From: Pecten maximus
Lineage: Eukaryota
Direction of reading: 5' to 3'
Assembly (NCBI RefSeq): GCF_902652985.1
Contig: NC_047016.1
Coordinates: 9,858,001-9,922,000 of the forward strand
Length of the DNA: 64,000 nucleotides
Shown here one piece after another: positions 1-64,000 of the stretch. Each line of letters opens with the position of its first letter. The first letter of the stretch is position 1. The translations under genes and the position numbers were made by a program. The notes beneath the pieces are model-generated. The model searched no databases. It was not told where the DNA came from and worked only from the letters and a program-made list of their open reading frames with translations.

Positions 1-463
1 GTTTGTCAATGAAGCAAAAAAACTAACTGTTTGATTCAGAAATGTTTTGTAGGAAAATGCATTTCTGAGTTTTTGCCTTTCTTTTCATGAATAGATTTTA
101 CACTTGTGTCAGAGAGATATGACTTTTAGTAAACTTGTTAAGTGATTTGATGTCATGTACCTGAAGGCTTGGCAAATTACATTGTTTTTGTCTTGTCTTT
201 TACAGTTCTCACAATTACTAAATTATTATTCAGATAGTAGTATTCTTTACATAGTAAATATATTATTGGTTTGCTGTAACTAAGAAAATGTGGTTCAGAA
301 AAATGTTAGGAACATGCAATATTGGCAATGAATATTTTAAATGTCCGGCTGTTCATTGAATCATAATTCCAAGAGAGTCATTTGTTTTGAAGTACTGAAA
401 CCAAAGTTAAGTTAGTTATTAATTAGATGATATATATAACTGTGCACTTAATTAAAGATATAG

Positions 464-1333
464 TCTGTTAATGTAGCACCCATCAGACACCTGTTAATGT
501 AGAACCCATCAGACACCTGTTAATGTAGCACCCATCAGACACCTGTTAATGTAGCACCCATCATGATCAGACACCTGTTAATGTAGCACCCATCATGATC
601 AGACACCTGTTAATGTAGCACCCATCAGACACCTGTTAATGTAGCACCCATCAGACACCTGTTAATGTAGCACCCATCAGACACCTGTTAATGTAGCACC
701 CATCAGACACCTGTTAATGTAGTACCCATCAGACACCTGTTAATGTAGAACCCATCAGACACCTGTTAATGTAGCACCCATCAGACACCTGTTAATGTAG
801 CACCCATCAGACACCTGTTAATGTAGAACCCATCAGACACCTGTTAATGTAGAACCCATCAGACACCTGTTAATGTAGAACCCATCAGACACCTGTTAAT
901 GTAGCACCCATCAGACACCTGTTAATGTAGCACCCATCAGACACCTGTTAATGTAGCACCCATCAGACACCTGTTAATGTAGCACCCATCAGACACCTGT
1001 TAATGTAGCACCCATCAGACACCTGTTAATGTAGCACCCATCAGACACCTGTTAATGTAGAACCCATCAGACACCTGTTAATGTAGCACCCATCAGACAC
1101 CTGTTAATGTAGAACCCATCAGACACCTGTTAATGTAGAACCCATCAGACACCTGTTAATGTAGCACCCATCAGACACCTGTTAATGTAGCACCCATCAG
1201 ACACCTGTTAATGTAGCACCCATCAGACACCTGTTAATGTAGCACCCATCAGACACCTGTTAATGTAGCACCCATCAGACACCTGTTAATGTAGCACCCA
1301 TCAGACACCTGTTAATGTAGCACCCATCAGACA
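464..1333. repeat. 26-bp minisatellite (CTGTTAATGTAGCACCCATCAGACAC)n, about 33 copies
   Basis: Period of 26 is read directly (CATCAGACAC at 481 and 507); copies are near-identical with C/A variants. Confidence 0.97.
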
Positions 1334-1962
1334 CTATGAGACCACAGTGTTTGTTCCCACACTTTATGGAGACACAGTGGAATGAATACCTATGATCGTA
1401 TCTGTTTATCAAACCTTTGTTTGAATTAAAACCCTGTTACATGTTTAGCTTGACACACTTTGATACATTGATGTTTGTATTCTGTCAGTGTGTGTAATTT
1501 CCTTTATATTTTGGAAACACACACATTTCCGACTATAAACTACACATATACTGTTAAGTGTCACCTTAAGGATCACTGGGACAGCAGTATCAGTCAGTTA
1601 TCAATGTTGTCATCCAGACAAAGATTTTTTGGCAATAACTTGTTCTCTTATGGCCATCTAACTGAAATTCCAGACATTGCATAAAAGTGATTGCTTTATA
1701 TATAAGGTTCAAAGATCAAAGGTCAAGGTCACCATTGTTATATTAGAAAGTTGATTTTGAATCTTTCATCCATTTGTATGGACTGCTTGTGTTCTGTTAA
1801 TATAACATTCATTTCTCAAACCTGAAGTTGAACTTGTTCAGTTCTGAGTCGTTTATATTTGCTCCTAGGCCTGTCCCCATCACCTTGTCAAGAGATGTTT
1901 GAGCATATCTATCCCTAGTCATTGGTTGAAATGGTCACTAAGTGTTGAGTTTCCCTGGTACC

Positions 1963-3258
1963 TGAGTTTTGAGAATGGTATTGAGAGTCTCTGATACCAG
2001 AGTTTTGAGAATGGTATTGAGAGTCTCTGATACCAGAGTTTTGAGAATGATATTGAGAGTCTCTGATACCAGGGTTTTGAGAATGGTATTGAGAGTCTCT
2101 GATACCAGAGTTTTGAGAATGGTATTGAGAGTCTCTGATACCAGAGTTTTGAGAATGATATTGAGAGTCTCTGATACCACGGTTTTGAGAATGGTATTGA
2201 GAGTCTCTGATACCAGAGTTTTGAGAATGATATTGAGAGTCTCTGATACCACGGTTTTGAGAATGGTATTGAGAGTCTCTGATACCAGAGTTTTGAGAAT
2301 GATATTGAGAGTCTCTGATAACAGAGTTTTGAGAATGATATTGAGAGTCTCTGATACCAGAGTTTTGAGAATGATATTGAGAGTCTCTGATACCACGGTT
2401 TTGAGAATGATATTGAGAGTCTCTGATACCAGAGTTTTGAGAATGATATTGAGAGTCTCTGATACCAGGGTTTTGAGAATGGTATTGAGAGTCTCTGATA
2501 CCAGAGTTTTGAGAATGGTATTGAGAGTCTCTGATACCAGAGTTTTGAGAATGATATTGAGAGTCTCTGATACCAGAGTTTTGAGAATGATATTGAGAGT
2601 CTCTGATACCAGAGTTTTGAGAATGATATTGAGAGTCTCTGATACCACGGTTTTGAGAATGGTATTGAGAGTCTCTGATACCAGAGTTTTGAGAATGATA
2701 TTGAGAGTCTCTGATACCACGGTTTTGAGAATGGTATTGAGAGTCTCTGATACCAGAGTTTTGAGAATGATATTGAGAGTCTCTGATACCACGGTTTTGA
2801 GAATGGTATTGAGAGTCTCTGATACCAGAGTTTTGAGAATGATATTGAGAGTCTCTGATACCAGAGTTTTGAGAATGATATTGAGAGTCTCTGATACCAG
2901 AGTTTTGAGAATGATATTGAGAGTCTCTGATACCACGGTTTTGAGAATGATATTGAGAGTCTCTGATACCAGAGTTTTGAGAATGGTATTGAGAGTCTCT
3001 AATACCAGAGTTTTGAGAATGGTATTGAGAGTCTCTAATACCAGAGTTTTGAGAATGGTATTGAGAGTCTCTAATACCAGAGTTTTGAGAATGGTATTGA
3101 GAGTCTCTGATACCAGAGTTTTGAGAATGGTATTGAGAGTCTCTAATACCAGAGTTTTGAGAATGGTATTGAGAGTCTCTGATACCAGGGTTTTGAGAAT
3201 GGTATTGAGAGTCTCTGATACCAGAGTTTTGAGAATGGTATTGAGAGTCTCTGATACC
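1963..3258. repeat. 36-bp minisatellite (CCAGAGTTTTGAGAATGGTATTGAGAGTCTCTGATA)n, about 36 copies
   Basis: Tandem 36-mer; it explains the spurious 440/445-aa ORFs on both strands. Confidence 0.97.
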
Positions 3259-3429
3259 ATGAAAATTCAGTTGATGGTGTCAGACTTTCTGTATTTACCT
3301 TGGTAAATTGTGACTTTCCTTCCATGGGACATTTCAGGATCACCTATTTTACACAGAGTAAAAACATTTATCTTCTCTGCATTTGAACCACTGTATAATG
3401 CAACATGGTTTTTTTCTTCTATTTTTCAG

Positions 3430-6400
3430 AAATTGAAAGCACATCTGTAATTCTGAGCCAGAAATATTCAAGATGCCTAAAGAATTGCAAGAAAGGTAAT
3501 TTATGTTTTCTTATTTGATAGGAAGAATCTCAAAACCTTCAGTATCAGTTAAGATTCTCTTACAAGATAACTTTTAATCAAGACAAGGAACACATTTTAT
3601 TTGTGATACATTTGTTTCCTTAACCTGGGATACCATTGTTTATTTGTTTGTTGCAAGACTACTTAAATTAATACACATTTAATAATATCAAATAAAACAT
3701 CACAGGAACCTTCGTTGATTTAAATACTTCTACTTTCGTGATGACACTATAAGTGCGCGATAAAACATGGACAACGTTATGTCAAGGTCAGGTCCCCACT
3801 TCACAGCCCCAAATATGGAGGCTGAACCACTGGATCAGAAACCCACCTCATGATTTAAACCATAACTGAACCACTGGACCAGAAACCCACCTCATGATTT
3901 AAACCATAACTGAACCACCGGATCATAAACCCACCTCATGATTTAAACCATAACAGAGATCAATACTAATTAGTAATTACGGCCAGACTTGTAATGACTA
4001 GGCAAGTTTTTCTATTGATTTCCCATGATTGCAGTCAAGGCCTAGAGATCTCATTTGCCTCTGATGTAAGCCAAACAGGTAGTGATTTAGACGATGAACC
4101 GGCCAGGTAAATTATTGTCAAATGTTTCACTGGATTGCACAACACTGGTTACCTCCCCTTCCTGATTCACTGATGTTGTTTGGTCATGTGACAGCAGATT
4201 GACCATTGCTATGCAGCTTTCAATCTGGTGGTAGTAATACTGTTGTGGAATGAAAGGTCAAGGGTCATTTTCTGTTGTCAGCACTTGTTATCTCCCTTTA
4301 AACTTCTGTTCCTTGTCTTGTTATTTGACATTGAAACATTGTATCAGAACACAGCAGGCATTGCCTTCAGGAAGAAACTTGTATAAGTTAATTTGATTGA
4401 TACAGGTGGTGATACATATGAATTCAGATGTGCTCACAAATGTCTATTCAATTTACTCTATTACGTAGCTAGATTATGAAATATTTATTAGTGAAGTTGA
4501 AAAAAAAAAGAGTTATCCATGGTATATATTAACCTTCATATGACAAGAGGTCTTGCAATACAGTAAATATGTACAATTTGTAATTGTTTGGGAATTGATT
4601 TACTTAACCCAACTTTAAAAAACATTGATCATACAAAATGTAATTTTGTGTTGAACATTCATGCATGTTTAAATATTCAATTCTGATTTTACCCCCAAAG
4701 TCCATACAGAAGGAAGAAGTAAGCTGCTCTCCATTTCTGTGCCTGCTTCCTTATAGAATAGAATTACCACTAGTCTCATTATTTATATCATCTATAGGAC
4801 TTTGCTGACTTTCGTGAACTATTGCACATCTTTTTTAGAAGTCCATGTTATATAAACATTTGTTGACTGTTGCTCGAGATGTTCCAAACAATGAAAACAA
4901 GAAATTAATTCAGGAATTGATTTAGGAAATTAAAAACATATGAAATAGATAATTAATAGAGTGTGAAACATTCTGAATCCTTCACCTTCCCATTTTTGAA
5001 AGAGTTGTTTGTTGTTCTGCACCTTTTGAGATTTTACTTTTGTTAGCTCATTTGTTCTGGGGGCACAGTGGGCCTGTATATGCCATGACACTGTGTTTGT
5101 TGTCTGTAGATGTCAGTCTATCACCTATTTCTTTAGAACACTATAAACTAGCTTACCAAATTTTGGTCTGGAACAACTGTAAGTGAATGGGGTAGAGGTA
5201 CAAGGTCGGAACGGGAAATGGATACAACAAAAACCTTTTCCTTTTCTACAGGTATAGGGATTTTAACTCTTTAGTTGGATATGGTGCATCTGTTGGTGCA
5301 TGACATGTACTTTAATTGATTCAACAGAAACAGGGTGGGTAAAATACAGGAAATTATCAGGAATATTTCTTCTGTACAGAAGGGATTCTAACCAAATTTC
5401 TTGCATATGATCCCTAAAGAATATTTATCAGTATACAGAATATGTATATATCTATATAAAAGGAGGGCATATGGCCCCCTGAAAGCAAAATGAGGCAAAC
5501 AGAATTTGTAATGAATCATCCTTGGGAAATCTGATGTTCTAAACGAAAGTCCTCTTGGTAATGAGATACAAAGCTTAGAAAGGTAAATATTTGTAATAGT
5601 GCTATAAATGAAGTTGCTTTGTCATTGATTGCTGACATTTTCTGGTGAGTGATACAGGCCCTCTGGACCTCTTGTGATTTCTTGTCTCTTTTGTTCCTGT
5701 GAGCACAAATCGGAATGAATGAAAAAATCTTTTCTGTTTCAAATGTGTGTCCATCACTACATAGACAGATTGAAATGTAGAGTAGTATATACATGCTACA
5801 TTTCTGTTAGAGTCTTAATATTTATTTACCTGGTTACTTTAATGATCATCTCAAATCTTTGTGATATAGAGCAAATTGGTATCTCTCTATAGAACGTAGA
5901 GCACAATTATATAAGTGCTAGCCCTGTTCGTATGGATATATATATAGGATTCGAAAATCAGAATAGTATGGAATATGTTCGTAAATATACCTGATATTTA
6001 TTGTAATGTGTTGTAATTATAAATACTATTATTACTTTATTGAACATTGTAGTCAACATCCATTGTTCTTATCATTATTGTTTCCATCATTTATATTGTG
6101 AAAATAGAAGTGTGTCCATCATTGTTGCTTTACTTATTTACTTGTTTCTTAGATTTTTGAAATCTAAATATAAGCCCAATAAAAAGTAAAAAGTACTTGA
6201 ATAAGTATAAACAGATTCTGAAGAGCAATTAAGTTTACTGTACATTCCAGGGTTCCATTGTTGTGATGTTAAAGTACGGTCAAACCTGCTCAAAAAATAT
6301 TTTGTAAAAACAAAAGCCTGTCTGTAAAGGTCACCTGTTTTTATTCTCAATGAGTCACAATTAATTGTATATGAACCTTTTATAAAGATCACCTGCTTAC

Positions 6401-9400
6401 AAAGGGCACTTCTTTACTCCCTAGTGGCCTTTCTAGACAGGTCTGACTGTACACATGTTTATAATGTTTTAGAGAAGTCTGAGGAATCGTAATAAATATA
6501 GATAATACGTTTTGCATAAAACTATTACTAGTAACTGTATTATTAATGATTGATTGACAGAGTTTATGCTATTTGTTCCATCTTTGACATAAATAGATAT
6601 TCTCTTGTTTAATTTCATCCTTGAAAATCAATAGATGTTTCTTTTTAAATGTGGATTGTTAACGTTTTCAGATGTTGTACATATGAAGAAAGAAGGTCGA
6701 TAGAATTATGACTTGAATTTTAAGATATCAATAATGTTGATAGGTGTTCCAATTAAAAACTTATCATTTCATTGAATTCTCACAACAGGTGGGAACAACT
6801 TCAGGAGAGAGACGAGGATGGGAGGCGAATGTCAGTTGCCTCCCCTGCCATGGGACGGCGCCCCAGCCAACAGGTGCAACAGCATGAACAGATGGCCAGT
6901 GTCCATAACCATTCATTTACCAGGGTAGGTATTAGGTCATTTCAAATGGAATCATTAAATTTCAAATGTGTTCTTCTTAATGATAATATCAGACTTTGAC
7001 TATACTTCTTTTCATTTTCATTTGTTGAAAAAAGGAAACAAACTGAAAAAAGGAAACAAACTTAAAAAAAAAAAACAATTACAAAAAAATGTATTAGAAT
7101 TAAGTTATAATAAAAATCAAAGTGGGACATTTTAAGATATGGATGCTGCTGTATATGATAGCTCCATTACTTACATCTAATTAATTGTGGTGATCTACAA
7201 GACAACAGACACTCTGAAATATTAATGAATGTTGGATTCATCTAAGGTCAAGGTCAAATCCCTGAGTGGCTAGTAGTAAGGTGTTTTATATATCCAGCTT
7301 TTGTATCCACGTGAAAGCCTTTTTTATCTCTTAACTTTGTGACTTTTACTGGAACTGGGACTTGGGTGGACATTTTAATAAATCTAATGAATCTAATGCT
7401 CCATATGGCTTATTGTCTGTTACTAGGGACGAGATACACCAACCAGTTCCCATAACTGGTCCATGGACAGGTCCTACTCGGAATACAACGGAGGTAAGTG
7501 TGGTGAGGTCACCCTGTCACTGCTTGTAAGCAAAAATTCTGAACAGCTGAGATTTTATTTGTTACATACACATAATGTTCACAACACATTGATGATCAAG
7601 TGAACCTTATAATTATATATATCTGAAGTTTGTCAGTTTCACTGTCTTTGTCTCCACAGACACACCTCGTGGCCTACCCAGGGACAACAGCCTACATCAG
7701 TCTAGCAGCATCAGCAGCAGTCGTAGCAGCCTGTGTTCACGTGGGACCCCACGGGATCCAGACAGAAACTCCCCCAACCCCAGGCTCCCCCGACCCCGCA
7801 GGCACGACCACCCTGACAGGAAACACGGACTCAAAAAGGTGAGTTGTCTCCCCTTATTAGGAAAGGTGTGAATAATTTGAATTGGGTCTCATTCAAATAA
7901 AATTGAAAAAACCAATTACATGCAAGTTTTTACTGGAATCATCTATAATACAATACATTTGTATAACAATTTTAACCATGACTGAGATCTAATGAAATTT
8001 TATGTATAATTCAAAAGCTGAAAACATACATTCATAAGCTGATTAAACATGCTGTCAATACTTAACACCACATTGAATTCTGGTGTAATTCAGAAACAAA
8101 CTCTAATTCTGTCACAAATCTTTCCTTTTACTGTATTGATAAGAAAATCTGTATGATGTGTTTGTAGTTTATGAAACGATGGCAGTGGCAGGTTTGAAAT
8201 GTTTATAGATTATAAATAACAACTAATGCTACTGTTGTCTCCTACACAACCTCTGTTATCACTTGGACATCCACTCGCAAAACTAAACCACAAGTTCTGT
8301 TTTCACAATGTCGTGTCTTTAATTGATGGCTCAACACATGCAAGTTAATAGAAAATTAGTATCTATGGAAACATGTTACCCTGTACCTGGGTGGTGTTGT
8401 AGGTTTAATGTTTGGATATATTTGAGTGTAATCTGCAGTCTCTTGCACTTGTGATGATGACATTTGCTGAATCTGCACTATTTCTCCATCTCTGGAGATC
8501 TGAGCATGTTCGACACACTTTATCCTACAGGGTTACCTCACAGTTTGTTCTTTTTGTATTGGTCTGTAGGTGGATACAGAGGTTTTATATAAAAGATAAT
8601 ATTTTACAGTTTATCTGTTAAGGAATAGTGTATAATTTACATTAAAAATATACATAATGTGAAAATTTGGGAGAATACATTTTAAACATTCTACAATTGG
8701 AATTATAATGGTCTCAAAGTCACAAAACTGTTCAAGAGTCATAGTTAAATAATTGTACTGTCAAAATTTTAAGATTTATTTATATTTTGCCGATTTTATC
8801 TTCAAAACATGAACTAAAAAATGACTATGTAGAATTATGATTATGAATATTAACAATACCTTAATAAAAAAGCATATCCTTAAGATATATTAAAATAATG
8901 TGAATTATCAGTGTATTAATGTAGATGTGTACCGTACAGTCCTGATACTCAACATCACAGAGGGACTAATCTGATCCATATGAATTATAAAAGATTAATC
9001 TTTATTTGTCCTGACAGAGACCGGAGGCAGGAAGTCTCAGTAGTCTTGGTGACAGTGGTATATCGGAGCATGACAACACTAACGGAGGCGGAGCCACTGC
9101 TGGCAATCTGTCCAGCCTCCCTGGTCCAGGAAAATTCAAGCAAATGACAAAACAAAGAAATGCTCCTGATGCCGACAGTGGTTTTATTGGTTCAATGGTA
9201 GGGTCAGAGGTCAGTCAGATGTCATCACGGCAACAGCAACTGCAGCAACAGGACCAAGCCCAACCTTCATTACGGTTACGACACCAAGCAGATACTGATG
9301 AAAGGTTGGATTTCGTTGGTTTACAAGTTATCTCAAATTCTTATGTTTTCATCTTATTTCTGTATTTTTAAAGCATTTTTTCTGCATCTTGATAATTCTA

Positions 9401-12400
9401 GTATTTTCCCACAAAATATCATTTAAGATGGGCATATGATTTAAACTTATTATTTTGTATCAAATCTTTGAGAAGATACTTGTAAATCATGTGTGAATTA
9501 TCATGTCATTGTAGACATCCATTATATTTTAATTAAATATCTCAAAAGTTATTATCATAGTACATCATTGTAATTATAACTTAATGGGTGTACTTACACG
9601 GACATATACAGATCACTATAATATACTATTATCCAGTGGCTGATTTGGTTACCCATGTGAAAGACTGTCTTAGTAATTAAGAAATCTATTAATCAACCTA
9701 AAATGTTGATATTAATCCCAGTGTGTGTACATATCTAGGTATTATTTCAGTTTATAGTTTTTATTCTGAAATAACGTTGACAATTTTTAAAAGTTATTTT
9801 GTCTATAACAGACCAAGGTCAAGATCACGTGACATGGATACAGCTTCAGTTACAAGTTCAAGGTCAGCCAGGTCTGGGAGATCAAGACAGGATGACCGAC
9901 CTTCATCTCGAGGGTCACTGAGGTCAGGAAGTAGGAGAGATATGACTACGGATATGAGTCGAGATTTCACAGATGATAGTTACACCCTGACGGAAAGTGA
10001 TGTGAGTTTCGACTCTTCCCAGGTTTCTCGTCGTAGCAGACAACGACCTCGCAGTATGGTGGAGGCCTCTATACAGGAAGAAGAAGAAGGTGAGTGTTAA
10101 AGGTCACTTGGAGAGAGGCTGAGGGAAAATGTCTTTGCTCAGGAGGAATATCAACCCATTTAATGTAAATTGTTCTGTCTATCTCAGAGACAACCATCAT
10201 CTGAAGTATGCTAATGGCGATATAAGGACTTTGAGTCTGTCCCCTTAAAACCAATACAATGTACTGGTAGATACATACATTATAATATATACCTGTATGG
10301 TGATGGTGAACAACTATCAAGTCCGGTGTTAGGAGAAGGGCAATAAGTATATAATGGAACATCATTGTGTGGTACAGTAAACTAGGTTGATGACTGGTGA
10401 CCAGCTCGTTGATTTCATTAGCTCCCCATTCCTCCTATAAACTAGAGTTACAGCCCTTTGTTTACTGTGTGTTATCTTGTCTAAATTTGATGAACTATGT
10501 CATCCACATTGCCATTTTTTGTATGTGAACACTTCTTGGGAGAGTAGAATGTCATTCATTGGATTATCTGCTCAATTATGGTTGACCACCATAAGACTAC
10601 AATTTCTTATAATAAAATTTTATACTGAGTTATGGCCCTTTGTTCTTTACATTTATGTCTGAATAGATAAGATTTGATAAGGGACCAGTGATTTTTAAAT
10701 ACAACAATGCAATCTTGAACAAGTTTGTCTTCCTTTTTCTGTCTGGCTTCTTTTATAATAATAATGTATTTGACTTTCTGTTCCTATACAATAGTTATTA
10801 GTTAAGAGATCTATCACTGATATCTAAACAAGTTAATACCTCTATGTCTACTTAACATTTCTTCACAGGTGGAGATACATTAAGATCTGAGGAGAAAGCC
10901 ACGGTTAATTTGGGTTGGCTAGCTGACTTGAGGGGTTAGATCTCTACCCACCATTGTTTGTGTTGTGTGTTTGTAGGCTCAATCATAGAGTTTGTGTATC
11001 CTCTTTATTACTGCCCTTATATCCAACAGTTATGTTGCTATTTTTCAGTGTGGGTTTGAAACTCCTCATTTATGTTTGTAAATATTCATTTACATTTTGT
11101 TTGTACCTCTGTTGCCAGTATTTATGATTAAGTTATTGTAATATGTATCTCAATAAAAAGTTAATCATTCACATACCAACCCCTCCCTACTGTATATATA
11201 ATTATATTTTATCTTGTTTACAAATGTACAACCTCCTATACTTTGTTGTATATAGCTAAATTTATTGTATTGTTACATTGTAAGTAAACTTTTGTAGCCT
11301 TTTTAATCAAACTGTGTTGTTGAGTTTTATACCACCCCCCCCCCCCCCCCCCCCCCCCCCTATCCACCTTCCATGCCTTTTTGCTAAGTTTATATACAGA
11401 CTTTAGATAAGCCTAGCTATATAATTATTATAATATACTTTATCAAGGTTCATCTTCAGTTATGTATAGTGCCAGAATTTTGCTTTGTCTTTACATGATA
11501 ATCATCATTTATGATTATTTCATCAAATAATTTACCTTTGATACCCAGAATCAAATATTATTATTTTCATTTAATAATTAGAGTGATATTGTTTGATCAA
11601 AACAAAAACTTTATGGATCTTAAAGTCAGAGATCTTGTCTTAGAACTTTCAGTTAAAAATGCTCTCTGTTTTACTATTTAAGTGGTAATTGCCACTTTAC
11701 ATTAACGATTGTTTTTTTTTGTTTTTTTTTCTGGAGAAAAATATGAATGTTATGAAGTTTATACAAGGATACATGATGGATTTGAGATTTAAACAAGCTC
11801 TTGATCAAGAAAATATATTCAAGTTGAAATGAACTGTTCATTAAAAAGAAAAGAACTGCTAGTCTGACTCAAGACTCTGGTTTGTACAGAGTACTCCTAC
11901 ATTTGTGATTATATACAAATGCCAGATTTGATGACAAGAATAAAGAAAGCTACTGTCTGACAAAGTAGACTATGTAGAGTAACAAATACAGCCGTTAAGT
12001 CATTGATGAAGTCTATACTAACAAAGCCTTATCTTCAGTGTAGGGAACGGGTGATCAGTACATTGTTACAGTATGGAAGTATAGCTTCCTGTAAGTTAAT
12101 AGTTAGAAATATTTACATTTTTTTTACCAGGTAAAATTCTATCAATATTTTGTAAAACCAATGGTAATATTTTTTCTCTTCCTCTGACAGGACGTCCTCC
12201 AGCCACTCCCAGACAACAGCAAACAAAACAAAGTCAAAAGTCACGAGTAGAACCTCATCAACCAATCATTCGTACCCCTGGCAAACCTGCCAAGTCAAAA
12301 GCGGATGTCTCCAGATCATCATTAAACATATCTGGGGAACACCTTACACCACGAGCTACACCCAATGTCAGTTTTAATGAAAGCCAGGATGTCTTTTTAT

Positions 12401-15400
12401 CAGGGGAAGACACCCCAAGGCAGGAAGCTCAGGAAATTTACAGGGAAGAGCCAAAAGTAGAGGCACAAAAACCTGCCACTGTAACCAGGCAATCACAAAA
12501 ACATCGCCGCCCACAGACACCACCAGTGGCCAAGGTTGAGAGACCACCTACTCCAGGGGCCAAAGGTAAGGAGGTCAGTGGAGGTCACCGAGGAAACATG
12601 AAGACCCAAGAAAGACCAACTGAACAGACAAGACCCAAGGTGATGGAGGACAGAAGTGTCGGTTCAGACAGTGATGACACTTTGGAAGGATCTGAGGCAG
12701 CTACAGTGGCAACTAAGGCATCAGAAGGAAGGTAAGGATTAAACTGTTTTCTTTGGTCCTATAATTCTCACAGGATCTAATCAATATATTCCACTGTGAG
12801 GATATTAACCTTTTATACAACAGAGCTACATAAATTGTTGCAAGTTAAAATGATCAATCGTGTTTTTTAATCTGGTAGCACAGATTTTTGTGATATTCAT
12901 AGTAATGTCAAATAAAACAACGTCATTTAGTGACAATGTCATGAACATTGTTCTTCATGTTACTACACCAATGGGAGAATTATGATCTGATAACTTTTCA
13001 TTTTGTTTGGTAAGGTTATATAGTGACAATGCAGAGCAAATGGAAATATAACATTGTATCTCTCTGGAAAGATTAAAGGGAGATAACCCAAGAAACATTT
13101 TCAAGAATAAGAATATCTAATAACATTCATGCTGCCGTTCACATCTCATCTTAAAATGACTTTATTCCAGTGAGAAATTCCGGATTCTACAGGATGAGAT
13201 TGGTCGACTCAGGGATGAATTCCAAAAGGCAACAGAACAGCAACGCCACCAGATGATACAACAGCACCAACAACACACCCAACCACAGCCACCACAACCT
13301 CCACAACAACAACAGCAGCAGGACGATTATCATTTCTTTGACCCTACAGAGGATGCCTACGCTTTCATGAGAGGTCCTCGTAGAAGAGCAAATTCTTTCT
13401 CAGGAGCAGGCGTAAGAGATTGGGATGATTGGTGGAAGTACCCCCTAAATAACCCCAACGATGGAGCGGAGATACCTCTGGGTTATGCTGCAGCAGATTC
13501 ATATGCCACACCAAGGAGACAAGCGGCAGCGGCCGCTGCTGCAACAGCTGCTGCATTGGAAACAGGTCAAGAGGTACGCCCTAGGGGTCGACATCGTATC
13601 AGAAAAAAGTATCGCAAGACAACTTCAGAGAATGCAGCGCAGACACAAGCTGGTTATGAATCTGATCAGTCACCAACAAGAGCCACAGCCTCTACTGTCA
13701 CTGATGACCAGTTGTATAATTATTATTTGCCACGATACCAGCACCCTACTCAGGTGGCAGCCACTCCACAGCAGGGCACACAGAGGGCAGCAAGGTACAG
13801 CTCCCAGCCGAACCTCTACTATGCAGCCTATCCCACAGCCTAATACCCAGCCCCAAGTGTATGCAGCACCACCACAACCCACCCAAACTCAGCAATACAC
13901 ACCCAGAACTGCCAACTATTCCACCCCCATCTCCTGCTGGGTTATGGTCTCAGAGCACGGCAGCAGCCACAACATAGGATTCCCTCATCACCACAGCAAC
14001 AGCGCACTTATTCTTATGATGACATAGATGTCCAAGGTCACGGTCACACTTACCAACAAGCACCTGTAGCCTATATCCTGACCGATCAGGTGCCGACAGC
14101 CACTGAGCCGGTGTATGAGACAGCGGTGGATAGTGCTGTTTGTCCACTGTGTGGAGGGGTAGGTTACCACACCCATACTGAACAGGAGGCAGCACCCCAG
14201 ACAGCAACACCCGCAGTCGTGTACACACTACCACAGCCAGTCAGAAGGTAATTCCTCTTAAACTATCTGATGAGTTATCAGCAAATTAACAATAATGTCC
14301 ATGATTTTTTCTATCTCGTGTATACAAAGTCACAGTATATATCACTTTCACACAGAGTCAAAGTAATAGACACATACTTTATGACAATTAGGTAATCTAA
14401 AGAGTGTAATTGGCATCATTATTGTCACCAAACATGTCCACTGAATTGACAATGTGAATGAAATTTGAAAAATACACTGAAACGAAGTCTAGTGCTAAGA
14501 GGTTTCATGAAATGTAGCAATGTCAGGATAAGTGAACACAATTATCAGACATCTATACATAAAGTAACAGGCATATTGTCATTTCCACTGAAGGTTGATC
14601 TATCTGTTGGGGGTTTCATAGTTATTTTCCTTTATTTCTCTGAGAAGGTCGAGACCAAGACCAAGATCAAAATCGGCTACCAGGTTGCGCCACTACTCCC
14701 CTGAAGGAAGAAGGCGGTCACGCTATCTTGTCAGAGAGTATCGTAGTGAGAGTGAGAGTGCTGAGTCAGAGGAAGAGATGTATCACAGAAGGTAAGCAGT
14801 AAAAACACTTCATACAAATAACTTCTTTCAAACAAAGTTTTTAGCTGACTGGGACGAAGTCCAGGGGAACTGTTGCTATACCCCTGGCGTTGCCATCAGT
14901 GTCGGCTGTAGACAGCTAGATTAAAGTTTTTTTTATAAAACAGTGTTGTGTCAATACTAGTGAGGATCGATGCAGCTTAGATATTTGACATATGTTTTTT
15001 CCTTGTGACAAAGTTTTTCCACTGGTATTACTTTTGCGGACCTGCTGACCTTGACCATAACCTTTGATCTACTTTTAAGAAAACTTTAACCTTAGCCACA
15101 GTATGTTAACTATTCGAGATAGGGCTTTCATATTCAACTTGTGTGTTCCTTGTGACAAGACCTAGGGCTTTCATATTCAACTTGTGTGTTCCTTGTGACA
15201 AGACCTTTCTATTGGTACATGTAGTACATTTGCAGACCTGCTGACCTTGACCATGACCTTTGACCTACTTTTAAAAAACTATTTCATAATTTCAACCCAC
15301 CTGACAAGCTATAGTCTTCTGACAACTCTTCTTAAAAGGATATTCTTATACCGGTACATATTTTACTTCATGGAAATCGGGTCCAAAAATCTTATTTCAG

Positions 15401-18400
15401 AACAAGCCTTTTAGGGAAGTATATTTTTGTTCGAAATCTATTCAAAATCGAATGTTTTAATGTATTATTGTTAAGATATAGTTTTTGATACCGATTTTAA
15501 CACATATTGTGAATTATGAACTTTGAATAGGAGCAGAAGTTCAGATAGGAGGAGAAGAAGACCTGCTCGACGATACAGAAAGGTAAAAAATGGTGACCAT
15601 GGTAGCCCCAGCCATGGTGACTGTGGTGATGGTGTCTGCACTGCTGTCGAGACTAACCCGCCTAACAATGACTCTGATGAAGGGGTACGTCAGTCCGTTC
15701 AGACCGTACAGATAGCAGTTACTCTTCGCTCACAGAATAAGGGTCAGTCGGCATCCAGAAAAATGACCTAGTTTCAGACGTAGAAATTCCCAAATATTTC
15801 AAAGCCAATATTCCTGTATTAACAGCTATGAGATGAGTTTTAGATTCGGTATCTGATAGTTACTAATGTTGAGTTAGATGCATGTAAAGTTTGATCAATC
15901 ATTTATACCCAGTACTTATTGCCAGCGATCAGTTACTGGTAGGCCTATTTGATAGATTACCTTATAGAGATACCAAAATGAAGAAAATAAGCAGTGAATT
16001 ATGAGTGAATATCTCCTTCATTAGGGTCTGTGTAACCTATGTACCACCTGTAGTCTATATAAATGTAGCATGTTCTATACACTCCAATGTTTCTCCTCTT
16101 AATTACATAATCTATTCTGTCTATCTGATTACTGTTAATCACCTAGCATACTTGGCCCTTTTATCAAAATTCCTTAACTTAAGAAAATTCCTTAACAAAA
16201 AATTTGCAAAGGAAAGCATTATTGTTTTAAAGAAAAAATCTTAATGAAGGATCTTTTCTTAAATTATGGAATATTGATGAAGTTTGGGCCAGATTTTATT
16301 ATCTGGGCATGCTGGATGCTTGGATATGATGGATAGATTATGCCTTTATATCCTCGATCCATTTCCCTGATCCCCAAAGACATGCATCAAACTTCAACGT
16401 ATATATAGAGATATTTCTTCTGGGTTCTAAGAACACCATCATGTGATGTATAGGTCACTGTGACCTATGTTGCTGCTTCACTGAATATATAGTGTTGCAT
16501 TTTCAGTTTAGTTTTATTTTTTGAAAAAAAACTGGGGCTATACATGTACATGTATATTTATTAAATATTTTCTAGATAGGATCAGCCCTAAAATTCATGT
16601 AATGTATAGTTCTTCCCGTTAAATAAATGAAAAGTTACATACAATACAATCTAGGTGATTTACGGTGTCTGTAATCCTTCTGTGTATGTTAACCAGTGTC
16701 ACACTTGCTGTCTACTCACTTCTTACATTTTCTGTCTGATTCTTACCCAGAGTTCTCTACAGTTGCGGATCCAATGGAAAAGGGGGTTGTATGCATCATA
16801 TTTTGTTTTTCAACATGTGTTAAAAAAGTTTAAAATATGTCATAGTTTTTAAATTCAAAGCCCAAAGTTGAACCCCTCTTGGTTATAAAATTAAGGATCC
16901 GCCCCTGTCACCTCTATTGCACCATGTCTCTACATATATGTATTACTTGTGTCTGTGTTTTACCCTAGAGTTTTTATACTTATGACTGATACATATAGTT
17001 AACATGTTGTTTGTATATCTATTCATAATTACAGTATAAAACTTATCTGAGAAGTTTGTTGAGTGTTTGTAATCCCGGATTTTTTGTGTAATGAATTATG
17101 ATACTCTCCATATAAATGTGTTATACATTATCATAATTTAATATAATTCATACTTTAATATTGTGTTTTTATTGGTAATCAATCCGCACAAGTTATATAA
17201 CTTATACATACTTTTTACTGTACCTGAGTAATTAAAGTGAAGAAAATCAATGCTGTATCACCTCATACTATATAAATTAATTGATTGACATGTTTTGTTG
17301 TTTCTCTGTGATTGGATGATATCAGTGTGAACTTGGTGGTATGACACCGTGTCATGATTCAAATTTCTATTGTTGTGAGTTATAAATTGTTCTTTAAAGC
17401 TCACATGCTGTACACCAAATATGTACTTGCCAACACTCGATATTTAGAAGGTACAGATTTTCAATTTTTACCCAGGTTTTAGGCATGCTGAATTGTCAGT
17501 CTGTATTGCATGGATTCATAATTTTCTTAATTCAACAAGCCAGACAGAAGGAACAGCTTGAATTATGTTGTTAGATCACTTGCCAGAAGAGTTAAAGAAC
17601 TTATCTATGGCACGGTGCAGTATCTGTCTGCCATTTATCCATCAATCTTTTCCTTCAAACAACTTCTTCAACTTCTTGGTCAAAGACCAAGAGGTCCAGG
17701 GTTATATTGGGCCAAGGGGTATGCTGGGAGGAAGGACATAAAGTTTATTCAAATGAATGACATATACACCTGTACATAATTCCAAGGTCACAGGGGTCAA
17801 ATGTACTCAAACCTTTCAATGATTTCTTCTATTAACAAATAGAATCAAGGGTGCCACATTAGACCAGTAGTATGCTTGTATGAAGGATTTTAAGTTTGTT
17901 TAAGTGTAACAGATTGCAGGATTAATTAAATTTAAATCACTGCCTCCGCTAGGGATCGAACCCGGGACCTCTGGCTTACTAGTCTTACGCTCAACCGATC
18001 GAGCTAAGGAGAAGATCTCTCTAGCCGAGCGGTATATTGCGGCTAGTATTTACCAGGGTTACATACTCCCCCTCCAGGAAAGAACTCGTCCTCGAGTTTC
18101 CAGGGGTAACAGCGATGCTTTCGCAAGCAGCGATGAATATCATTCCCGAGTCCCTACATGGGCGCCAATGTAACAGATTGCAGGATTAATTAAATTTAAA
18201 TCACTGCCTCCGCTAGGGATCGAACCCGGGACCTCTGGCTTACTAGTCTTACGCTCAACCGATCGAGCTAAGGAGAAGATCTCTCTAGCCGAGCGGTATA
18301 TTGCGGCTAGTATTTACCAGGGTTACATAAGGATGTATGGGTCAATGTGTTGACATTTTCAGATGTTTTTTTCTGAATAATCCAGAAGACCAGTATTATG

Positions 18401-18868
18401 ATGTTAGATGTGGTGCATACTTGAAATAAAGGGTATTGGTCAAATTAATTAGCTTTAAAAGTCACTCATGAAGCAAGTCTTGAAAGTCTGTTGAACACTG
18501 GTCAGCGATACAGGTCCAATGAGCCTGTTGCTTAATGGTTGTAAGGACTTGAAGAACCTTTTTGAGACTTGAAATTTGAATATACTTAAAATCATCCATG
18601 GAAATTTTGTATGGTTGGTAACTATGACACTATGCTTGTTACGGCCATCACTTGTTGAAAGTTCTCTGATACATGTGTATAATACTAGGCAGTACGTACA
18701 TTATAATAATGTTGTGATTGATTATTACAGGAGTATGAGGACGCTCTAAACCAATCACTTAATTTGACAGAAGAAATTGATGACCTCACAACCAAGATGA
18801 TGAGTACAGTTCGAGGTGAGCTGAAGCGGGCAAAGAAACACAAAGATTTCGGTTCCTCTGTATGGTGA
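3430..18868 (+). CDS. AKNA: AKNA/AKNAD1-family microtubule-organisation (centrosomal) protein, 3' part of a multi-exon gene
   Basis: Phase-consistent GT-AG exons: 3430-3495 (uncertain), 6789-6924, 7427-7493, 7660-7838, 9018-9304, 9812-10089, 12191-12731, 13171-14247, 14645/14648-14791, 15531-15582, 18731-18868 (TGA). Motifs occur in AKNA order: SLSSLGDSGISE, PDADSGFIGS, coiled coil ILQDEIGRLRDEF, CPLCG, and C-terminal helix ALNQSLNLTEEIDDLTTKMMSTVRGELKRAK. Exon 13171-14247 contains a stop explained by three +1 homopolymer insertions. Confidence 0.8.
3823..3954. repeat. 44-bp tandem repeat, 3 copies
   Basis: TGAACCACTGGATCAGAAACCCACCTCATGATTTAAACCATAAC at 3823, 3867 and 3911. Confidence 0.9.
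5041..5675 (+). mobile_element. Degenerate Helentron-associated non-autonomous element (HINE-like)
   Basis: 5' TTAGCTCA end and 3' GGTGAGTGATACAGGCCCTCTGGACCTCTTGT end typical of bivalve HINEs. Confidence 0.55.
6275..6451. mobile_element. Tc1/mariner-type MITE with TA TSD
   Basis: TA-CGGTCAAACCTG ... CAGGTCTGACTG-TA imperfect TIRs. Confidence 0.65.
14838..15332 (+). mobile_element. HINE-like element
   Basis: TTTTTAGCTGACTGGGACGAAGTCC start, internal GACCTTGACC/TGACCTTTGACC repeats, 3' GCTATAGTCTTCTGACAACTCTT end. Confidence 0.55.
16153..16290. mobile_element. Short MITE with GGCCC termini (PIF/Harbinger-like); related copy at ~51107-51253
   Basis: TGGCCCTTTTATCAA ... TTGATGAAGTTTGGGCC with internal TTCCTTAA repeats; the same layout recurs near 51.1 kb. 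Confidence 0.45.
16760..16907. mobile_element. MITE with CAGGGGCGGATCC-type TIRs
   Basis: CAGTTGCGGATCCA ... GGATCCGCCCCTG imperfect TIRs. Confidence 0.5.
17941..18012 (-). ncRNA. tRNA-Thr(AGT)-derived sequence within the TRIM 3' LTR (not a bona fide tRNA)
   Basis: Minus strand TCCTTAGCTCGATCGGTTGAGCG..CTAGTAA..GGTCCCGGGTTCGATCCCTAGCGGAGGCA: A box, CT-AGT-AA anticodon loop, B box; the anticodon stem pairs poorly. Confidence 0.75.
18205..18276 (-). ncRNA. tRNA-Thr(AGT)-derived sequence within the TRIM 5' LTR
   Basis: Identical copy of the 17941-18012 cassette. Confidence 0.75.
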
Positions 18869-21229
18869 AATGTGGTCTTCTGTCTATGGTGATCTTCCAT
18901 CGACTCATTAGGAAGTATAGATGGTAGTAGGTACCATCAGTAGGACTGCAGGTCTAAATTGACTACAGTAGAATGATGTACTCATTATCTATCTCTGTAT
19001 TAAGAGACTGCCCTGCTACATTAGAAAAAAAACGTTCTTCCATACATTTCTTACAAGAGAATGATGTTGCACTGCCTGATAACAGATCTATACACATCTC
19101 TGGATGTCTACATGAACATTATAGGACCGTGGTCACTTTGCCTTCAGTTAGGTACATAGTGTGTAGCCTTGTTGTGTTGGTGTAGGGCTCTGTAAAGACT
19201 GCAGTGTATTGATGGTGTGTGCTTAGTTCAATGTTGAGCACAACAGAGGTTTGGATAGAGAGGAGATGTTGATTGGTCTCACAGAGCATTCCAAAAATGT
19301 ATCGGTGTAGATGTGGATAATGCTGAGTGAAATAGTGAAACATACAAAGTTGATGAGAACAATACTCTGAACATGGAAAACAACTAGAGAATATATAAGT
19401 TAATATTTACAGACTGCCATATTTGTTGAGAATGTAGTGTGCATGATGTATTCATGTAAACATGAATTGAAAGAGGTATTATAAGGTAAAAAGTGTATTT
19501 ACAATACAGTTGGGCAACACAACCACTGGACGGTTTCATTAAGGTTTGATTGTATGGTCAGTGAAATTGTTCTCTCTCCTTTTCCCAAGAAGTGTTGAAA
19601 TAAATTTACTATTTGCCTGAACTTTGGTTAAGTGCAATGAGCAATATGTAAGGGCCAGAGTGAGTCTGTGAGGAGATAAACATTTTGTCCCATCTACTCT
19701 ACTCTACACTCTACAGAGGTGTAAAACCTGCAAAAGATTTCCATTTTATTAAAGTTATATGTATGACTAACTTATCTTCAGTTCAGAGGACAAGATCAGT
19801 ATTACCAACTTAAATTGCCGTCCAAGTTTACACATACCAGTTGTATTCATCTAATAATGTTATATTTGTCCTCTACTGAGGTGTACATTAGAATATTTAT
19901 GGTATACCAGTAAGATAGTATCTGTTATATAACATACCTACAAAGCCAGTACCATGAAGAAGGAAGTTTGCTTGGTGTTCATAAATAAATACATATATGT
20001 ATGTAGTGAGGGGAAGGGCAGTTTTTGTGTCCTTTATCATCTACATCTTTTTCTGGAATCTACAATACAGCTGTGAAAACTGTTTTAGACTTTATCACTC
20101 ATATGTTTTTACCTCTCCTCAAAAATCCATTCCTAATTTAACAACAAGATACATTAAAAGTTGTATTAATTGAAATCCCTTATAATTTATGTTGTGCTTG
20201 CAATTGCCCTTAAACTTCTTTGTATAATAAAACTTAATTAACTCATGCCTTTTGAAAATATTACCTAGCTAATACCAGTAAAAAAAGAAATCTTAACATC
20301 TGGGTTTTTTTTTGAATTTATTTATTTTCCAATATTCTGATTGTGATCTTTTGTGGCTGTTGTGACTGTAAGTGATAATTAAATTAACATTTTTATTATA
20401 CTTGAATTCCTATCATTGTGAAGAAGAATGTGTAATATAAACTAGCTTTTTCATTAAACATTGAATTACTTCAATGTATATACAGAATACCTCAATTGTG
20501 TAGCTGTGTATGGAATCTTGGTTATAGACTTTAGCTGGTGCATGTAAATAGATTTTTTATATCATTTGTAAATTAGAACATGTATTTTGTGTTATATAGT
20601 AAGCATTACATATTATGCTGTATCGTAAGTATATATTGTATATAGAATATGGTACCAATTAATCATGTGATGAATTAGTTATAACACCATTTCATCACTG
20701 AATGTGAAATAAAATCAAATTGTATTATATTTACTCACATAGAACCATTTTAGCTTTGGTACTATAAACATACAATTTGGTATTTTTGCAAACAAACATT
20801 ATTAACTGAAGTAATCTCTACAGATGAGTGTTATTTTAACCTGAGCACAAACCGTAACTGTTTAATCATTTTATAGTATGATACTTCAAAGTAAAATACA
20901 GTTCGTATAATTTTTGCCACATTGGTATCATACAAAGATTAATAATTGTATCTTATCTTAACGTGACGGAGAGCCCCAGGTTTTATACGTTGTGAATAAG
21001 TCTATATATGGCAGTCATATAATGAAGGACATGCTGAACAATATTTATATATAATTACCCTCCAAGAGATTGCATTACTGTGATATAAATTGTATTTGTA
21101 AGTGATTTGTATCATACCTTACTGGCATATTATTTACACATCAGTTTATTTTATTTGTGATATGTAGCAAACATGATCAAACATACTAGTACTGTGATTG
21201 ACATTTATAATTTTACATAGTTTATATCC

Positions 21230-21362
21230 GTCCCACCAATTAGCTCCGTCGAGTGTTGTATCCGTCCCCATTAGTCCCACCAATTAGCTCCGTCGAGTGT
21301 TTTATCCGTCCCCATTAGTCCCACCAATTAGCTCCGTCGAGTGTTGTATCCGTCCCCATTAG
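21230..21362. repeat. 44-bp tandem repeat, 3 copies (in probable AKNA 3' UTR)
   Basis: GTCCCACCAATTAGCTCCGTCGAGTGTTGTATCCGTCCCCATTA, period 44. Confidence 0.9.
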
Positions 21363-22870
21363 AATCTACTGGCACAAAACAGTTGTAAGAAGCTCATTAC
21401 CGTTTACATTTTTTTTACATATATTTTATTTAATATGTACATTCTATTTGATTACATAAGTTTATACATTTAGCACAGAAATGATTTTACTTTTTACAAA
21501 ATGTTCAATTCTTTTCATGTATTTTTCTGTACCAAAAGTTTTATAGCTACATCCTTTTAAGTAGTAATTTTATATTGTAGATTAAATACTTAAACTGTAT
21601 CATGAAAAAAACGATTTTAGAAGTACAAATCTTTTAATCAGATTTAAGGTAGTTATATAATATAAGTTCTGAATATACACCTTTTGATAACCTCCTTATG
21701 CAGACAGAATATTTGCCTGAAAAATGTGTTAAATACGGTCAGAATTAAAATATTTTTTATTGGAAAAAAATGATTTCAATAATCTAGCAATTAATATCAG
21801 TTACGGAACCAATCTCCGCAATGTATACAAATATTTTGGTCGTTTAGGTCTAGAGAGCGATACCATACACACATCATGATTACACAAATCTTGCCATTTA
21901 ACAGTTTCTCAAATATTCTTTAAGAAAGGAATAGTTACCTCCCTTGATAGTTTTTCTTGGAAATCTTCAAGTGGATCAATTTTGGTAGGTATGTAACTTG
22001 ATATCTTGGGTTTTATTTTGATATTATGTGATATGTAATTGTAATAGCAATATTTCATTGGAAATCATTTTGAAATGGGGTCGAGTTGTCGCCATGTTCA
22101 AAAGCATTTCATAACACAAGTTTATGGAGTCAAAACTAAATGTTTCTAGTTAGAAACAAAGATGATGCCTCTTCTACAAATCGATTTAATGCTTCTGAAA
22201 TCATTACTTTTACAAATAATGTTTGTATTATCCAATAAAATTGATATTCACAAAGGTATAGAAATAATATATCTATAACTAATGATAGTCCTTTCAATTG
22301 AACCTGTAATTTCAATATATTGTAAACATACATAATTATTTAATCAGTCTTGTTTCTACTACTTTTGAGGCTTAACAAATTTGCACTTAAAATGTGTTGT
22401 ATGCTTTATAACAATAGTGCAAGTACACAATTCATCCAACTGTGTATTTGTTAAAACCACTAAAGTTTAAGGATTCCAAATGTGTATGCTCCCAATATTA
22501 TATAATTTGTTATGAGTTTGGGACTTTACATGTACTCGTTATCTATAAGGTATCTGAGAGTAAGAACTGTAATATAGTCTTGCACTTTGTATTCAGTTGG
22601 TATAGAAGTGTTGTATGGATGGGTCCTCGCACTATTGTATTCCTGGTGTTTACCATAGGCATACAGACAACAAATTGTGATATTGCTTTGTCTGACCATT
22701 AAGAGGATAATTTTTTTTTTTTTTAAACCTGTGCATACATGATTACTAAGCAGTCACAATTAAAATATATTTATGTACAATAATTTGTAGTTTGTCATTA
22801 TTAAATTAAAAAAATGGCATAAAAATGAAGTATATCGTCATTATACTTAGAGTCTAGGGAATATGAGAGA

Positions 22871-23555
22871 GTAGGGGACATGTATTGTATCATGACTAGA
22901 CAATGTGTTGTGGTAGGGAACTTGTATTATTATATCGTGACTAGACAATGGGTTGTGGTAGGGGACTTGTATTGAATCACTAGACAATGTGTTGTGGTAG
23001 GGGACATGTATTGTATCATGACTAGACAATGTGTTGTATTGAATCACTAGACAATGTGTTGTGGTAGGGGACATGTATTGTATCATGACTAGACAATGTG
23101 TTGTGGTAGGGGACATATATTGTATTATGACTAGACAATGTGTTGTGGTAGGGGACTTGTATTGTATCATGTCTTGACAATGTGTTGTGGTAGGGGACTT
23201 GTATTGAATCACTAGACAATGTGTTGTGGTAGGGGAGATGTATTGTATCATGACTAGACAATGTGTTGTGGTAGGGGACATATATTGTATTATGACTAGA
23301 CAATGTGTTGTGGTAGGGGACTTGTATTGTATCATGTCTTGACAATGAGTTGTGGTAGGGGACTTGTATTGAATCACTAGACAATGTGTTGTGGTAGGGG
23401 ACATGTATTGTATCATGTCTTGACAATGGGTTGTGGTAGGGGACATATATTGTATCATGACTAGACAATGGGTTGTGGTAGGGGACATGTATTGTATCAT
23501 GACTAGACAATGTGTTGTGGTAGGGGACATGTATTGTATAACGACTAGACAATGT
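22871..23555. repeat. 42-bp minisatellite (with 39-bp variants)
   Basis: (GTAGGGGACATGTATTGTATCATGACTAGACAATGTGTTGTG)n; source of the 262- and 176-aa pseudo-ORFs. Confidence 0.95.
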
Positions 23556-23889
23556 AATGGAAATGAGATATGTATATATGAAATCAAAACTTGACCATGC
23601 TCGTTCTGAGAGAACGTATTAATTTTTTCAGGCATTTGACATCAAACTAACCATTTGATACAGAATTTGTATCTGTAAGTGGAACTACAACAAAAAGCTA
23701 TCCACTGATAATTGGTCGTAGCCACAGAACCTGTTTGTATACCCTTGACAAGTGTAGAATCCAAAGTCTACATATATGCAACCATGGACACAAAACTGTG
23801 TTCCTGATCATCAGAAATAACCTTATAAACCACTAAAAGCCTCAAATTTCTTTTCCACGTTTATTAGCCGCTATGTACACTTGAATTGT

Positions 23890-26800
23890 CTAACTCTTTG
23901 TTTTTCTTGTTGACTTGACAACCACAGGTTTCTGGCTCTTAAGGAGGGCACTAGCACGGCGGATGGCAGCCTACAACAAAGAATCATATTTAACATTAGA
24001 GAAAGCTACACTGCACATGTATAGCCCACACATAATATCGTATCATGTTAATTATTAAAAAAACATTGTTTTCTTATCACATCTTCAATAACATACAAAC
24101 TTCATTATGTCTGAACTTTGATACAGAAGATGTTCAGTTTAACTTAAGTTATGTATGAACTTCATTCCAGATTACCTTTGGTTTATACATGTAAACTTAG
24201 TAGGAGAAAACTTTACTAGTCACCAAACAATCAACGTTATATGCGTGTTTTGGGAAGCTGCAGTATGCTCGAGTCTGTCTCCTTGTGATAGTGCGAAACT
24301 AATGTTGACTTAAACATGTAGTGCCACCTCACTGCCGCATTCTGCCGAAGACACCCAGCAGGACTCACAAACCCCTCACATACCAACAACAGACAAACAA
24401 ATTGTCCCACTTCCAAAATGTTGCATGAGTGCTAATTAAGTAGTAGAAACTACTATTTTTAGAGACTCTGGTATGTCCCGCCCTCGGAACAGATCCTAAA
24501 GCCTTCCCCACAGGGGCGAATGCTCAACTAAAGGCCACAGGTGATGTAGTGTCAAGGGAGACATGAGGAAGAAGAAAGTTTAGAAAGAAGAGAAAAGATG
24601 GATTCCACATTCAGCCTCTAACAAACATGCAAAGGAGAAGCAGGTAAAATTCTTACACACTTCCTGCAGGGACATATTGAATTAAGGCAATTGCCTGGTT
24701 AAGAAAACAATCAGCAGACATCCACACCCCACACTATATAAAAAATAACTGATGAACCCTAACATACCATCTTCAGGTCCTTCCTGTATCTGTTGTTACC
24801 GACAGTCTTCCTGATGGTGCCCAGCACACGCCTTGGATCTCTCTTCAGCTCCATTTTGGAGTAGTTCTTATTGGGCTTCCTCCATCCTGCAAAAAAAAAA
24901 AAAAAAATGAAGTTCTATCATAGTTATCCACAAAGACAAATATGCAGCTTTTTAATTTTCCAAGTACAGTTGCAATGTAATACCGACACGCATGGTGACC
25001 CGACCCTCTTACCGAGCCCCAGGCCAGGGCAGCTACAGTAATTATAGGCTAACAGGTGGTAGGGGTCTTTTGTTTGTATACTCAGGCCAGGGTTGTGGTG
25101 GTCCTTTGTTTGTATAATCAAGCCAGAGTCGATGTGTCTGAATTTTCCGGGGATTTTATGAGGGATGACTGCCGAGAGCAGAAGATGGCTGACAGAAATC
25201 GGTCGCTATAGAAAACAAATTAGCGACCGCCGTTCCGAAATCACCGGTCGTTAGCCACATTAGACAGGTAGTCGCTATACAGAGGGTCGTTATATAGTAA
25301 AACAGGGATCACCACAATTTCAAAATGATGGGTGGAGGAAAAATTTTTGACAATTTTTTCTGAACATGTACTTTTGTGGATGTCATGCAGCCTCGCGGTG
25401 CGATGTTTCGAGAAACATCATCAATTATGACATTAAGAATAGAGATTTAATTCTAAATAAATATGCATTTTAATCATTTGCTCACTCTATGCCATATATA
25501 TCGTGTAAATTAAAACAAAATAACAGCTTATACCATTACTTTAAAAAACTACAAACATACATTCCTCATTTAAACAATCATCAATTTATTTTCACAAAAC
25601 CATTTCAATCTCAATTCCAATTCGCTGTTCTTTAATATAACATTGAATAAAACAAACTCAAATAGCATCTTTTACTGTTATAAATATGATAAACATTCAC
25701 ACCCAAGATCATATTGCATTGTCAAGTATTATAAGTTAAAACATTTCAATTATTAATTTCATAAATTGCACTATAATATTATCAGTGAACATATTAATAG
25801 CAACTATTATATCTATGATACAGCATCTACAAATCAAACTCAATGGCAACTTTTACTGGACATAATATAAGAATATATAAAGTATTTAAAGCAATGCACA
25901 AGCCACAATATAATTTCAATTAAGATATCAATTCAACACAGTCACTATAATTTTCTCCTGAAAATAGTCTTCACTATATATGAACAATTGAAGCCAAACA
26001 CAATTTGTCTCTCCAAATGACATGAACATTCTGCTGTTGCACAGTCCCTTCTAGAATGAAGCAGCTTTCTTGTAGGGAACTTTCTGGGTAAACACCATCA
26101 TCAGAGAGTTCAAGATCCTCTGAGAGAGCCTGTTCCTGCTGGTGGTAATAAATAAATAAATAAATAAATATTTTTGAAAAGCTTAATGAATCTTATTGTG
26201 GTCATTACCATATTATAATTATGAACTTCTTATTCCTACAAATTTGTAATAAGCAAAACAATTAAAACCATCAATAAATCTTTGGGAAAAAAAAAACCCA
26301 AAAAAAAACAAATTAATTATATTTTAACAAATTAAATATAATCAAATTAGTACATATTCATTACAAATGTACATGTTATTTTTTAATTACAGTGTATATA
26401 CTTGAGGTGCTAATTCACTTATCTTTATTTAATTATAATTAAAGAAAATCAAAAACCTAGATAACACTTATCAAATAATAAATAGAGAGATACATTAGGA
26501 GAGATTCTGAGATTATTTATATTATTGGACGTTTCGAGATCGTTTTTGGAAGGGAGATCACTCTAATAGTACTTTCTAAAAATAGCACGTGACAAGAAAA
26601 CCAATGCACGAAATATTCATTAGATTATTATCATTATCTAGCAAATCAAATATAGGCTAATTGTAAGCTTACCTTGGTCATCTTCATACACAATTAATCC
26701 ATGCACATTTCTGTAGCCGTGGCTTGCGCGATATATCAGATTTCAGTCTGTTGGCTGCAGGTTTTCTAGATCGGTTGTCGCGATCGCATGTCGTTCACAT

Positions 26801-29800
26801 GGTGTTCCAAAAAAGGAGCTGATACTCCTCTCTTCATGGTGACATTGCCATAAAGTTTTCAAAAATGTATCCATGCTTCTCAAACATCGGCTTAGGTATT
26901 GATATTATCAGTTTGATTATCCCAGCTGAATATTAATTCTTGTGAAAAAAAAAATCTTATCGGACCGTCGGTTTTTCCGATGTAGACGATGGTAACATTT
27001 TCTCTGATGTCCCGATCGACTGAAACCATACAATCACATCTGTTCCGATGGTCAGAACAGTACACCTACTATTAATTAATTATCACCATCGATATAGGTG
27101 TGATCAAGAGATCAGTCAACCGTATCAAAACATAACGGTGAGGCACCTTACCGAGATCGCAATTCGTCAATTAGGCCTAGTTCACCTGTAAAAACAGGGG
27201 CCATAGGTAATGAGTATCGGACGCTATAGAAACGGGTCAGTTTTCTGCTTGGAATCGATACAAAATAGGGGTGTTAGGTAACAATTACATGCGTGGCGGA
27301 TCGAGTGAATTTGGTTGTGTAAGCGTGGCGGGTACCCAGCTAAGGGTGGCGGGCCGCCACGTTAAAACAGGCAATGGTGATCACTGGTAAAATCTCACGG
27401 GGAATGTTAAAACCGGTCGTTATAGACAGGCAGTCGTTATATACAGGGGGTCGTTAGAGCAGGTTTGACTGTAGTAATTTATATAAATTATGACCTTTAA
27501 ATTTTGACCCTATAACCTTTACAAATGGCCACCAAAATCCAACTTTATGAACTTAGTACCAAAGTGTTTTTACTATGGGCAGAATTATGTACAAATAAAC
27601 AAAGATATATTATTGTCAAGGTCTTGGGGTTTGATACAAGCAGAAATTATAGCACTGGTATGATATCAAAATTTATTATCTAACACATCAATTTTATGCA
27701 ATAGATTCAATTTGACATGGGGAAGAACAAAGTGTGGTATCAAGAATTAACAAGAATTGGACAAAGTTAAATTCCAGTCAGGCATTTGATCAAAGTGTAT
27801 ACATAAAATGCCATACTTTATGGAGACCAATAAGGAAGACTGATGATTTATTTTAAAGCCTAAAATAAGGGAGATTTGTGTGTATTAACATGAATATTAA
27901 TATTTTTACTCAATTTCAAAGCAATAACATAATTTTGAAAGTCATAAAGAATATTGATATTTATTGGAGATATTAATCATATTATATGAAATTAACAAAA
28001 AAGTTGTATAGCAAAACAAGAGGCCCATGAGCCTTAAGTTTCACCTAAGTTTTGAAATATTTCTGTAAATGTGACCCTTTTTGAACCCGCTTATCAGTCC
28101 CTGGGGGCCAATAATTGAATGCCAGCAAACTGCCTTCCAAAACTGCAAACTCCAATAGAAATGGCACAAAATCTAATTTCCCTATATATTCTACAGTAAT
28201 GTGTACCTCCTCAAAAGGGGCAAACATGAGATTCCAGGGTCATGAAATTCACAATATTCACCTTTCTGGCCACACTCATTAGTCCCTGGGGTCAGTCAGG
28301 GCCAACATGTGCATACCATAAAACTGTCATCCCATGTTTTTAATGCTAACAAAGTTAGAATGAATTCCAATAGAAATGAAACAAATGACGTTCTAAAACT
28401 TGATTTTCCAATATAAAACAACAGTAAAGTCTACCCCCTCCCCAGGGGAAAACGCGACACCACAGGGTCATGAAATTCTCAATTTTGGTAAAATCTTAAG
28501 ACCACTCTATCTGTGAAGAGTAGTTTATTCTTCTATATCTGGAAATGGAGAATAAGATATTTGAAATTTTAGTATTGACCCTTTTTGGCCATGCCCATCA
28601 GGCTCCTGGGGGTAGAGACCACATGATTCACAATTTTGGTTGCCATTTGGCCATGAAAGCTTTCAGTTAAATTTCATTGAATTTGGTTCAGCGATTTTGG
28701 AAAAGAACTTGAAAATGTAAATTGTTTACCACACACCACACAGTACAAAAGACGATTGGAATAGGTCACCTGAGACTTCATCTCAGGTGAGACTTCATCT
28801 CAGGTGAGACTTCATCTCAGGTGACCTCAAATCAAATTACCTGGTAGTATACATTTTGATAATCTAAAATTTATTTACTTTTATTTTTACTTAACACAAA
28901 AAGTTTTAAAGCTTTGTGCATGTTACATAAAAGTATTTGAAAAGTTACATGCAGGTGAAGATTAAGACAAGCTTGTTCAATTATTTGTTTGGATTTTCCT
29001 GAAAATGTGAAAACTCCTTACTGAGGTAACACATCTGCAGTTGTAACTAGAATTATGTCAGTCCGACATTCAAGCCGCCAACATTTTAACTGCTCTAGAA
29101 ATTAAAACTAACATGAAATGTGTTTACCCCATTTTTCACATACAATAACTTGAATTAGATGCTTTATCGTCCTTACAGCAACCTGGATCAATTTAATCTA
29201 TTGTATGATGTAAACAAGAGGCCCATGGGCCTTAACGGTCACCTGAGATTTGAATTATTTCAGTTTATTTAATTGACCCTTTTTGCCCCCCCCCCCCCCC
29301 CCCCTCTCTATCAGCCCCTAGGGTCAGTCAGGGCCAACATATGCATATTAAAAAATGTGATTTACCTATATAAACTATAGTAACACGTCAATGGTGACAA
29401 TGTTTACAAAATTAGAATGAATTCCAATAGAAATAAAAGTCAAAAATGTTATTTCCCTATATAAATTTTAGTAAAGTTTAGCCCCACCCCAGGGGCAAAC
29501 TTGAGACCCCAGGGTCCTGAAATTCACAATTTTGGTAAAGAACCTTCAAACCAAGCCATCTATGAAGTGTATTTGATTCCAGCATATCTGAGAGTAGAGA
29601 AGAAGATTTTTGAAGTTTTAGTCAATTTGGCCCTTTTTAGCCCCGCCCATCAGCCCCTGGGGGTCAGTCAGGGCCAACATGTGCATGCCATCAAACTGTC
29701 ATCCCATGCTGACAATGTTTACAAAATTAGAATGAATCCCAATAGAAATAAAATAAATTAAAGTCAAAAATGTGATTTCCCTATATAAACTATAGTAAAG

Positions 29801-32800
29801 TATAGCCCCTCCCCAGGGGCAAACTTGAGACCCCTGGATCATGAAATTTACAATTTTGGTAAAGCACCTTAAGACCCTTCCATCTATGAAGAGTGTTTGA
29901 TTCCAGCATATCTGAGAGTAGAGAAGAAGATTTTTGAAGTTTTAGTCAATTTGGCCCTTTTTAGCCCCGCCCATCAGCCCCTTGGGGTCAGTCAGGGCCA
30001 ACATGTGCATGCCATCAAACTGTCATCTCATGCTGACAATGTTTACAAAATTAGAATGAATTCCAATAGAAATAAAATAAATTAAAGTCAAAAATGTGAT
30101 TTCCCTATATAAACTATAGTAAAGTTTAGCCCCTCCCCAGGGGCCAAACGTGAAACCCCTGGGTCATGAAACTTACAATTTTGGTAAAGCACCTTAAGAC
30201 CCTTCCATCTATGAAGAGTGTTTGATTCCAGCATATCTGGGAGTAGAGAAGAAGATTTTTGAAGTTTTAGTCAATTTGGCCCTTTTTAGCCCCGCCCATC
30301 AGCCCCTTGGGGTCAGTCAGGGCCAATATGTGCATGCCATCAAACTGTCATCTCATGCTGACAATGTTTACAAAATTAGAATGAATTCCAATAGAAATAA
30401 AATAAATTAAAGTCAAAAATGTGATTTCCCTATATAAACTATAGTAAAGTTTAGCCCCTCCCCAGGGGCAAACGTGAAACACCTGGGTCATGAAATTTAC
30501 AATTTTGGTAAAGCACCTTAAGACCCTTCCATCTATGAAGAGTGTTTGATTCCAGCATATCTGAGAGTAGAGAAGAAGATTTTTGAAGTTTTAGTCAATT
30601 TGACCCTTTTTGGCCCCGCCCCTCAGGCCCCTGGGGGGTGGGGACCATATAATTTACAATTTTGGTTGACCTTTAGCTATAGAAGCTTCCTGCAAAATTT
30701 CATAGAATTTGGTTTGTGGGTTTTGGAGAAGAAGTTGAAAATGTGAATTGTTTACGGACGCACGACGGACGACGCACGACGGACGACGGACGACGCACGA
30801 CGACGGACAAAAGGGGATTAGAATAGGTCACTTGAGACTTTGTCTCAGGTGACCTAAAAACATTGTCTTATCCAAGAATGAGTACATCATGTGCATGAAT
30901 TATTATGGTTTCCAGATCGAAGTAATGCACAATACCTAACCAGGGAAATAGATACGATACAGTTACGTCCTTGACCTAACAAATAACTTTGTAATATAAA
31001 AGAAAAAAAAAAATGGTTTGCTAATGTTTTATGGGATCAAATTTGAAAATGTTATGTATAGGAAAATACAAAATAGAACAAATTTTCATCACAACTTTAT
31101 CTTCACCACTACTGCCCATAAAACAATCTTAACAAGGGCAACACAAAGCATAGCAAATCACATGTACCTCGTGACCTTGACCTTTGACCTCGGATGTTGA
31201 GAATGAATCTGTCCTCTGTCCATAAGTCATATGTGTACCAAGTTTGATCAAGATGTGCCTAATGGTTTAGTCTCGATCGCGTTCACAACAAAAGTATGAC
31301 GCACGGAACCACGGCGGTGTTACTATACCCCTAGCTTTGTGTAGGTTTAATGAAGTGACTTCATATGACATATCTATATTATAGAGTAGGATAATTATTA
31401 GGACTGACAATAAATCATCATTGTACATAATTTCACATGGATGCTCATGAAATGAAAGCACACACAGAATAAAAAGTAAATACCTTGTTCATGCTGTCAG
31501 CTAAAAGACCAAATACTATCTAATTAAACTATTATAGGTTATGGACTTTATCATCCTGGTTTCAGTGCATGTGCTCAGGAACGGAAACAACTGTGTAAAA
31601 TAAGCACTTGAAAACTTGACGTATACAAGCGTTGGTGTGATCTACCGCTTCAGTTTATCGTTACCAAGCTCACATCAGGTATGTGTGATTGCTTTGTTGC
31701 CCCCCCATGGTAAGTAGAATAATTTTCACTCAAGAAAAGAAAAACAAAGAGGAATGGATACATGCTTCATAGCTATTAACTACTACATACGTTGAACCAC
31801 TACTTCTATCTACACCTCACAACTTCTATCTTCAGACCTCTAATCAACCTTTGGTATGTAACCTGCGTGCGCACCCCCACATGTGTCTACACCTCAACTT
31901 CCGCCAAGACAAAATTAATAAAGCCCACTAGGTGGCTTTACACATTGCCATAATATCCTTTTGACAAAAGAATTAATTGAAATATCACAGTTGTTGACCG
32001 ACAGAAAACAGACTAATATGTGTACCTTGGTTTTTTCGTGTAACCATGACAACACCCTTGCCATCCTTGGCTGGCTCTACACCAATCGTCTTGCGCTGAA
32101 CAATTCCGTTGTAGCGGAATGAGTTGATAGCCTTCAAATTGTTGGGTTCCTGAAATGCAATTCGGTTACATTGATAATTTTTACAATGGTGGATTGATAA
32201 ATAATAATAGATTTAAATTAATGGTTCTTAAAGTTACAAATGTATTAACCAAAGTGTTATCTAACTGAAATTAGTTTTAACATCAGAAATAAATGATGGG
32301 GTAAACCTCAGTCCTGTTATATGAACTTACTTCAGAAGAAGACCTGTATGTTATTTGTAATCTTCAAGAACAGAATGATGACCTCTTCTGATAAAACGAA
32401 CATAAATGGTCGCTTGAAAATACCTGTCATTTATTTTTAACAACATATATGTAATCAATTTTCCAACTTTTACTACTGTTAACAGTAAATACTTAAAGTA
32501 GTTTGAAATTTTCACTTCATTCCAAATATAAAATTCATACATCATCAACTAAAGGCTGTTTGAAGGATTTGAGAGATTTATGAACCATGTCAGATTTCCA
32601 ATTCAAACTGTAAATTTGACCAATTTGGGAGAAAAAAAAAAGAAAAAAAGAAGTCACATTTCATTTGTGCCAAATAGATCATGCAGTTTCAATGATTGAC
32701 ATAGCTTTTCACATGCATGCTAAAAAGGCCTTTCTGAATTGATCAAATCTTCAATTTCCTTATCCCCCCCCCCCCCCCCCCATATTTATATTTGTTTGTC

Positions 32801-32963
32801 TATAGCAGATATTAGTTTGGGCTGGTGGGATTTTAGTGTCTACTAGCCCTTGGATAGTAATAAGAATTTTGTTTTACTGTACCATGCTAAAAGTTCTCTT
32901 GTTTCCCTTCAGCAGGAAACAGGAGTTGTTCCTGATGATGGCCCATTGTACATCGGCTGACAT
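23890..32963 (-). CDS. RPL28: 60S ribosomal protein L28 (eL28), 134 aa
   Basis: Exons 32963-32883 ([27 protein letters not shown]), 32149-32026 ([36 protein letters not shown]), 24886-24768 ([10 protein letters not shown]) and 23970-23890 ([19 protein letters not shown]...TAG). All introns GT-AG, phases consistent; AATAAA at 23860-23865 (-). Confidence 0.97.
24225..24670 (-). mobile_element. Degenerate SINE-like interspersed repeat in the last RPL28 intron
   Basis: Motifs GTAGTGCCACCTCACTG, GAAGACACCCAGCAGGAC and AGAGACTCTGGTATGTC resemble mollusc SINE bodies; boundaries approximate. Confidence 0.35.
25303..27386. mobile_element. hAT-like non-autonomous DNA transposon with 6-bp TSD, nested in a mariner-type MITE
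   Basis: TIRs CAGGGATCACC / GGTGATCACTG flanked by GTAAAA on both sides. Removing it rejoins a GGTCGTTATA-repeat MITE that ends GCAGGTTTGACTGTA at ~27473. Confidence 0.7.
28013..28830 (-). mobile_element. HINE/Helentron non-autonomous element (older copy)
   Basis: AACAAGAGGCCCATGAGCCTT hairpin end and AATAGGTCACCTGAGACTTCATCTCAGGTGACC palindromic end; homologous to 29212-30860. Confidence 0.75.
29212..30860 (-). mobile_element. HINE/Helentron non-autonomous element with central ~325-bp tandem array
   Basis: Terminal hairpin AAGAGGCCCATGGGCCTT, subTIR pair GGTCACCTGAG/CTCAGGTGACC, (GACG)n microsatellite 30755-30808, about 4 internal repeats with period 316-325, A-rich flanks. Confidence 0.85.
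31131..31335 (-). mobile_element. Short HINE-like element
   Basis: AACAAGGGC start, GTGACCTTGACCTTTGACC core, GACGCACGG microsatellite remnant, ACTATACCC end. Confidence 0.45.
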
Positions 32964-33184
32964 GGTGACTTCTTGAATCTGTAAAAACAAAACATCAGAT
33001 ATAGAAAATAAATTAACTTCCTCCATTCATCTAATTTGTTGAAATCTGCAAAGATGTAAAATCTATACCCCAAGCAGAGACTTAGAACAAACTCATACAT
33101 GTGTGACAGTTAAAGGAGCGGGTTGGTGTGGCTTGTACATATAGTGTTTAATACATGCTCTATCACTCAGCTGATCAGCATGCT

Positions 33185-33370
33185 TTTCTGGCTTAGGATT
33201 GTTTGCTGGGATTTATTACACTGTGAACAGCCTGGATCATTTTGAGGCAGGGTCTCTTTGTAGTAGCTGGCGACTACCTCAATGAACAATATACAGGAGG
33301 CATATCATATGCTATCCAGATCAATTAGGGTAAAGTTCTTTGCCCAAGGACACAACCATGATAGCAGTCT
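33185..33370 (-). mobile_element. CORE-type SINE fragment
   Basis: Minus strand GTTGTGTCCTTGGGCAAAGAACTTTACCCTAATTG matches the CORE-domain consensus. Confidence 0.55.
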
Positions 33371-34519
33371 GTGATGCTAACATTTTCAAGCACTAGTCAG
33401 GACAAGCAAAATGCAGTGTTTATTATGAAAATTATATTGAAATTCAAGGATTTTCCACTAATCCGAACCAAAAATTACTAGTCATGGGCATAGGACTAGT
33501 GTCTAAAGTCGCAGACTGATGATAGCACAGACCAGCCTGTTTCTCAGCTTCCCGAGAAACACAAACTAATATAACAGATACTGAGCGTCTGGCCATGCAC
33601 CTTGCAATTGAGAACACCCAGAGAAGAGCTATGTTTACAACTAGCATAGACGTAGAGAAACGGTCTGCATAACCAACATAACATCTCTGAACTAGGAATC
33701 CTTAACCATTGAAAAACAAAAGCCAGAATACTCATGCTCTATAAAATTATACATAATCATGTGGCTATTGATCCAACACCTTACCTCAAGTGATAGAACA
33801 AGAGGTGCACATAAACTCAAATATCCTCATACACAAATCTTTTACATTCACTTTGCACCATCATCGATTGGTACTTTTTACCAGCATCTCTAGCGCAGGA
33901 TCCAGACCTGGACTCTTTTAGGTCTGCCCTGGCTAGCTATAGCTACAATCTACCTTAAATTCATTGTTTTTATCTTTTAGTATATATAAAATCTTGGCTT
34001 AATCTACTTACATGCCACCTCCCTGGGACAATTGCACTCAAACCTTGGAGTCTGTCCCTTATCTTGAAGGAAGACCTCAGATCTTTAAGTTTAACTAGTA
34101 CTGAGGTTACTTGCCCAGCACTCTAACCGACTGAGCTATCACAACTCAGGAGGTAGCGCTGTGGGTTATCACCTGGTTGGATTCCCGTTGGGGCACTCAG
34201 CAGTAACAAGTTTTAATTCCCCCGTTCTTTCAAACATGTATAACAACTGTGGGTTGGGAATTTGTGCCAGACCTTTGTGGTCCAAGTACTGTTTGATAAC
34301 AAGTTTTCTGAGAATGATAAGTTGTATACTAATTACTTATGGAATGAAAAATGGACCTCCAGGAATCACAAAACAAATTTTAAATACAACATATTCTTGT
34401 GTGCTGCTGCGAGGCAATCAATTGTTTTCTGTTACACTGTGTAAGGTCACTGGGCAAATCCCGTGTGTTGGAAAAGTGATATCCATGGTTGAAAACATAA
34501 GCATTTATATATATATATA

Positions 34520-34678
34520 TGAAATAGGAATTCAAAGGAGTAATGAAAAATACCCTGCCCGCACTTGGGCTCGAACTAGCGATTTCTCTCTCTCAAGGCA
34601 AACATCCTACCACTAAGTTAAAGGGAAATCACCGCTAGTCTGAGCTAGTAAGGTGACCTTATACTCTCTACTCTTACA
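34520..34678 (-). mobile_element. Probable solo LTR containing a tRNA-derived Pol III cassette
   Basis: Minus strand TGTAAG...TTTCA, 159 bp, with a CTAG-bounded hairpin, A box TAACTTAGTGG, B box GTTCGAGCCC and a TTTTT run; next to a (TA)n tract; no clean TSD. Confidence 0.5.
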
Positions 34679-34918
34679 TGTGATTAATCTGAAGGGTTCT
34701 GATGTTAAAATTGCCTTTAAAGGTGCCTGGTGGTATCTGCATAGCAAGATCGTTACTGTAGAGAATTCGGACTTGTGATACATATTGTGCAAGAATTATT
34801 TAATATAAATACATTTGGGTGTCATTTGAGCCCGGACCCTCGAGAGTCAGCAAGTATGTACGAGTAACTCGGACCCGTGACAGTTCTATTGATATGCGAG
34901 ACGTTATAAGTGGTCTGA

Positions 34919-35280
34919 CATGGGTTGACACTAACTTAGTTGCCTTGACAGACCGCTGGGCTGCCAGGTTTTGAAATGAGGCAGCCCGGGCTGCCAATGG
35001 TGAAACCCGGCCCTCCTAGGGGATTTGGGGGAAGGTCCCTAAAATGCAGTTTCCTGCAGTCTAGTTTATTCTGAGCATAAACATATTAGATCTTACACCA
35101 ACAGGTTTTATATAAACAGTTTTGAAAATAAAATTATTGAAGCAAACGAGGACAATTTTAGCTGGACATAAACACTGAAAATGTTGGCAGCCCACAGGGC
35201 TGCTTGTCTGGACATTCTGGCAGCCCGACCAGATTTCAGGCCGCCCAGGGCTGCCGGGCTACTGTTAGTGTCGATCTCTG
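34919..35280. mobile_element. hAT-like MITE
   Basis: CATGGGTTGACACTAAC ... GTTAGTGTCGATCTCTG imperfect TIRs with GGGCTGCC/GGCAGCCC subterminal repeats. Confidence 0.5.
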
Positions 35281-35762
35281 GGCCATATAAATCATATGCA
35301 TCGGTTTGTAAATTTAGTATTCGCATTCCATTAATAAAACTTTGTTTGGGTTTTACGGCCCATCGACATCTAGGGTAATTAGGAAAAGAACTCAATATTC
35401 ACAAGCTGGTTAAAGTTTCTAGTATTCCCGATATGATCACCATAATATTAAATCACATAGCCTAATTGTGACATGACATAATTCTGTTCGCAATGTATGT
35501 CCCTAGGTCAAGTCGGTCATTAACCGATAGAAATTGCCACACGTTCCAAAAAAAAAACATGTGCATGAAACCGGGGGAGCTGCTACCCAAATGTGTTTCG
35601 ATGGCATCGAGAGGGTTTTGATACAGCAATAATGAATTATTTTAAACATCATTGTCGCTAAAAGAGTTTTATGTGTTTGATTTATTAATTTGAAACATTT
35701 TGGTTGAGATATTTTAAGTAATCTGCCAATAGAAATGAAGAAGCAAAGGAAAGCATGGTCAC

Positions 35763-35790
35763 CTCAGGAAGTTACAGCGAGAAAGAGAGT
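35763..35790 (-). promoter_or_regulatory. RPL28: RPL28 non-coding exon 1 with TCT initiator / 5'TOP tract
   Basis: Minus strand CTCTCTTTCTCGCTGTAACTTCCTGAG|GTGACC donor; splices to the acceptor at 32978 upstream of the ATG. Confidence 0.75.
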
Positions 35791-36053
35791 AAGAAAGTAG
35801 TTCGTGAGTGAGAACTGATAAAAATGATCACACCAATTATTTGGAAATGTATTTATTTTTTGTGTATACAGGTATGGTATCTTTCAAAATAGATTAAATA
35901 TCATTCGATTGTCCAATTCAATAATGAGTTAAAATTTTGATTATATCCGAGAACTCTTTCGAGTAGCGGATGAATGATAGTTTTTGCCGGAAACAGCTAA
36001 ATTCTAATAAGGAAGCCTGATTATCTTTGTGACGGAAATTGCGGATAGCTAAG
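35790..36053. promoter_or_regulatory. Bidirectional promoter (RPL28 / triple-MLLE gene) and 5' UTR exon of the MLLE gene
   Basis: Divergent first exons under 300 bp apart; strong donor AAG|GTAAGT at 36053; ETS-like CCGGAA/CGGAAA motifs. Confidence 0.6.
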
Positions 36054-36560
36054 GTAAGTACGGTATGTTTTTTTCTTCTGTTTTTCTATACATCAATATG
36101 CAATTGTTTACTTCGTAAATGTCACAATTAGTCCTTAAATTAAAATGTGTAAATAGTCGGCTTCAGGAAACACATGACGCAGACGTCCGGACTGTTTTGA
36201 ATGGTTTGTTGACCAAAGGGAGATAATATTATTGAGAAAAAAGGTTGCAATGAACAAGCTCTGTTTACACATACATTTTACACATTCATGTAAAACCATA
36301 AACTGTCTAAATTGAGTTTTTTTGCATTACAAAATTTACAATTTACAAAATAAAAAGCATGGCACGACATAGATAAACACTATTAAAATGATATTATTAT
36401 ATATAACTGTTTCACAAAAAAAAAAAAAAAAAACCCAGTATAGATAAGCTCTTGTACACTTGCAATTGTACTCCCCATATTATGCCAGCATAAGTATAAA
36501 ATATCATCAAATATAATAACGGAATCATAAAAGAGCATATAATTTCTATATTTATGCTAA

Positions 36561-36790
36561 CTAGTTGGGTGGTCGGTTGGCACAGTGGTAACACACTTGG
36601 CTTTCACTTATGCTAGCTGCCGGGGTTCGATTCCCCGATCGGACGTGAAAATGTATGGGCTACCAACCACGTGGGTTTTCTCTGGGTACTCCGGTTTCCT
36701 CCCACAGTAAGACCCCTTGGGAGCTTCCATCCGGGCCAACAAGCGTGATTAATATAAGTTAATGTAACTATTTTCGCAATTGTTGTAATC
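36561..36790 (+). mobile_element. tRNA-headed V-domain SINE
   Basis: A box TGGCACAGTGG, B box GGTTCGATTCC, V-domain GTGGGTTTTCTCTGGGTACTCCGGTTTCCTCCCAC; the tail resumes at ~37688 after an insertion. Confidence 0.8.
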
Positions 36791-36809
36791 AGAGACCTAT
36801 ATATACTAA

Positions 36810-37639
36810 TGTAGCGAAATAGCCGGGGAACTATATACTCAAAGTCCCGCAGCCCTCGTTACGTGTCCTCGAGGTAGCGTCAGACACCCGCCACAATACC
36901 CAAGTTTAGAATTAAATAGTGTGGGTCGTCGAGAAACACAATTCAACACCGTCGTAAAGTTTCAGCCTATGTATTCAGCAACATCAGCAGTGTACAGAGC
37001 ATATATAAATGGCAACACCGCTCTCGCTTTCATCAGCATACGTAGCAACATCCAGCAAAGTAACACCTAACACTCTCTGGCTTGAACTCCCCCTCGAACT
37101 GCAACTAACTCCTTGCACTCCACGAACTCCCTCTCTGAACTGAACTCCCCCTCCGCTCTCGCTTTCACCCCTTTTATACCAAAACCTAACGGAGTGCCGG
37201 AGCCCTGCCGGAGCCCTGCCGGAGCGGTGCACACCTGTACCGGAGCCTTCCGCTCCGGTGACTTAAATGTGTAAATAACAATGTACATAACACTTAGAAA
37301 AACAATTAGCCGCGAGTAAATGTTGACCATGTGTAATAAAGATGGGGCATCGCTGGAGCTCCCAGACAGGTCCAGCCATTTGTAGTGGATAATAGGGATG
37401 AGAGGCAATTAATACCTCTCTGACAGGGGCAATAAACATGAACGGGGGCCGGGCAGACGATTACTGCCACGGGCGTGGTGAATTGATTACTTCACGGGAT
37501 ATCATCCCCACGTGTCCCCCCCCCATCTAATTACCAACGGTCAACAGATTGACGGGCTATTAAAATTCCTAAAGCAAAGATGGTATAACAGAAAATAGAA
37601 ACATAGAAAAATACTACACTAATATAGAAAAATACTACA
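36810..37639 (-). mobile_element. Solo LTR (Gypsy-like), ~810-830 bp
   Basis: TGTAG...CTACA termini with TSD CTAA (right end duplicated, so 37618 or 37639); GC-rich body with minus-strand TATAAAAGGG. Confidence 0.75.
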
Positions 37640-37715
37640 CTAAATTAATGTAGGTCTCTGATTTCATTAATCATGTGCTCTGTTACAGTAAAATAAATAA
37701 AGTTTACATCTTTTT

Positions 37716-38059
37716 TAGTTGATTACGATAATTGACTGTTGTTGATCAGTAATTGGCAAAAAACGTTTGCATGAAAATTTGAGAAAAGTTGTTTGGTCTG
37801 AATGGTAATGCAGGTAACTGGGTCGTCTGTATCAGGAGACACCTGGAATAAGTCTACACGGGTTAGTCACATGCTTACCTGTGTAGTCTTATTCCAGGTG
37901 TGTCTTGACTGGGGCGACCTGGTTACCTGTGCACCAACTGCCATTCAGACCAAACATTCGTGGGCATTTTAGTCAAATTTGTGATAAATTTCTCAAATTT
38001 TCAAACATAAGTTTTTTGCCAATTACTGATCAACACCAGTCATTTATTGATATCAACTA
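37716..38059. mobile_element. Foldback MITE (~340-bp imperfect palindrome)
   Basis: Paired arms: TGTTGATCAGTAATTGGCAAAAAAC/GTTTTTTGCCAATTACTGATCAACA, GTTTGGTCTGAATGG/CCATTCAGACCAAAC, ACACCTGGAATAAG/CTTATTCCAGGTGT. Confidence 0.85.
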
Positions 38060-38970
38060 TTCGGAATAAATAATTATATATTATACTCTTTTAGCATTCC
38101 ATAATTACATTTTATGATATTGAATATTTTTGTGATGCAGCAGTATAAAATTTTGTGCTGGCAGCTATTGGATATAAGTGTCATGATCCATATATGTTTG
38201 ATTATATGTTGGGTGTATTGACAGATGAGGCGAGTACCTGTGGTTCAATAAACATATTTCAAGTTTGGTAGGAAAGGGATAATATCCCAGAGTAACAGAG
38301 GTCAAAATACTTATAGTATCTTGTAATTAACTAGGGGAGAATCAGGTCTAATGTGACTAAAGCATTCAGATGTGAAAAGCATTTTTTTGTTTTCATGTTT
38401 TTGTTTTTTTTATGTTGTTTTGCAAATATAAATGTTTTGTTAATGACTATCAACTTCCATGTATTTTAAATATCAAACAGATAGCTTGCTTGGATTGAAA
38501 AATAAAATTATATACATATAGACTTAGACCATTTGCAATGTGACATTCCACTTCCCCAGTTGCAATTTCTCAACCATTAGATATGTTAAAATACTGTTGT
38601 GATATTTAGCTTGATAAGGCTTTAAACTATGTTTTAAAAGTATGATCGAATCATAAGTTTGTCTTTCATGTAATTTACAGGTAACATGGACTCTATGAAA
38701 CATTGGTGTCTGAAGACTGAATGGGGAAAATAAAAGACCAGATTCCAGCAGATTCTTTACAAATTAAATGTTTCCAACTTTGAAATTTATTTCTTGTTCA
38801 TATATATTTATAAATCAGTTATGTAGAAAATGACATTGGTTATATATGTAAACCCATCCTTTCCCTCTCACACCCCATCAGTCTACCTTCATAAATAACA
38901 GGTTAAATAGTGTAATTTATCACTGATAATATCTGCACAGAGTGACTACATCAATGCGGTGGTCAACAAA

Positions 38971-41900
38971 ATGTCACAGAAGAACATGGACAATATGAAG
39001 CATCCCAAGTTACTTGACTTTAGGGAAGTTTTAGGAGAACATCTTTATAGTAAAGTACTTGAGTATTGTAGAAATGAGTGCCATGCACAGAAAATAACAG
39101 GAATCTTATTGGAGTGTGGAAAAGAAGACGCCTTCCGCTTGCTGGAGGACAAAGATTTCCTAGGAACTAGGATCCGTTTAGCAGAAGAAACTTTGAAGGA
39201 ATGGTATGTGAAGGAATGATATTTTAAGGAAGAGTATGTGAAGGAACGGTATGTGAATGAAAGGTATGTGAAGGAACAGTATGTGAAGGAACAGTATGTG
39301 AAGGAAAGGTATATATGTGAAGGAAAAGTAGTATGTGCAGGTTAAATTTTAATTGTGATAGCAGCACTAGCTCTTGATGTGTTTCCTTAACACAGTTTTT
39401 CTCATCCATAAATCACTGCTAGTCAGTGAAATGAAGGAATTCCAAGCCATTGCTCGATAGTTTTCATTTATTCTGGGATCTTTAAAGCACATCATTTTAT
39501 ACTTATATTAAGGACATATACATGGTGCTGTATTTGTTGTTGCCATATTTGATTTACTAAATACCCTAATACTTTCTACTTAGAAATCTGGAGAAATTTG
39601 AATAATTTAAAAACATTTAGGAACTTTAAAAAGTAGTCATAAGAGACAATGTTTTGAAGGTACATACAATTTAGCAAATGGATAATATGAATTGCTAAGT
39701 TCAGGTGAAAGGATGGGAGGCTCAGATCATAAAAAGAATATGGGTTCTTACCTGTGTAACAGATGGGATGTTTAATAGGACAGAGGAACAGGTAATAAAA
39801 GGCGACATGATACTTCACACTATAATAAAGAAATTGATACATGTATGTATTAACATGGGGCTTATTCTCTGTTGTAGTGGATCGTATATAGAGGAAAACG
39901 AATTAGTCAAGGCACTTCCTGCTTCAGAAATTCTTCCCATCTCTGTAGCTGATTCATTGTTTGAAAAAGTCAGTCAGCTAGAACCAGCATTGCCTTGTCA
40001 GATAACAGGTAAGATTGAAAATAAAATTATTCTCTTAACATGTTATTGGTCTTCCATTATTATATTTAAATAAAAACTTTAAAAAGTTTCAATATTATTC
40101 AAATTCTAACAAAGTACCAGCAGTATGTACATAAATGGTCCCTTCACCTATAGCTATGTCACATCTCACATTGCTAATAAACTGTATTGTCACTATGTAA
40201 ATAAAAGACCTTATGTAGATGTGCATGTGACCTTTTTTCTTTGAAATTTTAGCTGCCATATGGTAAATGGTCACTTTAAACAGGTTTTTGATAAAGGGCC
40301 ATAACTCTTCAGTCAATTTCATTAACCTTTGTAAAATGGTGAATTAAAAAAAAAACCTATATTTTGACATATTAGGTGTTTCCAAAACTATTACCTTGGC
40401 AACACAATCCCGAATATGATTGGGCAAAGTTAAGATATTGGCCAATTTTGACCAAATTTATTATACAAAGGTATTTGCATTTTGTTGCCATGAAATCCAA
40501 GCTAAAGCCAGAAGTGACTTTGATGGGTCAAAATTTAATTATTGACTGATTCTGACCAAATTTGGTGTACAGGGGTATTAAGGGATGCCAAACATCACTA
40601 TATAGGATTTGTTGCCATGGCAACCTTGCTGAAGCAAAGAGTGGCCTCTTCTTGGTTGAAATTTAGATACTGCTCTAAACTTGATATTTAGGTGAATTAA
40701 GGATACCAAATAAATATTGGCTTCTGTACAGATAAAATTCCCATATGAGAATTTTGGTATTGAAATGAAATCAAAAACAATTTTCTGCTGAACATAAAGA
40801 GAAATAGTGTATCAAATTGAATTCTCTATATATTGATCTGCCAATAAATTTAAGCCCATACCTGGTAGCAAACCTTAGCCTATTGCACTTACATTGTACA
40901 TGCATGTATTAGATAATGCACTTTACATTTCATGGTATCTATAATTAATACATACAGGCCCTTTATACATCTTGATACTGACATACATTATAGTATGTAC
41001 AGGTTTTTGATATGTGTTTATTACCATACTTGTATCATGCATACTCTTTTCTTAAGGAATGTTACTGGAAGCAGAATCTGTGGAAGTGGAAATGATGTTA
41101 CATGACCCCGAGGTCCTAAGGCAGGCAGTAGAGCAAGCACTGATGTCTCTGTCTGCTAGAGAGCCTGAGGCAGTTGAGGAGGTGTCTGATAATTTCAGTG
41201 ATGAGGGTTCAGACACTGAAGATTCCATAGGAGACCAGTTGTTTGAGGCAGTGGAGAACATATACCCTGATTCAGATATAGCTTCTAAAATTACAGGTTT
41301 GTTATCATAGATTCATCGTCTAAAGGTTTAACGAGATATAGTTTCAAAAATCACAGGTTTGTTATCATAGATTCATCGTCGAAAGGTTTTACTAGATATA
41401 GCTTCCAAAATCACAGGTCTGTTATCATCCTTTAAAGGTTTTACTGCAAGTGATTCATCACTCATTGTCTTAATCTGTTGTTAGAGTTGTCTAGTCACCT
41501 ACTATATAATTACCTACTGTTAACAAATGGAAGAGTCTAGTCACCTACTGTTAACTAATGGAATAGTCTAGTCACCTACTGTTAACTAATGGAATAGTCT
41601 AATCACCTACTGTTAACGAATGGAATATTCTAATCACCTACTGTTAACTAATGGAATGGTCTAGTCACCTGTAAACTAATGGAATAGTCTAGTTACCTAC
41701 TGTTAACTAATGAAATAGTCTACATGTAGTTACCTACTGTTAACTAATGGAATAGTCTAGTTACCTACTGTTAACTAATGGAATAGACTAGTTACCTACT
41801 GTTAAATAATGGAATAGTCTAGTTACCTACTGTTAACTAATGGAATAGTCTAGTTACCTACTGTTAACTAATGGAATAGTCTAGTCACCTACTGTAAACT

Positions 41901-44900
41901 AATGGAATAGTCTAGTTACCTGCTGTTAACTAATGGAATAGTCCAGTCACCAACTGTTAAATAATGGAATAGTCTAGTTACCTACTGTTAACTAATGGAA
42001 TAGTCTAGTCACCTACTGTAAACTAATGGAATAGTCTAGTTACTTACTATTAACTAATGGAATAGTCTAGTTACCTACTGTTAAATAATGGAATAGTCTA
42101 GTCACCTACTGTTAACTACTGAAATAGTCTAGTTACCTACTGTTAACTAATGGAATAGACTAGTTACCTACTGTTAACTAATGAAATAGTCTACATGTAG
42201 TTACCTACTGTTAACTAATGAAATAGTCTACATGTAGTTACTTACTGTTAACTAATGGAATAGTCTAGTTACCTACTGTTAACAAATGGAATAGTCTAGT
42301 TACTTACTGTTAACTAATGGAATAGTCTAGTCACCTGTAAACTAATGGAATAGTCTAGTTACCTACTGTTAATTAATGGAATAGTCTAGTTACTTACTAT
42401 TAACTAATGGAATAGTCCAGTCACCAACTGTTAAATAATGGAATAGTCTAGTTACCTACTGTTAACTAATGGAATAGTCTAGTTACCTACTGTTAAATAA
42501 TGGAATAGACTAGTTACCTACTGTTAACTAATGAAATAGTCTACATGTAGTTACCAACTGTTAACTAATGAAATAGTCTACATGTAGTTACTTACTGTTA
42601 ACTAATGGAATAGTCTAGTGACTTACTGTTAACTAATGGAATAGTCCAGTCACCAACTGTTAAATAATGGAATAGTCTAGTTACCTACTGTTAACTAATG
42701 GAATAGTCTAGTTACTTACTGTTGACTAATGGAATAGTCTAGTCACCAACTGTTAAATAATGGAATAGTCTAGTCACCAACTGTTAAATAATGGAATAGT
42801 CCAGTTACTTACTGTTAACTAATGGAATAGTCTAGTTACCTACTGTTAAATAATGGAATAGTCTAGTTACCTACTGTTAAATAATGGAATAATCTAGTTA
42901 CTTACTGTTAACTAATGGAATAGTCTAGTTACCTACTGTTAAATAATGAAATAGTCTAGTTACCTACTGTTAACTAATGGAATAGTCTAGTTACTTACTG
43001 TTAACTAATGGAATAGTCTAGTCACCTACTGTAAACTAATGGAATAGTCTAGTTACCTACTGTTAACTAATGGAATAGTCCAGTCACCAACTTTTAAATA
43101 ATGGAATAGTCTAGTTACCTACTGTTAACTAATGGAATAGTCTAGGTACCTACTGTTAACAAATGGAATAGACTAGTTACCTACTGTTAACTAATGGAAT
43201 AGTCCAGTCACCAACTGTTAAATAATGGAATAGTCTAGTTACCTACTGTTAACTAATGGAATAGTCTAGTTACTTACTGTTGACTAATGGAATAGTCTAG
43301 TTACCTACTATTAACTAATGGAATAGTCTAGTCACCAACTGTTAAATAATGGAATAGTCTAGTCACCAACTGTTAACTAATGGAATAGTCTAGTTACTTG
43401 CTATTAACTAATGGAATAGTCTGGTTACCTACTGTTGACTAATGGAATAGTCTAGTTACTTACTGTTAACTAATGGAATAGTCTAGTTACTTACTATTAA
43501 ATAATGGAATAGACTAGTTACCTACTGTTAAATAATGGAATAGTCTAGTCACCTGTAAACTAATGGAATAGTCTAGTTACCTACTGTTAAATAATGGAAT
43601 AGACTAGTTACCTACTGTTAACTAATGAAATAGTCTAATGTAGTTACCTACTGTTAACTAATGAAATAGTCTACATGTAGTTACTTACTGTTAACTAATG
43701 GAATAGTCTAGTGACTTACTGTTAACTAATGGAATAGTCTACATGTAGTTACCTACTGTTAACTAATGAAATAGTCTACATGTAGTTACCTACTGTTAAC
43801 TAATGAAATAGTCTACATGTAGTTACTTACTGTTAACTAATGGAATAGTCTAGTCACCTGTAAACTAATGGAATAGTCTAGTTACCTACTGTTAACTAAT
43901 GAAATAATCTACATGTAGTTACCTACTGTTAACTAATGAAATAGTCTACATGTAGTTACTTACTGTTAACTAATGGAATAGTCTAGTTACTTACTGTTAA
44001 CTAATGGAATAGTCTAGTTACTTTCTGTTAACTAATGGAATAGCCTAGTTACTTACTGTTAACTAATGGAATAGTCTAGTTACCTACTGTTAACAAATGG
44101 AATAGACTAGTTACCTACTGTTAACAAATGGAATAGACTAGTTATCTACTGTTAAATAATGGAATAGTCTAGTTACCTACTGTTATCAAATAGAATAGAC
44201 TAGTTACCTACTGTTAACTAATGGAAAAGTCTAGTTACCTACTGTTAAATAATGGAATAGTCTAGTCACCAACTGTTAAATAATGGAATAGTCTAGTTAT
44301 CTACTGTTAACTAATGGAATAGTCTAGTTACCTACTGTTAACTAATGGAATAGTCTAGTCACCTACTGTTAACTAATGGAATAGTCTAGTCACCTACTGT
44401 TAACTAATGGAATAGTCTAGTTACTTACTGTTAACTAATGGAATAGTCCAGTCACCAACTGTTAAATAATGGAATAGTCTAGTTACCTACTGTTAACTAA
44501 TGGAATAGTCTAGTTACTTACTGTTGACTAATGGAATAGTCTAGTCACCAACTGTTAAATAATGGAATAGTCTAGTCACCAACTGTTAAATAATGGAATA
44601 GTCCAGTTACTTACTGTTAACTAATAAAATAGTCTAGTTACCTACTGTTAAATAATGGAATAGTCTAGTTACCTACTGTTAAATAATGGAATAATCTAGT
44701 TACTTACTGTTAACTAATGGAATAGTCTAGTTACCTACTGTTAAATAATGGAATAGTCTAGTTACCTACTGTTAACTAATGGAATAGTCTAGTTACTTAC
44801 TGTTAACTAATGGAATAGTCTAGTCACCTACTGTAAACTAATGGAATAGTCTAGTTACCTACTGTTAACTAATGGAATAGTCCAGTCACCAACTTTTAAA

Positions 44901-46868
44901 TAATGGAATAGTCTAGTTACCTACTGTTAACTAATGGAATAGTCTAGGTACCTACTGTTAACAAATGGAATAGACTAGTTACCTGCTGTTAACTAATGGA
45001 ATAGTCCAGTCACCAACTGTTAAATAATGGAATAGTCTAGTTACCTACTGTTAACTAATGGAATAGTCTAGTTACTTACTGTTGACTAATGGAATAGTCT
45101 AGTTACCTACTATTAACTAATGGAATAGTCTAGTCACCAACTGTTAAATAATGGAATAGTCTAGTCACCAACTGTTAACTAATGGAATAGTCTAGTTACT
45201 TGCTATTAACTAATGGAATAGTCTGGTTACCTACTGTTGACTAATGGAATAGTCTAGTTACTTGCTATTAACTAATGGAATAGTCTAGTTACTTACTGTT
45301 GACAAATGGAATAGTCTAGTTACCTACTATTAACTAATGGAATAGTCTAGTCACCAACTGTTAACTAATGGAATAGACTAGTTACCTACTATTAACTAAT
45401 GGAATAGTCTGGTTACCTACTGTTGATGATGGAATTGTCTAGTCACCACATTTTAATGATGGAATTGTCTAGTCACCAAATTTCAATGATGGAATTGTCT
45501 AGTCTCCAAATTTTAATGATGGAATTGTCTAGTCACCAAATTTTAATGATGGAATTGTCAAGTCACCAAATGTTGATGATGGATTTGTCTAGTCACCAAA
45601 TGTTGATGATGGAATTGTCTAGTCTCCAAATTTTAATGATGGAATTGTCTAGTCACCAAATTTTAATGATGGAATTGTCTAGTCACAAATTTTAATGATG
45701 GAATTGTCTAGTCACCAAGTGTTGATGATGGAATTGTCAAGTCACCAAATTTCAATGATGGAATTATCTAGTCACCAAATGTTGATGATGGAATTGTCTA
45801 GTCACAAATTTTAATGATGGAATTGTCTAATCACAAATTTTAATGATGGGATTGTCAAGTCACCAAATTTCAATGATGGAATTGTCTAGTCACCAAATGT
45901 TGATGATGGAATTGTCAAGTCACCAAATTTCAATGATGGAATTGTCTAATCACAAATTTTAATGATGGGATTGTCTAGTCACAAATTTTAATGATGGAAT
46001 TGTCTAGTCACCAAATGTTGATGATGGAATTGTCAAGTCACCAAATTTCAATGATGGAATTGTCTAGTCACCAAATTTTAATGATGGAATTGTCTAGTCA
46101 CAAATTTTAATGATTGAATTTTCTAGTCACCAAATGTTAATGATGGAATTGTCTAGTCACCAAATTTCAATGATGGGATTGTCTAGTCACCAAATGCTAA
46201 TGATGGAATTGTCTAGTCACCAACTGTTAATGATGGAATTGTCTAGTCACCAACTGTTAATGATGGAATTGTCTAGTCACAAATTTTAATGATGGAATTG
46301 TCTAGTCACCAAATTTTAATGATAGAATTGTCTAGTCACCAACTGTTAATGATGGAATTGTCTAGTCACCAAATTTTAATGATGGGATTGTCTAGTTACC
46401 AAATTTCAATGATGGAATTGTCTAGTCACCAAATGTAAATGATGGAATTGTCTTATCACTAAATGTAATTGATGGAATTGTGTATTCATCAACTGTTAAG
46501 AATTGAATTGTCTAATCGCCAACTGTTAAGTGATGGAATTGTCTAGTCTATTCAAGGCATCTACAATGTAACAGTACGTGTTTCAGTAGCAATAAGAGAT
46601 CCACATGCTGTTCATTCAACACTTACTTCAGGTTTAGTGTATGCAATCTGTCACATCATAGAAGTTGACAGGGAAATCTTTTTATAGTCAAAATGGGAGA
46701 CATTTGAGTGAATGTTTTGAGAAGCTTGAGACTTACATCCTTCATTTTCTGTTGACAGGTATGTTGATGGAGTCGGGCAGTCTCAGCCTGGAGCAGCTCC
46801 TGAAAGACAGACAAAACCTGACTGCTAGGATACACCAGGGTTATACAGCTCTTCAGCTGAAGGATTAG
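38971..46868 (+). CDS. Stand-alone tandem triple-MLLE (PABC) domain protein, 237 aa
   Basis: Exons 38971-39203, 39878-40008, 41057-41296 and 46759-46868 (714 nt, phases consistent). Three MLLE signatures: LGEHLY..KITGILLE, VADSLF..QITGMLLE, IGDQLF..KITGMLME. No RRM or HECT exons in the locus. Confidence 0.85.
39194..39340. repeat. Short (GTATGTGAAGGAA) repeats beginning at a splice donor
   Basis: Repeated copies of the donor sequence after the exon ending at 39203. Confidence 0.75.
41274..41440. repeat. 60-bp triplication of an exon end plus donor
   Basis: AGATATAG(C/T)TT..AAAAT(T/C)ACAG|GT(T/C)TGTTATC at ~41274, 41334 and 41394. Confidence 0.8.
41490..46548. repeat. ~5-kb intronic satellite: 31-bp unit switching to a related 30-bp unit at ~45423
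   Basis: (CTAGTTACCTACTGTTAACTAATGGAATAGT)n followed by (CTAGTCACCAAATTTTAATGATGGAATTGT)n. Confidence 0.97.
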
Positions 46869-47594
46869 ACATCAAACAGGGATGTATTTGAAACATACTG
46901 CCCGACTTAAAACATTCTCATACAGGAAACCATTGTTTTCTTGATAATGATGTGGTGTCGTTTTTACTATCTTTTACTTAGTAGCTTCACAGGAGACTTG
47001 CTTCAAATGTCTGAAAGCACTTTTTGAATAGATTGCAATGCATTTGTCACTCATGGATTGGTGATAAGGTCAGTCTGTCAAGGTTTCTGCTGGTTTAGGC
47101 CAACCTTCTTGTTTGCATTTTAGTAATGCCTCATTTAGGAAAAAAAGAAAATCTAAATCTAAAAGTAGAGAATGTCCAGCCATAAAATAATTAATATTCA
47201 CCACTTCTTTTCAATCCGACATGTTCATTGAAAGTCTGAAGAGAGGCTAAAGAGATTCCCATTTCACCTTGTCAAAAATCAAAAACCTAATAAATCAGGA
47301 AAACTTTATCAGCACCTTGTCTTTCAACATATGACCACTAGTGGTTTATACATTTTCATACAGGGTCGTCTTCACTATCCAACCGTTACAATCTGAGTAC
47401 TCCTCTTCAAGAGTAGGCAGAATGTAACACTACAGAAGATGATACAGAATCTAAAATCATTCAGTATGTCTTGGGATGCTTAACTGTTAGTTAGATATTA
47501 GTATAGATGTTTGAAGAGAGAATTGTGAGTATTACTATAGATGGTGGACGAGTGAGTTGTGAGTATTAGTATAGACTGTGAATGAGAGAGCTCT

Positions 47595-48681
47595 GGGTAT
47601 AATACCATTAGTATAGATGGTGGACGAGAGTTCTGGGTATTAATATAGACGATGGATGAGGCTGTTATCCTGGGTATTAGTATAGACGATGGACGAGACT
47701 GTTATCCTGGGTATTAGTATAGATGGTGGACGAGACTGTTATCCTGGGTATTAGTATAGACGGTGGACGAGACTGTTATCCTGGGTATTAGTATAGATGG
47801 TGGACGAGACTGTTATCCTGGGTATTAGTATAGATGGTGGACGAGATTGTTATCCTGGGTATTAGTATAGATGGTGGACGAGACTGTTATCCTGGGTATT
47901 AGTATAGATGGTGGACGAGACTGTTATCCTGGGTATTAGTATAGATGGTGGACGAGACTGTTATCCTGGGTATTAGTATAGATGGTGGACGAGACTGTTA
48001 TCCTGGGTATTAGTATAGACGGTGGACGAGACTGTTATCCTGGGTATTACTAAGACGGTGGACGAGACTGTTATCCTGGGTATTGATATAGACGGTGGAC
48101 GAGACTGTTATCCTTGGTATTACTATTAGTATAGACGGTGGACGAGACTGTTATCCTGGGTATTAGTATAGACGGTGGACGAGACTGTTATCCTGAGTAT
48201 TAGTATAGATGGTGGGCGAGACTGTTATCCTGAGTATTAGTATAGACGGTGGACGAGACTGTTATCCTGGGTATTAGTATAGACGGTGGACGAGACTGTT
48301 ATCCTGAGTATTAGTATAGATGGTGGGCGAGACTGTTATCCTGGGTATTAGTATAGATGGTGGACGAGACTATTATCCTGGGTATTAGTATAGACGGTGG
48401 ACGAGACTGTTATCCTGGGTATTAGTATAGACGGTGGACGAGACTGTTATCCTGGGTATTAGTATAGACGGTGGACGAGACTGTTATCCTGGGTATTAGT
48501 ATAGATGGTGGACGAGACTGTTATCCTGGGTATTAGTATAGATGGTGGACGAGACTGTTATCCTGAGTATTAGTATAGATGGTGGACGAGACTGTTATCC
48601 TGGGTATTAGTATAGACGGTGGACGAGACTGTTATCCTGAGTATTAGTATAGATGGTGGGCGAGACTGTTATCTTGGGTAT
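47595..48681. repeat. 37-bp minisatellite (GGGTATTAGTATAGATGGTGGACGAGACTGTTATCCT)n
   Basis: Period 37 (47701 to 47738); degenerate copies on the 5' side. Confidence 0.96.
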
Positions 48682-49039
48682 CAATGTACTTATGTAAAGG
48701 TGTGTACATTACTGTGGATGTGAATATCTATTTTACATCGTGATGCCATGTCAATAATCCCTGAACAGCGCCATTTTCATATTAAGTTTGATGAGATGAA
48801 TTGAAATAAGACGAGGTACTACATATACAATATTACTCTAAAGTATTATATTTTCAGCATTATATTGATAAATAGCAATCACCTGTCATGTGTCATTAAT
48901 GCAGGAGTCGGTGATCTCAGGCCATTGTTTACCTATTACAGGGTTACTTTTGTAGCAGTAATATTTTCTACAAATTATTTCTTGTCTTATAATGGTGCAG
49001 ACTTCACATTATGCATTGAAATTGTAAATTCAGCACTAA

Positions 49040-49778
49040 ATATTTTGATATGCACATCGACAATGGGTTGTGTTAAAGTATACCCTGCAACATCCGTCCA
49101 TCTCTTAGCCCTTTCTTTTCATCACACACGACATACTGGGATGAAACTGAATACCTGCTTGGTCAAGGTCACTAAATATAGAAAAAAAGTTTCCATGCAA
49201 TAACTTCAGTTTGCTTTTGCCAATCAGACTGAAACTTCAAAGCGATCTACCTCAAACTTAATTCATACAGTGCTTCTTTTTTGGAAGTGCTTGTTTAGGA
49301 TTGCTTTTCAGTGTCAAAGGCAAAGGTCAAGGTCACTGTTACTATAAATAGAAAATAAGTTTCCAAGCAATAATTTGACTTTTCTTGGGCCGATGTAACT
49401 TTAACTTCCTACAGTGCTTCCTAATTGAAAGAGCTTGCTTAGAACTCAAAGGTCAAGGTCACTGTTACTTTATGAATATATAAGAACTCATCACTTTCCA
49501 TGCAAAATTTAGTTTGCTGTAGTCAATCTAATTCTTTCAATACTTTCATACATGCTTAGATGCTTAGAATTTTTTTATAGTTTGAAATGATCAAGGTCAC
49601 TGTTACAATAAACAGAAAAACAGTTTCCTTGCAATAACATGAGTTCCGTTTGAGCCAATCGACCTCAAACTTCATACAGTGCTTTCTTATTGAAAGTGCA
49701 GGCAAATGGCTTCTTGCTGATTCTAAAGGATATATAGCCACATGGCATGGCCCTTGCTGACCTGTCAGTGTTCTAGTT
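49040..49778 (+). mobile_element. Degenerate HINE-like element with ~165-bp internal repeats
   Basis: CATCCGTCCATC microsatellite remnant, repeated GGTCAAGGTCACT, and a TGTTCTAGTT end. Confidence 0.5.
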
Positions 49779-50859
49779 ACATGTAGTCAAAGAAATATGT
49801 CAAAATGATTAGAAATTTAGGTTGTTAATGTGTAATAATCAGAAAGGTTGTAGTACCAGGATTATATGGCTGTATGTCCCTTCAATACTGTAATGGGTTA
49901 TGGCACATGGTTCAGTTTTAATTTAGACTTGTTGTTGATGTATGGTGCTGTTGCAGTCTGAAGATCTCTTCTGTCAATTTCAAACCAATCTCTTTGAAAC
50001 TTAAATTGGTAGGTTCTATAATCAGAATGTTGATTTCATGAGTTTTTAAGGGTTATTTCATTTTGGAATTTTAAATTTGCCTTGGAAATCTCCATTCAAC
50101 TCTTGAAAATCTCTATAAAATCTATCTTTTTATTGTAAGAAAGTAAGTCAATTTGGGATGTGATTTGTATATCCACAGTATTGTTCATTTTGGCTATAGC
50201 CTTATTTATACAGAAGGTTGTCCAGAGTATAGCTTGCTACTTTACCTACATTGCCAAGACAATGATTAATACTTCATTTATGTCTTGTTCCTCTCTTCAC
50301 TTATAATATTTTATGTAATATTGGAAATAATGCAAACATGACTTTTTAAAGGTGAAGCAATTTGGATCTGCCTGCCTGATTCCTTTGGCTAGTAAAGTTA
50401 AGTGTATATATTTTGTATCTACAAATCCTAAAATATTTCCCTGTACCTTAGTAACACACTACATTATATTTTGGCACAGTTTTAAATGTAATACGATGAG
50501 TGTACAAATTGTTGCTGCAGGGCATGACTGGCCGATTTATGTTGTTTGGTTTCTATTGTTTATTTTTATCACAAATCAGTATAGTTTTTGTACATATGTA
50601 ATGTTCACCAAGTTTATATTTTATTGTAATTGTGCTGCCATGACTACCTTATGGACCAAGTTTAAATTACTTTTTGATATTGTAATACCTGGGTATTCAT
50701 ACTATAGAAAAGTTTTCATTGTTAATAATTTTACTATACATAAACATGTATTACATTGTATGTCTCAACATCATCACATGTGCATATTTTTGTTGTGAAC
50801 TTCATAATAATGTAGTTTGTGAAAAAAGATATTCAGCTGAAGGTACTGTAGAGGCTATT

Positions 50860-51060
50860 GACACATGGGTTAACATGTGAAAGTTATTTGATAATTTTAC
50901 TGGTTGTAAGGACATATGGGGCAGTTGCCTGGTACTGGCCATAGATCGCTTGTTTTTCTCCAGGAACTTCGGCTTTTCCCTACCTCAAAAAACCAGGCAC
51001 ATCCTTAAATGTCCCTGGCTGTTAATAGGACGTTAAACAAAATAGGCCAAATAAACCAAA
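50860..51060 (+). mobile_element. SINE 3' part (V/Meta-like central domain)
   Basis: GTTTTTCTCCAGGAACTTCGGCTTTTCC central motif and CCTGGCTGTTAATAGGACGTTAAAC tail followed by an A-rich end. Confidence 0.55.
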
Positions 51061-53516
51061 CGCCAGGACATACCCTACAGAAGCTCTAAAGTATGTTAAG
51101 TTAGCAGGCCCCTGTGTCAACAATATTCCTTAGCTTGAAACTTTTCACTGGAAAACATTAATGGATTTATAGGAAAATCTTAAGGAATTTGAATCTTCCT
51201 TCAATAATACAGAATCCCCTTAAGTTAAGGGATATGTTGATGAAACTGGGGTCAGCTATTTCAAAGTTGAATTTTGTTTTTGTAATATATACATATTAGC
51301 AATAAAGCTGTATACTGGTCAAAACGTGAACCGTATACTATTAATCATAACTGGTTTTCTGTCTGTTATTACAGCCTTCCGGCCTTTCAGCTGACAAGTT
51401 TAAAAATCTGATGTTGTACCATTGATATCATATAAACAGATTATCTCCCTTTAACATAGGATAAAACATTCACAGCCACAGTCTCGGACGACACGTTCTT
51501 GTTGTTTCGAGAACAGTGTAGAACATGTTCCTGTAAATTTTCGCCCCGTCTCCGTGAACGTAGCAGAAACATTGGCGTCCACAAACCATTAGTGGGCAGC
51601 TGAAAATCTCAAACACTCATTATACTCTTATTTATACGTCATAAGTCACTATACTGTGCAGATATTATTTAAATAACAGTATAGCGATTTCCCGCATCAG
51701 TGATGTTTATTGAGCACAATATGGATAAAGTGCAGACGTTTGGCAGTCTACATAAAGACAATGCCTTGTTCTTGCTGTGTATGGTCTAGGTTTCGATACG
51801 AGATTCTTGTTTTTGGAACATGTTCTGTGCCCTTTCTCAATGTCAGGGCGCTAAGAACCAAGAACGTTGTTCTTATTGTCACCCAAAGACACCCAAAATG
51901 CCACGGCAACCGGTTCCATGCCTCTGTCTGTCGGTAACGGAAAAAAAAAAAAAAAAAAACCCTAGCACATATACACTGCTGATGTCACCAGCGGATAAAC
52001 AATGCTGAATACATTGAATAACTAACTAAAGCTAGCATGGGTGATGCTGTATGGACTTCAGACATCACCCTAAAAAGGCTCCAAAAATGGTAATGGGCTT
52101 CAGCAGCTGCTCAGATCGGCGGCCTTGGGGTCGGTTGTTGATTACTTTAGTAGACTGGTGATAATGTTAATGTTATACATATATCAGGCGGAGCTAACAA
52201 TTTTCAACCATTTCGTATGTACACCATGGTTTCACCTGTTAACATTAACCAGTAGTGTGTGGTGGATTCATTGGTGGAGGGTCCTTAAGAGCGTTGCAAG
52301 TATATGAGGGAGAGGATGGCAAAGGGTCAGGATTTGTGCAGAGAAAAATCAGCGTCTTGTTGGTAAATAGATTTCCGTATATCACTACCTGTTATTTTAA
52401 ACGTGACGTTTTGGCGTTTAAACTGTCACGTTTCCCCAGACAAATGGACAACTGGCTGTGATATAGGAAATCTAATCGTACAAACAATTACCAACCACAA
52501 AAATGTTCCATAACGTATTGGGAGCTCTGCTAGATAATTTTTGGCTGCCCCGTACAGTCGGAATGGGAGTTCCGCGAGATTCGCAAGAAGAATCAGAATT
52601 ACAGCCATCGGGTGATTGGAGAGAAGCTGCAGTGAGAGCATTACTGATATTGGTTATAAGGAAGGGAGGAGTCATTGTGGACGCCGACATTGACAAGCCC
52701 TAACAGCGAAATGATGTGATCGAGGACTGGAAGAATCACTTCACGGCTTGACGACTTTTCTTGTAATATGTAGCTATGGCCTAGTGTATGTATCCATACA
52801 TGGACTCACCGTAACTATGGACTTGTATATTCCATAACAATAATGGGACTCTCCGAGCCTTCAGAAACATTTCGTCTTCATTATCACCGGGATAACTTGG
52901 TATTTAACGTTAGAATCAGTTGCATGTGATAAATCTGATATATCACTACTCGGAGAAAGTACGTAACTTTCTTTTCAATCGCGATTCCAACATGGCAGAA
53001 CTCAGTCGAGTGCCGTTGTATTATTATTTCATTCTTTAGATTTCAAATAACGACGTTGTTTTAAGTACCTCGGCAAAACAATGAGCGCAAACTTATATAA
53101 ATGAATATTTTAATTGTCTATACAGTGGAATCATTAATATAATGGAAAAGACACTGGGTATCTGGACATTTCACATATTTAGCTTTATACAAAACAGGTG
53201 CCCTCGTCAGTGAGATATTGTCAATGCGTATCACTAACGATGACTGCGTTAGACACTAGAAAGGCCAAACTTTGATGACTCTTGTAGATATTTTCCTTCT
53301 GTGCTTAGTACGTAACTACGGTACCCATGACACGTGCTGACCTATCCCGATCTTGCACGTGTGGTACCTAAAGGGTAACGCTGTATACAGCTGTTATGGT
53401 AATTAATTCTATGTACAGGGATTACACAGAAGTTAGATATAAACTTGAAGATTTCTTCACATGGCAATGAAGAGAACACGTCATCACGGAAACACCCTGA
53501 ACCGGAAGTGATTACG

Positions 53517-55708
53517 TCATCTTGTCTTGCGGATAGGACCTGTCACGATGATACCTGCGAAAAGAATAGATACATTTATGACTGAATTCCCTGAAGTAGT
53601 TTTCTACTCTATGCTTGGCTCCGCTTCGAAAATACAGTGTGAGGAAAACTTATGTGAGAAGCATAACGGAGATAAATTGCATCAAGGCAAGAAACTCCGG
53701 CAAAATAGATGCGAGTTGTGTAACTTCAATTTTAGCATGACACGAACATAAACAATGATAAACAAAGAAAAAGAATTGTCACGAAGATGTTGGATTGTGG
53801 TTCAAATAGACAACTTGATGTGTCGTTTACTAATATACAGTGTTCTAACGTTGTAAAATGTAACCCAAGACCTAGACAAAAGTACTATATATAAGCATGA
53901 AGGTTTCTGCTGTAAACTACCGACCCGCCTACCTTTTCCTCTGTAGACCATGGTGACTGCTGCCCCTGGTGACGTAGCTGATATCATAGGATACACAGTT
54001 TGTCCCTCAATGTCCATATCGGAGAAGGCGCACCCATAAAATATCCCATCAGCCCCAAATAATAATTTCCTCTCTGGTATGTCGACATACATGTAAAATC
54101 TGTCCGGTAACTTACGTTGACCACCCCTGGGAAACTTTGAAATCTCCTTTCCGTTGTGAACCGTACGTGACGTCACAAGATCAATTCCCCATGAATCCTT
54201 TGTTTCTCCAACTAGGGCAGCACTTTTATGAAGGTAAATTGGTGCGCTTTCGTTTGCGATTCCCACACTAGCATGTTTTCCTCGCATCCACGTCGGGAAA
54301 CCTATCTCAAAGATGTGACGGCCTTTACAAAATCCTCGACTCCATTTCACTCCATATGTTGTCTCCGGATCTGGAAGAAATTTTAAATCAAAACTAATAG
54401 CTAATGGTTATTTGACGTGTTCCTGTTGTCAGTGATCATAACGCAAATCACAAGAGGTGAACGGAATGTTTGATTGAGGAGACTTTACCTACCTCCAACA
54501 TAAGATTTGGGAGTTCTTCTCTCTTGATTTTACCTTCCTCCAACATAAGATTTGGGAGTTCTTCTCTCTTGATTTTACCTTCCTCCAACATACGATTTGG
54601 GAGTTCTTCTCTCTTGATTTTACCTACCTCCAACATAAGATTTGAGAGTTCTTCTCTCTTGATTTTACCTTCCTCCAACATCAGATTTGGGAGTTCTTCT
54701 CTCTTGACTTTACCTATCTCCAATACTACATTTGGGAGTTCTCTCTTGACTTAACCTACCTCCAATACCAGATTAGGGAGTTCTTCTCTTTTGATTTTCT
54801 CCAATACCAGATTTGAGGATTTGAGAGTTCTTCTCTTTTGATTTTACCTATCTCCAATATCAGAATTGGGAGTTCTTTTCTTGACTTTACTCACCCTTTG
54901 ATTGATTAACTACTGTGTTTTCATTAATCCTCCTGAAACCGGTTGCCTTGGCGACAAGGTGATCTGCAAATGTTCTGTTGGAACGGACCGTTGTTGACAT
55001 CCAAGGGGCGGGGTCCTCACCGCCAGCAGTATCTATACATATGTTGAAAATATCAGTTTTAATTGATCTTCAATTCGTTAAATGACTTCTCGAAAATATT
55101 ACCAATACATATCGCCAAGTCAATAAATTAGTCCCATCATTCATTTCAGATATTGTGTTTCTCTGACTGTAACCATTTTAGAGACATGATACACGGGATT
55201 AAATCAATCTGTTGATACTGTGGATATTCTAACCTAGTAATCTGACGTGATTACTAGTGTGACTTAAATGACCATTTTGTAAATTGAAGACCACGGATGA
55301 GTTTATTGGGCGCCATTACGATCTGATTAGGGAACGTTTTACTTCCTTGCGTGGTATTAAGTTATACAATGTTAATATGCCAGGTGGTTCCGTTATCTAA
55401 CCTGATCTCATATTAGGTTGGCCTAGAGTGACATTGGGGTTTATTGATAAACAGATAACGCTGACCATTCCGGATTAACTGGTCTCATATTATGACCTTG
55501 ATTGGCCTAAAGTGGTAAAAAGTTCACTGTACCAAAACTATAGAAAGTTATAACAAGTTCACTGTACCTAAACTACAGAAATCGGTAACAAGTTCACTGC
55601 AATTTTGATAAGCGTTAACATCTTCAGCTAGTGAAATATCGTGCATGAGAATATGAAATACTTACCGACACTGGAGTGCCATGTATTTGGACTTACTACA
55701 TTGCCCAT
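53517..55708 (-). CDS. SPSB/Gustavus-like SPRY (B30.2) domain protein, 218 aa, N-terminal MGNxxS, no SOCS box
   Basis: Exons 55708-55666, 55032-54895, 54370-53933 and 53554-53517 (657 nt, all introns phase 1). SPSB motifs GFCKGRHIFEI, RGKHASVGIA, LVGETKDSWGIDL, PDRFYMYVD, YGCAF and VYPMISA; ends GKGIIVTGPIRKTR*. Confidence 0.82.
54480..54893. repeat. 45-bp minisatellite starting at the exon-2 donor of the SPRY gene
   Basis: (TTGATTTTACCTTCCTCCAACATAAGATTTGGGAGTTCTTCTCTC)n, about 9 copies. Confidence 0.92.
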
Positions 55709-57526
55709 TCAACCAGTGTTGCTGATAGCCGCTCCGTTACCATTCTGTCAACATGACACACATAATCCCCTAGTATTGGAGTATGAGGCAAGTAGATTAA
55801 TAATCTTAAGTAAATATATACAATAAAAAGAGTTAGTTTGACTTTCCTCTATTGACTTTCCTGTATTATCGGAATGGTTCGATTTACCTTTCCAAAGCTA
55901 CAATTACGTGGCAGAGTAGCCTAGCTAATAGTTGATCTCCGACAAGGTTACACTGTTCTCAACACGGAAGGTATTAACAGGTTTAACACAAACATAACTA
56001 CTAAACACCATTTATCACTCTTGACATAAACAGTGTCCATCGACACACTGAATCTAGTGTTAACACATATCCACAACGTATTTATATATCCCGTTAATGC
56101 ATTCTGTACCACTAATAACATGAATGTTTTCAAATACTCGCATGCATTGATACCCTTACCTATATCTGACATGCCTCAGGTGCCATGTTGTACGCCGATA
56201 TCCAGGTTGTAACATGAATACATTGTGTACCTGTAAATAGTACACAAGGAACCCCCAGAACGTTAAAGCCCGCGTGTCTAACTACTGTGAATGACTAGAT
56301 AACCACCCAATACACTAACATATATATATATACACTACTAACACATACATATAGATATATACACTAACGCGTGTCTCGCTCTGTCCACTAGATCAGGATC
56401 ATTAGTATGCCAGTTCAGTGCTGAAGAATGGTTTACCAATTATCATTATTACACGGACAACAAAAGAGGTATATTTACCGATATTTACCGATATTTAAAA
56501 TAACTCTGCTATACGGATTACCTGTTTTGTATTGTAACTGACGAAATGGAAATTTTGATTTTATATTTTGCTTCTTTCAAAACATTTGTTATTTCGTACA
56601 CTTAAAAAAAATCAATCTGAGAGAGAAACATACTCATTTAAAGCTATCAATACATTGAACTTCCCAGCTTACCGATATTGGTTAAGCCGGGCTATTTATA
56701 TTGATACCGATCACATCGAGATTTAAAGCATGGTCAGCTCAATGCTATACCTGTTATTGGTTGTTAATTTAAGGGGAGCTTGTATTGGGCACAAAATCGT
56801 ACAGATAAAACATCAGCACTTAGATATCGAAATCAAAGTGTTCAAACCTGTGGACAAAATGATTAAGGACTACGGACCACAGACTCGCCACGTCGGTGAA
56901 GCTGACTATATCCAATCGATTAGGAACTCGGAACATATTAACTTCGGTTATTCAAATGGTCAGCACCAATATATTAATTCACACGGCCCACTTATGGTCA
57001 TTGAAGCCTACTTACAGGTGTGAAGAAAACAAAATAGCCGATCTTCTAGTTGTACGCCTTTCTTGGTCCTTTTGGACAATCAATACGTCTCGTCGTATTA
57101 CAATGAACACTTACCAAAATCAAGCTTTCATATTATTTATTAGTTACTTTCATTCATTTTGATTCCATTGTTACTAAACTCATTATGATAATATACAGTG
57201 GAATGTTCATGTCCAGATAATGTCAATATTTGGTATATGCCATTTAGCAATGTCGAGAGCCTTTGGTCAAGGTCGCAGTAATAAGACAGGCATTGATCAG
57301 AATTATAAAGTTATTTAGACAACAAAATACGTTCTGTGAATTTTGTAATAAACTTCAGGAATGTAGAATCGATACAAGCCATTCCTCTCGAGTAAACGAC
57401 TATGCAAGCTTTCTAACGTCAAAATGCATTGCAATACTAAAACAACAATACATTTAAAACAATTATCTCCAAACGCGATACTTTGCCTATATTTTCATGT
57501 CTAATATTTACACATTTCATTCAAAT

Positions 57527-58600
57527 CTACAGACTAGAACTTGCTGGCGTTCTCAATGATTGGGAACCAAATTTGATCGTAGCGACAGCAACACATTTCG
57601 ACGACGATTTATTATGAATAGAGAAATGCACTAATTGGTCGTTTGTTTTATCTTGCCATGTGGAAACCGTCAATATCTCGCAGGCGCGAGATTCGCCGAG
57701 ATGTATGATATCGAACTCTAGAACTGGGTACAAGAGTATATCTGACGTGAAGTGTCTATAATAACCGGACTGAGACGCTTCCTCTACACCCTCCAGACAG
57801 AACTGTATGTATTCTGTCTGATTGACATGGTTGTTGAAGTCTGTGTCACTATATCTGGTTTTCACTTCACTCCGGAAACACTCTTCGGGAACTTGCTGAA
57901 ATTCTCGACTTGTTTTGACTTCATTTTGTAAAAGATCAAAGTTAGCACTAGTAGCAGACGTATGTTTTACTTTGAACCACTTGGGCAGTGGAGTTGGGCG
58001 TCTGGTGTCCACATTCGTCATGACGAGAGCGGTTACGCAACGGGCAAGCTCTACTTTTGTATCTGCGCATGACAGGATGTACAGATTGGTCATAGATGTG
58101 CGCCCTACTGCAGCTGCTCGACTCGCCACAAGAAGATCGGACGACGATAAGCGTACAATGTCACAATAAAGATGATTTGACAGTCTCAGACTCTGGCTTA
58201 CGAGGAAAAAGGCATGTGTATAATCATTATCAATGTTAGCACGGTCAAAATATCCATTCCGAAATGCCAAGAACGCTGCATTCATGAAGAATTTTGCGGT
58301 GGATCGTATTCCCAAATGCCCTGGAAAAAGAAATGGTTTTAGTTGTCCATGGACAGTTTTTATCGGAATCATTTCTTGTTTAAATAGGTACAAAACAAAT
58401 TTCTTTCGAGTAATGTTTTCACCACCAGCTTTAATATACATGTAGATGCATTTATAAGACCGAATACCATATAGGTGACCGCACCTGTTCTATCCAAGTA
58501 AGATGATGGGAATTCCTCTAAACAACACCAGCCCACTGTGAGAGTTAACAGAAATGATCTTGTACTGGGGAGTATCATGGGCACCACTGAAAAAAGACAT
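57527..58600 (-). CDS. Intronless double hot-dog acyl-ACP/acyl-CoA thioesterase-like protein (5' end frameshifted)
   Basis: 304-aa ORF with RYSDTDFNNHVNQTEY (acyl-ACP thioesterase catalytic motif) and an N-domain VGRTSM...TRRPTPLPKWF. Probable ATG at 58600 needs two frame changes to join the main ORF. Confidence 0.72.
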
Positions 58601-58760
58601 GTCAAAATAAATTATATGATTTTTAGATTTGGAAGATGGACTTTGTTTACAGAATTGCTTCGTGTTGGTCGTAGCGAACCCGAGCACAAGCAAAGGGAAT
58701 GAACTCACTTAAAATCGAGTTATGATAACATTTCACCTGAGAAAGATATAGAGGATATTG

Positions 58761-58903
58761 AATGGTTTTCCGTTGCATATTACATATATTTCACTCATAT
58801 GACAGAATATCGATATTTTCACGAGTGCGAAGCACGAGTGAAAAATATCGAAATATTATGTCATATGAGTGAAATATATCTTATATTCAACGGGAAACCA
58901 TTC
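58761..58903. mobile_element. ~140-bp palindromic terminus of a probable Crypton-type non-autonomous element (extending to ~60250)
   Basis: CACTCATATGACA..ATATCGATATTTTCACGAGTGCGAAGCACGAGTGAAAAATATCGA..TGTCATATGAGTG; related TTTCACTGCTCATCGCTGC and TTTCACTGGCAAAAATGCAA motifs at 60150-60250. Confidence 0.5.
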
Positions 58904-60317
58904 ATTTTTCTTTTTATTGCATTTTATATACTTAAAAACATTTAAGTTTAAAAAATCGAAAAATTAATTGTGTCAAAAAGTGCGGGAATCAGTAATGACA
59001 TCATTTCTTTGTGACGTTACTCCTCGTCAACTTGACGGCGCCATTTTGAAAGGACTGATCAGCGCAATTTAGAGTCATATACTCCCAAACAACCTAAAAT
59101 TCAAGTTGCACATATGTATTAATGGTAATCCAAGACGCTCATTCACGCTATCCTAACATAACAATGACCACTGGCCTGGACGCTTGACTGGGGGAGTCCT
59201 TGAGACATCAGTGTATAAAAATAACTCGCCGCATTTATATTTATAGCGAGATTTGTCACGGAGGCGAGAACGAGGCTATAACAACGTGCGATGCACATAA
59301 ACTACACACATGGGCGTTGTTTACATCGAGCATACGTGAACTTTTCCAAATAATGCTTTCATTTAAACATATTAACAGAATATTCGCGTAATACCCAGGT
59401 AACTGAATAAAATCAACAAACATAATTTACATTTAAATACTTAATTCTAAAATGTAGCAATATGCATACAACAAAACATCGATAAAATTTTAGATCGGTG
59501 AGGTTGACAATGTTCAAAAGCTAATCAGCAATCCAATAGACGTCCGGCAAAATCGGAATTCGAGTCTATTTCCTTTTCTTCTCTTGCTAAGTTCCAACGA
59601 ATCATTTCCTTTCCTAAGGAAATACTCGTGTTTTGCCGATTCAACTCACTTTTGCGTTTTTGTTTTTTTTTGGCAGATTCTGTCTGCGTTTTCGCAGGTC
59701 CACGCTTTCGGCGTTCCACCTTTTTGTATGGACTGTAAAACCTGTCGTTGCATTGTGGGACTAATTATCAGAGAAACTTGGTCCGGCAGCCACAGCTATC
59801 ATTTTTGGGAATTCCCCGTATACATTCATAAATACACATTTTCTTTCAGTTTCTGATTCACGATAATCTGTCAGGCATGTATCAAGTCCGAAAACTGTAA
59901 AAAGCTCAAAATGTAAACATTGATATATGTTTCTTCGGGAGTATGTGACTTTAAGCGTTTTCTGCTGTTATTGGAGAATCTGTGCATGAATAGCTAACGT
60001 CAAGTGAGTATTTTGTCAAAAACTAGTCAGAATATTTCAGAAATACAGCAAAATAACTAATTTATCTATCTCCGCTTCGATTGGGAAAATCGACAAGTTT
60101 CAATGAGGTGAATACAAAGGTTCGCACTGATTGGTCAAAAACGGAAAACTTATATTTTCACTGCAAAATCTTATAATTTCACTGCTCATCGCTGCAAGGT
60201 TTATTAGTTTGATAAATTTCTATATTTCACTGGCAAAAATGCAAAAAAAGGGAAATATCAGATTATACGTAAACCTCTCTAAACCTCTGCAATATGTCAT
60301 GGCGAATGAAATGTGTA

Positions 60318-60645
60318 TCTATTTGACTGGTGTCAACACAAATACCATTTTGACCGGTGTCCACACAACTACCTATTTGACCGGTGTCCACACAACTACC
60401 TATTTGACCGGTGTCCACACAACTACCTATTTGACCGGTGTCCACACAACTACCTATTTGACCGGTGTCCACACAACTACCTACATGTATTTGACCGGTG
60501 TCCACACAACTACCTATTTGACCGGTGACAACACAACCACCTATTTGACTGGTGACAACACAACCACCTATTTGACCGGTGTCCACACAACTACCTATTT
60601 GACTGGTGACCACACAACTACCTATTTGACTGGTGTCCACACAAC
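60318..60645. repeat. 27-bp minisatellite (CTATTTGACCGGTGTCCACACAACTAC)n
   Basis: About 12 copies; source of the 202-aa pseudo-ORF. Confidence 0.93.
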
Positions 60646-61128
60646 GAATTGTCTGCCGATCATCATCCATATGTACCGGTCATCATCTATTCGAATACAT
60701 TACTGGCGTTTTATATCAGTCTGTCATTACATGTGCTAATCAGTGTTTAATAGGAATGGTATGACACAGCTAGATTTTTGTTATCTACAATGTATATATC
60801 TTGCAAAATCATTATATTGGAAAAATAATTGCTTACCTTCCTCGATACATTGACCAAGGAAATGGAGAGTTCATCCTGCTTCTGTGTCCAATGTCAGTAT
60901 ATAGGTCAAAGTGTATTGTCCCACCACGAACAGTTGTCATGTCTCCGCCTTCGTGTACTACACACAGATACAAATATGTCACCTACCTTAGTTAACGATA
61001 AAATATTACTGATCAAATGTATAAATGAATCATAATCTGACTTACGGGATTTATCCTATACATGGCCTGGTTATCATGTAATTACAAGATGAAAAAAAAA
61101 TCACAAGATGGTGGATCGATAAACATAT

Positions 61129-61169
<41 letters not shown>

Positions 61170-61411
61170 GATTAACTGTTGGTAAATCTCACAACCTCCT
61201 TCCCTCCCATCCATACTCACTAGGCTAGGTCCAAATATACGAAGACTGTAACAAACTCTGCAGTTCATGTTACCTAGCACATTCGAATATGTAAAAGTAT
61301 AGGACATCGGTCATGCTTCCCAATAAAACGAGTAAAATAAATCTCAGGAACTATCATTCTGACTTTAATAATACCATCCATCTGACTTTGTTGTCCCGAT
61401 TAACCTATTAA

Positions 61412-61562
61412 GGTGGTTCTGGGTGGTGGTGCTGGGTGGTGGTGCTGGTGGTGCTGGGTGGTGGTGTTGGGTGGTGGTGCTGGGTGGTGGTGTTGGGTGG
61501 TGGTGCTGGGTGGTGGTGTTGGGTGGTGGTGCTGGGTGGTGGTGTTGGGTGGTGGTGCTGGG
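61412..61562. repeat. G-rich 13-bp repeat (GGGTGGTGGTG(C/T)T)n
   Basis: Directly visible; a poly-G run also lies at 61131-61166. Confidence 0.9.
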
Positions 61563-63114
61563 AGAAGACTACACAGCATTAAAGTAAAGCTAATTTGTAG
61601 AGTTCAATACCAGAGTATATCGGTCGGTTTTCACCATGGTTTCCTTTCGATCCCCTGTCCTTGTCGGTGGAGCTGGTCATCGGACGAAAATGTAATATTT
61701 ATCTTAGAATGACAAACCTTGAACAGCCAGGCTCTATCGAGGAGGACTTTTACATTTGGGACCACGACGGTCAACCGAACTATAGGTGAAGGTGGGGGCG
61801 ATTTGGTTTGATAGGCAGGCCTGGGAATATATCTGACATAACGGTCGATACTATTTGGTAGGAGTCGTGGCTCTGTGTGACCACGGACACTAGGGTTAGG
61901 ATAAATTGTGAGTGTGTTTTGTAGATTGCCTGTCAGAGAGTATAATCTCACTATAGTGAGAAGGTTAGACTGGACACCAGCCCATAACAGTTTTGTTAAT
62001 AATTGCTCAGCTAAATTCTAACACTCCTAGACAGACCCTAAAGACCAAAATCATACAGCTCAATTGTATTTATATTTTTGGCTATTTAGAGTCAAGTTGA
62101 TGGACATTCTAGTGAGAAGGCACGCATAAGAAATTATCTTATCGTATTTTGATGAAATTGGAGGTGTAGGTAGTATGTATAGTACTGAGGTGGGAGGTGG
62201 GCGTTGAAGTGTAGGTAGTATGTATAGTGTTTGCCAATGGGTTAGGTGTAGAGGAGATATGATATAACGTATCACCTTCCTGTGAAGTTCCACTGTCCAG
62301 AAAGGAGAACCGTTGGTAGGAATGGTCCATAGTGAATTTCAGTTATTGCAAAGGTGGTGTAACGATTCTCATTCTATCATAGGTACATCTGTCTGTCATC
62401 TAAAGTGTGGTTTGTACGACGTTCAGATTTCTAGGTCTACCCTGTCATTGCCATCAATGAGAGAATAGAGGATTGTGTTAATATGGTAGTTCAGAATGTT
62501 GGTGGTCAAGTACAATTTAGTTAATGTGTATTTAGACACACTGTATGAAAGATACGTGCCTTTAATAGATAAAACAGCAATAACAAAATCTACAAAATTA
62601 GTACATTGTATATAGTTAAGGAAAGTTTACTACCCTTCGAATTAGCTGAAGCGGGGAAATACGCTGCGTTCGAGATTAAAGATAAACAGTGTTATTTACA
62701 GAATGTTGTTGTATTGTCTCCCTGTACTCATATTGACAATGCACATAGCCATAGAGAGGTGACACGCGCCATCTTTGAATATTACGGAGGTACTTGGTCT
62801 TCTATGGTCATCAACAGAGTTTTGGTTTTGCTTGCGTTTCTTGTGATAGACTATATAAGCATTTGTAATATGACTGGAGTGTTTCCTTAATTTTCATTGG
62901 CCAATTTCCTGTTTCCCTCACTAGTACCCATCAGTGAGTAGACCTGATCGTGCTAAAAAAATAGCTCAGATGGGAAATTCCACAGGCATTGCGGCCATTG
63001 CCGACCTGTTCGTGCTCCAATCTTTGCCTCCAATCACTCAACGTGTTATTTTGGACAATAGCCAATCAGAATGCTGGAAACAAACAATTTTTCGGCATCA
63101 CTTTGTTTACAATA

Positions 63115-63305
63115 TTGCAGACGAGATACCCCAACAACGTTTCGCTACAATAAACGAGGAGGGATTAGAAGATATTTTGAAGAAAAAAAGACTTGTTGAA
63201 TACCCGGGAAAATACTTAGGTGCAACAAGGCTATTCCGGCCATATTTAAGTTCCAAAGGTCAGTCTGCATGCCGACTTTGAAAACTTTAGTCAACATGAT
63301 TTAGT
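63115..63305 (+). pseudogene. Degenerate N-terminus of a Crypton (DUF3504/KIAA1958-like) tyrosine recombinase
   Basis: With frameshifts it reads RFATINEEGLEDILKKKDLLNTRENT.GATRLFRPYLSSKG..DFENF, matching the Crypton N-terminal pattern RF..EE.L..K...NT...T..A...F..YL..KG. Confidence 0.5.
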
Positions 63306-63834
63306 CTGGATTGAGCCTTGGGATTTGTATTCATTCATTTTAGTGTGCGATATTACAAAACAGTTATTGCCTTTTGTGTTCGGTGTACACGAGACTATAC
63401 GGATCTGGTCAAGAGTTTGTTCATCGAGGCCGCAACGAGACTATACGGACAAGGTCTGCGACCTTGATGAACAAACTCTTGACCAGGTCCGTATATAATC
63501 TCGTATACACCGAGCACAAAATGCAATAATTGTATAATGTACTCTATCATACACAGTACTATTGACTCCACAGTGTGATGGGAGACAGTAATGCACTGCA
63601 TACTTCCCATTTTACTTAATCCCTTTTACTATTTTTTTCTCCAGGTGGAGTGAGACTGTAATTGTAATGCTAATTACACATGCGGGTATTATAGAAATGA
63701 GAACAAGGTAAATTAATGATTTTGTAAGACATTGCATGTCCTATCAATAATGTTTTATTTTAAAAAATATAAATACATTTGAGCTCTTATTCACACTTTG
63801 AGTCATTTTCTCCTGACACAACTGATTATCTCCT

Positions 63835-64000
63835 TCAGTCATCCTCGTCCTCCCCCTCCTCATCACCGCCCACTTCATCGTCCTGCTCCTTCTCCTGTAA
63901 TGCCGCCTTGAATGCTGCTTCCTCTTCCGGTGTAGGGTCATCTGCTTCCGTCACTTCCGGTCCACTCGGGAACTCCGTCATTGCAGATGAGGGAATGGTA
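63835..64000 (-). CDS. RSPH4A: Radial spoke head protein 4/6 homolog, C-terminal exon (partial)
   Basis: AMTEFPSGPEVTEADDPTPEEEAAFKAALQEKEQDDEVGGDEEGEDEDD* matches the RSPH4A/6A C-terminus ([22 protein letters not shown] plus acidic tail); AATAAA at ~63754-63759 (-). Confidence 0.85.
   Translation of the reverse strand, partial: TIPSSAMTEFPSGPEVTEADDPTPEEEAAFKAALQEKEQDDEVGGDEEGEDEDD

Follow-up and report, generated by a model that had tools for sequence, protein, structure and literature searches.

According to a 2022 paper (PMC9249222), PABPC, UBR5 and the fungal protein Rrm4 are the only proteins for which MLLE (PABC) domains have been described. The number of MLLE domains in Rrm4 has been conserved in evolution, and its extra domains show that an MLLE can take PAM2-like or unknown motifs as ligands in place of PAM2 (PMC9249222). 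The PAM2-contact positions of the PABPC1 MLLE are those given in PMC2854688, where Gly579 was called perfectly conserved. Apart from unrelated papers, a literature search on proteins whose MLLE are tandem, multiple or stand-alone, and on the names of the present locus, found just the work on fungal Rrm4; for animals, a preliminary description of the DNA studied here had named PABPC and UBR5 as carriers of a single copy of the domain, and the literature agrees (PMC9249222).

The 64,000-nucleotide stretch of scallop (Pecten maximus) DNA analysed here (the window, to which all positions refer) carries a gene for a protein with three MLLE domains. The gene is real and conserved, and its product is one of an old family of metazoan proteins with several MLLE and no RNA-binding part.

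Structure of the triple-MLLE gene

The gene lies on the + strand, and its four coding exons (38971-39203, 39878-40008, 41057-41296 and 46759-46868) are bounded by canonical splice sites. When joined in a local script, they gave a coding total of 714 nt and a product of 237 aa. The translation is letter-identical to the RefSeq entry 'uncharacterized protein LOC117316855 [Pecten maximus]' (P0099). The complete four-exon reading frame of the preliminary description is thereby confirmed, and a RefSeq model of the gene is already in place. No runs of N occur in the window.

Coding exon 1 (38941..39203, +) begins after an AG acceptor at 38939-40, which was read by hand 31 nt 5' of the ATG at 38971. 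It codes for residues 1-77 plus 2 nt and contains the complete repeat 1 (residues 17-78, from 39019); searched alone against Pfam, it matched MLLE with 47.9 bits (E 1.4e-12). Linker 1 and the N-terminal half of repeat 2, up to QITG, are encoded by exon 2 (39878..40008, +), which is followed by a phase-1 intron. Exon 3 (41057..41296, +; 240 nt, phase 1-1; two partial MLLE stretches, 34.2 bits) runs from the C-terminal half of repeat 2 (MLLE...) through linker 2, which is acidic (residues 156-176), into the N-terminal half of repeat 3, up to KITG. The remainder of repeat 3 (MLME...) is located on exon 4 (46759..46868, +), which closes with the stop codon TAG at 46866-68. The donors of introns 1-3 are GTATGT, GTAAGA and GTTTGT, and the acceptors ..TTGTAG, ..TCTTAAG and ..TTGACAG. 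A satellite with a 31-bp unit, repeated about 162 times, occupies most of intron 3 (41510..46547).

The protein consists of three MLLE bundles

On the DNA side the exons were searched singly against Pfam, and for the whole-protein steps the database protein P0099 was used. P0099 matched MLLE (PF00658) with 128 bits (E 1.4e-37) in three stretches, the curated cut-off being 27 bits, and no other Pfam family scored above its cut-off. In repeats 1, 2 and 3 the MLLE signature reads KITGILLE (residue 41), QITGMLLE (residue 119) and KITGMLME (residue 199). RRM domains, of which PABPC has four at its N-terminus, were absent in the Pfam search, and so were the HECT domain and UBR box of UBR5/HYD, both in P0099 and in the family members; of the Rrm4 layout, in which three MLLE domains come after three RRMs, the three MLLE are present here and the RRMs are not. 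The UBR5-like MLLE of this genome is encoded on another contig. Three repeats with neither RRM nor HECT were what the preliminary description had proposed, and the profile search it had called for came out as it expected.

In the AlphaFold2 model three bundles of four helices each were obtained with pLDDT of 80-90, while the linkers were below 50 and the pTM was 0.32. Linker 1 has about 13 residues and linker 2, which is acidic and Ser-rich, about 21; in the model both are flexible. The top Foldseek matches were MLLE domains, many of them in complex with PAM2, including 3kus_B (0.8 Å over 56 columns) and 3ntw_C (0.5 Å over 54 columns), the latter from the UBR5 MLLE crystallised with a PAM2 peptide (entry 3NTW). 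The best sequence match in the PDB was 1jgn (E 1.3e-06). A structure search of the Protein Atlas gave only unrelated folds at TM <0.35, as expected for a beads-on-a-string model.

The family is old and its repeats are distinct

A HMMER search with exon 1 returned 79 matches, mostly of 200-260 aa with three matched stretches, along with some variants with 4-7 MLLE domains. Named members come from cnidarians, molluscs, annelids, brachiopods, nemerteans, echinoderms, hemichordates, amphioxus and fishes; among named tetrapod, insect and nematode entries none was seen. All are annotated as uncharacterized, with the UniProt label 'PABC domain-containing protein', and several from fishes are auto-named 'hyd-like'; the literature search turned up no paper about the family. 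MLLE is the sole domain in 35/35 aligned members. The stand-alone triple MLLE of the preliminary description holds and is conserved; the gene is one of a wide metazoan family that includes fishes, and no mollusc oddity.

The scallop protein shares with this family its length (about 200-260 aa), its content of three MLLE only and the position-specific identity of its repeats. In a tree of the repeats, grouping was by position across phyla, with 12 label changes; shuffling gave a mean of 23.4, and 0/200 shuffles were as low. Scallop repeat 2 lies on a long branch. The scallop shares its phase-1 TG|M introns of repeats 2 and 3 with the sea urchin Lytechinus, and the repeat-3 TG|M intron was also seen in the annelid Owenia. 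Each of the three repeats holds its own conserved identity across phyla.

Residues that contact PAM2

The residues of the groove were tallied over 26 family representatives (78 repeats) and are numbered by the PABPC1 positions given in PMC2854688. Gly563, Glu564, Phe/Tyr567, Thr582, Met584, Leu585, Leu586, Glu587, Ala610 and Leu614 are kept in all three repeats; Thr582 and Gly583 are each found in 77/78 repeats. The pockets for Leu3, Ala7 and Phe10 of PAM2 are among the features retained in all repeats, and so is Glu587, which contacts Asn4 of PAM2. The Gly579 position is occupied by Q, C and S in the scallop repeats and mostly by A/S/D/E across the family; its contact runs through the backbone, and in the UBR5 MLLE of the scallop itself the residue is Pro. 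The Lys606 position reads R/A/K in repeats 1/2/3, and the groove-lining positions 588, 606, 609 and 613 carry conserved, repeat-specific residues. The Q reported earlier at the PAM2-contacting Lys580 equivalent of repeat 2 is real (QITGMLLE), and it recurs there in 7/26 representatives. Because the repeats have position-specific conserved residues and this Q recurs, it is plausible that the Q marks different ligands for different repeats.

Proposed RNA-free binding of PAM2 motifs

The best explanation of these data, to which we give a probability of roughly 0.6, is that LOC117316855 encodes a 237-aa, cytoplasmic-type protein made solely of three MLLE four-helix bundles on two flexible linkers, and that it would act by RNA-free, multivalent binding of PAM2-type motifs. 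Each repeat would take up a PAM2-type linear motif in the groove between helices 2, 3 and 5, as the PABPC1 and UBR5 MLLE do. The protein has no RRM and would therefore bind its PAM2 partners off poly(A). Candidate partners are proteins of the PAIP1/2, ataxin-2, eRF3, Tob, PAN3, GW182 and LARP types. The protein may work as a buffer or sponge for PAM2 proteins, in competition with PABPC, or it may hold up to three motifs together as an avidity clamp or scaffold; the role of 'PAM2 scaffold or sponge' fits the conserved groove residues. The repeat-specific residues (Q for Lys580 in repeat 2; R/A/K at Lys606) could confer different preferred ligands. The scallop genome encodes canonical PAM2 motifs, such as LSVNAPEFVP and SKLNPDAPEFIP. 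A complex prediction for P0099 with a 45-aa PAIP1-like scallop PAM2 fragment (L007:1447-1581:-) scored 0.01, which speaks neither for nor against binding.

The loss of Gly579 from all three scallop repeats, the Q for Lys580 in repeat 2 and the long branch of that repeat count against PAM2 as the ligand. These two substitutions, together with the conserved repeat-specific residues at 588, 606, 609 and 613, would suit a dedicated adaptor that binds non-canonical (PAM2-like or unknown) peptides and links partners in a pathway apart from the PABPC network, and fungal Rrm4, whose MLLE1-3 work with Upa1, offers a precedent (PMC9249222). We regard such an adaptor as rather unlikely, since the pocket residues for PAM2 Leu3, Ala7 and Phe10 as well as Glu587 are kept in every repeat, and UBR5 binds PAM2 even though its MLLE has no Gly579 (3NTW).

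Divergent pairing with RPL28

The gene upstream is RPL28 (eL28), transcribed away from the triple-MLLE gene, so that the two form a head-to-head pair. The RPL28 exon with the ATG (32963-32961) lies at 32883..32978 on the - strand, and the second coding exon at 32024..32149 (-; Pfam Ribosomal_L28e, 35.3 bits). A candidate 5' exon of RPL28, with a pyrimidine (TOP-like) tract, was read at 35764..35800 (-). On the + strand, a candidate non-coding first exon of the triple-MLLE gene was read at 35960..36054, with an approximate start and, at its 3' end, a consensus donor AAG|GTAAGT (36054/36055) that would be joined to the acceptor at 38940. LOC117316855 thus comprises four coding exons and, probably, one non-coding exon. 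The two candidate exons, 35764..35800 (-) and about 35960-36054 (+), would delimit a shared bidirectional promoter. A second RPL28 copy considered on contig C12 was rejected, the locus being MAK16.

RPL28 is the divergent upstream neighbour in 7/10 genomes inspected, this window included, across five phyla, a rare case of a very old divergent gene pair. The conserved head-to-head pairing suggests that transcription of the triple-MLLE gene is coupled to ribosomal-protein gene expression. The same conservation could be read as a functional tie to RPL28 beyond the shared promoter, with the protein acting directly on PABPC or the translation machinery, for instance by binding a linker of PABPC or a factor associated with ribosomes. 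This appears improbable: linkage points at most to shared regulation and not to a shared complex, no sequence features beyond MLLE were found, and in lineages such as sea urchin and Patella the pairing was lost without loss of function.

Transcript evidence and selection

A 1325-nt mRNA contig of another scallop (L005) aligns to precisely the four coding exons, with alignment blocks of 38950-39203 and 39877-40009 at exons 1 and 2, and its 5' UTR contains 10 in-frame stops ahead of the start codon. No similarity between the 5' and 3' UTRs of L005 and the window was detectable by local BLAST (36667-36707 masked by N), so the mRNA of this relative gave no position for the non-coding first exon. 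In runs X1-X4, 0.21-0.22 of the sampled words of 38800-41400 were present, the exon share of that span being about 0.23. A look-up of the contigs encoding P0099 and P0023 found nothing on record. Over 233 codons, dN/dS against the other scallop was 0.10-0.14; the gene is under purifying selection.

That the exons form a functionless decaying duplicate or, as the preliminary description had allowed, the 3' end of a longer RRM/HECT gene, is very improbable and close to refuted: the acceptor 31 nt 5' of the ATG does imply an upstream exon, but the orthologous mRNA L005 matches exactly four exons and has stops before its start, an in-frame stop lies at 38908 with no ATG from the acceptor to 38971, orthologues in >10 phyla-level lineages have 200-260 aa and start just before repeat 1, the upstream gene is RPL28 on the opposite strand, and dN/dS is 0.10.

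Significance

A conserved animal protein of three MLLE alone would be a fourth MLLE class, and the first with a PAM2 receptor but without an RNA-binding or catalytic part. Such a protein could change the set of PAM2 proteins that arrive at PABP-bound mRNAs, which would affect the shortening of poly(A) tails, the termination and recycling steps of translation, and silencing by miRNAs. More tentatively, and with the odds against it, the protein may be an undescribed regulator of the PABP-PAM2 network, RNA-free and with three non-equivalent MLLE receptors, at least as old as the cnidarian-bilaterian ancestor and locked to RPL28 since the bilaterian ancestor, so that its dose would follow ribosome production; it would buffer or cross-link PAM2 proteins of deadenylation, termination, miRNA silencing and TOP-mRNA control, and would have been kept in fishes while unseen among named tetrapod, insect and nematode entries. 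The family is present in tractable species (Nematostella, sea urchins, amphioxus and cyprinid fishes), and the hypothesis is therefore directly testable.

Comparison with known MLLE systems

With the PABPC1 MLLE, the scallop repeats share the Pfam family, the KITGMLLE signature, the helical bundle (1jgn, E 1.3e-06; 3kus_B, 0.8 Å) and most of the PAM2-contact residues. Unlike PABPC1, the scallop protein has no RRMs, hence no poly(A) binding, and has three MLLE instead of one; Gly579 is replaced, and the predicted fold lacks the first short helix. The scallop PABPC gene also lacks the TG|M intron of the triple-MLLE gene. The MLLE of UBR5/HYD/EDD is likewise a four-helix domain without Gly at 579, but UBR5 has about 2800 aa and a single MLLE, whereas the scallop protein of about 237 aa has three and lacks the UBR, UBA and HECT domains.

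Fungal Rrm4 (Ustilago maydis) resembles the scallop protein in having three MLLE on flexible linkers with a distinct role per domain. Rrm4, however, carries three RRMs, and its MLLEs are far more divergent and bind the PAM2-like motifs of Upa1, whereas in the animal family an RNA-binding part is missing and the grooves are near-canonical. PAIP2 is a functional analogy only: it too is a small RNA-free protein, and the scallop protein, like it, would modulate the PABP network by competition. The two are not homologous. PAIP2 bears PAM1 and PAM2 motifs and is a ligand of PABP, whereas the scallop protein bears the receptors and would bind partners that carry the motif.

Results

Exon structure of the triple-MLLE gene

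The complete ORF of the preliminary description, with four coding exons encoding three MLLE repeats, was re-examined on the plus strand. The exons lie at 38971-39203 (from the ATG to a GTATGT donor), 39878-40008 (acceptor ..TTGTAG, donor GTAAGA), 41057-41296 (acceptor ..TCTTAAG, donor GTTTGT) and 46759-46868 (acceptor ..TTGACAG, stop TAG), a total of 714 nt or 237 aa as read from the sequence, and the window has no N runs. An AG acceptor at 38939-40 and an in-frame stop at 38908 precede the ATG at 38971, and the stretch from the acceptor to this codon holds no other ATG. Coding exon 1 is thus internal, although the reading frame opens in it, at 38971. Exon 1, used as a HMMER query, retrieved the scallop protein P0001; from P0001, a word-index search reached the database protein P0099, a 237-aa entry titled 'uncharacterized protein LOC117316855 [Pecten maximus]'. 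P0099 was identical to the spliced model in a local comparison, and the gene model is already in RefSeq. Whole-protein analyses were run on P0099. Scored singly in Pfam, exon 1 reached 47.9 bits for MLLE and exon 3 matched this domain in two partial stretches; exons 2 and 4 are too short for a score of their own. P0099 matched MLLE in three stretches (128 bits, E 1.4e-37), and no other Pfam family was above cut-off. The exon reading, the identity with P0099 and the Pfam matches bear out both the ORF and its lack of a domain beside MLLE. The assembly (918,306,378 bases, 3983 contigs; the window is C2:9858001-9922000) has four MLLE loci: two tandem PABPC-like genes, one UBR5-like gene and the triple-MLLE gene.

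Tandem repeats begin at the donors of exons 1 and 3. A 15-bp unit (about 8 copies, 39194-39330) starts within the final codons of exon 1; a 60-bp unit (2.6 copies, 41274-41428) duplicates the terminal 23 nt of exon 3 and the donor. Read-through or use of a later copy would run into a stop. Satellites occupy intron 3 (31-bp units x 162, 41510-46547) and a stretch about 0.7 kb past the stop codon (37-bp units x 29, 47607-48681).

Transcripts and selection

L005, an mRNA contig (Logan) from another scallop, is 1325 nt long with an uninterrupted frame of 239 codons. Its alignment to the window falls into exactly four blocks that end at the exon borders of the model, and the 377-nt leader of L005 contains ten in-frame stops. 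Over 233 codons, dN/dS against this relative was 0.10 (NG86) to 0.135 (ML). The orthologous mRNA, the signature of selection and a family of proteins of like size confirm, at these three levels, the earlier claim of a stand-alone protein. Each of four runs from one study contained 0.21-0.22 of the words sampled from 38800-41400, an interval in which three exons account for 0.23. This fits spliced RNA, the kind of runs being a guess.

A metazoan multi-MLLE family

At E up to 0.001, the exon 1 search of 1.84 billion representatives gave 79 proteins. The majority are 200-260 aa long and match in three stretches; some match in 4-7. Members were found in Cnidaria (Nematostella, four MLLE), molluscs (scallops, Pinctada, Mytilus, Patella, Nucella, Octopus, Argonauta), an annelid (Owenia), a brachiopod (Lingula), a nemertean (Lineus), echinoderms (Lytechinus, Acanthaster, Holothuria, Anneissia), a hemichordate (Saccoglossus), a cephalochordate (Branchiostoma) and fishes (Narcine, Heptranchias, Amia, carp, goldfish, Puntigrus). 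They are named 'uncharacterized' or 'PABC domain-containing', or misnamed ('PABP 4', 'hyd-like'), and MLLE is the sole domain in all 35 aligned members.

The repeats cluster by position across phyla in a tree that is weakly resolved and places scallop repeat 2 on a long branch (12 label changes vs a shuffled mean of 23.4; 0 of 200 shuffles as low). Motifs seen by eye also mark the positions: repeat 1 has LGEHLY.KV, repeat 2 has EP..CA ahead of the signature, and repeat 3 has MLLEM. Phase 1 introns at TG|M interrupt repeats 2 and 3 alike in scallop and sea urchin, repeat 3 in Owenia, and repeats 1 and 2 in goldfish-type carp, the two with mapped exon borders there; this intron is absent from the scallop PABPC and UBR5 genes. 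Since the introns fall at TG|M in phase 1, the repeating exon is 'C-half, linker, N-half'. Exon duplication could explain the origin of the 4-7-domain variants, and skipping of the symmetric 240-nt exon 3 would yield an in-frame two-domain form. The multi-MLLE architecture is old.

In some mollusc gene models, MLLE repeats are joined to MIF4G plus RRMs or to a partial kinase; in others, proteins of 600-1750 aa contain 6-7 MLLE domains. Either gene-model fusion or real expansion may account for these atypical models (P0036/P0108 of Mytilus edulis, P0026 of Babylonia, P0043/P0122 of Octopus, and P0014).

Linkage to RPL28

RPL28 (eL28) lies upstream at 31985-33026 on the minus strand, head-to-head with the triple-MLLE gene; its ATG was read at 32963-32961 and its second coding exon at about 32024-32149. 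A second RPL28 was rejected, the other Ribosomal_L28e match in the scallop genome being MAK16. The divergent pair was found in 7 of 10 animal genomes (scallop, Owenia, Lingula, Saccoglossus, Branchiostoma, Amia, Carassius); in Lytechinus, Nematostella and Patella, it was not seen within 8-10 kb. At 35760-36060, a candidate minus-strand exon with a pyrimidine tract and donor and a candidate plus-strand exon ending AAG|GTAAGT at 36054 were read, with a candidate shared promoter between them.

The outer neighbours mostly differ between species. One exception is shared by Saccoglossus and Branchiostoma, where the triple-MLLE gene has an ODR4-like gene on its downstream side (loci L027, L028); in deuterostomes, the conserved block may extend further. 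In the window, upstream of RPL28, plus-strand ORFs rich in Gln, Ser and Arg run along 6772-15771 with no Pfam match; these are probably the exons of a gene for a low-complexity protein. The minus strand downstream carries a SPRY-domain exon (53802-54350, 35.1 bits) and, at 57527-58441, an ORF of 304 aa whose matches are thioesterase-like (4HBT_2, Acyl-ACP_TE_C).

A near-canonical PAM2 motif in a possible mobile element

A near-canonical PAM2 motif, SQLNPKANEFIPT, occurs in long, multi-copy ORFs whose core is integrase-like (retrotransposon Pol), at loci L011, L012 and L013 (G000 contigs C8, C18, C15) and L008. These ORFs may belong to a mobile element that mimics a PABP-binding motif.

Discussion

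According to PMC9249222, MLLE has been described only in PABPC, UBR5 and Rrm4, and no paper on stand-alone multi-MLLE family members was found. New here are the finding that the architecture defines a conserved metazoan family, and that family's repeat-by-repeat orthology, gene structure and RPL28 linkage.

The PABPC1 residues that hold PAM2 (PMC2854688) were tallied in 26 family representatives. Gly563, Glu564, Phe/Tyr567, Thr582, Met584, Leu585, Leu586, Glu587, Ala610 and Leu614 are kept in all three repeats. The AlphaFold2 model of P0099 has three four-helix bundles (pLDDT 80-90; pTM 0.32) joined by linkers at residues 85-97 and 156-176 (pLDDT below 50), a predicted beads-on-a-string arrangement, and its best Foldseek matches are MLLE domains. 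Canonical PAM2 motifs are encoded in the scallop genome. From the kept groove, the modelled bundles, the Foldseek matches and these motifs, we infer that the protein binds PAM2-type motifs. A plausible function would be that of an RNA-free, trivalent receptor, which could act as a competitor or clamp and whose repeats may differ in ligand preference.

Lys580 is Q in scallop repeat 2, as in repeat 2 of 7 of the 26 representatives. Gly579, which contacts PAM2 via its backbone, is not kept: it is Q, C and S in the scallop repeats and mostly A/S/D/E elsewhere in the family. The MLLE of UBR5 is alike in this respect, position 579 being Pro in scallop UBR5, yet UBR5 MLLE has been crystallised with a PAM2 peptide (3NTW).
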